From an uncultured virus (IMG/VR IMGVR_UViG_3300025096_000011) (lineage: Duplodnaviria; Heunggongvirae; Uroviricota; Caudoviricetes): a stretch of 64,000 nucleotides of DNA. Positions 1 to 64,000 of the stretch are shown here, piece by piece. The stretch lies in the IMG/VR virus record IMGVR_UViG_3300025096_000011; one strand, 5' to 3'. The translations under genes were made by a program, and so were the position numbers. Each line of letters begins with the position of its first letter. The stretch's first letter is position 1. Under the pieces are notes generated by a model. The model worked only from the letters and a program-made list of their open reading frames with translations, ran no database searches and was not told where the DNA came from.

Positions 1-85
1 CGGGTACATACTTAGCGCAGGTGATACACGGGGTGATGAACTTAACGCGCAAGCCGCGCCTCGGTGCTGTCTTTCTGTCGGCCAT
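1..85 (-). CDS. 5' part of a leftward early gene (MADRKTAPRRGLRVKFITPCITCAKYVP...), truncated by the window edge
   Basis: ATG at 85 on the minus strand, preceded by GGGAGG and the same CCTACCAACCAA leader as the rightward early genes; frame open to position 1; contains CxxC. Confidence 0.6.
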   Translation of the reverse strand, partial: MADRKTAPRRGLRVKFITPCITCAKYVP

Positions 86-135
86 GGTGGCCTCCCTTGG
101 TTGGTAGGTGCCGCGATTCATTCACGACTGACCCT

Positions 136-165
136 TAAGTAGTCACCCCATACCAAGGTGGCAAG
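136..165 (-). promoter_or_regulatory. sigma70-like promoter for the leftward early gene
   Basis: Minus strand TTGCCA-N17-TACTTA, overlapping a variant of the TACCACNNTGTCAAG motif. Confidence 0.5.
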
Positions 166-539
166 GGTTTATCTTGAGAAAGTTATTCTGTGTGCATGTC
201 AAGACTAACCCTCGAAGCTACCTCTAAGGCTTTACTTGAGCACAGCTATTGCCACTGCGTCAAGACTACCCCTCATGTAATCCCTCAAAGGTAACGCATG
301 AACCCTAACCTTGACACACCAACCCTCATGTATCACCTTAACCCTGGACTTGACGGTGCCTCGCGCGGGTACGTGTGTGTGAGTGTGTGTCCGGCGGGTA
401 TTCCGGCCGGCAGGCCGGCAGGCAGAGCGGCTTGCCGGCGGGGAGCGGCGGTGCGGCGGTGAACAGCTTGGTTCGGCAGAGTTACGGCTAACTCACAGAA
501 CACAACCGAGCAGAACAGAACGGTGAACGCCTGTTCAGT

Positions 540-1070
540 AACGGTTTAACCTTGGGAGGATTGACAAAATGGCACAGTGGATTGACGGATTGCCATATTG
601 TCACAGGTTTACGGATACATGCCATGTATCTTTTCATAACGCTCGTTCGATTATTATACATGCCATGTATAAGTTCAAACCGTTACACCTTTGGTACACC
701 CTTGATACACCCAAGGTGTAACATAACTATATAGGTTTAACCTTACTTATAAAGAAGTGTTACACCTGTTACACCTATTTTCATTTGGACATGGAACTCT
801 GGAGTGTGCGCACAGCGTAGCTGTAAACAGACAAGAAACGAAGCTGTGCACAGGTTCTGTGTATACCCTGCACCCCTCAAGGTGTAACACCCAGAGGTAT
901 AGCAGGTTAAACCTGGGATATGGTGGGACACCCAGGGTGTAACAGGGTGTAACAGGGTGTCAGCAAATGACCCAAAAGCCCAGCGATAACAAGCACTTGC
1001 GCTGGTACACCCAGGGTGTAACACCCCTAACCCTTGACAAGACAAGACTTATACATGCCATGTATCCGAA
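540..1070. repeat. array of short direct and inverted repeats (candidate origin, packaging or terminal region)
   Basis: Interrupted palindrome ATACATGCCATGTAT at 615-629, 656-670 and 1051-1065; many GGTGTAAC/GTTACACC copies including tandem CAGGGTGTAA at 933-960; inverted repeat at 562-574/591-603; no credible ORF. Confidence 0.75.
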
Positions 1071-1196
1071 GACGTACCGCACAACACGGCACAGAACAGC
1101 ACGAAAACGTACAGCACCGCAAGAAAGTTCAAAGAAAGTTCGTCAATGATTCCGCACACTTACAGCGATTCAACCAACTTTCTTAGGTATACCACC

Positions 1197-1224
1197 TTGT
1201 CATAGTTGAATAGGTGCATACATT
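1197..1224 (+). promoter_or_regulatory. early promoter 1
   Basis: TTGTCA-N16-TACATT upstream of a hairpin, CA-rich leader and ORF 1283. Confidence 0.5.
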
Positions 1225-1282
1225 CTTGGGGAGGGCAGGTTGAAAACCGGCCTACCCACTACCCACCAACCAAGGAAGACCC

Positions 1283-1534
1283 ATGGGCACGATAGCCTAC
1301 AAAGAAACCGAGAGTCAGCTAATCTACTCACCGCTATGGTGGCACGAGCAAGGACGCATGCAGACCACTACTGGTTACGGTAGCAAGCTGACCACAGCCT
1401 ACAAGGTCGAGCACAATGGCCGACTGTACCGCGTTTACTGTGTGTGCTTTAGTAACTCGGGCACGCTTTACATCTTGCCCGGTGGCGAGCCACTGTATCT
1501 CTCATGCCGTAACACCCACTATCCGGAGGCGTAA
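1283..1534 (+). CDS. hypothetical early protein
   Basis: 83 aa, AAGGA RBS after the conserved leader; first gene of a tightly packed run. Confidence 0.75.
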   Translation: MGTIAYKETESQLIYSPLWWHEQGRMQTTTGYGSKLTTAYKVEHNGRLYRVYCVCFSNSGTLYILPGGEPLYLSCRNTHYPEA

Positions 1535-1536
1535 CC

Positions 1537-1734
1537 GTGACAGACAAACAAAAATACGAATGGCACACAAGTCAAAAGTGGTTTTGGTATAGCCGGTACA
1601 AACGAACCATGACTGACGCAGGCTTAGCTAACATGCCCGCAGCTTACCGCGTAAAGCACGCACCCTTAAAAGCAAAACGTCTCACCCGTCTCATCCAACA
1701 CCATCACCGCCTTGCGTATCAATACTCGGAGTAA
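1537..1734 (+). CDS. hypothetical early protein (basic)
   Basis: GGAGG RBS; 2 nt after the previous stop. Confidence 0.65.
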   Translation: MTDKQKYEWHTSQKWFWYSRYKRTMTDAGLANMPAAYRVKHAPLKAKRLTRLIQHHHRLAYQYSE

Positions 1735-1736
1735 CC

Positions 1737-2141
1737 ATGCCACAGCAAGACTACATCGACCAAGAGTTAAACCGTCACCATAACAAAGTTAAGCGTATGC
1801 GTGCACGCCAAACACGCCATGAACGCCTTGAACGCCTTGAGAATATGGCAGACTTAATGGCGCGTATGCAGTTCATCGACGCTTATATCCGTGACTGTGA
1901 ATCAGTTATGCGTGCTGACTTCGGCTTTGCTTCGTATCATCTATTCTGGCAGGTGATTGACAATCACCCGCGCATGAATCACGTTGCCTACCTTGCACAG
2001 CTTGTTGCTATTGCACACAACGTGGTCCCCGAGGATGCAAGGCGCATCTATAACAAGCTGCCAGTAAGCCATCGTGAAGCATTGAACGCACGCATCCAAC
2101 AAGAGATAGCTGACGCTACGAAAGCAAGGGAGCAAGCATGA
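1737..2141 (+). CDS. hypothetical early protein
   Basis: GGAG RBS; helical 134-aa ORF with ATGA overlap to the next gene. Confidence 0.7.
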   Translation: MPQQDYIDQELNRHHNKVKRMRARQTRHERLERLENMADLMARMQFIDAYIRDCESVMRADFGFASYHLFWQVIDNHPRMNHVAYLAQLVAIAHNVVPEDARRIYNKLPVSHREALNARIQQEIADATKAREQA

Positions 2142-2383
2142 TTCGAGGAACCGCATACTTTCCTACGCTTAGCGCAGCAGTCTCATACTACAGGCCGTAC
2201 GGTTACACCAGCACGGGTGATGACGGCGTAACAAGAGACAACACAGCTAACGCTGTCCGGTACAAAATAGATACGGGGTTAATCCATATCGGTAAGCCCC
2301 CGACCAAGCCGGACGAGCGGGCCTACATCGTTAATGAGAAACCCGGTCAGCGTTACTACGTCGAAACCCTGGAGCAAGCATGA
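2138..2383 (+). CDS. hypothetical early protein
   Basis: GGAGCAAGCATGA junction at both ends. Confidence 0.7.
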   Translation: MIRGTAYFPTLSAAVSYYRPYGYTSTGDDGVTRDNTANAVRYKIDTGLIHIGKPPTKPDERAYIVNEKPGQRYYVETLEQA

Positions 2384-2610
2384 ACCCCGTCGAAGCCCTT
2401 GATACCTTCCTGTCCTACAGTAAACCGTCACAGGTAACCACCAAAGTATGGCTCGCCCTACCGTTAGCCGGCGCAACCATGGAATCGTTCTTGCGGTTCT
2501 GTAGCCTACCGGAAGCAAAGCAAAAGGAAGTGATGCCCAAGCTACAGTATGCAGCCGGGGTACTCCGGTACGGTAGAGACAGTGAGTACAATGAGCCGGT
2601 GAGACTCTGA
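2380..2610 (+). CDS. hypothetical early protein
   Basis: ATGA overlap with GGAG RBS; followed by a terminator. Confidence 0.65.
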   Translation: MNPVEALDTFLSYSKPSQVTTKVWLALPLAGATMESFLRFCSLPEAKQKEVMPKLQYAAGVLRYGRDSEYNEPVRL

Positions 2611-2624
2611 ACCCAACCGCTTTA

Positions 2625-2650
2625 GGGGAGCGTTATCCCCAACATTTTTT
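2625..2650 (+). terminator. intrinsic terminator
   Basis: GGGGA-gcgtta-TCCCC hairpin followed by AACATTTTTT. Confidence 0.5.
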
Positions 2651-2661
2651 GAGAAACCCCC

Positions 2662-2689
2662 TTGACTTTTATACCACGGTGTCAAGATT
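2662..2689 (+). promoter_or_regulatory. early promoter 2
   Basis: TTGACT-N16-AAGATT with TATACCACGGTGTC in the spacer; same layout as the promoter at 5445. Confidence 0.55.
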
Positions 2690-2737
2690 CTTATTGAGGG
2701 CGGGAGCCTTCACCTACCAACAACCAACGAGGGAACC

Positions 2738-3421
2738 ATGACCTACGATAACGAATACGAAGACACGTCCGATGAGGCTACTGTGATTGAGCCGGTGAGT
2801 ATTGAGCCGGTGAAGCCTGCGCAAAAGTACATGGGCCACCTACCGCTTGAGATTGCTAAGGCCATGAAGCCTATCATCATGGGCAAGCATGCGGGCAGTC
2901 AGCCTTCGCTCACACAGATTTACTGTGAGGCTATCGACGACGAACGCAAAGACAAGCACAGTAAGCTGGGTCGTGCCCGGTACATAGCTACCAATGGCAA
3001 CGTAATGCTGACCATCGAAACTAACGTAGCCGCACCCACGGAGCCGGTGGTGTTCAGCGCAGAGCCTAACCCTGACAAGTACGTTGGTAACGATAGCGAC
3101 GTAAGCATCGTGATTGCATCCAAGGGTCACGTGGCTGTCAGCGGTGAGGATGCCGCGAGTGCTCGCCATAAGTTTCCTGACGTTAGTGTGCTCCGGTTGG
3201 ATGCAGAAGGTTCATTGAAGCGAGTAGGGCTTAACTCCGGTTACCTTCACATGCTCCAGGGTATCAACACGGCGCTCAAGTTGGGCCGTGATTGTAACTG
3301 GTCGGTGCGGTTTACCGGTGACGAGTGCGACCCTACTGTATGGGAGCCGACTGGAGCAAGTGATCTTAGTTACGGCGTAACGTCAGTACAGTTTGTCATC
3401 ATGCCAGTTCGGTTGGACTGA
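2738..3421 (+). CDS. DNA polymerase III beta sliding-clamp-like protein (shortened)
   Basis: Motifs in DnaN order: IATNGNVML (cf. ATDGHRL), KFPDV, VGLNSGYL (cf. GFNxxYL) and C-terminal FVIMPVRL. Confidence 0.6.
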   Translation: MTYDNEYEDTSDEATVIEPVSIEPVKPAQKYMGHLPLEIAKAMKPIIMGKHAGSQPSLTQIYCEAIDDERKDKHSKLGRARYIATNGNVMLTIETNVAAPTEPVVFSAEPNPDKYVGNDSDVSIVIASKGHVAVSGEDAASARHKFPDVSVLRLDAEGSLKRVGLNSGYLHMLQGINTALKLGRDCNWSVRFTGDECDPTVWEPTGASDLSYGVTSVQFVIMPVRLD

Positions 3422-3501
3422 CAGGTACGTGGGGAGCGGACTGGTCGCCCGCATTAACAAAGCGACCACCATCTACCATTCACAAAACAAGGGAGCCTAT
3501 C

Positions 3502-4083
3502 ATGTCAGTAGTTCACGTTCATACGTTTATCAAACGTCAAACAGCCGACTCTCGGTTCAGCCACACGAAGCTAACGCTTGACGAGTTAGCAGCCGAAGCG
3601 CTTGCTAACATTGACAACGCAAAGCCGAGTAGTTTTCAACCCCTCGCGCTTGAGGTACCAGTCAACCCGTCACACTGCCGTACAAGTACCGTCACGCTTA
3701 ATGGTGGCGACGAGTTGGTCGCCTCGTTCGCGAGTCGTCGCGATGGTGAGGCACCGCGTATGGTAGTCGAGGCGCGAGCAAGCGAGGCAGCAGGCGCGTG
3801 CAAGATGCCAGCTAAGTCAGCGTGCGCGATTCTATTCCCATCTACCCTGCTTGCTGAAACCGGTGACAACGAACTTGAGCCGGTGGAGGGTAACTGGGAG
3901 ATGATTAGTCTGAACGCCAGCCCGACCGAAGAAGCTACCCCGATTGCACCTGATACCCTTATGCACAACCACTTCGGCAGTGACGGCGGTACGGCTACTG
4001 GCTTGAGTGATGCTGACTTTGTTGCTGCATTGCGGGAGTCGTTCACATTCTGGAAAGACAAAGCCATGCTTGGAGGTGAGTGA
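3502..4083 (+). CDS. DUF3228-like protein
   Basis: WEMISLNASPTEEATPIAPDTLMHN...GGT...SFTFWKDKA resembles the recalled DUF3228 C-terminal pattern. Confidence 0.65.
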   Translation: MSVVHVHTFIKRQTADSRFSHTKLTLDELAAEALANIDNAKPSSFQPLALEVPVNPSHCRTSTVTLNGGDELVASFASRRDGEAPRMVVEARASEAAGACKMPAKSACAILFPSTLLAETGDNELEPVEGNWEMISLNASPTEEATPIAPDTLMHNHFGSDGGTATGLSDADFVAALRESFTFWKDKAMLGGE

Positions 4084-4343
4084 TGCCGACTGATACCTAC
4101 GAATGGACTGAGGTTAAACCCGAAGATTGTGTCTACCCCGGCAGTCGACTGGTAGGCTACTATTCCTGCCGCCTTGGTCCTGGTCCAGAGGACATAGTGT
4201 TGTACCGGAAACCCGGCAAGCGCCCTATGTATTTTGCTACCGTATCTCATCCCATATATTATCGGTCCAAAGACCGACCGACAATCGAAGGGGCAATCTC
4301 CAATCTTAATCAGAAACGTTCAGCACACAAGGGAGGTGAGTGA
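4083..4343 (+). CDS. hypothetical early protein (cassette)
   Basis: Bounded by GGAGGTGAGTGATG junctions. Confidence 0.75.
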   Translation: MPTDTYEWTEVKPEDCVYPGSRLVGYYSCRLGPGPEDIVLYRKPGKRPMYFATVSHPIYYRSKDRPTIEGAISNLNQKRSAHKGGE

Positions 4344-4609
4344 TGCAGTTGGTTCAAACGGTAAGCCAACGCCAAACGTCAGCCGGTAAGGTTCGCATAC
4401 TGAGTGCTAAGTTTGAGGTACCCAAAAGTAGAATGTCACGTAGCGCTTCGTGGGACATGTGCAGATTGCAAGGCGAGCGCAACGGTATACCGCAGCACGC
4501 ATGGACAAAATGCCACGGTGACGGAATGTGGAAGTGGTACACATGCACTTTTCGAGAGTTCAAAGTTCGTAGCTTTATGCACAGTAAACGTAAACAGGGA
4601 GGTGAATGA
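4343..4609 (+). CDS. hypothetical early protein (cassette)
   Basis: Bounded by GGAGGTGA(G/A)TGATG junctions. Confidence 0.75.
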   Translation: MQLVQTVSQRQTSAGKVRILSAKFEVPKSRMSRSASWDMCRLQGERNGIPQHAWTKCHGDGMWKWYTCTFREFKVRSFMHSKRKQGGE

Positions 4610-4995
4610 TGCGATGGGATCTAACGCAGATCGAGGACTACAAGGACAAGTGCTTCCGGCCCGCAGGGAAGTACGAGGATTCAGATGACGGGTACGTGGT
4701 CAAGCTGACGACTGAGCGAGTCATCTACGCATGTGAGGCCGTGGAGATGTCAGGCATCACGCCGGACAATGTAGATGAGTTTTACACCCGCTACCTCATG
4801 TTCAGCCGAGCAATCCGACGTGGTTCAAGGGACCAGTGGCTCACACTCGCGGACATTGAGAATCACATCGGAATCTGCACGAACGTGGGCACGAAGTCGT
4901 GGGAGCATTTTGATGAGAGGATCAGCAGGATCATGCGGGAAGAGGCCGAAAGGCAAGTCAACCGAGAGCGCGGTGAAGCGCAAGGAGGTGAGTGA
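4609..4995 (+). CDS. hypothetical early protein (cassette)
   Basis: Bounded by the conserved junctions; globular-looking ORF. Confidence 0.8.
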   Translation: MRWDLTQIEDYKDKCFRPAGKYEDSDDGYVVKLTTERVIYACEAVEMSGITPDNVDEFYTRYLMFSRAIRRGSRDQWLTLADIENHIGICTNVGTKSWEHFDERISRIMREEAERQVNRERGEAQGGE

Positions 4996-5204
4996 TGCCC
5001 AAATACAACGTACACTGCACGACAACAGTTGAGATATACGCAACCATTGAGGCCGATAACCATGATGAGGCAAAGCACATGGCTGCTAACATTACGATTG
5101 TAAACTATGCCGATAAAACGGTAGGCGCCGAGACAGACGATGGTGAGATAACCGAAGTCATCGGCCATGAGGTAGCCGGTGTCACGATCATAGGAGGTGA
5201 GTGA
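4995..5204 (+). CDS. small acidic early protein (cassette)
   Basis: Bounded by the conserved junctions; YNVHCTTTVEIYATIEADNHDEAKHMA. Confidence 0.75.
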   Translation: MPKYNVHCTTTVEIYATIEADNHDEAKHMAANITIVNYADKTVGAETDDGEITEVIGHEVAGVTIIGGE

Positions 5205-5440
5205 TGACGAGATTCATACACATAAGTAGCTACGAACGCTACCGACAGAGCCGAACTGAGTGGCTAAATGTTAGTCTCATTCAATCTGTATACGCAGAGA
5301 TTGAAGGGGGTAGCTTCGGGGGACTAACTACAATCGTTATGCTTGGCGGTTTTGGACCTAAGGGTACTGACATTGTGCGAACGATTCGTACGAAGGAAAC
5401 TCCTGATTCATTCTTCCAAAGAATGAACAAGCTGATATAG
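5204..5440 (+). CDS. hypothetical early protein (cassette)
   Basis: Starts at a conserved junction and ends just before promoter 3. Confidence 0.7.
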   Translation: MTRFIHISSYERYRQSRTEWLNVSLIQSVYAEIEGGSFGGLTTIVMLGGFGPKGTDIVRTIRTKETPDSFFQRMNKLI

Positions 5441-5444
5441 GGGG

Positions 5445-5472
5445 TTGACATCTATACCACCGTGTCTATATT
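5445..5472 (+). promoter_or_regulatory. early promoter 3
   Basis: TTGACA-N16-TATATT with TATACCACCGTGTC in the spacer. Confidence 0.7.
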
Positions 5473-5523
5473 TTATACTGGGTGATTCATCATCCATCTA
5501 CCAACCAACAAGGGAGCAAGGCC

Positions 5524-5964
5524 ATGAGCCAAGACGACAATACGCTTGAGAACCTACCAGTTGACGCAGTGATAGCGCTGTCCAAGCTGGCCGACAAGGG
5601 TACCAAAGAGTGCAAGTCAGCACGCAAGTACATCCAGCCGGGGCGTACGTACAGAGGTAGCCTGCTGCTTGACTTGCACTATGAGTTGCACTCGGCGCCA
5701 CCAGGCAAGGATGCAGCCATTCCGTTGAACGCATGGGCTATCCTGGCCGCAGTGCTCGACACACCAGACGGTGTAGAGATTGTGCAGGATGCAGCGGAGC
5801 GAGCGCACCACTATCGCGAGAGCCTGGGTCACGTAAAGCAGGTGGCCAAGGACGCATCGACGGAAACGTGGGTGTTCACACGACCAGGCAGTATGCGTAT
5901 CACAGTTAAGAATGACTTGCGCGAAGCTGTATCAGAGCAACACAACAAAGCTGGAGGTGAGTGA
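5524..5964 (+). CDS. hypothetical early protein
   Basis: ATG 5524 follows the CA-rich leader and GGGAG; protein ends in GGE. Confidence 0.75.
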   Translation: MSQDDNTLENLPVDAVIALSKLADKGTKECKSARKYIQPGRTYRGSLLLDLHYELHSAPPGKDAAIPLNAWAILAAVLDTPDGVEIVQDAAERAHHYRESLGHVKQVAKDASTETWVFTRPGSMRITVKNDLREAVSEQHNKAGGE

Positions 5965-6383
5965 TGTTGGTTGTCGAGGTCAAAGACAAGATGACGAAAG
6001 GCGGCAGGCTCGTTTATAAATGGAAAGTCATAGACATGAACATGACGCTATCCGAGTTCACGGCCATGCGAAAAACGCTGGCCGAGAAGTTGCCTCAGTT
6101 CTATTCAACAACCTCTAAGTTTCAAATCGGGAGTGCGAATGGCTTTAGCTTGGACCTTATGCACTTGCTTGGATGGATTGAAAAGAATGACGCACCAGCG
6201 ATGCGGAAGAAAGCCTACAAAGTCATAGCCGGCAACGTTCAAGTGATGGCCCCGGTCATGTTTCAATACCCCGCTACATACCAGTGCAGGGTGACGCATG
6301 TAGATGGCGTGAAGCTAAAGCACCGGAAGTGCTTTCCAGAGCAGACATACAGTAAGTGGCTGCGCGAGCAGGGAGGTGAGTGA
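5964..6383 (+). CDS. hypothetical early protein (cassette)
   Basis: Bounded by the conserved junctions. Confidence 0.75.
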   Translation: MLVVEVKDKMTKGGRLVYKWKVIDMNMTLSEFTAMRKTLAEKLPQFYSTTSKFQIGSANGFSLDLMHLLGWIEKNDAPAMRKKAYKVIAGNVQVMAPVMFQYPATYQCRVTHVDGVKLKHRKCFPEQTYSKWLREQGGE

Positions 6384-6949
6384 TGACTAAAAGATGGCAA
6401 GGACCAGAGCACCAATACTCAGAGGCTCAACGGGCCTACGAACAGCGCGAAGAACACCGCCATGAAGTCTGGAAGGAAAACAATCCAGAGTGCCAAAGGG
6501 CTATCAGTGAACACTCTACGTGCAATCATCGTGAACATGTAGACAAGATGACCGATATGGGTGGAGAGGTTTGGTGTACTCATTGTGTCAGTGAACACAC
6601 GTTCGAATGTGAGGTATGCGACGAGGTTCACTCTGATGAATACTTGGCTAACGTGGATCTAACTTTGGGTGAGTATATATGTACTGACTGCGACGAGAAG
6701 TGTGCGGCTGACAAGACACGCCATCATGCTCCGGTAGAGATAGGCATTGGTCACATGGAATACATACTGTGGGTGATGGGTAACGCTGCGAAAGACAAGC
6801 CGTATGAGTCCAAGCCAGGGAACGCAAAGAAGTGGTTGAAGGAAGGCATCGACCTAATCAAAAAGTCAATGCCCGATGCAGACCATGAGGCAACCAACGA
6901 TGTGATGGATGCTCTATCAGAGTCAATGAATCCGGTAGGGGGTGAGTGA
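6383..6949 (+). CDS. zinc-finger-containing early protein (cassette)
   Basis: CTHC, CEVC and CTDC pairs; bounded by the conserved junctions. Confidence 0.7.
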   Translation: MTKRWQGPEHQYSEAQRAYEQREEHRHEVWKENNPECQRAISEHSTCNHREHVDKMTDMGGEVWCTHCVSEHTFECEVCDEVHSDEYLANVDLTLGEYICTDCDEKCAADKTRHHAPVEIGIGHMEYILWVMGNAAKDKPYESKPGNAKKWLKEGIDLIKKSMPDADHEATNDVMDALSESMNPVGGE

Positions 6950-7323
6950 TGAGTAGCTGGGAGAAAGTAATACCGTCCATCCCGCTTGTGCCTGGGGTGC
7001 CCGTCATTCCGGTGGTCGCTGGGTGCGGAACCAAGTCTGTACCTGTGCTGGGGTCAGGGCGTGGCGGTCATACAATCAAGGTGATGACTGAGAAAGATGG
7101 GCCGCTGACAACCAAGGCAACGAACTGGCGAGTAGATTTAAACAATCCATTGGGTTTCATGTACGCGCTCATGTGGCTCTACAATGAGTACGCAAATGAC
7201 TGCTACTGGCCACCATTGTTTGACGGGCGCGTCGATGTGATGCGCGGAGACTACAACGATAGAGACATTTCAAAACTGGCTCACGCTATGCGTGATGTCG
7301 CAACCAAGAGGGAGAAAGCATGA
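6949..7323 (+). CDS. hypothetical early protein (cassette)
   Basis: Starts at GGGGGTGAGTGATG and ends at GGAGAAAGCATGA. Confidence 0.7.
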   Translation: MSSWEKVIPSIPLVPGVPVIPVVAGCGTKSVPVLGSGRGGHTIKVMTEKDGPLTTKATNWRVDLNNPLGFMYALMWLYNEYANDCYWPPLFDGRVDVMRGDYNDRDISKLAHAMRDVATKREKA

Positions 7324-7535
7324 CAGACGAAAGAGGACCACCAACCATGGGGCAGTTGAAAAGAATGAAAAACTGGATGGAGCACCTGTCTAAACCAGGA
7401 CCAAAAGTTGTTTTCCGTAACAAGAGCGGTGTTGAGACGTCTCAACCCTATCCAGAAGAGGGGCGCCAGGAAGCAGTGAAAGCGTTAAAAGAGATTAACG
7501 CGATGATTGCAGAGCGTGAAAAGGCGGAAGCATAA
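7320..7535 (+). CDS. hypothetical early protein
   Basis: ATGA overlap, GGAG RBS. Confidence 0.65.
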   Translation: MTDERGPPTMGQLKRMKNWMEHLSKPGPKVVFRNKSGVETSQPYPEEGRQEAVKALKEINAMIAEREKAEA

Positions 7536-7840
7536 TGTCAATCGAACAGTACACATATACAGCCGGCGGGGATGTCGGAGTCAAGGAACACGAGGATGGT
7601 TCTGTGGAATCACTGCATGGCTTTAGCGCTATGGGTGAAGAAACAAAGTACATCGTGTTGCCGGATGAAATGGGTGGCGGGCAGATAGACATTGTTCATC
7701 GTATGAAACACGCGTGTCCAATGGAAGACTGCGAAAAAGAACACGACATGGTTGTCTTGGCGCCTACCAAGGATGAGTCGCCAGAGCAGTTAGCTGTAGT
7801 TGAGTGTCAAACGCATGGCTTCTTGTGGTGTACGCTGTGA
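7535..7840 (+). CDS. hypothetical protein, possible Zn-binding
   Basis: TAATG overlap; CPMEDC and CQTHG motifs. Confidence 0.65.
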   Translation: MSIEQYTYTAGGDVGVKEHEDGSVESLHGFSAMGEETKYIVLPDEMGGGQIDIVHRMKHACPMEDCEKEHDMVVLAPTKDESPEQLAVVECQTHGFLWCTL

Positions 7841-8019
7841 TACTCACAAGCTACGTAGCTGGTCCATACTTTCCGAGGTACTACACTTACTGCGTTGACT
7901 GTAACGAACACCTGGGACCATTCCTGACAAAGAAGAATGTTAAGTCACGCTGCTTCAACTGCGGTGTTGCTGACCGCGCCAAGAAACTGAGAGCCAAGAG
8001 ACGGAGAGGGAAGACGTGA
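7837..8019 (+). CDS. small Zn-ribbon protein
   Basis: GTGA overlap; CVDC and CFNC pairs, basic tail. Confidence 0.6.
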   Translation: MILTSYVAGPYFPRYYTYCVDCNEHLGPFLTKKNVKSRCFNCGVADRAKKLRAKRRRGKT

Positions 8020-8291
8020 GTGTCGTAGATTTATTGAAGGAAGAGGTTGAAGCAGTTGAAAAAGAGTTGGAGTCTGTGCTGTCCTTGATTGCACAGTCGA
8101 TTGAACGGCTGAACAATGTATCAATCCGGTTGGACGGTGGGATGTGTGAGTTGGTTAGTGACGTAGACCTAACAGGCATAAGAGAAATACGGGAGATCAT
8201 ACAGGAAATGCCCGAGGACTTGAGAGAAGATCCTCGGAACAGTCCGTATATTGACCGCCTTGAGAAGATACTCAGCAGCTTAGCTAACTGA
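8016..8291 (+). CDS. hypothetical coiled-coil protein
   Basis: GTGA overlap with GAGGG RBS; last gene of the early run. Confidence 0.65.
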   Translation: MSVVDLLKEEVEAVEKELESVLSLIAQSIERLNNVSIRLDGGMCELVSDVDLTGIREIREIIQEMPEDLREDPRNSPYIDRLEKILSSLAN

Positions 8292-8306
8292 GTTCATTGA
8301 GGGGTG

Positions 8307-8330
8307 GTAGCCTCAGTGTGGCTACCTTCG
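8307..8330. terminator. hairpin between convergent units
   Basis: GGTAGCC-tcagtgt-GGCTACC stem. Confidence 0.4.
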
Positions 8331-8364
8331 TTGAGTCGCATCCCTTGGGCTCAGTGGGGGTAGC

Positions 8365-8727
8365 CTATTCTTCTGCGGGCTCGTCATCTTCGGGCTCAGT
8401 CTCAGGGCCTTGCTGTGATTCAGCTACACGGGTCAACTCGTCTGCCATCTTCCGCATGTCATTGGCCATCTGCTTCATCTGTTTCAGCTTGGCGTCGATG
8501 TCCATGTCATCCATTGGTGGGTCGGTGTCGCTGCCGTTGGATTCTTCGTAGGTATCATCCGAAGTCATAGGCTCGCTGGCGTAGGCGTCATCCTCCTGGT
8601 CATGGTCAGGATGACCGCAGCCATGCACCATCTTCTTCTTAGCTGAGATGTAACCAGGGCCAGAGAAGTCAGGCATCATATCCTCTTCCCGCTTGAGAAC
8701 TAAGATAGCTTTAGGACCGCCGTGCAT
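8365..8727 (-). CDS. acidic hypothetical protein
   Basis: 120 aa, GGAG RBS, downstream of the terS-like gene. Confidence 0.7.
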   Translation of the reverse strand: MHGGPKAILVLKREEDMMPDFSGPGYISAKKKMVHGCGHPDHDQEDDAYASEPMTSDDTYEESNGSDTDPPMDDMDIDAKLKQMKQMANDMRKMADELTRVAESQQGPETEPEDDEPAEE

Positions 8728-8774
8728 GATAACTCCAGAGTTGGTTTAAGCCTATCATGGTTAGTAGCTACGTG

Positions 8775-9326
8775 TCACTCTTTGGTCTGTGACGTAGCCA
8801 CGATACGGGCAAGGCGTTCATCGAAGTCGATGTCAACTGCGACCGCAGTAGCCTGCCCACCTTCCTGTTGGTTAGGTGAGATACCGCAACGATCCAGTAT
8901 CTCGGACGCAGCCTTGACCCGATCCCGTGGGTTGACTGCAACGTCACCGACAATGGATACCAAGGCGCTTAGCGCACCTTCCGCAGCATCTTCCAGTTCT
9001 TGCCCGAGAATAGACTGCCGACGTGCCTTGCCTGCCTCTACAGCGGTTCGAACGTCGGGCTCGTTTGACCAACACCAAACTGTAGTGGTGCGTAGTTGCA
9101 GCCGACGAGACACACTTTGCACTGTGTAACCTGCTTCAAGTAACCGGATGGCTACAGCTTTAGTCTCATCATCCTCGGCATACTTACTCTGCTCCGCAAG
9201 CATAGCCACAACCTCGTTCTCACCAGGAGCAGACACGACACGGGGGAGCACCTGCAAAGGCTGATTAGCCGGGGATACATCCTCGTCATCAGCTACCGGA
9301 GGCAGTGTTATCTCATCATCTGACAT
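8775..9326 (-). CDS. terS: terminase small subunit-like HTH protein
   Basis: HTH (AIRLLEAGYTVQSVSRRLQLRTTTVWCW) followed by the TerS-type oligomerisation pattern AEGALSAL...RDRVKAASEILDRCG; ATG 9326 preferred on RBS. Confidence 0.6.
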   Translation of the reverse strand: MSDDEITLPPVADDEDVSPANQPLQVLPRVVSAPGENEVVAMLAEQSKYAEDDETKAVAIRLLEAGYTVQSVSRRLQLRTTTVWCWSNEPDVRTAVEAGKARRQSILGQELEDAAEGALSALVSIVGDVAVNPRDRVKAASEILDRCGISPNQQEGGQATAVAVDIDFDERLARIVATSQTKE

Positions 9327-9455
9327 AGAACCCTCGTCACTAACATACCACGTAGTCAAGTGTTATGCCTTATTTGCGGAGACAAAATGCCACAAGACAA
9401 ACTACGAGCAGGATTATCGCGGCTGTTGTCTCGCGCATTTTCAGGCACACTAATC

Positions 9456-9484
9456 TTGACAAGGTGGTATAAAGCCAGTATGGT
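9456..9484 (+). promoter_or_regulatory. sigma70-like promoter
   Basis: TTGACA-N17-TATGGT containing CTTGACAAGGTGGTA. Confidence 0.7.
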
Positions 9485-9524
9485 AGGCAAAAGCAAAACA
9501 GTGTATGCTTCAAAGGGAGAAGCC

Positions 9525-9821
9525 GTGAGAATGGAATCAGCGAATACAATGGATCGGATGCTCTGCTTGTTTCAAGCCTGTCGTGATGCAGTTGAGTACG
9601 AAAAGAAACTGTCGAAGTGGTTAGACACCGAGGCAAAGATTAGCGTCGAGTATGAAGCATCAGACTTAGCAACTGCCCGTCTGATTGTTGATGACCGTGA
9701 GGTATGCCGCCTTACCTCCGATGATCCTGTGAGTTCGTTGGATGAGTTAATGTGTTGGGTGTGGGCCACAATGGTTCTCGGTGACTACACCAACATGAGA
9801 ACACCAACCATCGAAGCCTAA
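9525..9821 (+). CDS. hypothetical protein
   Basis: GTG 9525 or ATG 9531 after GGGAG, downstream of the promoter at 9456. Confidence 0.65.
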   Translation: MRMESANTMDRMLCLFQACRDAVEYEKKLSKWLDTEAKISVEYEASDLATARLIVDDREVCRLTSDDPVSSLDELMCWVWATMVLGDYTNMRTPTIEA

Positions 9822-11905
9822 TCGCTCTCACCCAAAGCAATGTTCGCCGCATGTCGGTGGATGCAGTAGCAGCGAGCCTGTACCCCACCCAACCTTACGG
9901 GACGTGTGCGGCTGGTGCTATTCTCCAGTCGGATAAGCCAACCACGTTCATCCCAACGCTCCAGTACCTCACCTGGATGGTGACCAACTGAGGCCAAGAA
10001 CTTGCGTAGTTCTACAGAACTTATGGCGATGTACTCCCAGCTTGGATCACCAGCCCACGCACCCAACCATCCGGCAGGGGGAATAAGGGCAGCACCATTA
10101 CTCAGCTTATCGTTGCGACCCCAGAAGCGCGCCTTGTGCGAAGCGCACCAGGTCAACGTGTCTTGTAATGCTACCAGTGGTCGGTCTGCTTCCACACCAG
10201 CTTGGATGGCCGCGTCAACAAGATAACCGAAGGGGTCACACTCTGCTTGGGGCACACCAAGTTGGTGAACGATCGCCGCCGATACCTCAAGCGCTGCGAT
10301 ATGCGATGACATTCTCCGAGTAACCGCAGTCGTAGCCATGCTCGCGTAGCGGTTCCTGGCGTCATTGAACACGGCACGAATCGCGTCATGGTGCTTGTGG
10401 TTGCCAACCAAGTAACGAACGATTGCGCGGCCGAGGTGGCCGTAGTTCTCCGCGAGGATCGCCTGTAGTTCTTCACTGGTCTGTCCTCCATGTCGAGGAT
10501 TGTTGCCAAGCGGCTTGCCCTTGAGTGAGATCACACGGGCACGGGTTCCTGCATCTTCACTGAATGATGTGGCAGAACCTTCACCACTACTAATCATAAC
10601 AGACTGCCAACTATCAGTGGCGCGTGTGCCGTCAACAGAACCACGACCACGACCTTGACCTTGGCAAAAGTCATAGATGACATCACGGACAATGCTCGGA
10701 CTCTTGGCGCGTTTGGTTTCATCGAGGATGACCGGCAGGTTGTTAAGGAATCCGCAGGTACGTTCAATCCATACCTTCGTTGAATCCCATGAGTACATCG
10801 CAGTCGGGTAAGACTCAGCCGGCCGACCCCACACGGATGCAGCGAACTTGAGCGCGGTAGTCTTACCGCCACTTGTCTCACCACTAAAGTCCACTACGAA
10901 ACCGGAGATACGTAGGATCTTGAGTAGGGGTGCCGCCGACGCAGCGTACAGCGCAATCATCATAAGAGGGCTATCAACTACAAGTTCCACACCAGTTAGC
11001 CACGTTGCGTGCTCACCTTTAGGTTGCCATCCACCAGACAGTCTCTCGAATCCGGTAGGGGGAGTAAGCGCATAGTCAGCCTTTTCTTTCTCCGCCTCGT
11101 CGGTAGCGTAGTACCCGTCAGAGAGCAGGAACCCACCATTCGGAAGCCAGCCCATTCGGTTTGCAGACTTGATTGAAGGGAACCTGTGTTGGTTCTCAGC
11201 TTCAAAGTCAGCAAGGTAAGTCACGATTTGCGCCGCGATGGTTGAGTTAATCGGTGCCTCAATACTGGAAAGTTGCACGATTCTTCCGGTGTCCATGATG
11301 GTGCGTCGGTCGAGGGTACGGCTACACCAACCACTCGGACCTCTCCACACCACCTGTCGCTTCGCTTCGCCGCTGTGTACGTCTTCTGTGCGACCCACAA
11401 TAAACATAGGAGCAGAAGCGATCCTCACGTTATCTACGGTGCCATCAAGATTGATCCCCATCTTCGACACGCCGGCAGGAGATATGGAGTAGCCACGGGG
11501 CACTTGCAGGTCTTGAAGCGTAGAGTGAGACACGACCGAAGGTGGTGGTGCTCCGCCGTCCAACACGTCAGCCAAGCTACGCGATGGTGCGTTGTCTGGT
11601 GTTACAGAATCTGCGTCACGTTTTGCCTGTTGCTCAGCTAAACGCTGTACTGCTTTACGAAGGCTACGCGCTCTACTTACTTGACCCGGTATGGATTCGA
11701 GCACAGATAGCAGACCCGATACGGTATCGGTATGGAACCGCCATCCATCTGCAAGCGCAGACATGGATTCGTGTTTGTGTATATCAGCCCAGGCTTCTGT
11801 CTTGTCGTCCTGGTCTTTCTTTTTCGCCGCATCAATCACTCTTTGTAGTAGTTGAAAGGCGTGTGGTTTCTCTGATTCTGCTTGCTCTACATCAGCGGTG
11901 GTCAT
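9818..11905 (-). CDS. DUF927-domain (Cch-like) replicative helicase/ATPase
   Basis: RMGW motif, Walker A GETSGGKTT, Walker B ILDE, GQGRGRG, ISSGE and ENYGHLG are typical of DUF927 proteins. Confidence 0.8.
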   Translation of the reverse strand: MTTADVEQAESEKPHAFQLLQRVIDAAKKKDQDDKTEAWADIHKHESMSALADGWRFHTDTVSGLLSVLESIPGQVSRARSLRKAVQRLAEQQAKRDADSVTPDNAPSRSLADVLDGGAPPPSVVSHSTLQDLQVPRGYSISPAGVSKMGINLDGTVDNVRIASAPMFIVGRTEDVHSGEAKRQVVWRGPSGWCSRTLDRRTIMDTGRIVQLSSIEAPINSTIAAQIVTYLADFEAENQHRFPSIKSANRMGWLPNGGFLLSDGYYATDEAEKEKADYALTPPTGFERLSGGWQPKGEHATWLTGVELVVDSPLMMIALYAASAAPLLKILRISGFVVDFSGETSGGKTTALKFAASVWGRPAESYPTAMYSWDSTKVWIERTCGFLNNLPVILDETKRAKSPSIVRDVIYDFCQGQGRGRGSVDGTRATDSWQSVMISSGEGSATSFSEDAGTRARVISLKGKPLGNNPRHGGQTSEELQAILAENYGHLGRAIVRYLVGNHKHHDAIRAVFNDARNRYASMATTAVTRRMSSHIAALEVSAAIVHQLGVPQAECDPFGYLVDAAIQAGVEADRPLVALQDTLTWCASHKARFWGRNDKLSNGAALIPPAGWLGAWAGDPSWEYIAISSVELRKFLASVGHHPGEVLERWDERGWLIRLENSTSRTRPVRLGGVQARCYCIHRHAANIALGESD

Positions 11906-11944
11906 CCGTTTAGGTCCTTATTATTCAGGGTGTCAAATAGGGTA

Positions 11945-12045
11945 GGACAAAACGCCGCCCGCGTATTCCACGGACGGCGCAGTGTTCCCTGAGCCCACTT
12001 CCTCGTTTCCAAGGGCCGGTTGCGCTACCAGCAGGCACTCTGACT
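11945..12045 (-). ncRNA. candidate structured leader or small RNA ending in an intrinsic terminator
   Basis: Three-way junction with a GAAA-capped stem, then CGCCGTCCG/CGGGCGGCG stem plus TTTT; upstream TTGACA-N18-TACAGT. Confidence 0.4.
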
Positions 12046-12151
12046 GTATCGGGTTGGGCATAGTTGTGTCAAGGAGGTATATTTATATTGGGTCAAGTAC
12101 AGGTTATACTATCGCAGACTCTGTATTTGAGTGAAACGTTTTGGAGGCAAC

Positions 12152-12550
12152 ATGGCAGAGACAAAGAAAGCGAAGAAACCCGCAGCAAAGAAACCAGCAG
12201 CTAAGAAACCGGCCGCTAAAAAGGCAGCGCCTAAGAAGAAGTCGGTAGCAAAAAAGGCTGCACCTAAGAAGACTGCCCCGAAGAAGACTGCCCCGAAGAA
12301 AGCGCCAGCTAAAAAGGCTCCAGCCAAAGCCAAGACACCATCGTTTGACTTGAAGGTGAAGATTAAGGGTGGAGAGAGGATACTGAGGTTTGCTACGCAA
12401 GAGCAACTCGATGAGGTCACAATGATAGTGAAGCGGCGTATGTTTGACTTTGACGTTCGCATGCGCGGCTCGCGTCGTGGGTTACCTGCGATCACAGTCA
12501 ACACGCTTGACGGTGACGTTAAGTTCGTTCTCATCAGACTTGTTGAGTAG
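12152..12550 (+). CDS. histone H1-like Lys/Ala/Pro-rich DNA-binding protein
   Basis: Tandem KKPAA, KKAAP and KKTAP repeats plus a small globular C-terminus; GGAGG RBS before ATG 12152. Confidence 0.8.
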   Translation: MAETKKAKKPAAKKPAAKKPAAKKAAPKKKSVAKKAAPKKTAPKKTAPKKAPAKKAPAKAKTPSFDLKVKIKGGERILRFATQEQLDEVTMIVKRRMFDFDVRMRGSRRGLPAITVNTLDGDVKFVLIRLVE

Positions 12551-12555
12551 GTTAC

Positions 12556-12990
12556 ATGCCATACACACCCACAGATTGCGTTCGTCGAACGCTCAGCGGA
12601 TCGGTAAACGGTACAGGGATCAAGGTCAATAGCACAAGCACGGGCCTTGAAGTTCACACCCATGATGCCGAGTTCAACCAATCTCTGTTCGATGAACTGC
12701 ATCTGTGGGCGTACAACTCAAGTGGTAGCGCTCTCACGCTTACCCTTCAATGGGGTGGCACAACCAGCCCCGATAATCTGATTGTGATTTCGCTCGCAGC
12801 CAACACCTTCCTAAAGGTAGTCAGTGGCTTGCACATCGGAGGTAACCTGTCGGTCAATGCGATTGCGAGTACCCAGGATGTTGTCATGCTATACGGCTAC
12901 GCTGTGTCTCATGTGCAGATAAACTCCGCCAAAGACGGGAACTACACAGATCAGGACGTAGTTTACTACAGCGGTTACACACAACGATAA
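12556..12990 (+). CDS. beta-rich putative virion protein
   Basis: Ser/Thr/Gly-rich 144-aa ORF with beta-strand periodicity. Confidence 0.6.
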   Translation: MPYTPTDCVRRTLSGSVNGTGIKVNSTSTGLEVHTHDAEFNQSLFDELHLWAYNSSGSALTLTLQWGGTTSPDNLIVISLAANTFLKVVSGLHIGGNLSVNAIASTQDVVMLYGYAVSHVQINSAKDGNYTDQDVVYYSGYTQR

Positions 12991-12991
12991 A

Positions 12992-13020
12992 CCCGGCCGT
13001 GCTTCCCGACACGACCGGGC
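12992..13020. terminator. hairpin/terminator between convergent genes
   Basis: CCCGGCCGTG/CACGACCGGG stem. Confidence 0.5.
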
Positions 13021-13028
13021 TTCCTGCT

Positions 13029-14993
13029 TTAGTTCATCGGAAGGACATTATCCTTCTTAATCACCTTATACTTACCTCCCTTGGTGACTGTCACCTGATT
13101 GGCCTGGAGCCCCTGCCTAATAATATCAGCGGCGGTATCCGAAGTCATACGTTGAACTTGCTTGGTTTCAAAGCCCATGCCTTCAAGGATCTGCGCTGAC
13201 CGCACGGAGACACCTGAATCTGTAGACGGTACCTCTTTCTTGACCTCAAGTTCAGTGACATCTGCGGAGTCAAACAAGTCGTCTGCGTTGATAACCGTCC
13301 AGCCACGCGGCTTCTTACGTGCGTGCTTGGTGGTGGTTGCGATAATCACCTGACCAGGGAAGTCAGCGAAGCTATCCATGACGTTGCGCAGCGTATTCGC
13401 ATCCCATGCCCGGTCAGCCGGAATGATGATGCGCGGTGCGTTACCTGTGTCTAATGATGACATAGCGATAGCAGACACAACGGCAATAGACTCAGCACCA
13501 GACAGTGCAGAGTGCAGCTTGTCACCGCGACGCAGGCCCATGCGGAATACTTCACGTCGACCATCCTTCAAGTCAATACCAAAGATCCATCCATCCGGCA
13601 GGTATGTTGTGACGAGATCAGCAAACAGTGGCGCCTGGTGCGCAAGCAACTCACCTACTGCTTTCTCGCAGGCAGACTTGAGAGACTTATATGTATCAAT
13701 CTGTAGGGACATGGCGCGCACCGTGTCCTGCATACGCGACAAGTCATTCCACCTGTTCTGGTCTGAGGCCAGTTTGACCACGTTCTTCTGGCAGCGTTCA
13801 AGCTGTTGCTGTGCTTCTTCAAAGCTAACGGATTGAGTGTCTTCACCCTCTTCTCGGCCACGACCACGCATGGACATGATCTTTTCGAGTTCACCTTTTC
13901 TCACGTTCATTGTCGCCGCAGTCTGGTCAAACTGGTTCTTCAACTCACCTGCCGGTTGCTGCACAGCTTCTTTCTCTTGCATCCAGAGGTTCTGCCAATG
14001 AGTCAGAAGTGTCTGGTTGTGCTCAAGACCATGGCCGCTGTTGCAGGCAGGGCAGTTGTGCTTCTCATTCTTGACTGACCACTCGAACAAACGACCAGCG
14101 ATCTCAGCGATACGTGCATCATCCATAAGCATCGCGTACTTACGATTGATCTCATTCAGCTTCTCGGTCAGTTGTGCTACTGCGGTGTTTGCTGTGTTGA
14201 ACTGAGTTTCAATCTCAGCATTTGTCGGTAGATTCTGTTGCTTCACAACTTCGTCGAATATACGCTGCGCTTCGCGAGCAATGTCTTCTGCTTCGGCCAG
14301 ATACTCTTCGGTCGGCTTGGCCGGGAGTTCATCGCCCACAGATTCAAGCGCAGTCTCGGCACCTTTGAGTTGCTTCGAGCAGTCACGTTGCTGCTTACCT
14401 GCGTACTCGATGGTTGTGAGTAGCTTCTCAACAGCGTTCATTGTTGAGCCGTTACTAACGCCTTGGCTTAGTTTGTCTGAGATGTCTTTGTACTTTGCAT
14501 GTAAGGTTGCGGGCATACGTGCCAGTACGTCTTCATCGCTGACACCATTGGCAGTCCATTCAAGGAACGCCTTGCGCGCAGTCTTCTCTCCACCGGACAA
14601 AGCCATTCGAACCAGTCGACTCGGCATTACTTTGCTGGCGTCAAAGGGTGTGCTGTGAAAAGGCTTCTTGACCCGCGCACCACTGCGCTCAACGGAGAAC
14701 GTAGCCTCATCCATCGAATCATCAGAGAAACTTACTGAACTATGCAGCTTGTCTTCTGGCGCAAGTGTGAGCAATAGGTTGGGGTCACGTACCCCATACC
14801 GACCCACGATGTCATCGGCCGCACCTGATACAGCCAGTTCGACTGCTTGCAGAACTGCGCTCTTTCGGCTTGTGTTACCGCCCAGGATGAGTGTCTTCTG
14901 CCCGAGATCCACGGACCACTCTTCGCCGGTAGGACTCTTTAGATTACTTGTTACGCGCTTCACATACGGAAGGCTGTTGTCTTTTGCTGCCAT
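13029..14993 (-). CDS. SMC/Rad50/SbcC-like ABC ATPase with coiled coil and zinc hook
   Basis: N-terminal TLILGGNTSRKS P-loop, long coiled coils with central CPAC, signature LSGAE, degenerate Walker B/D-loop. Confidence 0.8.
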   Translation of the reverse strand: MAAKDNSLPYVKRVTSNLKSPTGEEWSVDLGQKTLILGGNTSRKSAVLQAVELAVSGAADDIVGRYGVRDPNLLLTLAPEDKLHSSVSFSDDSMDEATFSVERSGARVKKPFHSTPFDASKVMPSRLVRMALSGGEKTARKAFLEWTANGVSDEDVLARMPATLHAKYKDISDKLSQGVSNGSTMNAVEKLLTTIEYAGKQQRDCSKQLKGAETALESVGDELPAKPTEEYLAEAEDIAREAQRIFDEVVKQQNLPTNAEIETQFNTANTAVAQLTEKLNEINRKYAMLMDDARIAEIAGRLFEWSVKNEKHNCPACNSGHGLEHNQTLLTHWQNLWMQEKEAVQQPAGELKNQFDQTAATMNVRKGELEKIMSMRGRGREEGEDTQSVSFEEAQQQLERCQKNVVKLASDQNRWNDLSRMQDTVRAMSLQIDTYKSLKSACEKAVGELLAHQAPLFADLVTTYLPDGWIFGIDLKDGRREVFRMGLRRGDKLHSALSGAESIAVVSAIAMSSLDTGNAPRIIIPADRAWDANTLRNVMDSFADFPGQVIIATTTKHARKKPRGWTVINADDLFDSADVTELEVKKEVPSTDSGVSVRSAQILEGMGFETKQVQRMTSDTAADIIRQGLQANQVTVTKGGKYKVIKKDNVLPMN

Positions 14994-15030
14994 GATTTCT
15001 CCATTTAGTTTCTTGTCACGTTGGCACAGT

Positions 15031-15060
15031 AAACTACCAACGTCTTACCACGTTGTCAAG
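15031..15060 (-). promoter_or_regulatory. sigma70-like promoter for the SMC-like gene
   Basis: Minus strand TTGACA-N17-TAGTTT containing CTTGACAACGTGGTA. Confidence 0.65.
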
Positions 15061-15493
15061 TTTGTTCTTCCAACTCAAGTCTTGCCCAGTTACGGTAATC
15101 ATCTTCGTCGGTTTCGCTAAGAGACATGATTGCTCTGAATGAATCTGTGTCGGGGCACCAAACGTATGCATGTTTCTGCGCGTTGATAAAACCTTCAATG
15201 AGTTGAGCCGTGGCTTTACCCACAGTAGGCGCCTCATCTAATGCGCTGGCAGGCACTACGATACCGTGGAACAGCATTTCGCCATCGAATGTTCGTGACC
15301 GTGGGACATCACGACCCCATGCTTTCCAACCGCCCAGTGACTTCGCACGACTGTCATAGTCATCACGACCAGCCGTAACCAGAGCAGACCAACCATCTTG
15401 TGACAATGACTCAGTTAGTTTGTCGCACCAATGATTGATGTCTGCGTCGTCATCCATACGCTTATGCGCCAAGAACCAGTTTGCTGTGCTCAT
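15056..15493 (-). CDS. hypothetical protein
   Basis: 145 aa, ATGA-coupled within the replication operon. Confidence 0.75.
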   Translation of the reverse strand: MSTANWFLAHKRMDDDADINHWCDKLTESLSQDGWSALVTAGRDDYDSRAKSLGGWKAWGRDVPRSRTFDGEMLFHGIVVPASALDEAPTVGKATAQLIEGFINAQKHAYVWCPDTDSFRAIMSLSETDEDDYRNWARLELEEQT

Positions 15494-15924
15494 TGTTTTT
15501 CCTTTTCAGCGATAAGCCCGTCAAGAACACGCTCAAGCGTAGTAAGTTCGACGAGGTTTAGTTTTTTTAGCCTTTTGTTTATTCTGAAGCGCACAGCAGA
15601 TGGGGCCAATAAACTTTTCTGCTCACCTACTTCGTCTTCTGGTGTGATCTCCCACACGATTGCTGACTTACCGCTTTCAGTGGGACGGCGTTTACCAGAG
15701 TTCCGTACCAAGCCTTCGTTACGCAAAGCATAACGAGCGGGTCGAGATGATCTTGACCGTTCTGTACCCATGATACGTTCAAGTTCTTCATCCGTAGCAC
15801 CGTCCTCCAGTTCAGACAGCAACTCAAGAATCAACCGTTTGATCTCGTAGCTGGTTTCTTTCGACGATTCCCATGCCTCAAGTGAGGTTTGTTTGTACCC
15901 GGAAGATTGATCTGCTTCGCTCAT
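15490..15924 (-). CDS. winged helix-turn-helix DNA-binding protein
   Basis: ILELL...GATDEELER...RYALRNEGLVRNSGKRRPTESGKSAIVW pattern. Confidence 0.7.
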   Translation of the reverse strand: MSEADQSSGYKQTSLEAWESSKETSYEIKRLILELLSELEDGATDEELERIMGTERSRSSRPARYALRNEGLVRNSGKRRPTESGKSAIVWEITPEDEVGEQKSLLAPSAVRFRINKRLKKLNLVELTTLERVLDGLIAEKEKQ

Positions 15925-15932
15925 GTGTTCTC

Positions 15933-18752
15933 CTAAATGTCCTTTAGTGTTCTGCCCACGTCACCTTCGGCGGTCATCACGACCTCCCAACCAGGGATGC
16001 TGACTGTCATGCACTCTTCAAGTACACGACGGGCCTTCTCAATCTCAGGTGGTAGTGGGTTGTTCTTGCGTTCTTTGGGATGCGGTGGCTTCCACAACGG
16101 GTCGAAGCCATCAGGCAGCGGTATCTCTACTGCAATAGAGTCGTGGCATTGGTGAATCATGCCGGTGCCTTTGCCCGCAAACTCATGCGGAAAGGCGTCC
16201 TGTACTGCGATCTCAGCCAGCCGCATGATACTGGACTCAGCCGCAAGGATGGGGAAGTTCACCACTTCGTTCAGCTTGCCGTCGCCCAAGGGACCACTGC
16301 GCCTACCCATGACGGGTTCTTCCATCCAGCCCTGGTGTTTATACATCAACATCATACGATCCCATGACTCAGCCCACTCGGGCTCAGACTTCATCCACGC
16401 ATCGTGCATCAGTCGTACTTCTCTCAAAGTCATACCGACATAGGGCAAACGACCGTCACCTGTTTCAGTGCTGGTGATTACCTGCCAAGCTGTAGCAGGG
16501 TTAGCACCGTAGATAGACGCGTACCGCAGTGTCTTGCACACATCGCGCATGTCCTTGGCTTCGCCTCCCTCCGGTTTGTTATACAGCGAGAAGCCATCGG
16601 AACCCCAGCCAGAAGCTGTCTTGAACTTGTCCCCAAAAGTAGCGTATGCAAGTGTGTTGTGTGGGTCCTTGCCCTCTTCAAAGCACTCAAGCAAAAGCGG
16701 TATTTGCCAGTAACAAGCTGTGATTCTTAGGTGTGCTTGGTCAAGGTCAGCACCAATAAGTACGCGCCCCGGTTCAGCAGCAAAGATAGCCTTGAGCCTG
16801 CCTTGCCCCTTCCGACTGCCTTGGTTCTGTAAGTTGGGCCCAGAACTACTGAGCCTACCTACACTGGTCACATGCGCGTTCCACGTTGAGCGTACACGCC
16901 CGTCTTCATGCACCACACCTTTCTTTACATCAATGTCTCGTCGGTTGAGTGGGATGAGTGTCGTGCCCAGGATTTTATTCTTCTCGCGACGATACAGCCG
17001 CAGTTCTCGGATGAACTCGGTTTGTGATTCGTCCAGCTTACCGCTGGCCAAGTGCCCGCGAAGCACAGCATCGCCGGTACTGGGTAAGCCTGACTCAGTA
17101 TAAAAGTCTTTGGCGTCCATCTGTGGCGGGATGCTCAGACCCCACTTGCCATAGAGCAGATCCCTGATTTGCGCTGCACTGCCAGGGTTTACCTTGTCGT
17201 CTGCGTTGATAGCGGACTCGCTTATGTCTTTACCACTTACCTGCTTGATAAGGTTACGCAGCTTCTTAAACCTACGGCGCACACTCAGTTGGTACTCTGT
17301 TTCAAGGCTGGCCCGTAGCTTCTGGTCTACCCACACACCATTCTTGTGCATGTTGACGCACATATCTTGTGTCGCATGGTCTACTTCGTTGAGGTTCCAT
17401 GCACGATGGTCTTGCCATCCGGCAGGTACAATATCCTTTCGTATTGCGCGAAACGCGCCTGACTCAGTAGAGCAATCGATAAGCGGTACTGTGATCCGTG
17501 CGTTGACTACTGCGTCCACGATGTTGTACCGCAACAGTTCATCGTCATCCTCAGAGCCTGTGCTGATCTTCGTACCTTTCTCGGTAGTCTCCCAGCGTTC
17601 AACGTCAGTGAGGATGGAGCCTACGGTCTTGAGACTCTTGGGTAGGTCTGGTGCCCTGAATCGTGCATGGAACAGCGTATCTACTAACGGTGCGGGAGTA
17701 ACGCCCAAGTGATTCTCGACGACCATGCGATCGTAATACCCGGCATTGTGACCCACCCACACACGTCCATCTGTGAAGACGCGACGTAAGATGTCTTTGA
17801 TTCGCCATTCGTCTTCGGGGAGGTAGAAGTGAGCGCGCCCATCTACTGATAGCAACCCCACCCCCACAGCCCTACTGACTTGTGCGTAGGTTCCGCGTGC
17901 TGCCTTACCTCTGTAGTCAAGGTCGGGTGTAGCGATGGCGATGGTACGTAGTCCGCACTCCATGGCTTCGATGCCATCTGTCTCAACGTCATAGGCCCAA
18001 AAGGGTGCAGGTTGAGCCAACCACTGTTCCAGTTGGCATGGTGTCGGTCGCCACAGGATCTCGGGTTCTTCCCAGTTCAATCGGTCTTCGAAGTATCGAA
18101 ACGCTTTGCCGAGGTCTGATAGGAACACGCTACGCCAACCAGGGGACCGGATAATAAACGACGGGTGTAGCATCGGCATGACCTTTCGGTCAGGTTCTTC
18201 GTTCGTGACATACCATGTGTCGTCAATGCCGATGGGCCCACCACGGGTAGCATGAATACTCTGTGTTCTACCCGTCAATGCAGACGTAGCGATCTTGCCC
18301 AACGTGATGATGTTTTTGTACTTTGATACGAGGTTGAGCAATGCGGGACGGCAGCACTCTACGGGTGATGCCCACGGGTCCATACCCTTTTTGACCCGGC
18401 TCTTATTCTCTTGGTCGATACGCTTGGTCATACGTATGAAAGCGCCAGATGGTTGACCTGGAGGCTGACATAGGAAAGTGTGCGTTAGGTCTACGTCAGG
18501 ACGACGCTTACACGTAGCAGCTAAGCCTGCGTTCCATTCGTTGCCGCTGCGACCTACCAAGGGTCTGCCAAAGCGAGTCTCCTCTGTGCCCGGTGACTCT
18601 GCGACAGCAAGTACAGTTGCGCCGTCGTGAATCTCTGCGGGTACCGGAGCCCACTCATCTTCTCGAATGAATCCATTGGGTCCAAGAGGACATTCGTTAC
18701 ACCGTGCGCCTTTGCAGCGAGGGTCGAAGTCATGGACGGGATATTCAGTCAT
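15933..18752 (-). CDS. polA: family A DNA polymerase with N-terminal family-4 uracil-DNA glycosylase-like domain and 3'-5' exonuclease
   Basis: UDG4 motifs (CxxCPL, AESPG..E...GRPLVGRSG, TLGKIA, HPS); Exo I DVET, Exo II GHNAGYYD, Exo III YNIVD; GRLSSSGPNLQN; motif A DLDQAHLR, motif B KTLRYASIYG, motif C HDS. Confidence 0.95.
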   Translation of the reverse strand: MTEYPVHDFDPRCKGARCNECPLGPNGFIREDEWAPVPAEIHDGATVLAVAESPGTEETRFGRPLVGRSGNEWNAGLAATCKRRPDVDLTHTFLCQPPGQPSGAFIRMTKRIDQENKSRVKKGMDPWASPVECCRPALLNLVSKYKNIITLGKIATSALTGRTQSIHATRGGPIGIDDTWYVTNEEPDRKVMPMLHPSFIIRSPGWRSVFLSDLGKAFRYFEDRLNWEEPEILWRPTPCQLEQWLAQPAPFWAYDVETDGIEAMECGLRTIAIATPDLDYRGKAARGTYAQVSRAVGVGLLSVDGRAHFYLPEDEWRIKDILRRVFTDGRVWVGHNAGYYDRMVVENHLGVTPAPLVDTLFHARFRAPDLPKSLKTVGSILTDVERWETTEKGTKISTGSEDDDELLRYNIVDAVVNARITVPLIDCSTESGAFRAIRKDIVPAGWQDHRAWNLNEVDHATQDMCVNMHKNGVWVDQKLRASLETEYQLSVRRRFKKLRNLIKQVSGKDISESAINADDKVNPGSAAQIRDLLYGKWGLSIPPQMDAKDFYTESGLPSTGDAVLRGHLASGKLDESQTEFIRELRLYRREKNKILGTTLIPLNRRDIDVKKGVVHEDGRVRSTWNAHVTSVGRLSSSGPNLQNQGSRKGQGRLKAIFAAEPGRVLIGADLDQAHLRITACYWQIPLLLECFEEGKDPHNTLAYATFGDKFKTASGWGSDGFSLYNKPEGGEAKDMRDVCKTLRYASIYGANPATAWQVITSTETGDGRLPYVGMTLREVRLMHDAWMKSEPEWAESWDRMMLMYKHQGWMEEPVMGRRSGPLGDGKLNEVVNFPILAAESSIMRLAEIAVQDAFPHEFAGKGTGMIHQCHDSIAVEIPLPDGFDPLWKPPHPKERKNNPLPPEIEKARRVLEECMTVSIPGWEVVMTAEGDVGRTLKDI

Positions 18753-18782
18753 TCGTGTGGTAGACTCATTTGCTGGCCCTTA

Positions 18783-18830
18783 AAGAAAAAGGGCCACCAC
18801 ACCAAGGACCTGTAAGGTGTGGTGACCCGG
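18783..18830 (-). terminator. intrinsic terminator after the SSB-like gene
   Basis: GGGTCACCACACC/GGTGTGGTGGCCC stem followed by TTTTTCTT on the minus strand. Confidence 0.75.
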
Positions 18831-18850
18831 CTCAAGATTGCCCCGAGCCT

Positions 18851-19453
18851 TTAGCTTACGATGCTTTGTGCAGCCGATGGCGGCGGCGGCAACGTAGCGT
18901 GTCCTGTGGGTGCTCCGTTAACGGGAGCAGCTACAGGGTTTGGTGCAGCAGTTGTAGTTACTGCGGGTGCAGCCGTGGCGGTAACAACCTTAGTACCTGC
19001 CGCGATTGCTGAATCGTACTGAGCCTTGGTCTTCCAAGAGAACTTGTTGTACGATCCTTGAACACCAGACTGTCCTGGTGTGAACTCAACGTATGCCTTG
19101 CGGCCACCGTTAAGCTGAGTCAAGAACCACTCGTCTGTGATTGCTTGAGCAGTCTCAATGTCTTGGCCTGTGTAGCCCAATGACATGAGGATACCCTTGG
19201 TCGCTGCAAGCTGACCGCGAACTTGGTTTTCCTTGAGACCGGGCAAAGGGTTGCCGTTGTCATCGAAGGGGAAGTTCATGAAGTCAAAGCACTTATAACC
19301 GTTGTCAAACGTCATGTAGAGACGACGCTTGCCAGGGCGGTTGTTTGGGTTCGCAAGTTCAACCAAGCTGACTTCGTAGTAGCCAGCGTCAGGTGCCTTT
19401 GCGCCAAGAGCAGAAATGCCGTTGAAGGCGTTACCGGGGATATTGATGGACAT
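18851..19453 (-). CDS. single-stranded DNA-binding protein-like (DUF669-like)
   Basis: PDAGYYEVSL N-terminus, Ala/Pro-rich tail, position after an AAA_24-like ATPase, own terminator. Confidence 0.55.
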   Translation of the reverse strand: MSINIPGNAFNGISALGAKAPDAGYYEVSLVELANPNNRPGKRRLYMTFDNGYKCFDFMNFPFDDNGNPLPGLKENQVRGQLAATKGILMSLGYTGQDIETAQAITDEWFLTQLNGGRKAYVEFTPGQSGVQGSYNKFSWKTKAQYDSAIAAGTKVVTATAAPAVTTTAAPNPVAAPVNGAPTGHATLPPPPSAAQSIVS

Positions 19454-19499
19454 ATTTTCTCCAAGTTTGGTTATGAAAGCGAGTCAAAGCGACTCAGGG

Positions 19500-20492
19500 T
19501 TATCGAACAGGCGGGGGCGGCGGCAGTGAAGAAGATTCACTGACACGACTCTCCGCTGAGTCGAAATCGAACAGGCCCTTTTGTTGTTGTGCACGAAGCA
19601 CTCCCCGAGCAATACCATCCTGGCAAGCCCAACGCAAGTGAACTTGCGCGTATTGGTTGTGCTTTTTCATGACCTCTGCGGCCACGTCGCGCGAACTGCG
19701 ACCTAAAATAATCTGTGATGCGACTTCTTCAGCCACCTCATCTTGCCACTCAAGACCGGGGAATCGGTCAAGTTTGTATCCACTGGCAGATGCGTTCATA
19801 ATCTCACGCAAGTTACCAGGAGTCTTCTCTGTGCAGACACCAGTACGATCACCAGTCACCCACTCTGAATCCGTTGGGTCACAGTAGTACACGCTGGGGA
19901 ACCAAGGGTCAGGGTAGGTAGGGTCCACCATACTCCGCACGTTGATGTCACACCATGACGGCAGAGTCTCTGTCTGATTGCGACTCGGTACGTCAGGACC
20001 ACCAGGACAGAACACACCGTCGTGATTAGAGCCTGGAGGCCGTTCGTGGAATGTCATGGCAAGGTGTACGCCCAGGTGACGCGAGAGTCCCGCCAGTTGG
20101 AGCAAGTGACTGTTCAACTGCTGGTACTGAAAGAACCTGTCTTTGCGACCACTACGGCCTGTAGGTGCCTCTTCTGCCCACGCCAGCATGGAAAGCTTAC
20201 AGATATGGCTGGCGTCGTCGATGATAAGTGCGCCGTAAGGCTTGAGCGTTTCGGGGTTGGCGCTCAGTTCCTCTAACATCCGAACCAACTCAGGTAGTGT
20301 CTGTGGTGGGTTTGGATGAATCGCTGGCTGGATACCAAGTTCGTTGTTTGCCACCAACGCAATCGCAGAGGGTACACCAATGAATAATCCATTGGGGAAC
20401 GCTGCAATCGCATCGCTGGTCTTTTTCTTTTTGGGTTTTCCGTAGACGCACACCATTACTGTTGGTGGTGCGTGATCTTGTCCATTGTGCAT
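19500..20492 (-). CDS. Sak4/AAA_24-like recombination ATPase
   Basis: VCVYGKPKKKKTS (degenerate Walker A), LIIDD, TFHE, LPSWCD; lies between nuclease and SSB-like genes. Confidence 0.7.
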   Translation of the reverse strand: MHNGQDHAPPTVMVCVYGKPKKKKTSDAIAAFPNGLFIGVPSAIALVANNELGIQPAIHPNPPQTLPELVRMLEELSANPETLKPYGALIIDDASHICKLSMLAWAEEAPTGRSGRKDRFFQYQQLNSHLLQLAGLSRHLGVHLAMTFHERPPGSNHDGVFCPGGPDVPSRNQTETLPSWCDINVRSMVDPTYPDPWFPSVYYCDPTDSEWVTGDRTGVCTEKTPGNLREIMNASASGYKLDRFPGLEWQDEVAEEVASQIILGRSSRDVAAEVMKKHNQYAQVHLRWACQDGIARGVLRAQQQKGLFDFDSAESRVSESSSLPPPPPVR

Positions 20493-20507
20493 GTTTGCTC
20501 CGAAGGC

Positions 20508-21515
20508 TCAGGGTTTTTTGTGTTTGGCTTCTACGCTGGACTCTCCGTAGAAACACAGCTTGATACCTGCACAGGCGCCGTAGCGACCGACGCAGGTAGT
20601 TTCGTGTTGGGCTTTTGGCCAAGCCCAATGGTCTTTCTTGTCAACGTCCAAGCGAGCAAGGTTGTGCTCCGCTTGCCACAACATCTCAGCAAAGTGCGCG
20701 TCTCTGTGAGGTGTCATGGGTACCATGGGTCGTGCGACCCGCCAAGGATCGGTTGTCTGAATGAGATTCAGTGCAACTCCACCAAAGTTATCAGGCCATA
20801 CTTGTCGGCCCATAATGCGAAAGGCAGCGAATCCGCCGTCGATTGCATATCCATCTACTGATTTGTTTGGCTCTACTCGCGCCTGGTGCTTGTGATCCCA
20901 CACGTAGACTCGACCGCTGCGGTCCTGGGTCACAAGGTCAAGCCGTCGAGTGAGTTCGATAGCGTTACCGTGATTGGGGTGACCGACACAGTTCAACGGT
21001 GTGGGGTGTATGATGCCGCCGTCGATGGCTTTAATCTTCGCAGCTTTCGGGTGGTAGCTAACGTCGTCAGGATGCACAACCCATAGGCTCCACAGTCCAT
21101 CCTTCATACCAAGTACCGCCGTGATGGGGTACTCGACTGCAACAACCTTACCGGGTGATTCAGGGTAGGTAGCGAGGTAGCGACGGAATGTTTCTTTCAT
21201 CCGAGGGATATGCTGTTCGCCGTCACCATTGACGCGCACCCACTCTTCAACAGCCTCTTCAGGGTCAAGTAGTAGTGACGCATCATCCATGTGATAGTCG
21301 TCAACAAGTACGCCACCTTGCTCGCAACCCCAAATGGCGTGCTGGTGCGCCTGCATGACATGACCCATTGACCCGCGAGTCAGTGCGTCTGCCGGGATTA
21401 GCTGTAGGTCCAGGCGGTTCTGGTACGCAAATAGCTGCGGGCACTTATAGAACGTACCGATTCGGCTCCAGCCACTACGGCTTCTACCTGCATCAATGAG
21501 TATCTTCTGCGTCAT
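20508..21515 (-). CDS. Cas4/RecB-like PD-(D/E)XK exonuclease
   Basis: WSRIGTFYKCP, GSMGH, AVE, RLDL...WDHK and three C-terminal Cys. Confidence 0.8.
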   Translation of the reverse strand: MTQKILIDAGRSRSGWSRIGTFYKCPQLFAYQNRLDLQLIPADALTRGSMGHVMQAHQHAIWGCEQGGVLVDDYHMDDASLLLDPEEAVEEWVRVNGDGEQHIPRMKETFRRYLATYPESPGKVVAVEYPITAVLGMKDGLWSLWVVHPDDVSYHPKAAKIKAIDGGIIHPTPLNCVGHPNHGNAIELTRRLDLVTQDRSGRVYVWDHKHQARVEPNKSVDGYAIDGGFAAFRIMGRQVWPDNFGGVALNLIQTTDPWRVARPMVPMTPHRDAHFAEMLWQAEHNLARLDVDKKDHWAWPKAQHETTCVGRYGACAGIKLCFYGESSVEAKHKKP

Positions 21516-23443
21516 TAGGACCCCAACTTTGAGATTATTGAGTCAATCAGTGACCCTTTGTCTTCCAGACCCAGTAGCTTATTGTCCAGGCCCTTGAGTT
21601 CGTCGGCGTGTAGAAAAGACTCAATCGGACCAAACTTGTCCGTTAATATCTCCACCACACGCTCGTCATAGGTGTTCGATGCGACGATGACCTTAAGCAA
21701 AGTGGCGCGTCCACCAAGTCGGTCGAACCGTCCCTTCCATTGCATGAAGTCACCAGGCTTCCAGGGCAGCATGGCAAAGATGGCGAGGTCTGTAGTCTGC
21801 ATCCCGTCTACACCGGTACCGATGCTCTGTCCTGTAGCGACGATGCAGCACGGTCCATCGGAGTCCCTGAACGCATCGACAATGACATCGCGCTCGCTCT
21901 CAGGTACGCCACCGTGAATCATCCATACAGGTACGTCACGTTGGGCTTCATCACCACGATTGACTTCGCGTTGGATGGTATCGGACCATGCTTCTGTCTC
22001 GCGCCTGCGAGCAGTAAACACGACAACCTTACCCCCACCCTTCAAACCTTCGAGCACTTCACCTGTAATGTACTTACGCTTACGGCTACATGCCTCGGCC
22101 AATCTTGCTTCCAGTACCTGCTCGCGTGCGGCAAAGTTAGTCTTGGCATCTTTCGCCATCGACTTGAGTGCTTGACCGAATGTTTTGTCGTCGCTCCAGC
22201 GTTCTGCCCGGTTCAACTCTGCGCTGCTTAGGTACACAACCTGCACGCGAGTAGACGGTAGGGCAGCATGTGACTCGCTGTAGGGTACTTCGTGCATCAT
22301 GAAGCTGCACCGTGCCTTGAGTTCAGGCAGGTTACTGCTGCCACCGTCTTCGAGCCCACCAAACTGACCGGGCTTGGCATCGCAATACCGACCAGCAAAA
22401 CGTGAGTAGCTATGCGAGAACCCGCCAGGAGCCAACAAGTCAAGCTGACTCCATAGTCTGCGAGGTCGCCCGTCATCCAAGGGTGTAGCAGTCAGTCCTA
22501 TACGTAGCTGTAGGCTCGGCAATCGGCTCACGTCCATGACGGCAACGGCCCTGTTTTCTCTACTGACCTTTGAGTTTGCACGCTCACTGGCAGCGGTCTT
22601 ACGCTTCTCAAACTTAACCGTCCCATCTGCTTGTGGGATAGCCGTCCAACGTTTGCGACTACCGTGGGTATGAATCTCGTCGAGGATGAGCACAGATGGG
22701 TCAAGCTGTCGCGCAATATCCATATTGTCGGCAAGCGACTCGGCACCGATGATCACCACAGGACGGACTTGTTGTGCCTTACAGTCATTGAGGTATTCCT
22801 GAATCGTGGGGTCGTCTTTCTTCATGTCCGACTTGGGGCGAACACGGTAGGGCACAAGAAAAGTGTATTCCTGCACCTGACTCCACCACACATGACGAGC
22901 CTTCGCGGGGCAAACGATGAGTATGGGTCCTCGCTGAGTCAAGCTACCCAGGATTGCGCCGAGTGTTTTGCCGCTCCCGCAACTCCAAACATCCAGCACC
23001 CAAGGACGTGAGTGAGCCCATGCGACTCCCATAAACTGATACGGTGTTGCGATTTCTATGACAGCCGGCTTGAGTTCATTTCGAGTCACGGCGCGTTTGG
23101 CGATCTCTTTGCCGCGCTCGACCATTTGTGCGCGCGATTCTTCGTCGTCCCGCCAAAAGTCAATGCCATCAATGTTTACTGACTCAGCTACGTAGCCGAG
23201 GTTCATGTGACAGAGTAGACCCTCGACCAGCCACGCAGCATGTATCGGTGCGTAGATTTCGTAGCGGTCAAAGTCTCGAACATCTCCTGACTCAACTACT
23301 TTTATCAGGCGATTGCGTCGACCGTTACCTGTTCTGCCGTACACCAAACACCCAGGCACGTCGACTTCAATGCTACTTAGAGCATGCTCATCAATACCCA
23401 CGCGCTTAGACACCACATAGATGTAGTGCGGTTGATCCCACAT
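21515..23443 (-). CDS. SNF2-like superfamily 2 helicase
   Basis: PYQ, GSGKT, IVCP, DEIH, LTATP, GTGVD, QWKGRFDRLG; ATG 23443 chosen because a promoter lies at 23468-23497. Confidence 0.85.
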   Translation of the reverse strand: MWDQPHYIYVVSKRVGIDEHALSSIEVDVPGCLVYGRTGNGRRNRLIKVVESGDVRDFDRYEIYAPIHAAWLVEGLLCHMNLGYVAESVNIDGIDFWRDDEESRAQMVERGKEIAKRAVTRNELKPAVIEIATPYQFMGVAWAHSRPWVLDVWSCGSGKTLGAILGSLTQRGPILIVCPAKARHVWWSQVQEYTFLVPYRVRPKSDMKKDDPTIQEYLNDCKAQQVRPVVIIGAESLADNMDIARQLDPSVLILDEIHTHGSRKRWTAIPQADGTVKFEKRKTAASERANSKVSRENRAVAVMDVSRLPSLQLRIGLTATPLDDGRPRRLWSQLDLLAPGGFSHSYSRFAGRYCDAKPGQFGGLEDGGSSNLPELKARCSFMMHEVPYSESHAALPSTRVQVVYLSSAELNRAERWSDDKTFGQALKSMAKDAKTNFAAREQVLEARLAEACSRKRKYITGEVLEGLKGGGKVVVFTARRRETEAWSDTIQREVNRGDEAQRDVPVWMIHGGVPESERDVIVDAFRDSDGPCCIVATGQSIGTGVDGMQTTDLAIFAMLPWKPGDFMQWKGRFDRLGGRATLLKVIVASNTYDERVVEILTDKFGPIESFLHADELKGLDNKLLGLEDKGSLIDSIISKLGS

Positions 23444-23467
23444 AGTCAGGTCCTTGTCTTGTCCCGA

Positions 23468-23534
23468 GAGATTAAGGCCGCTAAACCACCGTGTCAAGAG
23501 AAAACTTGACACGTAGGTATTTTTTGGCTAATCT
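23468..23534. promoter_or_regulatory. back-to-back divergent promoters (helicase operon and XRE regulator)
   Basis: TTGACA-N17-TAATCT on both strands (plus-strand copy at 23506-23534). Confidence 0.75.
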
Positions 23535-23558
23535 CGTGAAGTCAAACAAGGTACTGTA

Positions 23559-23849
23559 ATGGAAGTTCCAAACAAAGAGTTCGCAGATATGGTGAAGCGT
23601 CATCGAGAGGCGCGTTGCTGGTCGCGCTCAGAGTTGGCGCGTAGGTCAGGATTGACCCAGGCAGAGATCAGTCGACTGGAAGCGTCGAAGAGGATGCCTA
23701 CCATTAGACACGTCAAGCACTTGGCTGAAGTATTTTCTAAGACTCGACAACAAGGTGATCCAAAAAGTTACGCTAACTGGGTGGCAATCATGGTCAACAT
23801 CGGTGACGAAGTGCGTAAAGAGACAAGGGCTGCTCGACGATCAGGCTGA
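23559..23849 (+). CDS. XRE/Cro-C1 family HTH transcriptional regulator
   Basis: REARCWSRSELARRSGLTQAEISRLEASKRMP. Confidence 0.9.
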   Translation: MEVPNKEFADMVKRHREARCWSRSELARRSGLTQAEISRLEASKRMPTIRHVKHLAEVFSKTRQQGDPKSYANWVAIMVNIGDEVRKETRAARRSG

Positions 23850-24155
23850 TTTGTTCTGGTCGATTATTCTGTCAAGCTTAGCCACGATGTCGTTGTGTAC
23901 TTTGGTTCGAGTAATCAAAAAGTCTTTTGACTGATTATCGGCCGTGTCTCGGTACTCTTGAATGACGCGATCGTAACGCTCACGCATCTTCTCTGAGCGC
24001 CCATCGTATTCCTTGCGAATCTCATCCAGTTGCTCTTGGAATCCCTCTACCAGCTTATCCAGACGTTTTTGCATCATCATAAACTGATACACAAGAAAGG
24101 CTGCAAAAAGACCTAAGTGACCCCCGCCGAGCAACGTGTCTATCAGGGCTTCCAT
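23841..24155 (-). CDS. membrane protein with coiled coil (holin-like)
   Basis: One N-terminal TM helix plus coiled coil; coupled to the endolysin gene. Confidence 0.55.
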   Translation of the reverse strand: MEALIDTLLGGGHLGLFAAFLVYQFMMMQKRLDKLVEGFQEQLDEIRKEYDGRSEKMRERYDRVIQEYRDTADNQSKDFLITRTKVHNDIVAKLDRIIDQNKSA

Positions 24156-24730
24156 TAAAACTCCGGTTCATCAATCAGAGTGTAACTAAAAGAGTTGCCC
24201 CACTTCTCCCTTGCGGCATAGCAGATAGACATAAACTCTTCAAAGTCTTTGCTGTGGCTGAACACCTGACATCCGGCAGACCACTTATCTACTTGCGTCG
24301 ATGCTGAGCCCGCTTTGTGGATATTGATGCCGTAATAGCCTTCAGTAATAGACTGTACGTCAAGATCAATAACGTCGTCTTTATTGCTATCCCGGTAAGT
24401 CTTGACCGTACCGTTCCTCTGGCAGAGCGCATCGTACTTTCCCTGGTGCTTATCGATCTTCCAGACAGATCGGTATTGCCCAGGCACAAGGATAGCAGTC
24501 CCTTCAACACGGGTGGGGTTCTCAAGCCAGTATTTACCAGGCTCAGTAGTGCACTCCCAAGTGCGCGTGATCCAACCTTGTTCATCTTTGAACGCAACAC
24601 ATATACGGTCGTCGAACCGGTTTGGTTGGTGATCCTTGCTACGAATACCGATGATGTTCAGATTGTATTCGCCTGACTCAAATACAGTGTGGCCTATCGA
24701 TTCGACATAGTCGAGAAGAATCGGGCGCAT
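24155..24730 (-). CDS. putative endolysin, YkuD/L,D-transpeptidase-like Cys peptidase
   Basis: GINIH-x11-SAGCQ His/Cys pattern; flanked by membrane proteins; ATG 24730 is the likely start. Confidence 0.65.
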   Translation of the reverse strand: MRPILLDYVESIGHTVFESGEYNLNIIGIRSKDHQPNRFDDRICVAFKDEQGWITRTWECTTEPGKYWLENPTRVEGTAILVPGQYRSVWKIDKHQGKYDALCQRNGTVKTYRDSNKDDVIDLDVQSITEGYYGINIHKAGSASTQVDKWSAGCQVFSHSKDFEEFMSICYAAREKWGNSFSYTLIDEPEF

Positions 24731-24731
24731 G

Positions 24732-25022
24732 CTACGAGCCGCAGTTAGCGTTTGTGGCTTGGCAGATTTGAGCGATATTGATGGCTTGCTGTTGCTGGTT
24801 ATCCAGCATCTTTTGAACAATGTCTTCCATCTTTTCCAGGCGTTGCTCAATGCCTTCAATCTTGACATCAACAACCTCTTGCTTGCCTGCTTTAGACTCA
24901 AGAACCTCAACTCTGCGGTCAACTTCTTGAACCTCTTGAGCAGCAGAATCAAAAGAAGCAAACGAAATACCCGCAGCAAATACTACAGTGAGTCCAGGTA
25001 CAGCTAAATCTTGTAGTTCCAT
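24732..25022 (-). CDS. membrane-anchored coiled-coil protein (lysis accessory)
   Basis: N-terminal hydrophobic helix plus coiled coil; GAGG RBS. Confidence 0.55.
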   Translation of the reverse strand: MELQDLAVPGLTVVFAAGISFASFDSAAQEVQEVDRRVEVLESKAGKQEVVDVKIEGIEQRLEKMEDIVQKMLDNQQQQAINIAQICQATNANCGS

Positions 25023-25035
25023 CGTGCCCTCAAAA

Positions 25036-25431
25036 CTACTGCGGTTCAGTACAACTATAAGACCCGAGTAGCTTGTCCGTCAACTTGGATGGCTCACATC
25101 GTTGCTTATCTGTTTCACCTGTTCTGATACACAGAGCCCACATACATTGCAATGACATAGGATCTCCCCCGACTTCTTTGATACAGGGAGGTGGCATATC
25201 AGTGAGTTTATCGGCAATAGCCGTCTCACGTTTAGCTTCTTCGACTGCGACTTCTTGAACTTTGGTGACGAGCGCTTCGTTACCGCTGTTTAGTTCTTTA
25301 ATGGCCTCTGTCTGCGCCTCAATCGCTTTTGTACCTGCATCTGGCTTCAAGCCCCACCCTGCACCGAAACCGACACCCAAGGACGCAAGAACGGCGATTG
25401 TGGTCAATGTAACAGGTTCCATTTCTTTCAT
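25036..25431 (-). CDS. membrane-anchored Cys-containing protein (spanin-like)
   Basis: N-terminal TM, coiled coil and C-terminal domain with 5 Cys. Confidence 0.5.
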   Translation of the reverse strand: MKEMEPVTLTTIAVLASLGVGFGAGWGLKPDAGTKAIEAQTEAIKELNSGNEALVTKVQEVAVEEAKRETAIADKLTDMPPPCIKEVGGDPMSLQCMWALCIRTGETDKQRCEPSKLTDKLLGSYSCTEPQ

Positions 25432-25433
25432 CC

Positions 25434-25802
25434 TTATGCCGCAAGTAGCTTGGTTATGACACGGTTAGCAGGGTTCTTCGCGGTGCTCGATGTTGTCGCG
25501 GTCGCAGTGACAAGAGCCGTTAAGGCTGTTGCGAAGCTAACCCCTTCGGAGAAAACGAAACGGCCTATAGACGCGGGCGGTACGTAAAGTACGATCGTAG
25601 GTGCTGTGTTATTCGTCGCTGATCCGGTGTCATACAGTTTTAGGAACACCGGATTATCTTGGTTCATTCGGTTGTCTACTTCGGCGCCGTAGAACGTAGC
25701 GGCGGCTCCTGTGATGTTGGTCTGCGCTGTAGCGTTACTATTTCTATCGACATAGATGCTATCGACTAATCGCGTGAATGTTGAACTGGAAACAAACGCC
25801 AT
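25434..25802 (-). CDS. small beta-rich virion protein, paralog A
   Basis: Shares NITG...DN...FLKLYD...EG..F pattern with three neighbours. Confidence 0.65.
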   Translation of the reverse strand: MAFVSSSTFTRLVDSIYVDRNSNATAQTNITGAAATFYGAEVDNRMNQDNPVFLKLYDTGSATNNTAPTIVLYVPPASIGRFVFSEGVSFATALTALVTATATTSSTAKNPANRVITKLLAA

Positions 25803-25805
25803 TGC

Positions 25806-26186
25806 TCACCCCAAAACCAGTGTGACTTTAATCTTACCCGTAGCAGTTGTGATGTTTGGCACACTGGTCGAGTTGAGTGTGCTGGACCCCGAGCACCAAA
25901 AAGACAAACTCTGATCAAAGGGTATGCCGTCAGGAAAAGTGAATGTTCTCTTACTGATTTTAGGGCAGGGTACGCTAACTCGAATCTCATCCGAGCCTAT
26001 TGTGCCCGATGTACCGTTAGAACAACGAATCCAGTTAATGTCATCACCTTCGATATTGTCGACGATGATTGACTTTAAGACGCATGGACCGCCTGATACG
26101 TTCTTATTGATCGTAGCTTTGCAGTCATCAGAGTGAACAACTCGATGCCTAAACGAACGATCAAACTCCGAAGCGAATAGTGTCAT
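25806..26186 (-). CDS. small beta-rich virion protein, paralog B
   Basis: NVSG...DN...FPDGIPF..LSFW. Confidence 0.65.
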   Translation of the reverse strand: MTLFASEFDRSFRHRVVHSDDCKATINKNVSGGPCVLKSIIVDNIEGDDINWIRCSNGTSGTIGSDEIRVSVPCPKISKRTFTFPDGIPFDQSLSFWCSGSSTLNSTSVPNITTATGKIKVTLVLG

Positions 26187-26189
26187 TCA

Positions 26190-26381
26190 TTACTTCTTGG
26201 AGATTGCAGCCATGGCTTTCTCGGCTGAGTCACCCGCAATGTACGCTAACGCCAAATACAGCCACTGATCTGACGCAAGCATGCCAGCGGAGAGTAGTCC
26301 GGTACCAAGAACCAATACAGCAAGACGGCGCCAAGAGACGCGTTTTTGGGAGCAGAAGAGCGAGTTGATAAAGTCTTTCAT
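26190..26381 (-). CDS. holin-like two-TM protein
   Basis: 63 aa; SWRRL followed by two hydrophobic helices, AYIAG and a basic C-terminus. Confidence 0.65.
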   Translation of the reverse strand: MKDFINSLFCSQKRVSWRRLAVLVLGTGLLSAGMLASDQWLYLALAYIAGDSAEKAMAAISKK

Positions 26382-26388
26382 GTAATCC

Positions 26389-26760
26389 TCAAGTTGCGAG
26401 AACGCGAACGGTGAAGAGAGAAGCAGGTTCCGTTTGCGAAGAACCGCTGGCTACGGTTGATGTACCCCAAAAGGATACACCCGCAGAATATGCGTGGCCG
26501 TCACCTACAATGTAAGAAACAGCCCTACCAAGCGGGAAGTAAAATACAAAGTCAGGTACAGTGCTGGACGATGTTGCACTGCTGTTGTCAGCAATCTTTA
26601 CGTAACTTGCAACTTGGTTCGTTGTGTTGTCACCGTACACACAGTAGATATTTCCTGATGAGTTACCCGTTATGTTAGCTTCAGCCGTAGTGTCGGCATC
26701 CGTGTCTGTGATTAGGTAGGTAGCGAGATTGTCTGCGACATCAGCCTTTGTAACAGCCAT
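26389..26760 (-). CDS. small beta-rich virion protein, paralog C
   Basis: NITG...DN...YVKIAD...DG..Y..VSFW. Confidence 0.65.
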   Translation of the reverse strand: MAVTKADVADNLATYLITDTDADTTAEANITGNSSGNIYCVYGDNTTNQVASYVKIADNSSATSSSTVPDFVFYFPLGRAVSYIVGDGHAYSAGVSFWGTSTVASGSSQTEPASLFTVRVLAT

Positions 26761-26769
26761 GATAGTCTC

Positions 26770-27156
26770 CTAAGAAGTAACGAGAGTAATGAGTACAGTG
26801 TTCGCAGGAGCCGTTGTGCCCGCTACAGCGCCGGAAGTTACGCACCACATACTAAGTTTCGTGAAGTCAATACCCTCGGGCATTGTGTACGTAACTTCAG
26901 TTGACGCAGGAACCTTGATCATTAGGTCCGCGTTTGTAGTTCCCACAGTGATGCTTGACTCGGTAAACGTCATCTTCAAAAAGACAGGGTTTCCTACCTT
27001 GTTGTCAATGTTCATCGAGTAGAGAAAGCCAGCCTCGCCGTTTGTCATATCAACGCGGGCAGTAGCTGTTCCGCTGTTCGATCCGCTCAATGCGGTATCG
27101 TGGATAATCTTGTATGGGAGAATGGAACTATCAAAGTCCGCAGTCTTAAATGCCAT
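26770..27156 (-). CDS. small beta-rich virion protein, paralog D
   Basis: GFLY...DN...VFLKM...PEGIDF..LSMW. Confidence 0.65.
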   Translation of the reverse strand: MAFKTADFDSSILPYKIIHDTALSGSNSGTATARVDMTNGEAGFLYSMNIDNKVGNPVFLKMTFTESSITVGTTNADLMIKVPASTEVTYTMPEGIDFTKLSMWCVTSGAVAGTTAPANTVLITLVTS

Positions 27157-27227
27157 CGTCGGCTCCTTGAGGTGTCTCTATTATGTGTGTTAACTGATTT
27201 GGTTTCAAGCAGTAAATACTCAAACCC

Positions 27228-28412
27228 CTAAACTGGTAAGTATACATTTGCGCGTAAAGCTTCAAACTTACGGTCGCCTTCATAGTTGAAGTCATCTTTA
27301 ACCTGTGTCCAGTTGGCGCCATTATCCGTGCTTTGGCCTACGTCGCCACCGTCTCCACTCGCACCATCCGAACCGACGAGCCACACGCCATTCCCATCGG
27401 TCGCGATGGTGTTAATGTTTCCGCCGATCACGTTACCGCTGCCAACCATTACCTTGCCGGATGAACGAACAGATACCGTTGTACCATTTACATCGAGTGC
27501 CATTGTCGCAGCTAGACCCGAAGCGATAACCACACCGCCGCCGCACGCAATCGTTGTTCTCTTGTTGCCGGTTTGTGCTGTGTTTACGTCGCCACTACTA
27601 TGCGTCAACTCTTGAGTGCCCCAAGTTGCGTTACTGCCGCCACCCATTTCTGTTGCAAATGCTGACGCACCAACAGTGTTTATCTGACCGGGATCGCCAA
27701 CATCGAGAACAACCCAAGTGTTGTTTGTGAAGCCGACATCGACAACCACACCGCCTGGGTATGAATCTACTGGCGCCCAACTACTCCCGTTATCTGTGCT
27801 TGCAAATAAGTTAGACTGCTGCCCGAAGACCCAACTACCAGCACCGTCTGTTGCGAGGCCGTACACAGTTTGTATATTCATACCCGTGACGCCAGATAAG
27901 TCAATCTCAGCCCAGCTTGCACCATCCGTTGAGCGATATAACTCTTTCGCACTGTTGGTCATGTGCCCCATAGCGATCCAGACGTCATTACCCCATGCGA
28001 TTGTTCGACATTTCATAAGGTCTTCGTTGCTGCTGTCGGATGAAACACTTGTCCATGTGCTGCCATCGGTCACATCGTTATTTCCGTCGTGAGCAATCTC
28101 AATACTACTACTACCGGTAACTGTGGCCCAAAGTCCGTTACCACTGCCGTCTTTTCCATAAGCAATCCAGTAACTGTCGGGATGTGTGTTTTGGATTACT
28201 GTAGTACCCGTCCAGTCTGTCCGGTCACTGTGCGGAGCATAGGAGATGAAAATGTGGCTACCGTTTCCGTCGTGTGCCGCTACCCAACGTGTTGCTGTTT
28301 GACCGGCGGCTGCTGCCTCTACATCATTAACCTTGGCGATGTTTCCCACCGGCACATTGTTAACCTTGCCAACAGCCGCCCCCGCTACATTATTGACCTT
28401 AGCAATCCCCAT
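27228..28412 (-). CDS. BNR/Asp-box beta-propeller spike or receptor-binding protein
   Basis: Asp-boxes STDGASW, STDNGSSW and STDNGANW; N-terminal KVNNV repeats. Confidence 0.75.
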   Translation of the reverse strand: MGIAKVNNVAGAAVGKVNNVPVGNIAKVNDVEAAAAGQTATRWVAAHDGNGSHIFISYAPHSDRTDWTGTTVIQNTHPDSYWIAYGKDGSGNGLWATVTGSSSIEIAHDGNNDVTDGSTWTSVSSDSSNEDLMKCRTIAWGNDVWIAMGHMTNSAKELYRSTDGASWAEIDLSGVTGMNIQTVYGLATDGAGSWVFGQQSNLFASTDNGSSWAPVDSYPGGVVVDVGFTNNTWVVLDVGDPGQINTVGASAFATEMGGGSNATWGTQELTHSSGDVNTAQTGNKRTTIACGGGVVIASGLAATMALDVNGTTVSVRSSGKVMVGSGNVIGGNINTIATDGNGVWLVGSDGASGDGGDVGQSTDNGANWTQVKDDFNYEGDRKFEALRANVYLPV

Positions 28413-29960
28413 TTAGTCAACCTCTACCAGCGTTAATGCTGGGTTGAAGTAAACAACGTCTGCGCTAAGTGCTACCCCAAGAGCCTGTACAAAGTCTCCG
28501 CTTCCTGTTGGTGCTGTCTGCGTCATGCCTCCCGCAGTCGTGTTGTCAGCATACAGGATGCCGCCGATCGTCCAGTTCCAATCATCCTCACGGATGAACC
28601 CTTGAAGCAGAATCGTTCCAGTCGCAGTATCTGAGATTGCAGCAGGGGCGATACCAATAACAGGCATAGTTGCGATAGCGTCCGCATCAGAGATAACCAC
28701 TTCACCTGTAACCGTATGGATACACACAGTCTGGAACGCTGCGATTGTGCCACCGGCCAGCATTTGAGCCGTGAGTCCGCTAGATGTGTGGTCTGTTGAC
28801 GGGAGAAGTGGTGTCCCTATACTTAGTGACTTGCCCTCTGCAAGTGTAGCAGTGCCACCAATAACAAGATCACCGGAAGAAACCTGACCCGTTGTTGCAA
28901 TCGTACTTGATCCAGTGTCAATGTTTCCAAAACCAGAGGTAATGCTACCACTATTCAATGCTCCCGTTGCAACAGGTAGATCAAGAACAAAATCAAGGGT
29001 GTTATCACCATCTTCATAAGTGACTGTGATTCCAGTCTCTGTATTAGAGCCAACCATTGCACCAACGGTATCGGCTATGTACTCATTAAGTGCGGTGCCG
29101 TCTACGGTGTAAGCATCTGCTTCCATCGTGCCGTCGATGTCGGCATTACCACTGATGTCCAATGAGGCAGCTTCGATCTCGCCACCAGTCTTGAAGATGA
29201 CATTGTCGCCACCATCGACTTCAAAGATGATCTGGTTGTCCGTACCAAACTTAATGCGGTTGTCTGCATCCCGACCAATCTCAAGGCTGCTGTTCACAAC
29301 TGACGTGATGCCGGTCTGTGCGGCATCTACAGTAAACGTGAGATCAAATGGGTCAGCATCACTACCATCAGAAGTATCTGTAAAGTTGGTTGTAAGGCCA
29401 GAACCAATAAACTTTACTTCTTTGCCGTCGGATACTGTGACTTCGGTGCCGTCATCATCTTCCAAGATCCAGTTGTCCATGTTACCGGCACCGGACGTTT
29501 GAGAATCAACATAAGCTTTGATGCTTTGTTGAGTCGCCAGTGCAGTTGCACTGTTTGATCCCATTGCGTCTTCATCATTGATCGCAGTAACTGTGGCACC
29601 GCTTGCAAGCGTCAAGCTGGTGGACGCAGTAATAACCGAAGCTTTCAATGCCGCATTGGTAAGCGTGAGATCGCCGGTACTTGCACCCGTAGCCGATGTA
29701 GTACACGCAACCCAAGTGTCTGCGCTCTCGTCCCAAACAAGGCCGGCATTAGTGTCGCTTCCACGCTCAACGATAATGCCCGCGTCACCACTGGCGCTAC
29801 CAGAAGACCCGTTACCCAACTCAATGAGTTTATCGGCTATGACACTATTCGTAGTTGAGATCGTGGTAGTCGTGCCTTGAACAGTCAAGTTCCCAGAAAT
29901 AGTGGCGTTTCCTGACGCATCTACCTTGATGTTATTTTCGTAAACTGAGCCGCTATTCAT
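28413..29960 (-). CDS. virion fibre protein
   Basis: Gly/Ser/Thr-rich with ISGNLTVQGTTTT, LATQQSIKAYVD and ITSGFGNID fibre segments; cement-like C-terminal domain. Confidence 0.75.
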   Translation of the reverse strand: MNSGSVYENNIKVDASGNATISGNLTVQGTTTTISTTNSVIADKLIELGNGSSGSASGDAGIIVERGSDTNAGLVWDESADTWVACTTSATGASTGDLTLTNAALKASVITASTSLTLASGATVTAINDEDAMGSNSATALATQQSIKAYVDSQTSGAGNMDNWILEDDDGTEVTVSDGKEVKFIGSGLTTNFTDTSDGSDADPFDLTFTVDAAQTGITSVVNSSLEIGRDADNRIKFGTDNQIIFEVDGGDNVIFKTGGEIEAASLDISGNADIDGTMEADAYTVDGTALNEYIADTVGAMVGSNTETGITVTYEDGDNTLDFVLDLPVATGALNSGSITSGFGNIDTGSSTIATTGQVSSGDLVIGGTATLAEGKSLSIGTPLLPSTDHTSSGLTAQMLAGGTIAAFQTVCIHTVTGEVVISDADAIATMPVIGIAPAAISDTATGTILLQGFIREDDWNWTIGGILYADNTTAGGMTQTAPTGSGDFVQALGVALSADVVYFNPALTLVEVD

Positions 29961-30391
29961 TAGATGCTTCTCCAGTGTACGCGAATATCAGCCACCGCAG
30001 AACCCGCGTTAACATTTACTACAGCGTAGATTGTACCGGCTGTTGTGTTGGCTACATCTGAGTCGAAGTTGAAGTCGGTGTCTATGTAGAAGACGACTGA
30101 ACCTGTACCCGACGTAAATCCGGTTCTAATGGGTTGAGTGGACCCTGTGTTGCCCCCAGCAGTGAACGCCGAGTCTCCTATAGAGTCTCTTGCCAAGTAC
30201 ATTGTTACTTCAGTGGCAGTCGATATTGAGGTTAAAAATATCTCAACTGCATTGATCTCGCAGTTTCGCGGAAACTCCGAAGATAACTTTGAGTTTGTTG
30301 CGTCTTTTGTAACTGCGAAAGGACCCGCGTTACCGCTAAGCGATGCGTTATTGTGATAGGAGTAACCCATCACGTTCCAAAGATTCGCCAT
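29960..30391 (-). CDS. beta-rich putative virion protein
   Basis: GGAG RBS; coupled to the fibre gene. Confidence 0.65.
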   Translation of the reverse strand: MANLWNVMGYSYHNNASLSGNAGPFAVTKDATNSKLSSEFPRNCEINAVEIFLTSISTATEVTMYLARDSIGDSAFTAGGNTGSTQPIRTGFTSGTGSVVFYIDTDFNFDSDVANTTAGTIYAVVNVNAGSAVADIRVHWRSI

Positions 30392-30430
30392 GTCTGTCTC
30401 CGAGCGCTGCGGTTAGAGTAACACTTTTAA

Positions 30431-33400
30431 CTACTTGGGTATAGGTGGTGTTGACGTAATCATATCAAACTTAGGTGCATCTGCCTTTGCAGACACTTGA
30501 CGTGAAGTCTCCACAACTTGAAGACCCAGGAGAACTTCGGCCCATTGCAGGAGTTCGCCCTGTATGCCCATACGCTCTTGAATCGGCGCTTTTTCCAACC
30601 GAGCCATAATATCATTGAGTTCGCCAAGAGGTGTGAGAGCGAAGAGCATAGAGCCTGTACCGCCTGACATATAGGCTCTTTCTTTCTCGATGACTTGTTC
30701 ACCCTCTGGCGCAAACTCATCTCTCACACCAGGTATGATAGTAATCGTAGGTAATGGGACACCCATGTTCTTGAGTCCGCGCAGGTCCTTAGCAAGGTCT
30801 ACATTGAGGCGTCGAGGTCTTGAGTCTCTCTCAGTAAACGCAGACGCAATCAAGTTGGGTAGTGGGGAGTCCAGTGGGTCGCCCATCATGTCCAGCGCAG
30901 AACGTATCATGGCATTTTTTATATTCGTGTCTTCATCTACGAACATTGCGCGAAGACCGATAATGGGTAAGGCGATCACTGCCGCAGCATGACGTAAACC
31001 CGCGTAGATTGTGCTGTCAGGGTACAGAATGTCCAGGTACACATCATTGAACCCGGTGACGGGATCGTTGCGAACCATGCGTAGAAACTTGCGCGTGTCT
31101 TCTGTCATCGCAGGTTTGAGACTAACACCGACCCTGTCTCTGTGAAAGTTACGTCTCGCAGACTCACCTGGCTTAGCGTTGTAGAAGTCAGAGAATGTCT
31201 CACCCGCTTCCGTCATCGGCTGAATCTGGTGCATACGTTCACGCAACTTGCCCGCCAAACTAACCATTTGACCTGCTTCACCCTTTGACTCAAGTTCCTC
31301 AACGAACCCATCAGCGTTCCCCGCGAAGTAAAGTCGGAGCGCATCACGCATGTCTCTTGGTGTATTGGCGTAACCGCCGTAACCCTGCTCAAGTATCTTC
31401 CGTTTTTCGGGGTCGATTGATTCGATTGGGCCGTAGTCTTCTTCAATAGTCTCGATGATGACTGAGCCTTCGGGGTGATTTTTCAAGTCTTCCAGCGGCC
31501 CGTATCCGTTCTCGATCATGTTCCGTAGGAAGTAATACTTGTCTTGCAGTTCAGGCGGCATCCTCTCGGCGTCAAGGCCGTAAGGGTCAGCTACACGTTC
31601 ATACAGCAACTCTGTGATTGCTTCAGCACTGGTTGTGTAAGACCGGCGCAACACACCCATTCGATACGCACCTGCGGGTGTAGCCAGTTGACGTAGGATA
31701 AGGCGGTTTGCGTTCTTTTGGAAAGCCCAGAATGGGAACAGGGATGAGACAATCATGTGTCGGTCAAACTTGCTCATCGAGCCTGCGTAGTCGAACAATC
31801 CGTCGATAACGAGTCGCGCAGCCTGTCTCGGCTCCATGCCCGTTTCCATGAGAGTCACTAAGGCGCCGATACGTTCACGCTCGGACCAAGCTTCTGCTGT
31901 CTTGGCTACATTGTCGGTAAAGAAGCCGAGTGTTTCCTTTACTCGTCGACCTGCCGCCGATCCAATACCGTCAGTATTTTTGAAAAACGCATCAGCCTCA
32001 ACACGCATACCCGTTTTGATTGAGCGTTGCAGTTCTCGGGTGTCGAAGCTGGCGAAGATACCTTCTTCAACGGCGATTCGTCGAATGTCATCGTAGTTAT
32101 AGAACCTGGCCTGCCCTGTTTTGGGGTCGACCAATCGGAATGTTCTGCTGCCATCCCTAGCAACACCCTCCAAGATCGGGTTCACTTCAATGCGGTACTT
32201 CGAGACATTAAGCATCCTTCCAACAGCGTTGGCCGCTGCGTCTCCACCGGATTGAAGGACTCTACGTAGATTCTCTGCTGTTTGAGCACCACCTACCTTG
32301 TCGATCAACCCGAGTGTGTGCGCTACGCCAGGAAGCACCATCACGTTTTGCGTGGCTACTCGAACAGTTGATGCAAGTGCGGGCCTGTATCCCGAAACCA
32401 TCGCCATCTGGCTGAAGTGGTCGACTGTATTCATCAGGAAGTAACGCTGACGCACAAAGAATCCACCACGGGTCATACGGGTCTTCATGTAGGTGTAGAT
32501 AAACTTTACAAACGAACCTACTTCTTGGAGACTCGTCATCTTTTCAGGGTCTTCTATGACTTTTGCTTTCGCCAATACTTCTGTGAGTTTTTCTCTCGCT
32601 GCTCTTGGTATGTAAAAGCCTGCTTCCATTACAGCATCATCAACAAACTCGGGACGCATCCCGTAGTTACGCAACATTTCGTGCATCTTCGGGATCATGT
32701 CAGAGTCAATCGTCTCACCATTCAACCAGCTTCTCCAAGCCTTCATCGTATCTTGGTCAATAGCGAGCCCCAACCCTGACCAAATAGTGCGCGAACGGGC
32801 GGCTTGTCCGTGGGCAGCAAGTAGAACAGACGCGCGTAAGGCACCCTCTCTACCATATATATCTTCGATGCCTTCAAACATCGCTTGGGCTCTTTCGACG
32901 CCTTTGAGGTCCGTAACTTGACCGATGTGTAATCCGGTAGCTTCCATCATCAGTTTCAAATACTGAGCCTCTTCGGGGCGCTTCTTCTGCCCCTGGTAGA
33001 AACTCTCCATAAGGTCAGCAAACATCTGATTGCCTTTGTCGCCTAATGCGTCAAAAACCTTCGACATTGCCTGTTTGTTCGATCCCACACTCATGAAAGC
33101 TTCGTAGCCTTTCTTGAATCCTTCGGGCCCATCAGTCGCCTCGGCCATGTCACCGAGGAAGTCGAGTAGTGTTTTCTTCTTACCGTCAGGCCCTTTTACC
33201 GTTGTTTTAACCTTTGCAAGAGACTGAATAGTGTTCTGCATGGTTAGCATCGACAAGCCTATAAAGTCCTCGCCCGATGAAAGAGCGTCACGACCTGCCC
33301 TGAACTTGGTCTTCACTCCACCAAGAAACTGAAACAGGCGCTCCATACCACCTTTAGAGCCTGTTTCAGACACATGCGTAATCGCGTCACCGATAGCTTG

Positions 33401-36400
33401 TTCTGCTGACCGACTCGCAGCTTCCGCTGAGTGTCTGTGCTCGGGACGCAGTCGACGCATTACGACACCAACGTTGTCACCACCAAGTACGGTGTAAACA
33501 GCCAACCGCGCTGTTCGACGCAGCGCATCGTCACCACCAACTGCCGCAAGTATTTTTTCGTCGATTGCCTCGGCTGCTTCGGCTTTCGGTACATCGCGCA
33601 GAGAGATTTCTGGTGCGTCTTCCATTTGCTTCGCAATACGAGACTTAGACTCCATATTTAACTGCAACTCAGCAATGTCTTCTTCCGTCCACACTTTCTT
33701 TCGTACGCCATTGATCTCGACAGGTTTTGTAAAGACAACTGCCCCGTTCTGTTCAAGTGAAGACAAGATCAGCTTGGGCTCTGAGTTACGTAAGCCTTGA
33801 CTACGTGCAGCTTTTGCCAACTCCATCAACGGGTCTACATCAGTCTCAACAATCTGACTGGTGCTGCCCAGGCTCATCGCTTCTAAGGTTCGCTTGAATG
33901 GTGGTTCAGCAGGCGGCTGTTCTGTGAGCAGCCGATCCATTACGCGACGAATGTTGTCTGGTACTTGCTCGTCAACAGGGGAGCCAATCACGCCACGATA
34001 CGCTTCGGTGATCCAGACCTTGAACTTATTGAACACGGTCTGTACTGCATCATTGGGTACGATACCCTCGGCCAAGTAACTCTCGAAGCCTCGCGCCCAC
34101 TTCTCTTCAGCAATCTCAGTCCACCGACCGTTCTTGACCCCGCACCATTCTTCAATGACTTTTAAGTCATTAGGATCGATGTCACGTCTGAACACATGCG
34201 CCATGCCGCGAATAGCGCCCGTGAGCGTTGGTTGCACAAACGCATTGAGCACTGCTCGACCGTCTGACGCAATCTCAACTGCTGGTGGCATCATCCTTGT
34301 CGTGGCCATTTCAGCCGCTGCTACTTCGACTGTAACGTCATCACCCTTACCGAGAAACTTTGTCTTAGGTAGGTCTTCAATCGGCGCACGAAGAATATCG
34401 TCAGTAAGCCGAAGAACCTCACTTAATGCGTTTGTTTCTCCGCGAGGTATACCGAGTAGGTCAGCAATAACCTGTACGAACTTGTTGAACGCAGTCTGCT
34501 CACCAACTTTGATTGTTTGTAGCCAATCTTGAAACTCTTTGTTGCTTAAACCCCAGGCAAGCAACTCATCCATGTTTAGGTTGCCCGGTACAACGGGGTA
34601 CTTAGCAGCCTCCCACTCTTTAATAACTACCCTTGTTAGGTCATTGAGTGCTATTACGGCTTTGCTAAGTTCAGTCCCTTGATTAGCTATAAGCAATCCG
34701 TCTTTGATACGTCTTTGGGTGACAGCGTGTAGCAGTTCATGGAGTACAGTTTCTGCGCTAATACCGTTATTGCCAATATCTATGCCGCGAAGGAATACTC
34801 GCGCACCTTTTGTCTTCGAGTCTATTTGGGACAAACCTGATGCGGTAGAGTACTTGAAAGTCTGAGCAATCCGACTTGGCGCTCTTACACCATCGTTCAC
34901 CACGGTTACGGTTACGTCGTCAAGGTACGGAATGATACGGAACGCGATCATCCGGTCAGAAGCATTTTCGGCATCACTCGCAAGAAAACGTGCGACAGCT
35001 TTACCCGTCTTCAACTCTTTTATCTTTGACTCGAACCCTGCTCTGTCTAAGTTACGTATGCCCAAGACTTGTTCTGTCTTAGTAACTTGCTCCGCCACAA
35101 CTTCTGAAGCTTTTGGGGTGATTGTCTCAAGACCCTTCAAGTTAGCTTTGGCGAGGTCATCGGCTGACACAATATATTGTCGTGTCGATGTGCCATCCGG
35201 CAGGTCTACTTGGCGCCTACGTATTGGTGCGCCTCGCTTGATCAGTTTTTCGTATACGTTTATTGCGTCAGGGCTTGGGCTTACATCGCTGGCGAAGCCC
35301 TTACCAAGAGACTTGGCGTGTTGCAGTGCGCGTCCGTACAGTGCCGCACCAATACCTTGACCGCGTAAGTTGGGAGGTAACTCTACCGTCTTTACTGACA
35401 AGACATCATCTTGTACGCGGAACATGAGGCCAAAGCCATCTGCGTCTTTGATCTCTTTGGTTGTGATCTCGACCAGCCCACCTTCGACTTCGTTCATTTC
35501 AAACAGGGGCTTCTTGACGTCTTCGCCTTTGACGATCTTCGAGATATTCTGATTGAAGTAGTCTCTTGCGGGTTTGCCGTTGGCTGTGCCCCAGGCTCTT
35601 GCCCGAGCATCCATGATACTTGCCAGAGCGCGTGCCTGCTCATCAGTGACGTCGTAGGCGTCCCCGAGTTTGTTTGCGAGGACATTAGCCTCACCACTCA
35701 GTTCTACTGCACCCTTGGGCAACGCGATTCGTGGGTCGCCCGTGACTGGCTTGAGTTTTCTTGAGCCTGATAGAGTTTCACTAAGTAGCTTGGCTGCGAT
35801 ACCACGGGCTTCATTGTTGGCCCGCACTGTCTCGATGGCGCGATCCACGATGACCAGCGGGTCTTCAACATTCTTGGCCTTTGTCTCAATCTTAACCAAG
35901 AGTTTGTGTATCTTCTTCCTTCGACCTTTAGCAAGTTTCGCTTCGGTTTGAAGTTTTCTAAGTACTTCTTCCGCTTCGGGCGCAGGAAACCGTCGAGCGT
36001 AGTTTGTTGCTTCCGTAATCTGTTCCTGTGTCGGGCCTCGAAGTGCTGTGATTTGAGCCAACTCACTTTCGAGGTTTCCGTCACCGTGAAACCTATGTCT
36101 CCATGCCTTCGGGTCGTCGATAGCATCTGCAAGTGAATCTTTTAGTCGCGCGATAAACTGCGCACCTTCGGGGTCATCCACAGCTTCAACGAGTCTTTCC
36201 AGTTTTTGTACGTTTTTTCCGCTTGCTGTCTGTAGCTGTGTCAGCTTGCCGCCTGTACCAGAAGCCAGGATCTCGTTCTTTGCTGCGTTCAACTCGTCAA
36301 GAATATCTTGGGTCTCATACAGACCACCACCCTCACCACCGTAGCCGACACCCATTGCTCCTTTATTGCCTTCGGTCGCAGTCAACCGAGGCTTACGGAA

Positions 36401-38488
36401 AGATGGATGTAGAGCAAGCGCCCTTGGGCCAATGCTTGAGTCGCTAACTATAGACGCATCAATGATCGCAAGTTTTTGAACAAACTCGCCATCGATCATT
36501 TCGGGGTTATTTTTCGCTAAAAGGTGGGCTGCTTCCATGTCAAGAACATCAAGAAGATCGGCTAAGCCGCCTGCTTCTTTGAACTCACTACGCAATGTTG
36601 CTTCGAGTTCTGACGCCTTTTCGTAGTCTTCTGCGCCCCGTGCGACTGAGAGATCCGCCAGAAGCTGACTACCTCTCTTGGCAGCACGGTTTGTCGTTAC
36701 TACGTCGAGCAGCTTCGATGATAGTTTAGCCACTCCACCCGCGCCGACCAATAGGTCAGGAGTCAGAATGGTTATTAAGCCACCACCGATAAACGCGATG
36801 GTCTTGGTTGCCGCGTTCTTCTCAGCAAACTCACTATCAATCGCTGCCTCAAACGGATTACGTCGAGCCTCCATGCCCTCAACGGCACCTTCAAGCCTGT
36901 CACCTTCGGCAGATAGAGCACCCACACCAGCCGATGCTGCCATGTCGATTAGGTTGAGAAAGTAGAGTAGTGGGTTTTCTTCTCTGACCACAAGTTCTGT
37001 TTTATTGCCGACCTTCCGAATACCGACAACTTCAACAGTTGGCTTGAGCGCGTCGAAGAACCGATCAGATAGATCTTTGTCGGCTGCGGACTCCAGTAGT
37101 TCTTCTTCCGGCATGATAATCGGGCCAGTCCACATACCGACTGTCTTGAGCGCAACTATCTCTCTAACGGATCTATCCCTGAACTTACGCTCCATTTCAG
37201 CGTAACCTTCACTGGCAGGTGTGAGATTGTTCTTCTTGAGATACTGTTGAGTACGGCTGTCCGCGTACTTCTTAGCCCCGTTGTAGTGCTCACTAAACGC
37301 ATCGACAACCTTAGACGCCTCATCGTCATTCATTATCGCGTCAGCAATCAATGAAGCCGCTTGATACATCTGCTCATCTGGCTTCGCTACATCAGCAAAG
37401 TCAACAGCCTGACCTCCCAGGAACGGCATCGCCTCGCCTGGATTGTAGACATCGTCGCCAAACTCGTCCAATAAGACTGTGTGATCGCCAGTCTCTCGAA
37501 ACTCTGCTACCGCTTTCTCTATACCAAGTGCCCCTCGTTTCTTTCGCGCAGCACGTTGCTCGGGGTCCAAGAACGCGTATACCCCACGGTCTTTGGCTTC
37601 TTGGATGACCTCTTCTGCGGGCCGACCTTTCCTGCTGACTTCGTCTACCATGTACCCAAGTGAGATACCTTGCACCCCTGCTGCTTCTCGGAGACGTTTT
37701 ACGTCAATGCCTATCTCTTGGGCATGCCGTTCAATCTTTTTTGGAATACTGGACTCTTTATCTCTCCCAGCAGTAACTTCTCTGCGAGCAAACTCAAGAC
37801 TGGTCAGCAGTGTAGGTATCTCAAGCTTAAAGTCTGGTTGGAGGTGTTCGGGTGTCTCTCTCGGCCCAGGTCCGACACTGAAGTATTGTGGGTAAGCTTT
37901 GCTTGGATTTATACGAACAAACTTACCGCCGCTTTCAATCTTGCCCGTCTCAAGGTGTAGGTGAGGTCCAGTCGCGCGTCCGGTGTCACCGGCAAACATA
38001 ATAGGCTGACCCTTTTCTACTTGAGTACCAACCTCAATGTCTTCAGGAAACCTACTGGCGTGCATGTACCGAGTTTCCATACCTGTGTCGTCACGTACAT
38101 AAACACGCAGTCCGCCTCCGTCGCCATCTTCTTCTTTAACTATCTTAGTGACAGTCCCTGATGAAAGGGATGGAACCGGCTGACCTATAGGCATCGCAAT
38201 ATCAATGCCCTGGTGCGGCCGTGTACGCTTCTCAGACATTTCGCCGTAGTCGCTGGTGATTCGAGGTGCCTCGGGACGTTCTATCGGAGGCCGCTCTATC
38301 GGTTTCGGCGGCTCAATCTCAGGCACTTTAATCTCAGGCACCTCAACTGGTTCTGGTTCATCGTATCCTTGAGCCACACGCTCATCGAATAGAGTCGCAG
38401 CCTCTTCGGATGACACATTCAGACTACTGGAAAGCTTGTTAATCTGCTCTTGACGAATATCGGGGTCGATGTAGATGCCGTTTGCCAT
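30431..38488 (-). CDS. large polyvalent internal virion/ejection protein (M23 peptidase, GNAT-like, zincin-like and LPD-type domains)
   Basis: 2685 aa; HQGID...YMH...HLH (M23), LPPNLRGQGIG (GNAT motif A), HELLH, EEKWARGFESYL, LFDY...FPFW. Confidence 0.85.
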   Translation of the reverse strand: MANGIYIDPDIRQEQINKLSSSLNVSSEEAATLFDERVAQGYDEPEPVEVPEIKVPEIEPPKPIERPPIERPEAPRITSDYGEMSEKRTRPHQGIDIAMPIGQPVPSLSSGTVTKIVKEEDGDGGGLRVYVRDDTGMETRYMHASRFPEDIEVGTQVEKGQPIMFAGDTGRATGPHLHLETGKIESGGKFVRINPSKAYPQYFSVGPGPRETPEHLQPDFKLEIPTLLTSLEFARREVTAGRDKESSIPKKIERHAQEIGIDVKRLREAAGVQGISLGYMVDEVSRKGRPAEEVIQEAKDRGVYAFLDPEQRAARKKRGALGIEKAVAEFRETGDHTVLLDEFGDDVYNPGEAMPFLGGQAVDFADVAKPDEQMYQAASLIADAIMNDDEASKVVDAFSEHYNGAKKYADSRTQQYLKKNNLTPASEGYAEMERKFRDRSVREIVALKTVGMWTGPIIMPEEELLESAADKDLSDRFFDALKPTVEVVGIRKVGNKTELVVREENPLLYFLNLIDMAASAGVGALSAEGDRLEGAVEGMEARRNPFEAAIDSEFAEKNAATKTIAFIGGGLITILTPDLLVGAGGVAKLSSKLLDVVTTNRAAKRGSQLLADLSVARGAEDYEKASELEATLRSEFKEAGGLADLLDVLDMEAAHLLAKNNPEMIDGEFVQKLAIIDASIVSDSSIGPRALALHPSFRKPRLTATEGNKGAMGVGYGGEGGGLYETQDILDELNAAKNEILASGTGGKLTQLQTASGKNVQKLERLVEAVDDPEGAQFIARLKDSLADAIDDPKAWRHRFHGDGNLESELAQITALRGPTQEQITEATNYARRFPAPEAEEVLRKLQTEAKLAKGRRKKIHKLLVKIETKAKNVEDPLVIVDRAIETVRANNEARGIAAKLLSETLSGSRKLKPVTGDPRIALPKGAVELSGEANVLANKLGDAYDVTDEQARALASIMDARARAWGTANGKPARDYFNQNISKIVKGEDVKKPLFEMNEVEGGLVEITTKEIKDADGFGLMFRVQDDVLSVKTVELPPNLRGQGIGAALYGRALQHAKSLGKGFASDVSPSPDAINVYEKLIKRGAPIRRRQVDLPDGTSTRQYIVSADDLAKANLKGLETITPKASEVVAEQVTKTEQVLGIRNLDRAGFESKIKELKTGKAVARFLASDAENASDRMIAFRIIPYLDDVTVTVVNDGVRAPSRIAQTFKYSTASGLSQIDSKTKGARVFLRGIDIGNNGISAETVLHELLHAVTQRRIKDGLLIANQGTELSKAVIALNDLTRVVIKEWEAAKYPVVPGNLNMDELLAWGLSNKEFQDWLQTIKVGEQTAFNKFVQVIADLLGIPRGETNALSEVLRLTDDILRAPIEDLPKTKFLGKGDDVTVEVAAAEMATTRMMPPAVEIASDGRAVLNAFVQPTLTGAIRGMAHVFRRDIDPNDLKVIEEWCGVKNGRWTEIAEEKWARGFESYLAEGIVPNDAVQTVFNKFKVWITEAYRGVIGSPVDEQVPDNIRRVMDRLLTEQPPAEPPFKRTLEAMSLGSTSQIVETDVDPLMELAKAARSQGLRNSEPKLILSSLEQNGAVVFTKPVEINGVRKKVWTEEDIAELQLNMESKSRIAKQMEDAPEISLRDVPKAEAAEAIDEKILAAVGGDDALRRTARLAVYTVLGGDNVGVVMRRLRPEHRHSAEAASRSAEQAIGDAITHVSETGSKGGMERLFQFLGGVKTKFRAGRDALSSGEDFIGLSMLTMQNTIQSLAKVKTTVKGPDGKKKTLLDFLGDMAEATDGPEGFKKGYEAFMSVGSNKQAMSKVFDALGDKGNQMFADLMESFYQGQKKRPEEAQYLKLMMEATGLHIGQVTDLKGVERAQAMFEGIEDIYGREGALRASVLLAAHGQAARSRTIWSGLGLAIDQDTMKAWRSWLNGETIDSDMIPKMHEMLRNYGMRPEFVDDAVMEAGFYIPRAAREKLTEVLAKAKVIEDPEKMTSLQEVGSFVKFIYTYMKTRMTRGGFFVRQRYFLMNTVDHFSQMAMVSGYRPALASTVRVATQNVMVLPGVAHTLGLIDKVGGAQTAENLRRVLQSGGDAAANAVGRMLNVSKYRIEVNPILEGVARDGSRTFRLVDPKTGQARFYNYDDIRRIAVEEGIFASFDTRELQRSIKTGMRVEADAFFKNTDGIGSAAGRRVKETLGFFTDNVAKTAEAWSERERIGALVTLMETGMEPRQAARLVIDGLFDYAGSMSKFDRHMIVSSLFPFWAFQKNANRLILRQLATPAGAYRMGVLRRSYTTSAEAITELLYERVADPYGLDAERMPPELQDKYYFLRNMIENGYGPLEDLKNHPEGSVIIETIEEDYGPIESIDPEKRKILEQGYGGYANTPRDMRDALRLYFAGNADGFVEELESKGEAGQMVSLAGKLRERMHQIQPMTEAGETFSDFYNAKPGESARRNFHRDRVGVSLKPAMTEDTRKFLRMVRNDPVTGFNDVYLDILYPDSTIYAGLRHAAAVIALPIIGLRAMFVDEDTNIKNAMIRSALDMMGDPLDSPLPNLIASAFTERDSRPRRLNVDLAKDLRGLKNMGVPLPTITIIPGVRDEFAPEGEQVIEKERAYMSGGTGSMLFALTPLGELNDIMARLEKAPIQERMGIQGELLQWAEVLLGLQVVETSRQVSAKADAPKFDMITSTPPIPK

Positions 38489-38500
38489 TTAACCTTCCAA

Positions 38501-39349
38501 CTATTGGGCGCGTCGAGAACGTTCAGGGTCAAACTCTGTGGGCTCACCTTCAAGTTTCTTCTTTTCTTCCTGTAGCATTTTCTTCTTGACCGGTAGATCG
38601 CCAAGTGTTTTGACTCGAATAGACTCCAACGCCTTACTTAGGTTACCCAAGTTTTCTATTTGCTGACCCAACTCGTCAATCTCTTCGCTCAAACCAGTGA
38701 TTCTTGTGGTCTGCCCCGCAGTATAACCTCGATGGGCGTAACCCCTTCGACCCTTTGGTTGGCGCCTAATCTCAGCCAGTTCGCGGATCTTGCTTTTTCG
38801 TTTTGCGTCTGCCTTGCCCGAGTCGTCCTCTACTTGCTTCTGTTTTGCTGCAACACGCGCTGCGGCGACGAACACATTTACAGGATCGTCGTCCTTACCA
38901 AACCCGGTCAATATCGGTACAGTGCTCTTACCCGCACCACCCGCAAGTGGCGTTGTTACTTGTTCTTCTGCCGCACGTATAGCTTCAGCGCCTTTCGCCT
39001 TTGCGCCTTCCAAGCGACCTCTCATGACGGCGGTGTCGCCTGGACCGGCTGATTCTGCTGCGGCTTCGGCAAAAGCAGCGTCCAGTTCAGCTTTCTTTCG
39101 TGCGTCACTTACAAGAGTTTCGTAGCCCATGGCACGTTCGGTCGCTTCTTCTACTACGTTTGAAGGCGCCGAAGTCTTCGTAACTGGTGGTGGAGTACCT
39201 ACTGGTGGTGGGTCATCTACCGGTGGTGGGTCACCTGTCGGTGCAGCTTCCACAGCCGGCGTAACTTCCGTAGGCGGTGCTTCCTGTACCTGCGCACGCG
39301 CTTGCTCGGCAAGTGCCTCCATTTCTCCAGGTTCAAATAATGACGACAT
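38501..39349 (-). CDS. putative internal virion protein
   Basis: Ala/Glu/Pro-rich helical protein in the ejection-protein block. Confidence 0.6.
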   Translation of the reverse strand: MSSLFEPGEMEALAEQARAQVQEAPPTEVTPAVEAAPTGDPPPVDDPPPVGTPPPVTKTSAPSNVVEEATERAMGYETLVSDARKKAELDAAFAEAAAESAGPGDTAVMRGRLEGAKAKGAEAIRAAEEQVTTPLAGGAGKSTVPILTGFGKDDDPVNVFVAAARVAAKQKQVEDDSGKADAKRKSKIRELAEIRRQPKGRRGYAHRGYTAGQTTRITGLSEEIDELGQQIENLGNLSKALESIRVKTLGDLPVKKKMLQEEKKKLEGEPTEFDPERSRRAQ

Positions 39350-39354
39350 ACTAC

Positions 39355-39693
39355 TTACCCACTCTGTTCGACTTCGATCTGACCCGTACCCTTACCAAAT
39401 GTTATCTCGGAAGGATCAGACACGTTCTTATTAGGATTCTTCTTCCACCACTTACGCTTATCGTCCTTGTCGTCCTTTTCTTTCTTGCCCCCGCCTTGGC
39501 TTATGCGTTGACCAACAGCGGCAGCACCCTCACTGAAACCTTCGTCACCGAAACCTGGCATAGACTCTTCCTGTATCTTTTCAGTCCTTGCTTTCGCACG
39601 CTCAGTTGCTTTGGTGTACGACGCTGTCGATGCCTCACTCAAACCCAGCATCCCACGTATGGCACCTTCAATAACGCTACGTTGATCAGCCAT
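39355..39693 (-). CDS. hypothetical protein
   Basis: TAATG-coupled, GGAG RBS. Confidence 0.6.
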   Translation of the reverse strand: MADQRSVIEGAIRGMLGLSEASTASYTKATERAKARTEKIQEESMPGFGDEGFSEGAAAVGQRISQGGGKKEKDDKDDKRKWWKKNPNKNVSDPSEITFGKGTGQIEVEQSG

Positions 39694-42600
39694 TACGCAA
39701 CTCCCGATTGGTCCATTTCATAAATGACGTCCTGAATCTGGCGCATCTTCTCTACGAGTGATTTCGCTTCAGCTTTATCTTTGTCACTGAGACTTGGAAC
39801 CATAGTATCAGGTCCGGCCTTTGCGGTTTCTGTCGGTGACGCGGGACTTGGTTGCCCCTTGTCGCTCTCTTGGCGCTTCTTACTCTCAGCACTCTCTCTG
39901 CCTTGAAGGGCAGCAAGTATCTGAGCACGCTGTTTGTCTTGAGCACCAGTCGGCCCCTTCGCAGCTTCGGGCTTGAGGCTTGGACCGCCTTGGGGGTCTA
40001 TGACTTCAGGCCCCGTCGACTGAAACTGTATGTTAAAGGCATCATCTTCATCATTGGTACCCTCTACCGTCTGAGTCTCTGTAGGCGGAGTAACGCCTGT
40101 TGCGTCAATACCTTCGCCTGCGGCAGCTTGTTGGGCGATTTGAGTATCTTTTTTCCGCTTGTCTTCTTCTTCTTCTTTGCGCTTCTCTGCCGCTACCGCA
40201 CGCTTTTGCTCTATCTCCAGTTCGGTTGGTGTGGCTGGCGTAGCGAGTAAGCCTGCGACTGTTTGGTCGCCCGTGGCTTGCTCTTGGGCCAAACGCACAG
40301 TTTCGTCGGCTCTGCCTTCCAGATTTGTCGGCGTTCTTTCAGCTTCAGCGATAGCTGCTTGACCTTCGAGCGTACTTTCCAGTGCATCTGCTTGATCCAA
40401 CCTTTCGCGGGCTTCTGCGGCAAGACGGGCCTGTTCGTTGGTTGCCGCAATACCGGTGTCTTCCTCAGACTCTTGCGCAATAGCCGTATCTGTTTCTCGC
40501 TGTTGTCTAATACGTTCAGCCGTCGCCCGATCTCGTTCAGCGTCACTTAGTACAGCGTCAGCTTCTTCTTGCGTCGGTGCCGTTTCCGCAGATGCTCTTT
40601 GTCGCTTCCCGAGCAGTCTTCGTAGTGTCGCCGCAGCACGCGCCTGCACTCCTTGGGCTTGAGTTTTGGGATCTAACGGTGGTTCTTCAACACCCTCTAA
40701 ACCTGCGATAGCCTCTTGTTGTTCTGCCTCTACACGCTCTGCTGCCGCACGCTCTGCTTCTATACGGTTTGCTTCGGCTAAAGCTGCCGCTGCTTCCGCT
40801 TGTTGACGTGCGACTATTTGGTCAGGGTGCTCACCCTCTCGCCTTAGCTGAGCGTCAGCGAAAGCCTGCGTAGGATCACCAGAAGCGACAATGTCAGGTA
40901 TGTCGGCAAGTACCGATGAATACTCATCAGCCATTGGAGTTACTTTGAACTCGCGATCGGCCATACGTGCATCGAAGTCTTCGCGTGCTAGGGCCCGCTC
41001 TTGCTTTGTTGAGCCAAGATACTCAGTGACCCAAATGGCCATCGAGTCGGGGCCAATGTCGACACCCTCAGTCTGTGTGTACTTGTCGAGCGTTTTTTGC
41101 GCGCGATCCAGGTAGCCTGCTTCCGTTTGCGCCAGGGCAATAAGCGGAAGATACTTGGGGTCGTTATCTGATAGTTCGTAGGCTCTATTGAGTCTTCTCA
41201 GATATGCCGTAGGGTCAGCACTGATTCTGCTCAGTGACAAGTCTTCGGCCAGATCACTCGCTTCAGCAAGTACAGCACCCCTTTCGGCAATGCTTGTGAC
41301 ATCAACATCTTCACCCGTCACTATGTCAGTACGTGACCGAGGCTCATCTGTATCAACTTCTTCTTCACCGGGTGCGGGTTTCGTCGTGGTAGTTGTGGGC
41401 GCATCAACAAGTTCAGCAGCATCAGTAACATCACCGTCATCAGTCAACTCAGCGCCGGTTACGCGCGCAGCGGGGTCAGCCTTTCTTGCAAGCTTGCGCT
41501 CGATCTTTGATAGCGTTTCCCCGGACTTACGGACTACTTTTTGGGCTGCGACCATTTCTGCGTATGCGTCTTTGCGTTCTTGGCTATCTTCCGCAGCTTC
41601 GTTAAACCGTTTTGTCGCAGCCTCTCTGTCTTGACGCGCAATGTCCAACGCATCCTGAGCAAGCTGACGGTCTTCTTGCGCTGCTTCGGCGGCGCGTTCT
41701 TGTGTGATTGCACTCGCTTCGGCCCTATCAGGCTTCAAGTCAGGACCAGTGATCTTGCCTTGCAGCTTATCGAACACATTGAGTTTGGTGCTGCCGTACT
41801 CTCTTGTCATCACACCATTGACCATCTTCTCTTCGTATTCGATCTCGGAAGTATCTTGTGCTTTTTCCGCGATACGGGTCTGCCGACGACTACCTAAGAA
41901 GTTGGCGAAGTCCTTGAAGTTGGTGTCCGACTTTGTCTGGTAGGACTTCAAGTTCTTTATTTCGGTGGGGTCAATACGAAACTCTAAGTTGGTCGACACG
42001 TCGATGTAGCTTCGATGGTTCTGACCGCCTTGTCCGTGGTACACGTCCATCGCATCGGTCTTGAGTCGACGTGCTGTTACAGTGCGTGTAGCAGCCGCAG
42101 GAGGTGAGTCTACGACACTGATTTTTAGGTCACCGTACTCTGAGTTGAGTGCCTGCCGATCTTCGTCAGTAGCCGTAGAGAAGTCAACAGCACCCACATC
42201 TGCCAAGTCTTCTGCTTGCAGATAGCGAGTAGCGTTTCCTTCGGCATCGCGGAGAACCAGTCCGAGGTCACCTGCTTTGGGTACCCATGTTTTAGGTCCC
42301 TCGGCTCTTTCATAGTAAGCGCCGTTAATCGGTTTACCGGTTTCACCATCGACTTCGTAGTATACCGGGTTGGCTTCACTACCTGCCTTTAGATAGGCTT
42401 TCCCGTCATCCCCCACACCAACTTTTACTGTTGGCCTTACATAGCGTGAGAGATAGTCGCGTGACTCACCTTCCGTGACGTACCGCTCAATGCCGTCTTC
42501 ATCGGTTGAGATTACCCACTTACCGTCAGAGTGCTTGAACCGCTCTACCGTTGCGGGGTCAACCACCATATCAAAGACGTGGATTTCATTCGTGCGTGAA

Positions 42601-43754
42601 CTTGGACCCAAGAGACGACTGTGCCTGTTGGGGTTCGTTGATTGGTGCTCAAACTGGTTCATTGCCCGGATAGTTTTCGCTCCAGGGGCAAAGGTCGATA
42701 TAATGGCTCGATTGTTTTCATCGTATCTTACGTAGCCAATATCATCTTCGGTATAGCCATTGTCTTTGGCCCACTGCCGGAAGTTGTCTCGACCAATCAC
42801 ATCTGCGATTCGACCACGAATGATTGCGTCTTCGCTTGCTGGTCCAGTGCCGGCGCTAAGCTGTGCATCCATTTTGGCTAAACGCGCCTCAAGGATTTTA
42901 AGCGTCTCATTTTCTTTATCGATCTTTGCGATTCGAGCACTGACAGTGGCTTTGTCGGTACCCATGTCCATGCCTTCAACGAGTTCCGCTGACTTGGCTG
43001 TACTTAGCTGTAGTTGTCTTTGAAGGTCGGCAACTGTGTCTACGTCACTTTGTTTTGCCTTATCAAGTGCTGCAAGTAACTTTGCCTGGGTCGCATCTTC
43101 TGCGTCGAGTTGTGCTACTAAGTTTCTTTGAGCATCATCAGCAGTCTTCGCACGCTGCACAAACAGCTTCATTGATTGGTAAGTTGCTTGATTGTCTTTC
43201 AAGCTTTCCAATACTTTCGGGTTGCGAAAATCGATATTTTGTTCCGCTGCCCAATCCAATACTTTTGTGTATGCGCTTGACGGTATTCCACCGTACTCAC
43301 CTTCAGCCGTAAGAGATCCAGCTATGGCAGTCGCTAATCTGTCGGCTGCTCCCTTAGTTGCTATCGTAGTTGAGAGTTCTGCTTCCAGCTTAGAGACGGC
43401 GGCGTCAAAACCGCGTGCGCGACTTGTCTCAACTCTAGCGCGGGCAGCGATTGTTGCTGACTTTACTCGGGCACCTGCACTACGAATCTGCCCCTTTTCT
43501 GTCACTGATATTCGAGCGAGGTCTGCGCTGTGCTTACGCAAAGAGTCTCGCTCTTTGAACGCAAGACGCATTTCTTCCAGTTCCCTGCGAGCCTCATCAC
43601 GATCTTCGCCATCGTGCCACTTACGAATCGACTCAGCTATTTCCCGGTACGTTCGCATAAACTCCGGGTTTTGGGACTGGTCCTTAGACGTATCCATGCC
43701 CCGAGACTTAAAGTAGTTCAAGATCAGTGTTGATGTGATTTGAGACTGTGACAT
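39693..43754 (-). CDS. large putative internal virion/ejection protein
   Basis: 1353 aa, Ala/Glu-rich coiled coils around a globular core; AGGA RBS. Confidence 0.7.
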   Translation of the reverse strand: MSQSQITSTLILNYFKSRGMDTSKDQSQNPEFMRTYREIAESIRKWHDGEDRDEARRELEEMRLAFKERDSLRKHSADLARISVTEKGQIRSAGARVKSATIAARARVETSRARGFDAAVSKLEAELSTTIATKGAADRLATAIAGSLTAEGEYGGIPSSAYTKVLDWAAEQNIDFRNPKVLESLKDNQATYQSMKLFVQRAKTADDAQRNLVAQLDAEDATQAKLLAALDKAKQSDVDTVADLQRQLQLSTAKSAELVEGMDMGTDKATVSARIAKIDKENETLKILEARLAKMDAQLSAGTGPASEDAIIRGRIADVIGRDNFRQWAKDNGYTEDDIGYVRYDENNRAIISTFAPGAKTIRAMNQFEHQSTNPNRHSRLLGPSSRTNEIHVFDMVVDPATVERFKHSDGKWVISTDEDGIERYVTEGESRDYLSRYVRPTVKVGVGDDGKAYLKAGSEANPVYYEVDGETGKPINGAYYERAEGPKTWVPKAGDLGLVLRDAEGNATRYLQAEDLADVGAVDFSTATDEDRQALNSEYGDLKISVVDSPPAAATRTVTARRLKTDAMDVYHGQGGQNHRSYIDVSTNLEFRIDPTEIKNLKSYQTKSDTNFKDFANFLGSRRQTRIAEKAQDTSEIEYEEKMVNGVMTREYGSTKLNVFDKLQGKITGPDLKPDRAEASAITQERAAEAAQEDRQLAQDALDIARQDREAATKRFNEAAEDSQERKDAYAEMVAAQKVVRKSGETLSKIERKLARKADPAARVTGAELTDDGDVTDAAELVDAPTTTTTKPAPGEEEVDTDEPRSRTDIVTGEDVDVTSIAERGAVLAEASDLAEDLSLSRISADPTAYLRRLNRAYELSDNDPKYLPLIALAQTEAGYLDRAQKTLDKYTQTEGVDIGPDSMAIWVTEYLGSTKQERALAREDFDARMADREFKVTPMADEYSSVLADIPDIVASGDPTQAFADAQLRREGEHPDQIVARQQAEAAAALAEANRIEAERAAAERVEAEQQEAIAGLEGVEEPPLDPKTQAQGVQARAAATLRRLLGKRQRASAETAPTQEEADAVLSDAERDRATAERIRQQRETDTAIAQESEEDTGIAATNEQARLAAEARERLDQADALESTLEGQAAIAEAERTPTNLEGRADETVRLAQEQATGDQTVAGLLATPATPTELEIEQKRAVAAEKRKEEEEDKRKKDTQIAQQAAAGEGIDATGVTPPTETQTVEGTNDEDDAFNIQFQSTGPEVIDPQGGPSLKPEAAKGPTGAQDKQRAQILAALQGRESAESKKRQESDKGQPSPASPTETAKAGPDTMVPSLSDKDKAEAKSLVEKMRQIQDVIYEMDQSGVA

Positions 43755-43765
43755 CTTACTTCCTG

Positions 43766-44506
43766 CTACTTAGCTGTAGGGTTTACATTTTGCTGCGTCT
43801 GTACGTACTTCGTTGTGCCGGTACCGGTACCAGCACCTGCGCCTTGGTAGTAACCACCCGCAGCGGCTACGCCACCAGCGGCGCCGCCTGCGAATGTGGA
43901 GCCCGCCAATGCGGCTGTTTGCTGCATCTGAGCAAGCCTGGATTGGGCTGCGGGTAGTACGACACCTTGAGCCCCTTGCTTGCGAGCAAGAGCCAACTGA
44001 GCCGACTGTGATTCGATGTCTGATCTTGCTGCCGCACCTGCCTGCAACATTGCTTCACGCAGTTTGGTATCTTGGATAGCTTCGATACCAGAGCGTACTG
44101 GACCACGCACGTCTCGCGCTCTCATCTGTTGGTCTTCAAGCTGACGTTTCTGCGACCGTGCTTGCTCAAGTGCCATGGTTACAGCTTTACGCTTCTGACC
44201 CTCAGTGAGTCCGAGTTCTTCAAGCGGAGTCTTGGCAATCTTCGCCTGCTCTTTGAGGATGGCAGCTTCTGCTTTACCTATGTCGCTCTCTTCGTACTTC
44301 TTTCGGGCGACGTGCTGACCAAGTAGTTGTGCGCCACCCGACAGGGCGCCCATCGCAATACCCGCAGCAATAATAGTTAGCGGCTCAGCGTACACCACTC
44401 CATCAGCGCCGACTTCAAACGGGGCACCAAAAACCCAACAAATCACAAAGAGGCAAGCAAGCAACGCATATTGCCAGGGCTTTAGTCGCGGAAAAAACAA
44501 GTCCAT
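43766..44506 (-). CDS. pilot/ejection-like membrane-interacting protein
   Basis: ATG 44506 after AAGGAG; hydrophobic N-terminus, Gly/Ala-rich segments and coiled coil; follows the tail genes. Confidence 0.6.
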   Translation of the reverse strand: MDLFFPRLKPWQYALLACLFVICWVFGAPFEVGADGVVYAEPLTIIAAGIAMGALSGGAQLLGQHVARKKYEESDIGKAEAAILKEQAKIAKTPLEELGLTEGQKRKAVTMALEQARSQKRQLEDQQMRARDVRGPVRSGIEAIQDTKLREAMLQAGAAARSDIESQSAQLALARKQGAQGVVLPAAQSRLAQMQQTAALAGSTFAGGAAGGVAAAGGYYQGAGAGTGTGTTKYVQTQQNVNPTAK

Positions 44507-44522
44507 TTTGCTCCTTTGACGG

Positions 44523-45626
44523 CTACGTCTGTTCCGGTTGTTTGTATGCAACTACCGTAAGGTTATCAGACTCACCCGTCTCTTTCTTTGCTTTCAGGAT
44601 AAGTTTTTCACCTTTTTCAGTTGACATATATACTACGGTCGTTCGTTGGAGTAGTCGAAGTTTGAAGTACAAAGTCAGCCTATCTGTATTACTGCTCTCT
44701 TCGCGGCCCCAAGAGTCTACGGTGACACGCGAAGTCACAGGTCTCGAAGTAGTTTGTACACCTACGTGACCCTGAATAGAGAATATCTGTGGTCCCCGAA
44801 AAGACAGAACTCGCGCATTACGTATTCCGCATAAAAGCCGCGTCCCAACTTCTACATCTGTGTCAACAAGCTGGTTACCGCGCTTGATCGTTGACTCCAT
44901 ACCAAAGGTGGCGTCACCTAGTCGGTACTCGATATGGGCTTCGTGCCATCCAGCAGACAGATATGCTACGTGGTGCATTGATTTATAGAACCCTTGGGTA
45001 ACTTCGTGCGTGCGTACGTCACCCTTAATATCTTCTCTGTCTGCAAGTTCTAGCTTAGGTACAGTATGTGCTGGGCTCATTTGAGCGCTAAATGGTAGTC
45101 CGCGTTCCATTACAGGTGTGCTATCAACTACCAACCGTAACCTTGCGGGCGTGGAGGTCACAATCCTCCTATCAGCCGCGTCCATAGTACCCCCATCATG
45201 GTCCCACACGTAGAAAGGGCGCCAGATAGATAGGTAAGTTGATATGTCGATGTGGCTGACACTTGGGTAGGGCAAGAAAAACTTGATTGATGTACCTGCA
45301 ATCGTTCCATATCTTTCGGGGTGGTGCGCATGGCTATACGGAGTACCGCCAGCGGGAGTGCTTTGGCTAAAGTATTCGACAGTCAGCAGAGAAGCGGTAC
45401 CGAAAGACTTTGACATTAACGTCGGCCACACATGCGATTTATGTACCGGCCAGTTTCTTTCACCAGGACCTGTAAGGGCAAACGAGCCATCACCTAAGCG
45501 CCCATTCAACGAACCATAGATACTATTTTCAGGTTGATTAGGCGAATACAGATTGACGGCGTGTTTTTCCGTGTCGAAAACACTGCCTTCGCTATAGATC
45601 GCGGTATCGTGCAGAGTAAAACTCAT
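44523..45626 (-). CDS. putative tail protein
   Basis: 367 aa beta-rich, ATGA-coupled. Confidence 0.55.
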   Translation of the reverse strand: MSFTLHDTAIYSEGSVFDTEKHAVNLYSPNQPENSIYGSLNGRLGDGSFALTGPGERNWPVHKSHVWPTLMSKSFGTASLLTVEYFSQSTPAGGTPYSHAHHPERYGTIAGTSIKFFLPYPSVSHIDISTYLSIWRPFYVWDHDGGTMDAADRRIVTSTPARLRLVVDSTPVMERGLPFSAQMSPAHTVPKLELADREDIKGDVRTHEVTQGFYKSMHHVAYLSAGWHEAHIEYRLGDATFGMESTIKRGNQLVDTDVEVGTRLLCGIRNARVLSFRGPQIFSIQGHVGVQTTSRPVTSRVTVDSWGREESSNTDRLTLYFKLRLLQRTTVVYMSTEKGEKLILKAKKETGESDNLTVVAYKQPEQT

Positions 45627-47893
45627 TCGGATGACACAGCGGCAACAAGCGTTGTAAACGTAGGTACCACGCTGTCAGTATGCCCAAAATCAATAAGCAT
45701 AGCTGAAAGGTTTGCACCACTTAACCCTACTGTCGGACCATAAAATGTGTTGGTTTCTGCTCCTGCGACGAACAAAGCAACACCATCGATTACCATGTTT
45801 TGTGAACTCTCTTGCATGTGACCGAGCGAGGTAGTGTTTTCTTTGGCACCACCAGGGGCATAGTCCCAATATGTCCAGTCGAGCCACGGTCTACTAACCA
45901 TCATTTGAAGACTCAAGTTTACTTGGTTGGCTAGGGGCCTCGCATCTCTAAACTCGCTGTCAGTTTCAAGTGTTGGGTGCTCTCTCCAGTTATTAAACTG
46001 ATTCACAAACACCTCAGAACGGGGGGGAATAACCCAATCGCTGTCACTTTGACCTTTAATATGAAATCCAAGACGGAAGAACCCAAACACACCTGCGTTA
46101 GAGTATGCCCTTTTTGTTTGCTGGCTTTCCACCACGAGTTTGTGATAAAACCCGCCCGGGGAACTCCCGGCGGCTGAAGCCCCGTCGAAGTTTATAAAGG
46201 AAGATACGCCGCTATTGGGAATAAAACTAGTCCCCCCAGTATCGGGAATAAAACTAGACCCCCCAGAGCCGCCCGTCTTATCTGGAGCACTCTTGGTAAG
46301 ACTTACAAAGTCAACACTCCCATCTTTACTTGCAAACGCATGCCTGTGGCCGTGTAGTAAAAGCACTTGTACGTCTGCGGTGATTAACAACGCTCTGTTA
46401 CGGTTGGCTTTATACGCGAACTCAGAGCGAAGAGCGCAAAAGCCTTGATCTTTTTCACGCCAAAGCGATGAAAGGTTAGGAACAACCTGAGTTGCTATCG
46501 AGTGGTTTGTGCTTGTTACTATCGGACTTACACTTGACTCATCGTGGTCTGTAAGCAGTGAGTCAGAATAGTTGAGTCGTTCTTCATTGTGCGAACGAAC
46601 TGCCCACATACACCAACCAGATGTATCTTTCGTAGCGCCTGTGGCAGGGTACCCCTCTTTGTGATCCCAAGTAATCTTAGGTGTGTGTGGATTATAGTCG
46701 CTCTCACCTAACCACGCCCGCGCAATAAACTCCGAGTCAGGTCTTCGATTGTGGTAAGTAAATCCGCTGTAGCCATACTCAGTCTTTGCGTGAAGACCTA
46801 TTTGGTCGAAACTGACTATGGGGCCGCCCATCATGTGTTCGGGTCGAAACGCGCCAGGAGCGATGTTACCTTTGCGCAATGCGGATAGCGCAGATGCGGC
46901 ACTACTTATGCTGTCTCCTGGGTTAAACAGTTCTTGGTCTATGAAAGGCGGAGAGTTTACTGACTCTGACGAAACAGGTGAACCTACTCGGGTAGGTAGT
47001 GTGATGACGTTAAGTGACGCGTTCATCACGCCGACTTTATTGTGCTCCACCCTGTTCCCATATTGTTTGGAAAATCTATCATCATCAAGTCTTCGTACGA
47101 CGAGTTCGACTACACAGTTACCAGGTGAGATGTCAACAATGGTGCCGAGCCTACAAGGCCAAGCAGCGGTACCTAAAGCGGATCTTTGCGGGGTCTTTTC
47201 CCCTGACGGCCCCGGAAACTGAACTCTCTCGTCATCGGCAAGCCGTTCCGTTTTGAGTTGTATCGGTACGATGCCTTGCTGTTGATCATCATGACACCCC
47301 GTCACTGAATCATCGATAACGCGGCCGTTTACACGCAAGGCCCACTGAACCATCGCGCCGTAGGATTTTCGTGGGTACGACGTTAAACCTGTAGTTCTTG
47401 GTGAAGGCCAAGCTTCATCTATATTAAAATCACCGTATTGATAATGATGGCCTGGGAAGGGAGTTCGGCCGATGATTCCATCACGGTCTTCTAAAGGTAG
47501 GGTGAAGGCATACCAGAGATGTTGACCGATTCCCGAAAGCCAAAGCCTTGATGTCTCGGTTACATACCCTTGGTCGACCACGCAAACTGTTTGCCAACCA
47601 GACTTTTCCGCGAAAAGAACGGGACCCTGTGGTTGGGTAGGTTCGGTAGTGCCTCCGTTTCCAATACCATAAATACGAAAGTCGTTACTACCTACCCGAG
47701 ACGTGAACTTACAAGAACCAAAGGCGCCGCTGTCTGCGAGTAGCGGGTTGATGTTCGTGTTTAAACCACTAAAGTTAGTAGCGCCCAAGTTCCCTGATAG
47801 TTGCTCTGCCGCAGGTGCAACCTCAAGAGTCAGGTTGTCTGGGTCAAGAACCTCGCTGTTTTTGAGCACATGTTTCGGGAACTCGTAAGGCAT
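45623..47893 (-). CDS. putative tail protein
   Basis: 756 aa, TAATG-coupled to the nozzle gene. Confidence 0.55.
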   Translation of the reverse strand: MPYEFPKHVLKNSEVLDPDNLTLEVAPAAEQLSGNLGATNFSGLNTNINPLLADSGAFGSCKFTSRVGSNDFRIYGIGNGGTTEPTQPQGPVLFAEKSGWQTVCVVDQGYVTETSRLWLSGIGQHLWYAFTLPLEDRDGIIGRTPFPGHHYQYGDFNIDEAWPSPRTTGLTSYPRKSYGAMVQWALRVNGRVIDDSVTGCHDDQQQGIVPIQLKTERLADDERVQFPGPSGEKTPQRSALGTAAWPCRLGTIVDISPGNCVVELVVRRLDDDRFSKQYGNRVEHNKVGVMNASLNVITLPTRVGSPVSSESVNSPPFIDQELFNPGDSISSAASALSALRKGNIAPGAFRPEHMMGGPIVSFDQIGLHAKTEYGYSGFTYHNRRPDSEFIARAWLGESDYNPHTPKITWDHKEGYPATGATKDTSGWCMWAVRSHNEERLNYSDSLLTDHDESSVSPIVTSTNHSIATQVVPNLSSLWREKDQGFCALRSEFAYKANRNRALLITADVQVLLLHGHRHAFASKDGSVDFVSLTKSAPDKTGGSGGSSFIPDTGGTSFIPNSGVSSFINFDGASAAGSSPGGFYHKLVVESQQTKRAYSNAGVFGFFRLGFHIKGQSDSDWVIPPRSEVFVNQFNNWREHPTLETDSEFRDARPLANQVNLSLQMMVSRPWLDWTYWDYAPGGAKENTTSLGHMQESSQNMVIDGVALFVAGAETNTFYGPTVGLSGANLSAMLIDFGHTDSVVPTFTTLVAAVSSE

Positions 47894-50307
47894 TAAATAT
47901 CCTCTCTACCAGGTATTCTTGCTCTCGGATTACCCGACGTTGCCACTGAAACGTCAAAGGCAAAAGAAGCAATCTCAACTGACCCACCGCTCCCATCTAT
48001 GGCGGTTTCTATCTCAAAGCACCAAGTATTCACAGTGCTCATGTTAACTGGTATTTTACGCCAAAATAGTCTCGGTCGTTGGTTTCGACTACTACCAATA
48101 ACGGCCAAGTCGCCAACATCGGCCACTATTTCAGTGCCTTCGTCTGTTCCAACCGACTTAACTACGAGTTCATCCACTACTTGTGTAGAGCCGTTTTTGT
48201 AAAACTTCAAGCGAAACGAAGCGTTCTCCGTGTCAACCAGACCGAGATACATGGTACGCACGTTCACGGGAGTAAGTGAGTTTTGGTCTGCTCTAAGCCA
48301 GCCTGACCGGTAAACAGCTTTGTGCGAAAAGTCGCAGGTCACAGAACTTGCAGCCGTTTCTCGGTTTAGTACGTAGACGCTGGGCCCGCGACGATGTAAG
48401 GGGTCACTCTGCTGCCCACCAAACCTCTGTAAATAGAGTATACCTGCCGTGTCTTCCTTCGATATTGATACAGAAGAGATGTAAAAAACGTCGGTTGCCG
48501 CTGCTAAGCACATGTTTCGGGAATCCCGAGTTACTGCGAAGCTTGAGATGTGCATGTTGTAGTTGATCTCGCGCCAGTAGTCACCGTCGAAGCACAAAAT
48601 CAAACTTTGGGCTGTTGAGCCAGCCTCACAAACAGCGCAGCGGTACTCTCCACTATCGGGGTCAATCACAGCGGCAGCAAGCCTAAGCCTGTTCCGGTTA
48701 ACGTAAACCTTCATGGTTCTGTCAATCGCGGTGCTGATCAGGTTGATGGCCCCGCCTTGGAGAGCGTAGAAGCCGTCACGACCTAACCAGATTAGCGAGC
48801 CGTCACGCATGACTTGGATACTCTGCGGTGCGACACAGCCGACACCGTGCGTAATCGGTGTTGGTGCTGCAAAGTCATCCAGTGCGTATACGGTTGTCTC
48901 GGTAAAAGCGAGTAGCTGATTGTTGTGAGAGAACAGAGCGGTAATCTCTTCACCACCACTATCGGGAAACGTGAAGTCAATGGCGCTAAATGTTCCTGGG
49001 TACCCCTGTTCAGAGCGCATTACCATGCCAGGGGAGCCCGAGATGTTGCCAATGATGAGCCTGCCCTGGTGTACGCACATAACTTTGAATATCGGGATGG
49101 CTACGGTAGGTACCATGTCATCGCCTAACTCTGCGTCAGGAACATTATCAGGGAAGTCAAAGTCGCCAGCAGCCGATAGACGTGTCACAAGTCTTGGAGT
49201 TGGACCTACGTTATCAATGTCAGGTGTGCGGTAAATGTTTACGGCAACTACGTCGCTTGCGCGTGCGGTTTCTTTTATGCTGACGCCGGAAGTTACCCAA
49301 GAGTTATCAGCTTGAGACCCGATAGGTGTGTGGTCAGGCAAAGAACAGCGCAAAAGAAACTGACGTTGAACGTCTTTGATCTCAAGACCTAACGTTTCTT
49401 CAAGCTTAGCAATGATCCCCTCAACACCATCACTACCACCACGAATCGGATTAGCGCTGTGTGGCTGTATATGGACTGCATTTGACCTTGAAGATGTAGC
49501 AGAGCGGTTACCAAACTGATCTTCGTATTGTACGTGATAAATAAAGTGGCCTGCGAGCACACCACCACCGTCACCGGATAGCATGTCACCGGCCGTCCCG
49601 ATGTTGCCTTCCCAAGAGTACCCATGTGAGTTGGGGTAGAATGAATCACGCCCTACGATGTCCACGCCCGTTGGACCCTCCGCAATCGGAGCGCTTGGAA
49701 TGTCTCTGAATCCAAGCTTAAATGCCGTACCTTCGGGTGTAATGATATGAGCCTGGTCCAACCCGTTGTTAAAAATGACGAAGTCGTTGAACACCACAAA
49801 CTGGTGAGGAAAAGTTACAGGGCCTGTGAGTTTTTGCTGGTCACTTGTAAGCGCTGTTAAATCCGTGAGTACCGGTAAGAAGTTCGGTTGGTGATAAACA
49901 CCCTCTTCAGCATAGCTGCTGCCACCTGTTCCACCTGTATTCCACGGTTTATGCAGATACAGTTTTGAGCCCGCAGACACGAAAAGCATATCAGCACACT
50001 TGTCGAACAGTCGGGCATGAAAGACGGTACCCAAGGGTGTACTACATGAGTACGTCCACCCATCATAACCTTCGGTTAAAACCTCGGGGCACCCCGTTTC
50101 TTGGGGCCAGTACCCCTCGCTTATGCTTGCTTTACGATCAGATGCTATTTCATACGGTGTGATGAGCGGTATTGTACGAAGTGTACCGTCTCTCGTGACG
50201 CCAAAGTTTTGAACATGCTGACCTAAAGCCTGCGGAGAATACTGAACCTCGGCCTGCCCAGGGGGAATGACCCATTGAAGTACCTGCTGTTGTGCTGGAG
50301 AGGCCAA
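47893..50307 (-). CDS. tail tubular protein B / nozzle (P22 gp10-like)
   Basis: HQGRLIIG, GEEITAL, GVGCVAPQSI and WLGRDGFY propeller motifs; ~800 aa; position after the adaptor. Confidence 0.75.
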   Translation of the reverse strand: MASPAQQQVLQWVIPPGQAEVQYSPQALGQHVQNFGVTRDGTLRTIPLITPYEIASDRKASISEGYWPQETGCPEVLTEGYDGWTYSCSTPLGTVFHARLFDKCADMLFVSAGSKLYLHKPWNTGGTGGSSYAEEGVYHQPNFLPVLTDLTALTSDQQKLTGPVTFPHQFVVFNDFVIFNNGLDQAHIITPEGTAFKLGFRDIPSAPIAEGPTGVDIVGRDSFYPNSHGYSWEGNIGTAGDMLSGDGGGVLAGHFIYHVQYEDQFGNRSATSSRSNAVHIQPHSANPIRGGSDGVEGIIAKLEETLGLEIKDVQRQFLLRCSLPDHTPIGSQADNSWVTSGVSIKETARASDVVAVNIYRTPDIDNVGPTPRLVTRLSAAGDFDFPDNVPDAELGDDMVPTVAIPIFKVMCVHQGRLIIGNISGSPGMVMRSEQGYPGTFSAIDFTFPDSGGEEITALFSHNNQLLAFTETTVYALDDFAAPTPITHGVGCVAPQSIQVMRDGSLIWLGRDGFYALQGGAINLISTAIDRTMKVYVNRNRLRLAAAVIDPDSGEYRCAVCEAGSTAQSLILCFDGDYWREINYNMHISSFAVTRDSRNMCLAAATDVFYISSVSISKEDTAGILYLQRFGGQQSDPLHRRGPSVYVLNRETAASSVTCDFSHKAVYRSGWLRADQNSLTPVNVRTMYLGLVDTENASFRLKFYKNGSTQVVDELVVKSVGTDEGTEIVADVGDLAVIGSSRNQRPRLFWRKIPVNMSTVNTWCFEIETAIDGSGGSVEIASFAFDVSVATSGNPRARIPGREDI

Positions 50308-50318
50308 GGTTCAATCTC

Positions 50319-50786
50319 TTAAAACGATACTTGTTCGCGTTTCTTCCAAGTCATCGAAAGAAGTTCAGGGGCAGACGGGTTCCCTCGTAGGTCAGGCACA
50401 GCCTTATACGCGCGTGCGCGCCAAGACATGTAGCGCTCACCAGCCACAGGAGGCGGCAAAGGCAACTCTTCCAGCTTGTCTGGCTCAGTACCTTCGTCGA
50501 AAACAATCTCGCTGCTACCAGCAACGGGGCTTGCGCCAACAGGTAAGAATGAGTTGGTTGTGCGATGATATACCCAACCTTTCGGGCGCCAATCTGTGTG
50601 CGTAATCGGGTTCGCGTGAGATGAGACAAACTCGAATCCATTGCGCGTGATTAAAACAGAGTGCCAAAAAGTCGGATCTTCTTTGTTGTATTTGAGGCTG
50701 GTGACCATCGCCTCTTCGATTTGACCGTCGAGGTTTTGGCGCTCAAGTGTGTCGCCAATCGCGGGTCGGGGTAGTTTGAATGACAT
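50319..50786 (-). CDS. hypothetical protein
   Basis: GGAGG RBS; 155 aa. Confidence 0.7.
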   Translation of the reverse strand: MSFKLPRPAIGDTLERQNLDGQIEEAMVTSLKYNKEDPTFWHSVLITRNGFEFVSSHANPITHTDWRPKGWVYHRTTNSFLPVGASPVAGSSEIVFDEGTEPDKLEELPLPPPVAGERYMSWRARAYKAVPDLRGNPSAPELLSMTWKKREQVSF

Positions 50787-50844
50787 GCAACCTCCTTACG
50801 TTGTGTTGCGTCCCAACTATAACAGGGTGGACAGAATACTAAAA

Positions 50845-53343
50845 CTAACTATCCTGTTTCAGTGATGCGTAGTTGCCAAATAGGCCGTTTCGAGACCGAT
50901 AAGACGTACCCCCGATGATCGAAGTAGGTTCGACAATCTTAGCTGGGTTCGCGTAGCGTGATCGGTATCTCCGAGCCAACTCAGTATACCGATCTAAGTG
51001 AACTTGTGCACCTGCCTGATCGGCTCCATCGAGCAAGGCTACGTAGTACGCAGACAACTCAATCAAAGCGGATATAGCGTCACGTTGGATTGGCGGAGTA
51101 TCCTGGTCATCAATCAGTTTCTTGGGTAGCCGCGAAACGCGCAAATCAAGTTCGTATCGACTATCTTGTACCGGATAAGTTTTGTACGCATAGTACCCCG
51201 TACTATGGCGCAAAGGTCGTTCAATGTCATACAAACAACTACCACGCCAAAAGAACTGACAGGCGGCTTGAGGGTTAGCGGCGAACTCATCGTACGTAGG
51301 CTCTACTTCACACAGCAGGTAAAACTTATTACCCGTTTCTGTATTCGCCATTGCGCCTTGGCTACCTATCCCGCCGGCTATACCCCTACCTTCATAAGCA
51401 TTATGCGAAACATAAAAACGAAGGCGCAAACCACTTCGGCCAAATCGTTGCGTATACGGGTCCGAGAAACCCAACATAGCGTCAATATTAGTCGCTTTTA
51501 CTAAGATTGCGCCCTTAGTCATCAGATTCGTGGGGTCTAAGAATACCGTTTCCGCTGGAGACGGCGCACTCTCCCAAGTAGGGTCAGTTATACCTGCGAT
51601 ACTTGTAGACGAAGTAGGTCGTAAAGTAGACGCATGAATCCCTTGTGTATGTGCCCAGTTAATCTCAATCTCGGACGACAAACCTCGATGACCTTTAGGT
51701 GCAATGTTAGGTGCTTGCTGCCATTCTTTGTCTCTCCGACCCCAGACGTACGTGTAGCACACTGACCACGTACCCTGCCTCAGAGACTCGTGGTCACCCG
51801 AAGGAACCAGTAGGTCAGCTAAGCCGCCTAGAGCCCCACTATCACCACCTGGTAACGGCTTAGATAGCAACTCATGCACCCAAGGTGCGATATTTTGAGT
51901 GACGTAGTTCAGCTTCGGTGGTTCAGTAGGTGCGGGTAGTTGGAAGTGTCTACCTCTGAACATGCGAACAGGTCTACCTTCCGTGTCACCCTGATAGTCT
52001 CGCATACCAGCACGGTCAGCACCGGCTGTGTCAATGGACCATATTTGCTGTTGGGTCTCATCGTAGACAACAGCGGGCTCATGAAGTTCAGTCACATCAT
52101 CCCGAAGAAAGAACTCAGGTTGGTAGATACGAAACTCCATAGGTTCACCGACCGTCTGTTGCTTAATCTCGCGGGACACTCTCTTCCACGATTGGGTTTG
52201 TGGGTCGTATACAGAACCTACCACTAGCTTCGTATACCACGACCACCCGTCTAAGTTGTTTCTCCACGGCCTGTCCAAAGTCACCATGTACTGTCTTCTT
52301 TGATGAAACTCTCTGTCGGGATTTGGTCGCTGATTGGTCTGTGCTTTTTGACCATTATTCTCATTACTATGCAAGGAAACCGCCGGTTCTCGGTTCTTCT
52401 TAAACAGTTGAGTCGGGTCATGGTCAAAGACTTCAAAGTCTTTCGTCTTAGTAGACAAAGAACGAACAGTTACGTCGTAGCTGGGATCTGCCGCAAAGGG
52501 CAACTTCTTCGCTTGGAGGGCACCACCATAACTATCAAACGTACTGAACTTTATGCCGCGACTGCGTAACTTCGCACGAAACTGAGACAGAAATGCCTGG
52601 TTAACTTCCTCAACTGGAAGTCCGTTAGCCTGGGCAATGCTTAGTTTGTCTGCTGCGTCTTGCCTGCTGCTCGCCTTGAACGCAGCAACAGCACTCTTGG
52701 TACCTGCACCCGCAAGATACTCATTAACAAATACCTTGGCCACGTTATTCGCTGACGCTTTATTTTGAGTATAGTCATACTCTTCTCGAAACTGCGCCAT
52801 TGCCGCTTTAGTAATCTTATTGGCTTCTTCTGTAGCCTTAGAAGTTCGTACAAAACTAACAGCTTTCTGGCCAACTGCTATATTGCTAGCCGTACCAAAA
52901 GGTCGAATGTTCAACCGTGTCATAGCGTAGCTTTGATCGTCAAAAAAGAACTCGCGGCATTGGCGACGATGCCACCGACCCGATGGGTCCTTGACTTCGA
53001 TGTGCATAATGCCATCCCACTCACCAGTACATCTTGGCCGCCAAGTTGTGAGTGACCTAGTTGAATCAATCGGCACCCCGTTCTTATCGACAAATAGCAG
53101 CAAACGTTTATCTGTGGGATGACAGACTAAGTAAGCTTTTACGTAGTCGTCGCCACTTTTCTGCGGCGGCTGGAGCACGACATGTTCTTCGTCAGGAATG
53201 AGTGCTTCGGGTACATCACCTGCAAGACGATCAAGTGCCTGGTTGATTGCGCTATTTAGCTTTTCGTCGAGTGATTTTCCGCTGCTATCCCACGCACGCA
53301 TAGCAAGAAGTCTTTGACGCAACGAACCAAGAGAAACATTCAC
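50845..53343 (-). CDS. head-tail adaptor / tail tubular protein A, greatly enlarged
   Basis: N-terminal LNSAINQALDRL and C-terminal YPVQDSRY...LIDDQDTPPI...ALIE adaptor-like ends; first gene after the capsid terminator. Confidence 0.6.
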   Translation of the reverse strand: MNVSLGSLRQRLLAMRAWDSSGKSLDEKLNSAINQALDRLAGDVPEALIPDEEHVVLQPPQKSGDDYVKAYLVCHPTDKRLLLFVDKNGVPIDSTRSLTTWRPRCTGEWDGIMHIEVKDPSGRWHRRQCREFFFDDQSYAMTRLNIRPFGTASNIAVGQKAVSFVRTSKATEEANKITKAAMAQFREEYDYTQNKASANNVAKVFVNEYLAGAGTKSAVAAFKASSRQDAADKLSIAQANGLPVEEVNQAFLSQFRAKLRSRGIKFSTFDSYGGALQAKKLPFAADPSYDVTVRSLSTKTKDFEVFDHDPTQLFKKNREPAVSLHSNENNGQKAQTNQRPNPDREFHQRRQYMVTLDRPWRNNLDGWSWYTKLVVGSVYDPQTQSWKRVSREIKQQTVGEPMEFRIYQPEFFLRDDVTELHEPAVVYDETQQQIWSIDTAGADRAGMRDYQGDTEGRPVRMFRGRHFQLPAPTEPPKLNYVTQNIAPWVHELLSKPLPGGDSGALGGLADLLVPSGDHESLRQGTWSVCYTYVWGRRDKEWQQAPNIAPKGHRGLSSEIEINWAHTQGIHASTLRPTSSTSIAGITDPTWESAPSPAETVFLDPTNLMTKGAILVKATNIDAMLGFSDPYTQRFGRSGLRLRFYVSHNAYEGRGIAGGIGSQGAMANTETGNKFYLLCEVEPTYDEFAANPQAACQFFWRGSCLYDIERPLRHSTGYYAYKTYPVQDSRYELDLRVSRLPKKLIDDQDTPPIQRDAISALIELSAYYVALLDGADQAGAQVHLDRYTELARRYRSRYANPAKIVEPTSIIGGTSYRSRNGLFGNYASLKQDS

Positions 53344-53352
53344 GGTGCCTCC

Positions 53353-53392
53353 AAAAGACGAAGGGGGCGGAGCCCGAAAGCCACGCCCCCTA
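53353..53392 (-). terminator. intrinsic terminator after capsid and cement genes
   Basis: GGGGGCGTGGCT-TTCG-GGCTCCGCCCCC followed by TTCGTCTTTT on the minus strand. Confidence 0.8.
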
Positions 53393-53413
53393 AGTATATC
53401 ACGAAGTAGTTAA

Positions 53414-53971
53414 CTACCACACACCGTTAATCCAGCATGTTGCCTTGTCTCCCGAAGAAGAACCAGCATCGGCTTCAAGAGCCATTGCAAAGACACATTC
53501 AAGATTGTCGGTAGTTGCATCAGCGTTGAGCGTGATTGTGTCAGCGATACCCGCAGTGCTTGCGTGAGCGACCAAACGATCACCTTGAGCAACACCACCG
53601 TCACACTGAACTTCACCAGCACCCTTTGCAATGATCCAACCGTACTCACCTGCGGCAATCGCACCACCAGCTACTCCAAGAATCCGATACACATGAAGTG
53701 TCGCGGTGGAGAGCAGTCCGTGAAAGGATGCGTAATCGCTGTTATCCAGCATGATTACGTTACCTTCCGCAAACGCCGATGAATCATCGTTGTAAACGAA
53801 GATCCACTCCCGATCACCATAATGAGTCGAGTTAGCAGCGGTTACTTCGTCCGCTTTTTGCGTACGGCGAGTACCTACAGGGTATGCCTCAAAGGAATAT
53901 GTAGCAGCCGGCCAATCTTTGCCAACTGCTCCATCGACGACAGAAGCGCCTGAACTAAAAGTACCACTCAT
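53414..53971 (-). CDS. capsid cement/decoration protein
   Basis: GVAGGAIAAGEYGWI..G pattern; ATGA-coupled to the major capsid gene. Confidence 0.7.
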   Translation of the reverse strand: MSGTFSSGASVVDGAVGKDWPAATYSFEAYPVGTRRTQKADEVTAANSTHYGDREWIFVYNDDSSAFAEGNVIMLDNSDYASFHGLLSTATLHVYRILGVAGGAIAAGEYGWIIAKGAGEVQCDGGVAQGDRLVAHASTAGIADTITLNADATTDNLECVFAMALEADAGSSSGDKATCWINGVW

Positions 53972-55041
53972 GCAGCACCTCCAGCAACACACCCTTGAGC
54001 GGGAGTCTTGGTGCAGATCAAGTTTCCTTGCATAGTGAACACAGCAGTCACAACATCTTGGTCACCAACACGTTCCTTGAACTCGCTAATGGTCGGTGCT
54101 TCCGCCATTGCAAACTCCATAAAGTCAGTGTTCAAGAAGTAAGCTGCTCCCTCGTCAGGTGCGTAAGTAGCGCCCGATGCAGGAGTAGTTGTCATGATTG
54201 ATGCGTCCAGGTCAAGAGAAGAATAGACCTGAGCGATACCGAGTTCGAGGCCAAGCATTGTGCTCTTTTCAGTCTTGTCTTCGACGACTGAAACGCGAAC
54301 GTTGCTCAACTTATCGTTCTCGAAGTTGGCGAATGTGTCATCATCAAAGATGCACAAGTCTGGACCCTTACCCATTCCACCAGCGTAGTGAGCGCACTTA
54401 CGATACAAAGAACGAAGAATCTTCGTACCTGTTGTACCATAAGCACCCATTTCAGCGTACTGGTTGAAGTGGAAGTAAGAAGAAGACTTGGTCACATTCT
54501 GAACCTTGTCACCTTGGCTGGCAGGGGGTTGCCAGTCGAGAAGACCGTGAGCGACGCCAGTACCGATACCGGTAGAGACGTCACCGTTCAGAGTGAGCAG
54601 ACCAGCCAGTTCAGAGGTGTTGAAGACAATACCGCGACTCGTACCTGTAAGTAGGTAAGAGTTGATGTCTGCCTTCGCACCCTCAAGAACAGTCTTGGGA
54701 TACTCTTCAATGAGACGGATCACAGCGAGTTTTCCGCTGTTCATCTGAAGTTCTTTCTTGGGAATGTTGATCGCAACAGCGAGCCTATGAGGTTCGACCT
54801 GGAACTTACGGATCTCTTGACGACGAGTCATGTTAAGAAGTTCGTCACCAACGTAGATACCGACACCACGAGCAGGAGCACCACCAGAGAAAGTACGCTC
54901 GATGAGTGTACCGCTCTCCATTGGAATCCGTGCTTTCTTGTCAAGCGCCTCAAAAAGTTCACTGCTACGAACAAATGAGTTCACCAGGGGACCACGAAGG
55001 TCCTCAAAGGTGGTGTTCAAAAGTTCAGTAGAGATGGACAT
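53968..55041 (-). CDS. major capsid protein (HK97-like fold)
   Basis: 357 aa; LLNTTF...SGTLIER, LAGL, AYFLNTDF, GNLIC...QG; followed by cement gene and terminator. Confidence 0.85.
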   Translation of the reverse strand: MSISTELLNTTFEDLRGPLVNSFVRSSELFEALDKKARIPMESGTLIERTFSGGAPARGVGIYVGDELLNMTRRQEIRKFQVEPHRLAVAINIPKKELQMNSGKLAVIRLIEEYPKTVLEGAKADINSYLLTGTSRGIVFNTSELAGLLTLNGDVSTGIGTGVAHGLLDWQPPASQGDKVQNVTKSSSYFHFNQYAEMGAYGTTGTKILRSLYRKCAHYAGGMGKGPDLCIFDDDTFANFENDKLSNVRVSVVEDKTEKSTMLGLELGIAQVYSSLDLDASIMTTTPASGATYAPDEGAAYFLNTDFMEFAMAEAPTISEFKERVGDQDVVTAVFTMQGNLICTKTPAQGCVAGGAA

Positions 55042-55211
55042 TTTGTACCTTAGCTAAGTATGAAAGTAGTTTGATTCAACCGTCGCCTGCCCTGACCAAC
55101 CCACACGGACCTTTCGGCTACCCGAACAAACTTGGGGGGTGCGTATATTACTTCTACACTACGTATGTGATCTTGACAAGTGTAGGGTCGACTTAATCAA
55201 CAACATTAGGG

Positions 55212-55364
55212 TTAGCGCTTGTCTTTCGCTTGCTTGCCGCCTTGTTGTTTCTTCTTTAGCTGCTTCATCGTAATCATGAGTAGTTTACGCTTACCACGGG
55301 GTTCAGACTGTTCGTTTTTCTTGCTGTTACGTGTTGTGTAGCGAACGTCGCTTCCAATAGGCAT
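55212..55364 (-). CDS. small basic protein
   Basis: MPIGSDVRYTTRNSKK...KDKR with AGGA RBS; fills the gap between terL and the capsid leader. Confidence 0.45.
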   Translation of the reverse strand: MPIGSDVRYTTRNSKKNEQSEPRGKRKLLMITMKQLKKKQQGGKQAKDKR

Positions 55365-55424
55365 AACTACTTCCTGATGTGCTTTATCGTACTTCCGTGA
55401 TACCATGATCACATAGGTGGTGCA

Positions 55425-57092
55425 ATGGCGCAAACGAAAGCAAGTGTGGAAGGTTCGAGACCAATCGGACTGCCAAGTGGGGCAAAGCTTGCTCATGTAG
55501 ACGGACTCAACATGGTCAAGATACAGGCCATGTTCGCCACACCAGACGCATTTGTGTCTATGTGTCAGATTGTGCGTGAAGACGAGTCTACAGGATACAT
55601 GAACCCCACACCTACTCAAAAACGGTTGCTGCATGCTGCGGCACAAAACCGCTGGGTCATGGTAAATAAGTTTCGTCAGGCAAAGATTACTACAGTTAGT
55701 GTCATGCTCTTGTTGCGTGACTGCATGTATCTAAGCGGTGTAAAGGGTACACTGATCGCTGAGCGTCAAGACACTGCCGAGGATGTGTTCGAGCGAATCT
55801 TGTTTGCCTATCATAGATTACCAAGTGATGTAAGGATGCCATTGGCCCCTGGCCGCAAGGCCGGGGCGACCCAAATACATTTCCTGCACGGTGGAGGCAT
55901 TAAGGTACTCACAGCAGGTGGGCGCTCCCCTGCGGTCGGTCGATCCATTGACCGTCTCATCATCACAGAGTTTGGTGAAGCGCAGTGGCAGCGCAAAGCG
56001 GCGGTCAACATCTTCCCCACAATCAACAAGCGCCCAAACGCACGGGTCATCTTGGAGTCCACTCCTGGGCGAGCCGGGTCACACCACGAACAGATGTGGC
56101 ACTCTACAATGGAAGGACGTGGCCGCTTTAAGCCTCTGTTCCTAAACTGGTGGGATGACGATAGTTGTCGTGTACCAGCCGAAGGGTTCGTACCGACAGA
56201 CTCTGAGATTGCGTACCGAGCACGTCATCCAGGTATGTCTGACGAGAACCTTGCGTTCAGGCGGTTAGGTCTTGAGACTGAGTTTGTCGGTGACCATAGG
56301 TTATTTACATCTAAGTATCCATCCGACCCTTATGATGGTTGGATCGGTTCACTGAACCCCGTCATGCCGGTAGACGTACTCAAGCCTGCATTGGCCAAGG
56401 CAGTCAACGACCCGAGTATCGGTCTGCACGGGTGTAATGAACTCGACCCACCCAAAGCAGGTACCAAGTACATCATCACGGCTGACCCTGCTGGCTTCGG
56501 CGCACGGGGCGATAAGTCTGCCCTGACCGTGTGGGACGCGCATGAGAGACGTGAGATAGCCTTTTGGGAAGAGCGGGAAGACCCGGCAAAGTTTGCTCGT
56601 CGACTACTCACGGTGCAAAAACATTACAATGGTGGAATGTTAATCGTTGAGTCGAACGCAACAGCCTGTATTGCCATTCTCCGAGACTCCGGGGCAAAGA
56701 ACCTCCTGTGGACCGATCGCAGTCACCCAGGCTGGTACGCCACAGACAAGCGCATCCAAGAAGCAGAGGCACGTCTGGTACGCATGATCCGGCAGGGAGA
56801 CATCGAAGTGCGTAGTCGCGGCCTTTTGCACCAACTTGTGAACTACGATGGTAGTCGCAAGAAACGTGCGAAGGGACTCGATGGCACCACACACCACTTC
56901 GACCGTGCCCGAACAGCCGTCATGGCCGCTGACATTTTGTCAAAAAGAAAGTTCACCAAAGTACAGGATGAGGTACCATCGTCGACGTATGTACCCGGTC
57001 AGGTCACCATTAAGGACCTTGACAAGATTAAGCACTCAGAGAAAATGCGTTACAGAAACCCGTACAAACCTGCGTCAAGGTTTGGAGGTTAA
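55425..57092 (+). CDS. terL: terminase large subunit
   Basis: PTPTQ, KFRQAKITT, LIITEF, ILESTP; RNase H-like ADPAG...DKSA, IVESN, HFD; followed by the portal gene. Confidence 0.9.
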   Translation: MAQTKASVEGSRPIGLPSGAKLAHVDGLNMVKIQAMFATPDAFVSMCQIVREDESTGYMNPTPTQKRLLHAAAQNRWVMVNKFRQAKITTVSVMLLLRDCMYLSGVKGTLIAERQDTAEDVFERILFAYHRLPSDVRMPLAPGRKAGATQIHFLHGGGIKVLTAGGRSPAVGRSIDRLIITEFGEAQWQRKAAVNIFPTINKRPNARVILESTPGRAGSHHEQMWHSTMEGRGRFKPLFLNWWDDDSCRVPAEGFVPTDSEIAYRARHPGMSDENLAFRRLGLETEFVGDHRLFTSKYPSDPYDGWIGSLNPVMPVDVLKPALAKAVNDPSIGLHGCNELDPPKAGTKYIITADPAGFGARGDKSALTVWDAHERREIAFWEEREDPAKFARRLLTVQKHYNGGMLIVESNATACIAILRDSGAKNLLWTDRSHPGWYATDKRIQEAEARLVRMIRQGDIEVRSRGLLHQLVNYDGSRKKRAKGLDGTTHHFDRARTAVMAADILSKRKFTKVQDEVPSSTYVPGQVTIKDLDKIKHSEKMRYRNPYKPASRFGG

Positions 57093-57353
57093 ATGGCCAA
57101 CTACAACGAAATAACGAGCAACCCGTCGAACCGGGCAGCAACTGAAGTAGTTAAGCGCGGCGGTAGAGTCGTCACAGACAAGTCAATGGTCGTTGTGACA
57201 ACCGCAGGTGACCGACTAACTCTTAAACCTGTAGAAATAACCCTAAGAGCCAATAAGATTGTTAGTCGACGACTACAACCTGGCGGTCAGGTAACAACGA
57301 ACTACCTACCCCAAATACCCGATCAGGTGTCTTTGATCGAAGGAAGTGACTAA
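57093..57353 (+). CDS. hypothetical protein
   Basis: GGAGG RBS; abuts terL. Confidence 0.7.
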   Translation: MANYNEITSNPSNRAATEVVKRGGRVVTDKSMVVVTTAGDRLTLKPVEITLRANKIVSRRLQPGGQVTTNYLPQIPDQVSLIEGSD

Positions 57354-57691
57354 TGGGTAAGGGTAGAGGGATAATGGCCGAGGGCTTCAAAGACTCAGGT
57401 GGCCCTGGTAAGTGGATGATGCGATCACCCAAGGCGTTGTTTAAGAAGGGAAAAACAGCGGAGCAACGCAGCGCTTTTATGATGACCGGCAGTTTCGGGG
57501 GCTACTCGTCACAAAGAGAGTTATCGACTAAACAGAATGAACTTCTCAGTAAGGCGCTCAGAAAAATGGGGCTTTCGTCATCCCAAGTAATGGGCGCGAC
57601 TTACGGCTTAAAAGGAACGCCAAGAGAAGTTATAGAGACTGCGCTGACACGCGCACAGAAGATGCAGGATGGTGGCGGAAACAATGGATAA
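57353..57691 (+). CDS. hypothetical basic protein
   Basis: TAATG-coupled. Confidence 0.6.
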   Translation: MGKGRGIMAEGFKDSGGPGKWMMRSPKALFKKGKTAEQRSAFMMTGSFGGYSSQRELSTKQNELLSKALRKMGLSSSQVMGATYGLKGTPREVIETALTRAQKMQDGGGNNG

Positions 57692-59405
57692 ACTTAATCA
57701 ACTTATCGACAAGCACCTATCGTTCTACCAGAAGAACGAAAAGAAGTCGTTTGATCGGGCGCGTAGGTTCTATCGCGGAGACTTCTTTTCAAACAAAGGA
57801 GCCTCGGATCTTGGCGACTCGGGTAACTCACTGCTAAGTTCCAAGAACCTTGTGTACGCCATCGCAGATACTGCGGTATCGGCGCTACTTGGGCCCAACC
57901 CGGTTGTTGCAGCAAACCCGAGAAACCCGGACAGTGAGGACGCAGCGCCGGCAGTCAACGGTTTTATGGAGTACGTGTTTCACTCCAACAAGATGCGTAG
58001 ACGCGCAGCCACGGCACTGATTGATGCCGTTCTCTGTAAGCGCGGTATCTTCAAGACTGGTTGGAGTACCGTAGAAGACCGCCCTGTCGTCAAGGTAGTC
58101 GACCCGAGCGCGCTGTTCTTCGACATGACTGTGCGCGACGTAGACGATGTGCGTTACTGGTTGGAAGCTACAGTCATGCCATGGTCTGAGTTCAAGGCAC
58201 GCGTACAATCTGGGCGGTATAAATCCGAAAAGCTTGGGGACATTCGACCCGATCGCTACCCAAGTTGGATGCTCGACCGGTCACAAAAAGGTCAGACGAA
58301 CACAGTACGTGATTCGTTTCAATGGGTCACAGTATGGGAATACTACGATCGCCAACGAAACATCGTACAGCACTACGTAAAGCAAGCTGACGCCGTCGTG
58401 TTTGAAGACAAGATCGACTACATTCCATACAGCATGTTCAGCTTGAACCACTCAGGCGTTGACTGTTTGGGTCTCAGCGAAGTCCAGTTGATTCTCGACC
58501 AACAACAAACGGTCAATGATTTGCTCAGTCACATGAAGCAGATCACCTACCTAATGATTCCGAGGATTCTGTACGATGCAGGACGAATCACAGAAGAGGA
58601 TCTGAACAAGGCAGTTGAGTCGTCAACCGGTGCGTTCATTGGTGTAGCGCCTGAGAACAGCGAAGCACTGCGAAACTTAGCCACATTGTTTTACCCAATG
58701 CCGATGCCTGATTCACCGCAGGGAGTTAAGGAGTTCATCGCTCGACAGGAAGACGATGCAGCTTTTATATCTGCACTTGCTGAGGCCGCACGGGGACAGG
58801 TTACTGGGGCCAGGACCGCGACCGAAATGGCAATCATCGATTCCCAAATGCGGAACCGTCTTGCCACCCGCGAAGGACACCTCAACGATTCCCTTCAAGA
58901 CGTGGCTGCGAAGGCTTTTTACCTCTCGAAACTCTACATGAGTGAGGCCAAGACGGTTCGAGTCTCAGGCGAACGTCGGTGGGATACAGTTACAATAGAC
59001 TCAATCGCAGACGTGCTGGTCGACTTTGAGATGACCACACATCACCCAATGCAACGCAACCCCGCAGTTGTGTTGGAGTCCATGATTCAGATGCTTCCGA
59101 TGCTGGTCCAGAGCCCGCACATTGATGTACGTCAACTGACGGAAGAACTCATCGAAGGTATCGGACTATCGAAGAACGTACTGATGCCGCCAAAGGATGC
59201 TGCAATGAGCGCTGCTGCTGCACAACAACAAGAGTTGATGATCGCAGGTGCTCAGTCGCCAGACGGTGCAAGTCAGGCTCTCACAGACACGCAACAGGCT
59301 CTCGACGAGAACGTTGTCGAAATAGCCCCAGGGGCAGCACCCGCAGAGGCCGCGCCAGAAGAGGTGTTAGCTGCTGGTGGTGGCGCACCGATACGCCAGC
59401 AATAG
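57684..59405 (+). CDS. portal protein (P22/T7-like)
   Basis: RFYRG, VDPSALFFD, VTVWEYYD, GLSEVQ..LDQQ..VN, RGQ..GARTATE. Confidence 0.9.
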   Translation: MDKLNQLIDKHLSFYQKNEKKSFDRARRFYRGDFFSNKGASDLGDSGNSLLSSKNLVYAIADTAVSALLGPNPVVAANPRNPDSEDAAPAVNGFMEYVFHSNKMRRRAATALIDAVLCKRGIFKTGWSTVEDRPVVKVVDPSALFFDMTVRDVDDVRYWLEATVMPWSEFKARVQSGRYKSEKLGDIRPDRYPSWMLDRSQKGQTNTVRDSFQWVTVWEYYDRQRNIVQHYVKQADAVVFEDKIDYIPYSMFSLNHSGVDCLGLSEVQLILDQQQTVNDLLSHMKQITYLMIPRILYDAGRITEEDLNKAVESSTGAFIGVAPENSEALRNLATLFYPMPMPDSPQGVKEFIARQEDDAAFISALAEAARGQVTGARTATEMAIIDSQMRNRLATREGHLNDSLQDVAAKAFYLSKLYMSEAKTVRVSGERRWDTVTIDSIADVLVDFEMTTHHPMQRNPAVVLESMIQMLPMLVQSPHIDVRQLTEELIEGIGLSKNVLMPPKDAAMSAAAAQQQELMIAGAQSPDGASQALTDTQQALDENVVEIAPGAAPAEAAPEEVLAAGGGAPIRQQ

Positions 59406-59414
59406 GAGACTAAA

Positions 59415-60299
59415 ATGGGTGTAGAAAAGAAACCGGGTGCGATCTCAACCGATCAAACCGCTGGAAACGTTTTACAGCGCATGCGAGAAGATGAGGACGA
59501 AGAACAAACAATCTCACTTGGGGGCAAGGGCGAGGCAGGTACAGGCACTGTAACCGTGCCCGAGGGCACCCCAACTCAGCAACGCAAATACGCGAAAGCT
59601 GTACACCTTCGCAAATACCCTGACCTTGCCGAAAAACTAGACGCACAAAAAAGAGAGGTGCAGAAAAGTTTTAGCTTCGATAGCAGTAAGCCTGGGGCTG
59701 GATTGGTATACCAATCTAAAGAAGAAGACAAAGATAAAGAAGCTTTCCGCAAGTTTTTTGAAGAAGCCGACGAACAAACACCTGTGCACGACGAGCCTCT
59801 ATCCGAGGAAGACAAGGCAGCGAATGTAGCGATCGAAAAAGAAGACCGAGCAGAGAAGTGGAAAAAAGCTGCGGGGCAGGCAGTCGAACGCGGCAAAAAA
59901 CAACCTAAGCGTCAAGGACAGACGGGTGGTGACGAAGAAGATGAGGGCACCAATGGCGGTGGTGATCCGGTGAAAACTTCGGGTGCCGCTGACGTGAACG
60001 CTGAACTCTATGCGCCTCACCTGGAGGGTAGTGAGGACATGACTCCTGAACAACTCATCCAAAAGGCTTTCGACGCAGCAGCAAAGAACTACGGACAATC
60101 ATACGAAGACAGACAGCCGTATACCGAAGAGGGTGTAGAGATTGACGGCATCCCGTACTCGAAAGAAACGTATGAATCAGGGGAAGTGTTTTTAGTGCCT
60201 ACAGGCGAAGAGGGAGACCTCATGCGTGCTCACGACGACAAAGCACAAAGAGAAAAGTTTAAGGCGAATAAAGCTAAGATGGAGGCATTTGGGTTGTAA
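59415..60299 (+). CDS. charged hypothetical protein
   Basis: AGGAG RBS; 294 aa. Confidence 0.7.
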   Translation: MGVEKKPGAISTDQTAGNVLQRMREDEDEEQTISLGGKGEAGTGTVTVPEGTPTQQRKYAKAVHLRKYPDLAEKLDAQKREVQKSFSFDSSKPGAGLVYQSKEEDKDKEAFRKFFEEADEQTPVHDEPLSEEDKAANVAIEKEDRAEKWKKAAGQAVERGKKQPKRQGQTGGDEEDEGTNGGGDPVKTSGAADVNAELYAPHLEGSEDMTPEQLIQKAFDAAAKNYGQSYEDRQPYTEEGVEIDGIPYSKETYESGEVFLVPTGEEGDLMRAHDDKAQREKFKANKAKMEAFGL

Positions 60300-60781
60300 T
60301 GAGTTTTAGAACAAACAATATCGAATGTACTGGCTGCGACTTCTTTGAATACGAAGTGTTCTACCGCACATCAGAGGGCCCACCCGACTGTCCTGAGTGC
60401 GGTAGCGAACGTAAGATGAGTTTCAAAGGGTTCAGCTTTGCGATCCACGGCCAGGGCTACGGTTCATTTGCACCAGTCGACTTTGGTGTCATGGGTAAGG
60501 CTGAGACAAAAGAAGACTATGATCGGTGCGTAGCTGCCATTCAAAAGAAGTTCCCCGGCAAGCGCGTCGAGGTATCCCACGAAAGCGATACGCAAAAAAG
60601 CACACGATTAGACGAACTTCGGCACCGTTCCTTCAAGCAACGCAAGAGCCACGGTATTGACGAGAACATGCGTAAGGGTATCCGTGAGCACCAGAAGCGC
60701 CGAGCACAAGAACACTTGGCTGTTGGAAACACAAAGACAAGGATCGCTTCTGCTGCTGACTTAGTAAAAGGCAAAGAGTGA
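60299..60781 (+). CDS. FmdB-like zinc-ribbon protein
   Basis: CTGC...CPECGS...FAIHGQG at the N-terminus. Confidence 0.7.
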   Translation: MSFRTNNIECTGCDFFEYEVFYRTSEGPPDCPECGSERKMSFKGFSFAIHGQGYGSFAPVDFGVMGKAETKEDYDRCVAAIQKKFPGKRVEVSHESDTQKSTRLDELRHRSFKQRKSHGIDENMRKGIREHQKRRAQEHLAVGNTKTRIASAADLVKGKE

Positions 60782-60969
60782 TACTGAATGAGAGCAAGCT
60801 ACGCTACGTGCTCGACATGCCGTATCAAGATGCGTACGTCTATGAGCACATGAGAAGCGGAGAGCGTAGAATACTCACAGGTAAAAGCATCGCAAGTCAT
60901 GGGCTGACTCAAGCCTGGAAACTCGCCAAGAAAAAGAAGCCTGCGAAGCAGGAACCAACAACTGACTAA
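60778..60969 (+). CDS. hypothetical protein
   Basis: GTGA-coupled 63-aa ORF. Confidence 0.5.
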   Translation: MILNESKLRYVLDMPYQDAYVYEHMRSGERRILTGKSIASHGLTQAWKLAKKKKPAKQEPTTD

Positions 60970-61011
60970 TCCTACGTGGTATGTTACACCACATATATTA
61001 AGGAGACTCCC

Positions 61012-61695
61012 ATGCCCACCGATCCCAAAACAGGTAAGAAACTTCCATACGCTGGAGAACCTGGAGCACCCGAAGATGCGCCACCCATGCCCGAAGGCGA
61101 AGGTGCCGCGCAAGAGGTCATCCCTGATCGTGACTTGGTGCCACTGGCAAATGAGGCCGACTCTTTGATGCTGGGTGACATGCTGAACAATGTCGAAGGC
61201 GCGTTGGGCCCGCAAGAAACAAGTCCTGCTGACATGACCGAAGAAGACATGGCGGGCGACGACGCAACCATGGACACGAAGCCCCTCGAAGATATGTTGG
61301 GTGTTTCTCCTGAGCGCGCGTCACAAATCTTAGCAGCGGCGCAAATGATGCCTCAGATGGAAGGTAAGTCACCTACAGAGATCGCAGAAATGCTGGCTGG
61401 TGACATGCAACTTCGCATGCAGGTAGAGAAGATTGCTGCGCGTACAGCGGACACAGCGACGGAAGACGCGGCTTTGGAAGCTGATATGGCTCCAGCCGAA
61501 GAACCACCAGCCGAAGAACCTATGCCTGAAGAGGCTGAAGGTGGCCCATCAATGGCTAAAGCGTTGACCGGTGCCGCTGGTTTTGGGTCTGCGTCACCCA
61601 TAGGCGCGAAACTGACTGATGCCGTAGGTGGTGTCTCCGGTATGTTTGGGGCTACCAAGGCCGCGATGAAATCGGCAGTAAAGAAATCAAAATAA
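61012..61695 (+). CDS. acidic Met/Pro/Glu-rich protein
   Basis: ATG 61012 after AAGGAG. Confidence 0.7.
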   Translation: MPTDPKTGKKLPYAGEPGAPEDAPPMPEGEGAAQEVIPDRDLVPLANEADSLMLGDMLNNVEGALGPQETSPADMTEEDMAGDDATMDTKPLEDMLGVSPERASQILAAAQMMPQMEGKSPTEIAEMLAGDMQLRMQVEKIAARTADTATEDAALEADMAPAEEPPAEEPMPEEAEGGPSMAKALTGAAGFGSASPIGAKLTDAVGGVSGMFGATKAAMKSAVKKSK

Positions 61696-61719
61696 CCACT
61701 CAAGCAACAAGGGGAAATA

Positions 61720-62676
61720 ATGTTTGAAGAAGACAACGAAGCCGTAGACGAAGCAGTATCCACCGAATCAGTTGAATCGTCGGAGCCTGTAGAGTCAGTA
61801 CAAGAATCAGTCGAGGTAGCCTCTGACTCTGTTGAGTCTACCGAAACTGCGGCAGACGCATTGGAAGCAGCACCTGACGTCCTTGATTGGAACGGTGAAC
61901 TTGAGTCAATCCAAAAAGAGGCTTGGTACACCGGACTCGACGAGAACATTCGAGACGTTGTGCAGCGGGGCATGACTGCGAAGTATCGCAACTATGAACG
62001 CGGTTACACCAAAGCGTTCCAAGAAGCGGCCGTCAAGCGTCGTGCCTTAGACACCAGAGAGAAAGAGATTCGTGACACCGAACTTCGTGTACAGAAGTGG
62101 CTGCATGGTGATGTCGACCCAATGGCTGAGAAGCAACGTGAGATGGAGTTGCTACGCGCTAACCATTCATCTGCGCTCGACACGCTTCGCAAAGAGCATG
62201 AGCAAGCTGTTCTGAAGCAACAAACAAGCCACACGACCACGATTGATGAGTTGATTGCGGCGCGTGAGGCTGCTGAAGAACGTGCGCGTAACTTTGAGCA
62301 TGCAGAGGCGCAGCGGGAGCAAGCAGCACTGGATGCCGAAGTAGACAACTTCGAGAGTTGGATTCAGGAAGCTGCGCCTCACGTCTACAATGACAAAGAC
62401 GCGCTGTACGCCTTGTGTGTTCAGGTTGCCAGTAACATTCCGAAGGAATCTGCACTGCGTATGGTTCTTGCTGGATACCCGGCGCCTGAACCAGAACAGG
62501 CACCTGAACCCGCGCCAGTCGAACCAGCACCAGTGCCTGATGCCGTCGAAATGATGAACATGGGTGCGAGCCCTGCGGCCAACACAACGGAGCAAACCAA
62601 CCTTTCGTTCGACGAACGTATGGATCTATTGCGTCGTCAGTACATGGCAGAAGCCGCTACCCAACAAGGCGGATAG
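61720..62676 (+). CDS. capsid scaffolding protein
   Basis: Acidic N-terminus, YERGYTKAFQE motif and long coiled coil; end of the portal operon. Confidence 0.7.
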   Translation: MFEEDNEAVDEAVSTESVESSEPVESVQESVEVASDSVESTETAADALEAAPDVLDWNGELESIQKEAWYTGLDENIRDVVQRGMTAKYRNYERGYTKAFQEAAVKRRALDTREKEIRDTELRVQKWLHGDVDPMAEKQREMELLRANHSSALDTLRKEHEQAVLKQQTSHTTTIDELIAAREAAEERARNFEHAEAQREQAALDAEVDNFESWIQEAAPHVYNDKDALYALCVQVASNIPKESALRMVLAGYPAPEPEQAPEPAPVEPAPVPDAVEMMNMGASPAANTTEQTNLSFDERMDLLRRQYMAEAATQQGG

Positions 62677-62920
62677 TAAAAACCGCCCAACAGCAGCGGA
62701 AAAACAAACCTGCCGTTGGACGGTAGCCGGTGGGCAAGACAACAAACATGCAAGACAACGTTCAAGATACCGGCTAAACCGATTGTATCAGGGGGCGGGG
62801 CAAATGCCCAGGTAAAGTCCTCCCCCCACCCGGTAGGAATCGCCCATGCTCACGCTCCGAGATGGGAACAGACGATGTGGGTGGGGGGAGAACCTGGACG
62901 TTATTTCTTATCCGCCATGT
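62664..62920. ncRNA. candidate multibranched structured RNA
   Basis: Outer stem GGCGGATAG/TTATCCGCC encloses three stems, one a perfect 12 bp. Confidence 0.5.
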
Positions 62921-62922
62921 CG

Positions 62923-63204
62923 TTAATACTCTCGACAACTGTGGATAATGCAGTCATGCCACTTCCAGTCCTTGGTCATGTAGTCAATCAACTCTTTATT
63001 ACGCGCAAACTTAAACGTAGGTATGAAGTGCATATCGGCTCGGAAGTCCTTGCACAGTTGAGTAATCTTACAGACGTACCGCTTGTTGTCATACTGCAAT
63101 ATCCAAGACCCATCGTCTGTTTGCGCGGTAACCTGCCCCTCAACTTGCTGAGTTGCGGCGGCTGGTTGACTAAGTAACATCATCAGTAGCAAAAGACCTC
63201 TCAT
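62923..63204 (-). CDS. small protein with signal peptide
   Basis: MRGLLLLMMLLSQPAAA signal; ATGA-coupled. Confidence 0.65.
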   Translation of the reverse strand: MRGLLLLMMLLSQPAAATQQVEGQVTAQTDDGSWILQYDNKRYVCKITQLCKDFRADMHFIPTFKFARNKELIDYMTKDWKWHDCIIHSCREY

Positions 63205-63998
63205 AGTTCATCCTCTCTTTGTGACCGTACAGCGGCAGCAGCAGGAACGGCGGCACCTGCGCCATACAATCCGGTAGGCTTAAACTCACCGGTTACCTTA
63301 CCTAAGTCCGGCGCATCAGCCGCCAACTTTAATGACGAATCATCGATCGCAATAATCGACAACGAGCCTGGGTCCTCAGCTATGTTCGTATAGATAACGC
63401 CATCAAACCCGTGCTTTTTGTAAATATCGCGTACCGACTGTGCTTCTACCGCCTCATTTAACCTGAGATTGGCTGACCCGTCCCAATCTAATCCCGCGTT
63501 GCGTACCCTTAACTCGGCATCATCGAGATACTTTTTTAGGTCTGCCGCAAACTTTTTCTCATTCAGTCTCTCAGCAGACTTAATCGAGTCAAGTAGGACA
63601 GACTTTGCGCCCCACCCATATCCGTCAGGTAAAGGTAGTAGTTTATTGTACTTAAAGTAGAACACACGCTCCGCGTCATACGAAGGCTGAATCCTACCCT
63701 GACCGATAGGGTGGGGTGGTGGTTTTGGCTCAAATGGGTTTGCTAACTCATCGGCCCGAGAGGACCGTGCAAGCCGATACTCACGGTGTTGAGCAGCTTC
63801 TGTCGTCCCTGCGTGAAATCCGAACGAACGCCCCGCATCGTAGTCTATTGTAGTGCCGCGCATACCAGGGGTACTATGGTGAACAACAAGCACATCTGGA
63901 GTGTACGCTACTTGATCGATATACTTTAAGTTATCGGGATTCGGAACTTGGGCAAGAAGTCGCTTATATGCGTCCGCGTACTTGTCGTTTAGCGCCTC
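63201..63998 (-). CDS. C-terminal part of a protein with an ART-PolyVal-like ADP-ribosyltransferase domain (5'-truncated)
   Basis: VVHHST...GFHAGT...HGFDGVIYTN..EDPGSLSII; frame stays open to the window end. Confidence 0.65.
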   Translation of the reverse strand, partial: EALNDKYADAYKRLLAQVPNPDNLKYIDQVAYTPDVLVVHHSTPGMRGTTIDYDAGRSFGFHAGTTEAAQHREYRLARSSRADELANPFEPKPPPHPIGQGRIQPSYDAERVFYFKYNKLLPLPDGYGWGAKSVLLDSIKSAERLNEKKFAADLKKYLDDAELRVRNAGLDWDGSANLRLNEAVEAQSVRDIYKKHGFDGVIYTNIAEDPGSLSIIAIDDSSLKLAADAPDLGKVTGEFKPTGLYGAGAAVPAAAAVRSQREDEL

Positions 63999-64000
63999 CC

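Follow-up and report, generated by a model that had tools for sequence, protein, structure and literature searches.

Eight gene borders in a block of small genes of this uncultured virus (IMG/VR IMGVR_UViG_3300025096_000011) consist of the same 14 bases, GGAGGTGAGTGATG. Judging from its sequence, this motif is a Shine-Dalgarno (SD)/stop/start junction predicted to couple the translation of neighbouring genes and likely also a short-homology seam for the exchange of gene cassettes, a reading to which we assign a probability of roughly 0.6. In the window, by which the whole analysed stretch of 64,000 bases is meant, the motif was found eight times with at most one mismatch, on the + strand only and at successive gene borders in the interval 4072-6951. 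The chance expectation from dinucleotide shuffles is 0.02 copies, and none of 100 shuffles reached eight (maximum one). The entire record (65,086 bases) contains the same eight copies and none further, and a reversed control pattern gave zero. The copy number and positions given in an earlier note on this DNA are thereby confirmed, as is its impression that the junction does not occur elsewhere. The features are listed below; genes were called on one strand with a crude ORF script.

3502-5440, + strand: first cassette run, g1-g6, no PHROG of known function
3502-4083, + strand: g1, 193 aa, weak DUF3228 match
4072-4085, + strand: junction 1 (g1/g2), exact; stop TGA at 4081-4083, ATG of g2 at 4083
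4083-4343, + strand: g2, first cassette run
4332-4345, + strand: junction 2 (g2/g3), exact, motif match
4343-4609, + strand: g3, first cassette run
4598-4611, + strand: junction 3 (g3/g4), variant GGAGGTGAATGATG, motif match
4609-4995, + strand: g4, first cassette run
4984-4997, + strand: junction 4 (g4/g5), exact; left end of the 1394-base skip in X5 and X6
4995-5204, + strand: g5, first cassette run, match to a PHROG of unknown function
5193-5206, + strand: junction 5 (g5/g6), exact, motif match
5204-5440, + strand: g6, last of the first run, end without motif
5445-5472, + strand: sigma-70-like promoter match TTGACA-16-TATATT, 11 of 12 bases
5488-5523, + strand: leader and ordinary ribosome-binding site (RBS) ahead of g7 (…CCAACCAACAAGGGAGC…), from repeat comparison
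5524-7323, + strand: second cassette run, g7-g10, from ORF reading
5524-5964, + strand: g7, second cassette run
5953-5966, + strand: junction 6 (g7/g8), exact, motif match
5964-6383, + strand: g8, second cassette run
6372-6385, + strand: junction 7 (g8/g9), exact; right end of the 1394-base skip
6383-6949, + strand: g9, second cassette run
6938-6951, + strand: junction 8 (g9/g10), variant GGGGGTGAGTGATG, motif match
6949-7323, + strand: g10, end of the second cassette run

In the frame of the upstream gene the motif reads GGA GGT GAG TGA, and the next ATG shares the A of the TGA at all eight sites; 11 of the 14 bp fall within upstream coding sequence, and the upstream proteins (g1-g5, g7-g9) all terminate in GGE, as the earlier note had described. 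The SD sequence GGAGGTGA is located in the last codons of the upstream gene and ends 3 nt before the ATG, with the GGAGG core 6 nt before it, so that complementarity to the 3' end of the 16S rRNA is found at the expected spacing (5-9 nt upstream of the start). The stop/start overlap is of the coupled-junction type, with ORFs of 69-193 aa on both sides. Sequence sharing drops off sharply at 14 bases, the flanks being unconserved, and no inverted-repeat or stem-loop anatomy was found in the 14-mer. A programmed frameshift or bypass at SD-GAG-TGA was considered and dropped, as the slippery re-pairing codon is absent; the likeness of GGTGAGT to a splice donor was set aside as a coincidence of the anti-SD complement.

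The SD:anti-SD duplexes of the motif are predicted at -15.2 to -17.3 kcal/mol and are the eight strongest among 66 genes, the remaining genes having a median of -6.8 kcal/mol and reaching -13.3 kcal/mol at best; the calculation uses an assumed anti-SD string, which may not be that of the host. Eight further 1-nt overlaps in the window all differ in sequence and have a weaker SD. Late genes, including the capsid gene, have weak ribosome sites, and core and late gene junctions of the whole record lack the motif, copies being restricted to arrays of small ORFs. The same was observed in five whole records of relatives (four of them at least 94% complete), where the motif is confined to clusters with three outliers.

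The array is divided into two parts: the motif is missing from the end of g6, behind which a promoter-like site and a leader precede g7; a similar leader precedes g1 at 3467-3501. Across 1-9900, sites resembling promoters or terminators are no commoner than in shuffles, and only the promoter-like site at 5445, which is the single one inside the array and is conserved in the closest relative (L009, where 5442-5532 is kept at 88%), is used in the argument. The proteins flanking the junctions have no significant similarity to each other (best blastp E-value 0.03 over 17 residues), in line with the earlier description of the genes as unrelated. No cassette function was obtained from PHROGs, Pfam or a protein atlas, apart from the borderline match to DUF3228 (g1) and the PHROG of unknown function (g5). 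Comparison of 3400-7400 with INPHARED phages by blastn gave no match, and neither Rfam families nor tRNAs were found in the window.

The phage's own group comprises relatives with a primase 45-96% identical. These relatives differ in gene content and order of the array, and the breakpoints at nucleotide level lie at the motif. Of the array, L009 (primase 96%) shares only g7, g9, g10 and a 19-nt piece of g2; synonymous changes are in excess in g7 (24 vs. 11 differing codons) and g10 (35 vs. 29). At 5953 the match to L009 extends across the motif and breaks off directly behind the ATG; at 6938 it likewise breaks off directly behind the ATG, and four extra genes are located there in L009. A single extra cassette of 109 aa in relative L413 compared to L412 is bounded by the motif plus five further identical bases, while a gene of family F30 (97.5% identity in both relatives compared) is preceded by unrelated genes, the switch lying inside the motif. 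The joints are seamless, with the motif retained on whichever side is common. In both clean single-cassette indels the direct repeats extend 5-6 bases beyond the ATG (baseline for at least five shared bases, 0.0056), which points to a length-dependent use of homology.

Among 45 sequences, seven of which were picked for holding several motif copies and whose comparisons are pseudo-replicated, none of 97 motif copies was found inside an inter-contig HSP and 37 were at HSP ends. Other gene starts at 85% identity or more were spanned 83 times and coincided with HSP ends 14 times, a comparison in which the motif is confounded with the hypervariable region, most of the homology-spanned gene borders belonging to the conserved backbone close to the primase. 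Thirteen of 20 HSP starts fall within motif base -3 to +3 and 18 of 24 HSP ends within base 14 +0 to +5; the downstream neighbour was conserved across the motif in 0 of 41 comparisons vs. 64 of 384 elsewhere. Every neighbour change in the group comparisons falls at the motif; joints at gene starts also exist without it: at g10 in L009, at 1285 in the window and in several pairs of relatives. An indel (gX) at the g7 leader is also motif-less and has a 9-nt repeat, ATGAGCCAA. In families F5, F20 and F24, members that bear the motif differ in their C-terminal tails or have extra ones, and some joints must therefore lie upstream of the motif. Singleton ORFs were not significantly enriched after the motif (33/58 vs. 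221/475, p = 0.16). The recombination connector proposed in the earlier note is partly supported: none of the refuting outcomes named there was observed, since cassette content and order vary and breakpoints lie at the motif, but motif-less mosaic joints at gene starts weaken the proposal.

Evidence from metagenomes consists of assembled contigs, not reads, and for X2-X7 draws only on those regions that contigs cover. Contigs of X5 and X6 (marine metagenomes, two studies) join 4997 to 6392, i.e. the motif at 4984 straight to that at 6372, skipping 1394 bases. Loose ends are located at 4984, 4998, 4999 and 5002 (junction 4) and at 6386, 6387 and 6392 (junction 7). Contigs of X2, X4 and X5 change to other sequence just ahead of junction 1; at junction 2, contigs of X4 and X5 diverge straight after 4345 and one X5 contig first matches at 4328. 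The match of an X6 contig begins exactly at 4598 (junction 3), an L009-type gene end is joined to g6 within the motif at 5198 in an X4 contig, and X6 diverges at 5207 (junction 5). Among 23 listed of 41 loose ends, 15 lie within -4 to +7 of the motif, a zone covering 6.5% of positions. The same cassette was found in four or five contexts across natural populations of several studies. The proposed check in viromes thus yielded, at contig level, both a deletion reaching from one motif to another and cassettes that recur beside different neighbours. A joint from 2967 to 7597 in X1 and X2, made of two 21-base matches to another contig, was set aside as belonging to another organism.

According to the preferred reading, related phages would lose, gain and exchange cassettes at the 14-base seam. 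The genes are presumably early and polycistronic, transcribed from host-type promoters, and the strong SD would retain or recruit ribosomes, which would re-initiate at the overlapping ATG; the stretch was present in none of the RNA runs. Since the 14 bases at the end of each cassette are the same, the motif likely acts as a short-homology seam, crossovers using the 14-base identity. A crossover between any two copies would give a seamless, in-frame and translatable product, so that viable recombinants would survive and the connector would spread together with its cassettes. For the phage recombinases described to date, 14 bases would be a short stretch of homology. As for the enzymes involved, a PD-(D/E)XK nuclease and a Sak4-like annealing protein (E 1.4e-9), both encoded by the phage, are no more than candidates, and no SSB was identified among the phage proteins with PHROGs or Pfam. 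Sak4 of HK620 is described as having single-strand annealing activity (PMC5928155).

The motif might instead be a translation signal only, the best combination of RBS and overlap, arising repeatedly by selection; illegitimate recombination would then occur anywhere, joints at borders would be kept, and the motif would mark fast-turnover genes without promoting their exchange. We regard this as rather unlikely, even though part of it holds. The exact 14-mer is present in about 2000 IMG/VR stretches compared to 112 for the reversed control (approximately 18-fold enriched), the carriers being unrelated phages of 33-73% GC, and motif arrays also occur in two complete unrelated phages without the primase (G006 and G007). 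Of 151 sampled virome copies, 127 stand at the start of an ORF of 40 codons or more. As the 14-mer is thus enriched and mostly marks true gene starts, a translation optimum accounts for much of its sequence identity; the earlier argument that this identity exceeds the needs of an RBS is not sustained, because translation alone can produce it. In 57 of the 151 copies the TGA is not used as upstream stop, which is also in line with a pure translation signal, as are the common motif-less breakpoints at gene starts and the C-terminal tails of F5, F20 and F24, which differ ahead of the motif. However, the phage's own group is far more strongly dominated by the exact form than viromes at large: the window and 36 primase relatives hold 36 exact copies on the array strand, the ratio of G to A at position 9 is 36:5 compared to roughly 2000:1000 virome-wide, and of 667 called starts in the variable early regions of 20 contigs, 68 follow the exact 14-mer and only seven the next commonest junction. 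The weak sites of the late genes, the seamless joints, the extended repeats of both clean indels and the absence of any motif copy spanned by homology likewise argue against translation as the sole cause. The motif is identical in all partners, and therefore the sequence cannot separate a crossover within it from a selected illegitimate joint beside it.

Three other explanations have far less in their favour. T4 encodes the RegB nuclease, which cuts in SD sequences, and the RegA repressor, and a comparable phage factor reading the 14 bases on early mRNAs for joint shut-off would fit both the limitation of the motif to one block of small genes and its conservation beyond the SD core, including position 9. 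It is very unlikely nonetheless, given that PHROGs and Pfam yielded no candidate factor and Rfam no match, that unrelated phages have the same 14-mer and that the neighbour changes at the motif would be left unexplained. Sharp, repeated breakpoints at one short site, together with a RusA-like resolvase gene directly upstream of the array (2738-3421), might indicate a dedicated site-specific system, in which the 14-mer would be the target of a recombinase or homing enzyme that escaped recognition, much as attC is for an integrase. This is still less probable: neither integrase nor transposase nor homing nuclease was detected in the window (63 proteins against PHROGs, 17 against Pfam), inverted repeats and stem-loop are missing from the site, which is an ordinary RBS in unrelated phages, and general short-homology events account better for indels whose microhomology is longer or of another sequence (ATGAGCCAA). 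The shared C-terminal tag considered in the earlier note, a functional Gly-Gly-Glu end serving e.g. as stability or sorting signal, is present on all eight upstream proteins and was rejected as barely credible. The codons are invariably GGA GGT GAG, although GGA accounts for 9 of 74 and GGT for 27 of 74 Gly codons and GAG for 61 of 91 Glu codons of these genes (about 3% per site for the combination, had the residues alone been selected); variants alter the residues and keep the bases (…GSE, …GEE, …GGD, …GGA), and in other phages the motif is found in another frame or between genes.

An extension of the preferred reading is put forward tentatively, with less than even odds: the 14-mer might be a self-propagating, enzyme-independent "plug-and-play" connector and the main driver of gain, loss and reshuffling of early-region ORFans in a widespread marine phage group, maybe even passing cassettes between unrelated phages. 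Being ribosome site, stop and start at once, it would turn any short-homology crossover into a working array and would correspond, at the level of translation, to the promoter early stem-loops (PeSLs), as a minimal integron-like system that needs no dedicated recombinase. ORFan genes for host takeover and counter-defence are stored mainly in phage early regions, and how they turn over quickly with expression intact is only partly understood; in this phage, a 14-base element with all translation signals is located at every neighbour change observed. If the homology itself drives the exchanges, cassette boundaries and recombination seams of phage genomes from metagenomes could be predicted by a simple rule, the PeSL idea would be extended from transcription to translation signals, and a natural design for gene swaps in engineered phages would be at hand. 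If it does not, the perfect SD with TGATG would be a convergent virome-wide optimum flagging fast-turnover accessory genes.

Literature searches, with subscription journals outside their coverage, gave no paper with the exact 14-mer string and nothing on topic for GGAGGTGA in phage, nor for SD or ribosome-site seams in phage mosaicism, microhomology or coupled cassettes. Translational coupling is known from overlapping stop and start codons (TGATG, ATGA) with the SD inside the upstream gene. The SD in the last codons and the one-base overlap of TGA and ATG correspond to this, but ordinary junctions vary by gene, whereas all 14 bases are the same here. In mosaics of lambdoid and other phages, joints are located at gene boundaries with short conserved boundary sequences (Susskind-Botstein and Hendrix models). 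There, too, homology starts and stops at gene borders, and short-linker exchange and illegitimate recombination with selection are both candidate causes; the difference is that here one identical 14-mer, which is also the ribosome site, precedes about one tenth of the called starts. Integron arrays depend on attC sites and the IntI integrase. With them the array shares promoter-less cassettes in a row, an upstream promoter and content varying between relatives, but it has no integrase, attC-like folded site, attI or sign of site-specific chemistry; calling it an "integron without integrase" is no more than an analogy. The PeSLs of T4-type phages, as far as described in the reports cited, are intergenic, about 100 bp long and composed of promoter and terminator (Arbiol et al. 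2010, PMC2839356; Comeau et al. 2014, PMC4122927), and mini-circles have been demonstrated for them; the comparison made here covers assembled contigs. PeSLs act on transcription and the 14-bp element would act on translation (SD, stop, start), having neither the sigma-70 promoter nor the terminator stem-loop of about 100 bp. In both, however, a conserved regulatory motif is repeated between ORFans of a hyperplastic or variable region and bounds insertions, deletions and replacements between close relatives, and the proposed logic is the same, namely that recombination at the motif would give viable, ready-to-express products.

A motif scan of the window found eight copies of the 14-mer GGAGGTGAGTGATG at up to one mismatch, all on the + strand, against a mean of 0.02 and a maximum of 1 in dinucleotide shuffles of the window. 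The full 65,086-base record contains the same eight copies and none besides, and a reversed control pattern had no match in it. The earlier note, which had listed a shared junction at these eight sites and had seen it at no gene junction elsewhere, is borne out on both points. The copies and the genes of their surroundings are as follows.

3502-5440, first cassette run, g1-g6
4072, 4332, 4984, 5193, 5953 and 6372, + strand, motif copies, GGAGGTGAGTGATG
4598, + strand, motif copy, GAATGATG variant
5524-7323, second cassette run, g7-g10
6938, + strand, motif copy, GGGGG variant
9818-11905, - strand, primase/helicase
15933-18752, - strand, PolA-type polymerase
19500-20492, - strand, Sak4-like protein
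20508-21515, - strand, PD-(D/E)XK nuclease
21515-23443, - strand, helicase
53968-55041, - strand, major head protein
55599-57092, + strand, large terminase
57669-59405, + strand, portal

The motif is read as GGA GGT GAG TGA, the A of the stop codon doubling as the A of the next ATG, with a GTG in the same frame immediately 5' of this ATG. All eight proteins upstream of a motif end in GGE. Conservation ends sharply at the 14-base limits, and blastp detected no relationship among the ten flanked proteins (best E 0.03 over 17 residues). Between the two cassette runs of this approx. 65 kb phage record lie a promoter-like site (TTGACA-16-TATATT, 11/12) and a leader, which is also found before g1. 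No known family was matched by the cassette ORFs except for a borderline hit of g1 to DUF3228 (25.8 bits, cut-off 25). These ORFs are real genes, as synonymous codon differences to the homologues in the related locus L009 outnumber non-synonymous ones in g7 (24 to 11) and g10 (35 to 29). From their position, the small ORFans and the host-type promoter, we infer that the cassette genes are early. The window gave no Rfam match and no tRNA, and a blastn search with 3400-7400 no match among INPHARED phages. Elsewhere, a 2685-aa ORF (30431-38488, - strand), whose N-terminal part resembles a metallopeptidase/lysin domain in PHROG matches over residues 74-192, neighbours a 1353-aa ORF without PHROG match; the two probably encode giant virion or ejection proteins.

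Several other repeats are present in the window. The 15-base near-palindrome ATACATGCCATGTAT occurs three times in the mostly non-coding left end (613-629, 654-670, 1049-1065), and its copies look like putative operator or protein-binding sites. Elements of the form ACACCC(A/T)(A/G)GGTGTAACA, in which ACACCC/GGGTGT makes up an inverted repeat, lie upstream of the first small genes (703-723, 924-944, 1003-1023; also 868-893 and 1493-1518). Within g1, TGAGTGATGCTGACT (4004-4018), 73 bases 5' of junction 1, resembles TGAGTGATGCCGACT (4077-4091, the 3' part of junction 1 and the start of g2) in 14 of 15 bases; it may be what is left of a former junction, or a chance match. Another repeated junction, GGAGCAAGCATGA (two exact copies) or GGAGAAAGCATGA (one), with the SD GGAG, 5 nt and an ATGA overlap, is located at 2129-2141, 2371-2383 and 7311-7323. 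It may represent a second, weaker connector class, as suggested by the gene at 2138-2383, which is bounded by such junctions and is the only match to L009 (73%) within 1283-2610.

Predicted Shine-Dalgarno pairing was calculated for 66 genes between the 20 nt preceding the start codon and a 16S 3' tail. The eight motif genes gave the eight strongest values (-15.2 to -17.3 kcal/mol), whereas the non-motif genes reached -13.3 kcal/mol at best, with a median of -6.8. Eight further one-base stop/start overlaps in the window differ from the motif in sequence and pair more weakly. The exact 14-mer was estimated to occur in about 2000 stretches of IMG/VR (from 4 of 64 parts) and the position-9 A variant in about 1000 (from 8 of 64 parts), compared to 112 for the reversed control in a complete scan. 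In a sample of 129 loci with 151 copies (GC 0.33-0.73), an ORF of 40 or more codons begins at 127 copies; the GGE-stop frame is open upstream in 94, the upstream stop is a TGA within the SD in 18, and neither applies to 39. Small motif arrays are also found in two complete, unrelated phages, G006 (40.6 kb, terminal repeats, locus GC 0.67) and G007 (56.8 kb), both of which lack a primase homologue. At 2800-4150 of the G006 locus, the motif lies within a longer local repeat, …CCCTGCG(G/T)GGAGGTGAGTGATG, and one upstream ORF ends at an SD-internal TGA with GTGATG nonetheless retained.

This virome-wide recurrence in unrelated phages marks the 14-mer as a recurrent optimum and weakens the argument of the earlier note that identity of the junction exceeds the need of a ribosome-binding site. 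From anatomy and virome-wide use we infer that the motif is a translational coupler. A shared C-terminal GGE protein tag, the alternative raised there, accounts for the common protein ends and fails on the nucleotide level: the codons are invariant, yet GGA and GGT make up 9 and 27, respectively, of the 74 glycine codons of the array genes, and motif variants preserve bases rather than residues.

Relatives were collected by primase (36 loci, 45-96% identical). Together with the window they carry the exact motif 36 times on the array strand, whereas variants are far rarer (GAATGATG five, GCATGATG four and GAAGG three times); 18 of the 36 loci contain no copy at up to two mismatches, and some of these 18 are truncated. 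Three additional exact copies form a second, opposite array in L036 (record G002; 59769-60171, - strand), about 12 kb from its array of five (46796-47819, + strand). Among repeated 11-mers, the motif ranks first in the window, L009, L024 and L036 and joint first in L011 and L021; in five whole relative records it is restricted to clusters, with three outliers. Among 45 sequences, seven of which were selected for carrying several copies, the exact 14-mer precedes 68 of 667 called ORF starts (in 20 sequences), and the runner-up junction, before seven starts, is its one-mismatch variant.

In this phage group, the motif marks cassette exchange. The window and L009 are close relatives (primase 96%; 8465-11999 84% identical at the nucleotide level) with almost wholly different arrays. 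Common to both are only the promoter, g7 (90%), g9 (76%), g10 (79%) and a 19-base piece of g2, and the L009 array has its own set of about 12 junctions of the motif type. At base resolution, identity to L009 runs through the motif at 5953 and 6938 and drops to noise level directly past the ATG. Compared to L412, the related contig L413 contains one additional 109-aa cassette between two common genes, at both borders of which the motif and five further bases form a direct repeat; this cassette and the following gene both start with ATGGACCT. Gene F30 is 97.5% identical in the two contigs, and the genes upstream of it are unrelated, with the switch within the motif. Across the 45 sequences, none of 97 motif copies (up to one mismatch) lies at least 25 bases inside a homology stretch of two sequences (HSP, at least 75% identity) and 37 coincide with HSP ends; 13 of 20 HSP starts fall at motif base -3 to +3 and 18 of 24 HSP ends at base 14 +0 to +5. 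At 85% identity or more, HSPs end at motif borders 34 times and never span them, compared to 14 ends and 83 spanned borders for other called gene starts, although motif and variable region are confounded here because the homology-spanned borders lie mostly in the conserved backbone. Across the motif, the downstream neighbour family was retained in none of 41 comparisons, versus 64 of 384 elsewhere (pseudo-replicated). The differing gene content and breakpoints at the motif, which the earlier note had proposed to seek by aligning related contigs, were thus found.

Assembled contigs from other metagenome runs contain further arrangements. In X5 and X6, from two studies, 4997 is joined to 6392 and g5 through g8 are absent, and in X6 another gene lies upstream of g4. 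The gene g2 (4070-4345) has different neighbours on either side in X4 and X5. Downstream of g4, four or five distinct partners occur, and upstream of g9 at least four. Among the 23 loose ends listed (18 further ends are unlisted), 15 fall between positions -4 and +7 relative to a motif, a zone covering 6.5% of the stretch. A 6.2-kb contig in X1 and X2 matches only 2947-2967 and 7597-7617 (21 bases each, 2132 bases apart within the contig) and is likely another phage with short conserved words in common.

The motif likely also mediates this exchange. Since it is the same in every partner, a crossover within it looks identical to a joint beside it. Joints at gene starts without the motif exist as well: g10 of L009 stands behind a different RBS, an X3 contig terminates at the motif-free ATG of 1283, and several pairs of relatives break at ordinary gene starts. 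In L009, an extra gene between the leader and g7 has the 9-base repeat ATGAGCCAA at either end; this 115-aa gene (4385-4740, reverse complement) and g7 (window 5524) both start with it. The C-terminal tails of motif-bearing members of families F5, F20 and F24 differ or are longer, and therefore some genes joined the connector system via joints upstream of the motif. In both clean single-cassette indels, the first codons of the inserted cassette are the same as those of the next gene, and the repeats reach five to six bases past the ATG. With a baseline of 0.0056 for at least five shared bases among unrelated motif genes, a post hoc comparison, this extension argues for homology dependence.

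The nearest known system is the promoter-early stem-loop (PeSL) of T4-type phages, in which ORFans are flanked by a conserved promoter and terminator interval some 100 bp long, recombination between its copies accounting for indels of close relatives (PMC2839356). The motif differs in its length of 14 bp and in its location mostly within coding sequence, where it carries translation instead of transcription signals. It lacks the defining anatomy of PeSL as well as that of integrons, and therefore acts like these systems and is a member of neither.

Follow-up and report, generated by a model that had tools for sequence, protein, structure and literature searches.

A UDG-fused family A DNA polymerase of an uncultured marine phage with histidine at the steric-gate position

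Textbooks assign the sugar gate of family A DNA polymerases to Glu710. The window analysed here, 64,000 nucleotides from an uncultured marine phage (IMG/VR IMGVR_UViG_3300025096_000011), encodes a PolA-like protein with His at this position, which raises the question of whether the gate has been opened, lost or rebuilt.

The gene, its domains and the His codon

The motifs listed in an earlier note on this DNA (DLDQAHLR, KTLRYASIYG, HDS, AESPG and TH) were each found in the 939-residue ORF, and its description of a UDG-fused PolA with His at the steric gate was borne out, as the protein comprises a UDG, a 3'-5' exonuclease and a family A polymerase domain. The codon reads gtg on the + strand, giving CAC on the coding strand, and Klenow DYSQIELR and DLDQAHLR are paired in an ungapped phmmer alignment. 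Mapping onto E. coli Pol I (NC_000913.3) equates H674 with E710, Y744 with F762 and S872 with E883. His674 is not a sequencing error, since a contig from another study's run matches 16258-17314 with 0 differences and variants at 16730 and 16731 (runs X3/X8) are synonymous; with His present in all of the close homologues described below, a single-genome quirk is excluded as well. No second DNA polymerase was recognised among the window ORFs scanned, making the UDG-PolA the sole one found. The window is incomplete, and G002 (71.6 kb, polymerase 94% identical), of which ~4.5 kb is missing from the window, was used as a whole-genome stand-in. A host search in genome contigs gave one true match among the 80 loci examined of at least 120 matches.

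Table 1. Features of the polymerase locus (positions in the window).
Feature	Position	Strand	Remarks
UDG-exonuclease-PolA gene	15933..18752	-	939 aa; PF03167 at 42-205, PF00476 at 510-878
Family-4-like UDG domain, ~aa 7-224	18081..18734	-	Cys18, 21, 95, 134; Glu52, Glu58, His196 retained
3'-5' exonuclease domain	17463..18071	-	D255 E257 D341 Y409 D413 intact
Polymerase domain (thumb, palm, fingers)	15936..17462	-	D669, K740, Y748, D871, R633, N832 retained
His674 = E. coli Glu710, steric-gate position	16731..16733	-	first turn of helix 673-681 in model
Glu839 = E. coli Ala852	16236..16238	-	new carboxylate on helix 827-853
Leu836 = E. coli Gln849	16245..16247	-	minor-groove contact lost
Val631 = E. 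coli Thr666	16860..16862	-	TGR motif becomes VGR
Tyr744 = F762, T7-type	16521..16523	-	family-wide, independent of His
Motif C His870-Asp871-Ser872	16137..16145	-	family-wide
Probable single-strand binding protein (SSB), 200 aa	18851..19453	-	directly upstream of polymerase; beta-barrel core, low-confidence tail
Sak4-like annealing ATPase, PD-(D/E)XK exonuclease, SNF2 helicase	19500..23512	-	shared replication-recombination module
Conserved unknown protein, 145 aa	15056-15493	-	downstream of polymerase
Coiled-coil ATPase, 654 aa	13029-14993	-	downstream of polymerase
DUF927 + Cch-HTH helicase, 695 aa	9818..11905	-	PHROG label 'primase/helicase'

The AlphaFold2 model of the whole protein (pLDDT 93.1, pTM 0.91) contains the complete Klenow fold with exonuclease, thumb, palm and fingers. 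The best Foldseek matches are Klenow structures 1kfs and 8oo6 (TMt 0.78-0.81), and superposition on 1d9d gave a VIA Z of 29.3 and rmsd 3.6 over 566 aligned residues. Of the rows with residues at the exonuclease positions, all 77 with a Glu gate and 61 of the 62 with a His gate have the DEDYD set.

The UDG domain superposes on T. maritima UDG 1l9g (VIA Z 20.4, rmsd 2.6, 176 aligned), and C18, C21, C95 and C134, invariant where aligned, correspond to the family-4 Fe-S cysteine set, a predicted metal site. The uracil-pocket roles of a stacking Phe and an Asn are known from T. thermophilus UDG; here they are replaced by Leu65 and His91, where 1ui0 and 1l9g have PFVG and TN/CN. Phe occurs at position 65 in just 4 of 114 close rows, and the complete E-E-F-N-H set is seen in 9 of the 55 main His-clade rows versus 38 of 76 Glu rows. 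Judged by its residues, the domain thus retains the catalytic Glu/His and the Fe-S cysteines but has an altered pocket. It may be a non-catalytic module, as had been suggested, but E58 and H196 align with E53 and H178, which are catalytic in the active phiLo domain (PMC13697223).

Distribution, origins and partner residues of the His gate

His occupies position 710 in 121 of 121 rows (the query and the best 120 of 478 homologues), fixed across 33-65% identity, and in 70 of 150 distant homologues. Two control sets gave Glu throughout, namely 80 of 80 other viral PolAs from IMG/VR and 6 of 6 cultured-phage PolAs (His in 0/86), and therefore His674 is not a chance occurrence. The 80 IMG/VR loci were picked by a motif outside motif A and form 37 clusters at 70% identity; being the best 80 of 551, they represent one region of PolA space. 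Eight further phage references have Glu in seven cases and Asp in Mel-JY34. The idea that His is common in ordinary phage PolAs, which would have deflated the earlier note, is rejected by these counts, and the homologue alignment it proposed indicates that the change from Glu to His does mark clades. No cultured relative above ~24% identity over the full protein was present among 731 records. No description of a His-gate family A variant was found in the literature searched, although the supplementary alignments and motif logos of PMC10201439, PMC13697223 and PMC11348598, which were not seen, could show His rows.

His does not come alone. Glu stands at 852 in 69 of 70 His rows (the other has a gap, i.e. 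69/69 with a residue) and in 0 of 77 Glu rows, so that His710 and Glu852 are paired without exception among these 147 His or Glu rows; three odd rows among 166 loci are frameshift, intein or gap artefacts. Position 849 is Leu/Ile in 68/70 His rows and Gln in 75/77 Glu rows, and position 666 is Val/Pro/Ile in 65/70 His rows (Asn in 2, gap in 3) and Thr/Ser/Gly in 68/77 Glu rows. These partner changes at Q849, A852 and T666 are absent from the earlier note. The catalytic surroundings are unchanged, with D669, D871, R736, K740, Y748, R633 and N832 present in 121/121 rows. In place of the conserved A2 steric-gate Glu and motif 6 Gln of family A stand His674 and Leu836, and the enzyme is thus a variant of the family. 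Its active site, as read from the alignments, is rewired, with His for Glu710, Glu at 852 and non-polar residues at 849 and 666, while the catalytic and proofreading residues are kept.

Tyr762 and the HDS form of motif C, which the earlier note also lists, are rejected as special features, both being common in Glu-gate relatives: Tyr762 occurs in 58/70 His and 66/77 Glu rows, and the third residue of motif C is Ser/Ala in 71/77 Glu-gate relatives and likewise Ser in SPO1, Nachito and Mel-JY34.

A 50-row IQ-TREE tree gave three changes of gate state (bootstrap range 3-3) and a single His clade was rejected (AU p=0.012); a FastTree tree of the polymerase domain only gave two changes, of which the starred branches force just one. 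The minor His lineages have Glu-like sequence around motif A. Recombination as their origin was set aside, as windowed profile scores revealed no tract, although very short tracts would escape this method. By parsimony, the His gate appears to have been reached at least three times in this phage family, and again in the unrelated divPolA1 of a cultured phage (MW353176 gene 1), where DFDGYHLR and NYMMQSLE supply His710 and Glu852 while Gln849 and Thr666 are kept. The His710/Glu852 pair, and not Leu849, would therefore be the core of the change. Such repeated origin suggests selection, and a purely neutral rebuild leaves it unexplained.

Gene neighbourhood and the possible meaning of the altered site

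The SSB-like gene beside the polymerase recurs at 160 of the 167 loci, among which both gates are represented. Its model (pLDDT 86) has a weak Foldseek match to the OB-fold protein PrgE (8s4s, E 4e-4, TMt 0.61). An atlas search with the 145-residue protein returned only leads below 0.9. The DUF927/Cch-type helicase, which the earlier note does not mention, has an N-terminal ~130 residues that contain no conserved catalytic motif and could not accommodate a catalytic primase domain, and is thus a helicase without one; the atlas search of this N-terminus gave PriCT/HBD leads at 0.81-0.85 only. That no primase is recognisable in the window holds for the 58 ORF entries scanned (51 + 7, one repeated).

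Among near-complete records, AEP primase was found in 0 of 12 with the His gate, which is a counterpoint to the rebuilt gate favoured below, and in 7 of 8 with the Glu gate; in all, no AEP match occurred among 20 His-gate records. The Pfam Prim-Pol model matched 0/33 records, even those with clear AEP motifs, and is therefore too blunt for primase calls. A DUF927 helicase without primase domain is carried by 15 of 16 His-gate records and a short DUF3987 helicase by four more. The Glu-gate genomes G021 (complete, with terminal repeats) and G020 have only the short DUF3987 helicase, with no primase found.

These observations bear on a self-priming His-gate polymerase that would act together with the neighbouring SSB and the DUF927 helicase, which lacks a primase domain, as in CcPol-MP-Cch2. 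The helicase and AEP counts agree with this, as do the adjoining SSB-like gene, the existence of PolA-SSB primases (PMC10061031) and a rooted tree on which AEP-bearing relatives branch early and the His origins all lie in the later part. However, G021 and G020 are equally primase-less with Glu, CcPol, which primes with dNTPs, retains both E710 and F762 (PMC7581432), SSB also adjoins the polymerases of AEP-bearing genomes, the association amounts to few independent events, and AEP domains missed by Pfam leave room for a cryptic primase. This arrangement is very unlikely. The priming-related activity proposed in the earlier note is not upheld as stated, and priming by the His-gate enzyme is weakly supported, since a primase is missing from some Glu-gate relatives too and Glu is retained in the known primase of family A.

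A gate that is leaky by design, its imidazole accepting or hydrogen-bonding the 2'-OH, would allow easier extension of RNA primers, or rNTP use when dNTPs are scarce, be it in a phage with no recognised genes for supplying nucleotides or under a host that depletes dNTPs. The Y100H substitution confers NTP use and resistance to dNTP depletion on PrimPol (PMC6362072), the repeated origin is suggestive, and genes for ribonucleotide reductase, thymidylate synthase and dUTPase were not found among the window ORFs scanned; yet the Glu-gate loci scanned (within-locus clusters and one complete genome) equally lack supply genes. A bulky side chain, not Ala/Gly, is also retained, proofreading is intact, no RNase H-like gene was recognised among the window ORFs scanned, and Tyr762 tightens rNTP exclusion in Bst, where F710Y shows almost no rCTP use (PMC10520511). 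A leaky design is unlikely; relaxed rNTP exclusion as such is only slightly less so, and there is a similarly small chance that His710-Glu852 is a repeatedly selected switch letting a family A replicase use ribonucleotides. Template reading may have changed instead, with loss of Gln849/Thr666 weakening minor-groove checking at the primer end, His/Glu852 compensating, and extension eased past abasic sites left by the fused UDG, lesions or modified bases. In Klenow/Bst, Q849 makes a minor-groove contact and influences misinsertion (PMC10520511), UDG-PolAs of the SP15-like type remove dU and can pass abasic sites (PMC13697223), and position 849 is almost always non-polar in His rows. Against this, divPolA1 has the pair yet keeps Gln849, base-modifying or PurZ genes were not recognised among the window ORFs scanned, and conservation of the UDG pocket is weaker in the main His clade, making such a change quite unlikely. 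Decay of an inactive or non-replicative polymerase is most improbable: mutants at the E710 equivalent do lose catalytic rate (Bst E658A, PMC10520511), but His is fixed across the close rows, the catalytic residues are invariant, the His-codon variants are synonymous and no other polymerase was recognised.

On balance, this is probably a proofreading replicative polymerase whose sugar gate is rebuilt by a His-Glu pair and not removed, as suggested by the arrival of His each time with a new Glu on the neighbouring helix. The His674 imidazole would lie beneath the C2' atom of the incoming nucleotide, where it would block a 2'-OH, and Glu839, one helical turn from Leu836 and two from Asn832, would replace the lost carboxylate, position His674 and pair with Arg633; the His674-Glu839 contact is inferred from helix periodicity and co-occurrence. 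In Bst, Q797, R615, E658 and D830 lie close together and interact electrostatically (PMC10520511). Leu836 and Val631 may provide space, Tyr744 may aid rNTP exclusion, and dNTP selection would differ from that of a Glu-gate relative by no more than about tenfold. Priming could rely on the host or on recombination (Sak4, exonuclease, SSB, SNF2), as in Glu-gate relatives that have no primase. A His gate can be strict, as in PolD, with ~2,300-fold discrimination that is lost in H931A (PMC7708050), and in Pol III alpha, too, the gate is presumed to be His (PMC8485763). These precedents belong to other folds, and Tyr100His opens the gate of PrimPol (PMC6362072). Of the altered sugar or base selectivity inferred in the earlier note, the rewired active site stands; that His alone equals an open gate does not, given the PolD and Pol III alpha gates and the constant Glu852.

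A natural full-length proofreading enzyme with His710, always with Glu852, would be a second stable design for the family A active site, and His-gate and Glu-gate sisters (e.g. the P0179 group versus P0265) with few active-site differences offer a clean experiment. Kept selectivity would show how a gate can be rebuilt, and relaxed selectivity would point to a new way of priming or surviving dNTP shortage and to a natural scaffold for 2'-modified nucleotide synthesis. Were the ribonucleotide switch real, uncultured phages without a primase, a large group, would make their own RNA or mixed primers or replicate despite drained dNTPs, and their enzyme would be the first natural replicase of the Pol I type whose sugar gate is deliberately open.

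Comparison with known polymerases

E. coli Pol I Klenow, Bst and T7 gp5 share the fold and D705, R668, K758, Y766, N845, H881 and D882, Tyr762 being T7-type; the enzyme differs from them by E710H, Q849L, A852E, T666V, S707D, N761R and E883S, at ~20% identity. The same N-terminal family-4 UDG, exonuclease and PolA are found in SPO1 gp31 and the SP15-like UDG-PolAs (phiLo, YerA41; PDB 9qhs, 9qlh; PMC13697223). Those enzymes, however, keep Glu710/Gln849, Phe762 and an intact F/N uracil pocket, and the SP15-like ones reach ~1,200-1,300 residues through large inserts (Insert 1, Insert 2, CTD) that are absent here, where the model ends at the last palm strand. Identity to the SP15-like enzymes is ~17% by structure and ~24% in the UDG part, and the whole-chain match to 9qhs has an rmsd of 14.2. 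Several SP15-like members have T-modified genomes (same source); T-modification biosynthesis genes were not recognised in the window ORFs or in eight extra G002 ORFs, many of these ORFs having no family and the window being incomplete.

The N4-like UDG-PolAs of cluster 17 (Czernecki et al. 2023, PMC10201439) share the fusion at 800-900 residues, with a UDG that is possibly a non-catalytic processivity module. They have Phe at B3 and have lost the UDG catalytic residues, whereas Tyr744, E52, E58, H196 and the four Cys are kept here, and two Schitoviridae examples retain Glu710. CcPol-MP primase of SCCmec (PMC7581432, PMC10061031) is also a family A enzyme beside an SSB-like gene and a helicase without primase domain; it lacks most of the exonuclease, in contrast to the full-length enzyme here with its intact exonuclease residues. 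Of the PolA-SSB primase traits, the adjacent SSB (by its weak OB-fold match) and the primase-less helicase are present, but the truncated N-terminal exonuclease region that binds SSB is not, the exonuclease being complete. PolD H931 and Pol III alpha H760 likewise place His where a replicase selects the sugar, in unrelated folds, by analogy and not homology.

A further parallel at the active site is divPolA1 of Flavobacterium phage immuto_3-5A (Yutin et al. 2024, PMC11348598), the one divPolA1 checked, which shares His710, Asp707 and Glu852; its His-to-Tyr change in motif C also occurs in the second His lineage of the present family. The words 'steric' and 'histidine' are absent from the main text of that paper. 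Unlike the enzyme here, divPolA1 has 441 residues, a truncated thumb, a dead exonuclease, Phe762 and no UDG, and is accessory to another replicase, where the UDG-PolA is the sole polymerase recognised in its window.

Reality and rarity of the steric-gate histidine

The earlier note described a UDG-fused PolA with His at the steric-gate position, perhaps tolerant of rNTPs or involved in priming; the observation was confirmed, but the interpretation holds only in part. Every motif it quoted was found in the 939-aa ORF, and the encoded His674 (codon CAC, 16731-16733) aligns without gaps to Klenow E710. An independent contig spans this codon with zero differences, and variation among relatives at the codon is synonymous only. 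The window, which encodes a portal, a terminase and a major head protein, represents most of a tailed-phage genome, and a run (from another study) containing 0.89 of the sampled words of the polymerase gene is a marine metagenome.

Coordinates and characteristics of features in the window
Feature	Position	Strand	Remarks
Histone H1-like protein, Lys/Ala/Pro-rich	12131-12550	+	Weak HC2 match; between ATPase and helicase
145-aa protein	15056-15493	-	Invariant 'GRDDY...GGW..W' and 'VG(K/R)ATA' stretches
UDG-exonuclease-PolA	15933-18752	-	939 aa; UDG (PF03167), 3'-5' exonuclease, PolA (PF00476)
Four tandem paralogous ORFs	25434-27156	-	122-128 aa; no family
2,685-aa protein	30431-38488	-	N-terminal M23 peptidase; GNAT-like segment at about 1018-1082; probable internal virion protein

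In His-gate genomes the gene for the 145-aa protein is conserved on the downstream side of the polymerase gene, whereas in the Glu-gate genome G020 it is fused; Pfam, PHROG and the atlas gave the protein no name, and by eye it may be Rossmann-like. DUF2589 genes occur as a tandem pair in His-gate phages (L021:11589-12713 in G002, a 71.6 kb relative, and L138), and the Glu-gate genome G021 encodes RelA/SpoT-domain (L225:4039-5169), ice-binding-like (L222:4297-5451) and HD 5'-deoxynucleotidase-like (L223:8204-8833) proteins. A contig in a Myxococcaceae MAG bin carries a close His-gate polymerase that contains an insertion of ~340 aa (L286:6758-10795; 65% across the C-terminal portion), a weak hint of a myxobacterial host.

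His occupies the gate in all 121 rows, made up of the query and the top 120 of its 478 homologues. In a wider set, the top 150 representatives of 50% clusters (~33-67% identity), the residue is His in 70, Glu in 77, Asp in one and a gap in two. Glu was present in all 80 control PolAs (37 clusters at 70%), which were retrieved via the TGR region and so independently of motif A, and in 6/6 cultured phages chosen across the ranking; His is therefore not common in ordinary phage PolAs (the earlier note had taken the contrary as a refutation). No cultured phage exceeded ~24% whole-protein identity to the 939-aa polymerase. The PolA of Microcystis phage Mel-JY34 (L014:2974-5406), adjoined by a short DUF3987 helicase, has Asp at the gate (ADLDRADLQ), a natural E710D. 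Large insertions are seen close to the TGR motif and to motif B in P0113, P0092, P0114, P0116 and many other representatives of 1,200-3,175 aa; HNH domains (PF13392) lie within some of them, and they are probably inteins.

Linked positions, the gate and its probable repeated origin

Full separation of the His and Glu states was found at three of 823 scored columns (674, 836 and 839), the next best being column 631 (0.97). In E. coli numbering the changes are E710H, Q849L/I, A852E and T666V/P/I, the last three of which had been overlooked. Glu852 is present in 69/70 His rows (the other is a gap) and 0/77 Glu rows, and no intermediates were seen, the three odd rows among 166 loci being artefacts. 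Two supposedly special features, Tyr762 and the HDS motif C, proved to be shared with Glu relatives (Tyr762 in 66/77, Ser/Ala883 in 71/77), and Asp at 707 is family-wide (119/148).

The predicted structure (pLDDT 93.1) is Klenow-like, and His674 begins helix 673-681; the periodicity of helix 827-853 would place Asn832, Leu836 and Glu839 (i, i+4, i+7) on one face. Given this predicted placement, and because the Bst equivalents of R668, E710, Q849 and D882 lie close together and interact (PMC10520511), the carboxylate appears to have shifted out of motif A and into motif 6, leaving His as a bulky group beneath the sugar. His functions as the gate in PolD (PMC7708050) and is the presumed gate of Pol III alpha (PMC8485763), PrimPol Y100H being a counter-example (PMC6362072); gating is helped by the aromatic side chain at position 762 (bioRxiv 10.64898/2026.05.20.726624), and F710Y nearly abolishes rCTP use by Bst (PMC10520511). 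Proofreading residues are complete in 61/62 His rows. We lean, with some reserve, towards a sugar gate that has been rebuilt and is still selective over one that tolerates rNTPs, although a purely neutral rebuild would not account for the recurrence of His.

Trees built without the trait columns require three state changes in each of three analyses: FastTree with 142 rows (9 that were short or gapped being excluded), a rooted FastTree of 187 rows, and IQ-TREE with a hand-picked set of 50 rows, for which the bootstrap range was 3-3. Gains and reversions are indistinguishable in these counts. A constraint uniting the two main His groups was rejected (AU p=0.012, with singleton P0258 excluded from the group after the tree was seen). 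However, the polymerase-domain-only tree has two changes, and its starred branches force only one. The minor His lineages look Glu-like around motif A and, for the most part, in other regions too; a clear recombination tract was not seen.

By size and context, gene 1 of Flavobacterium phage immuto_3-5A (MW353176; L469:1-1326) fits the divPolA1 of PMC11348598. It has His710, Asp707 and Glu852 yet retains Gln849 and Thr666, which points to His710-Glu852 as a putative core pair across two unrelated subfamilies, divPolA1 being represented by this single sequence. Tyr replaces its His881, as in the second His lineage of the window polymerase's family (5/5). Asp707, shared with divPolA1, may be a permissive background for the recurring His, and as the host is in culture this phage offers a ready test case for the pair.

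UDG domain, priming and helicases

The UDG fold and four Cys are retained, and the Phe and Asn of the uracil pocket are replaced by Leu65 and His91. The commonest patterns in 114 close rows are EDLHH (32), EELHH (23; that of the window protein) and EELNH (21), with Phe in only 4/114 and His196 substituted in some. The complete residue set occurs in 9/55 main-His-clade, 3/5 minor-His and 38/76 Glu rows. E58 and H196 are counterparts of the catalytic residues named for phiLo (PMC13697223). We read these patterns as relaxed or shifted specificity: the chances are even that the domain serves in DNA binding and has little or no glycosylase activity, continued uracil excision is possible although doubtful, and a different substrate is less likely still.

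As the earlier note had observed, no primase family was found in the window (51/109 ORFs of at least 100 aa plus 7 further entries scanned), nor in 8 G002 ORFs absent from it; these absences are soft, because Pfam missed known AEPs. The window's DUF927 helicase has a ~130-aa N-terminus without a conserved catalytic motif. DUF927 occurs in 15/16 His-gate and 0/17 Glu-gate records, and DUF5906/D5 helicases, whose N-terminus carries motifs of AEP type (DxD, SGNGxH or TWSH, and D), in 9/17 Glu-gate records; in one of these helicases, residues 58-182 match a primase profile from PHROG. As profiles from these N-termini recovered their sources only, with 0 matches in 20 His-gate records, His gate and primase absence are associated in these records. 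AEP-bearing genomes branch early in the rooted tree, and the later Glu-gate genomes G021 (complete; 91 ORFs) and G020 (17 ORFs), with a short DUF3987 helicase, yielded no primase by the same tests, which also covered 37 ORFs of His-gate G035; loss of primase thus appears to precede His and not to require it. An SSB-like gene lies beside polymerases of both types. Replicative helicases have been exchanged within this phage family (L213-L221, L103), the types seen being DUF927, short DUF3987 and two of AEP-D5/DUF5906 kind; the AEP domains at these loci go undetected by Pfam Prim-Pol.

Relation to known polymerases

Searches of the literature, covering the running text of papers, brought up no description of a PolA with a His gate. 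CcPol-MP primes with dNTPs and retains E710 (PMC7581432). By the membership tests for SP15-like UDG-PolA, N4-like UDG-PolA, CcPol and divPolA1 the window polymerase falls outside all four, and the motif changes of DpoZ (PMC8599892) are unlike its own. UDG-PolA fusions as such are already known (PMC10201439), and the window enzyme is a family A replicase of UDG-PolA architecture and a variant of it.
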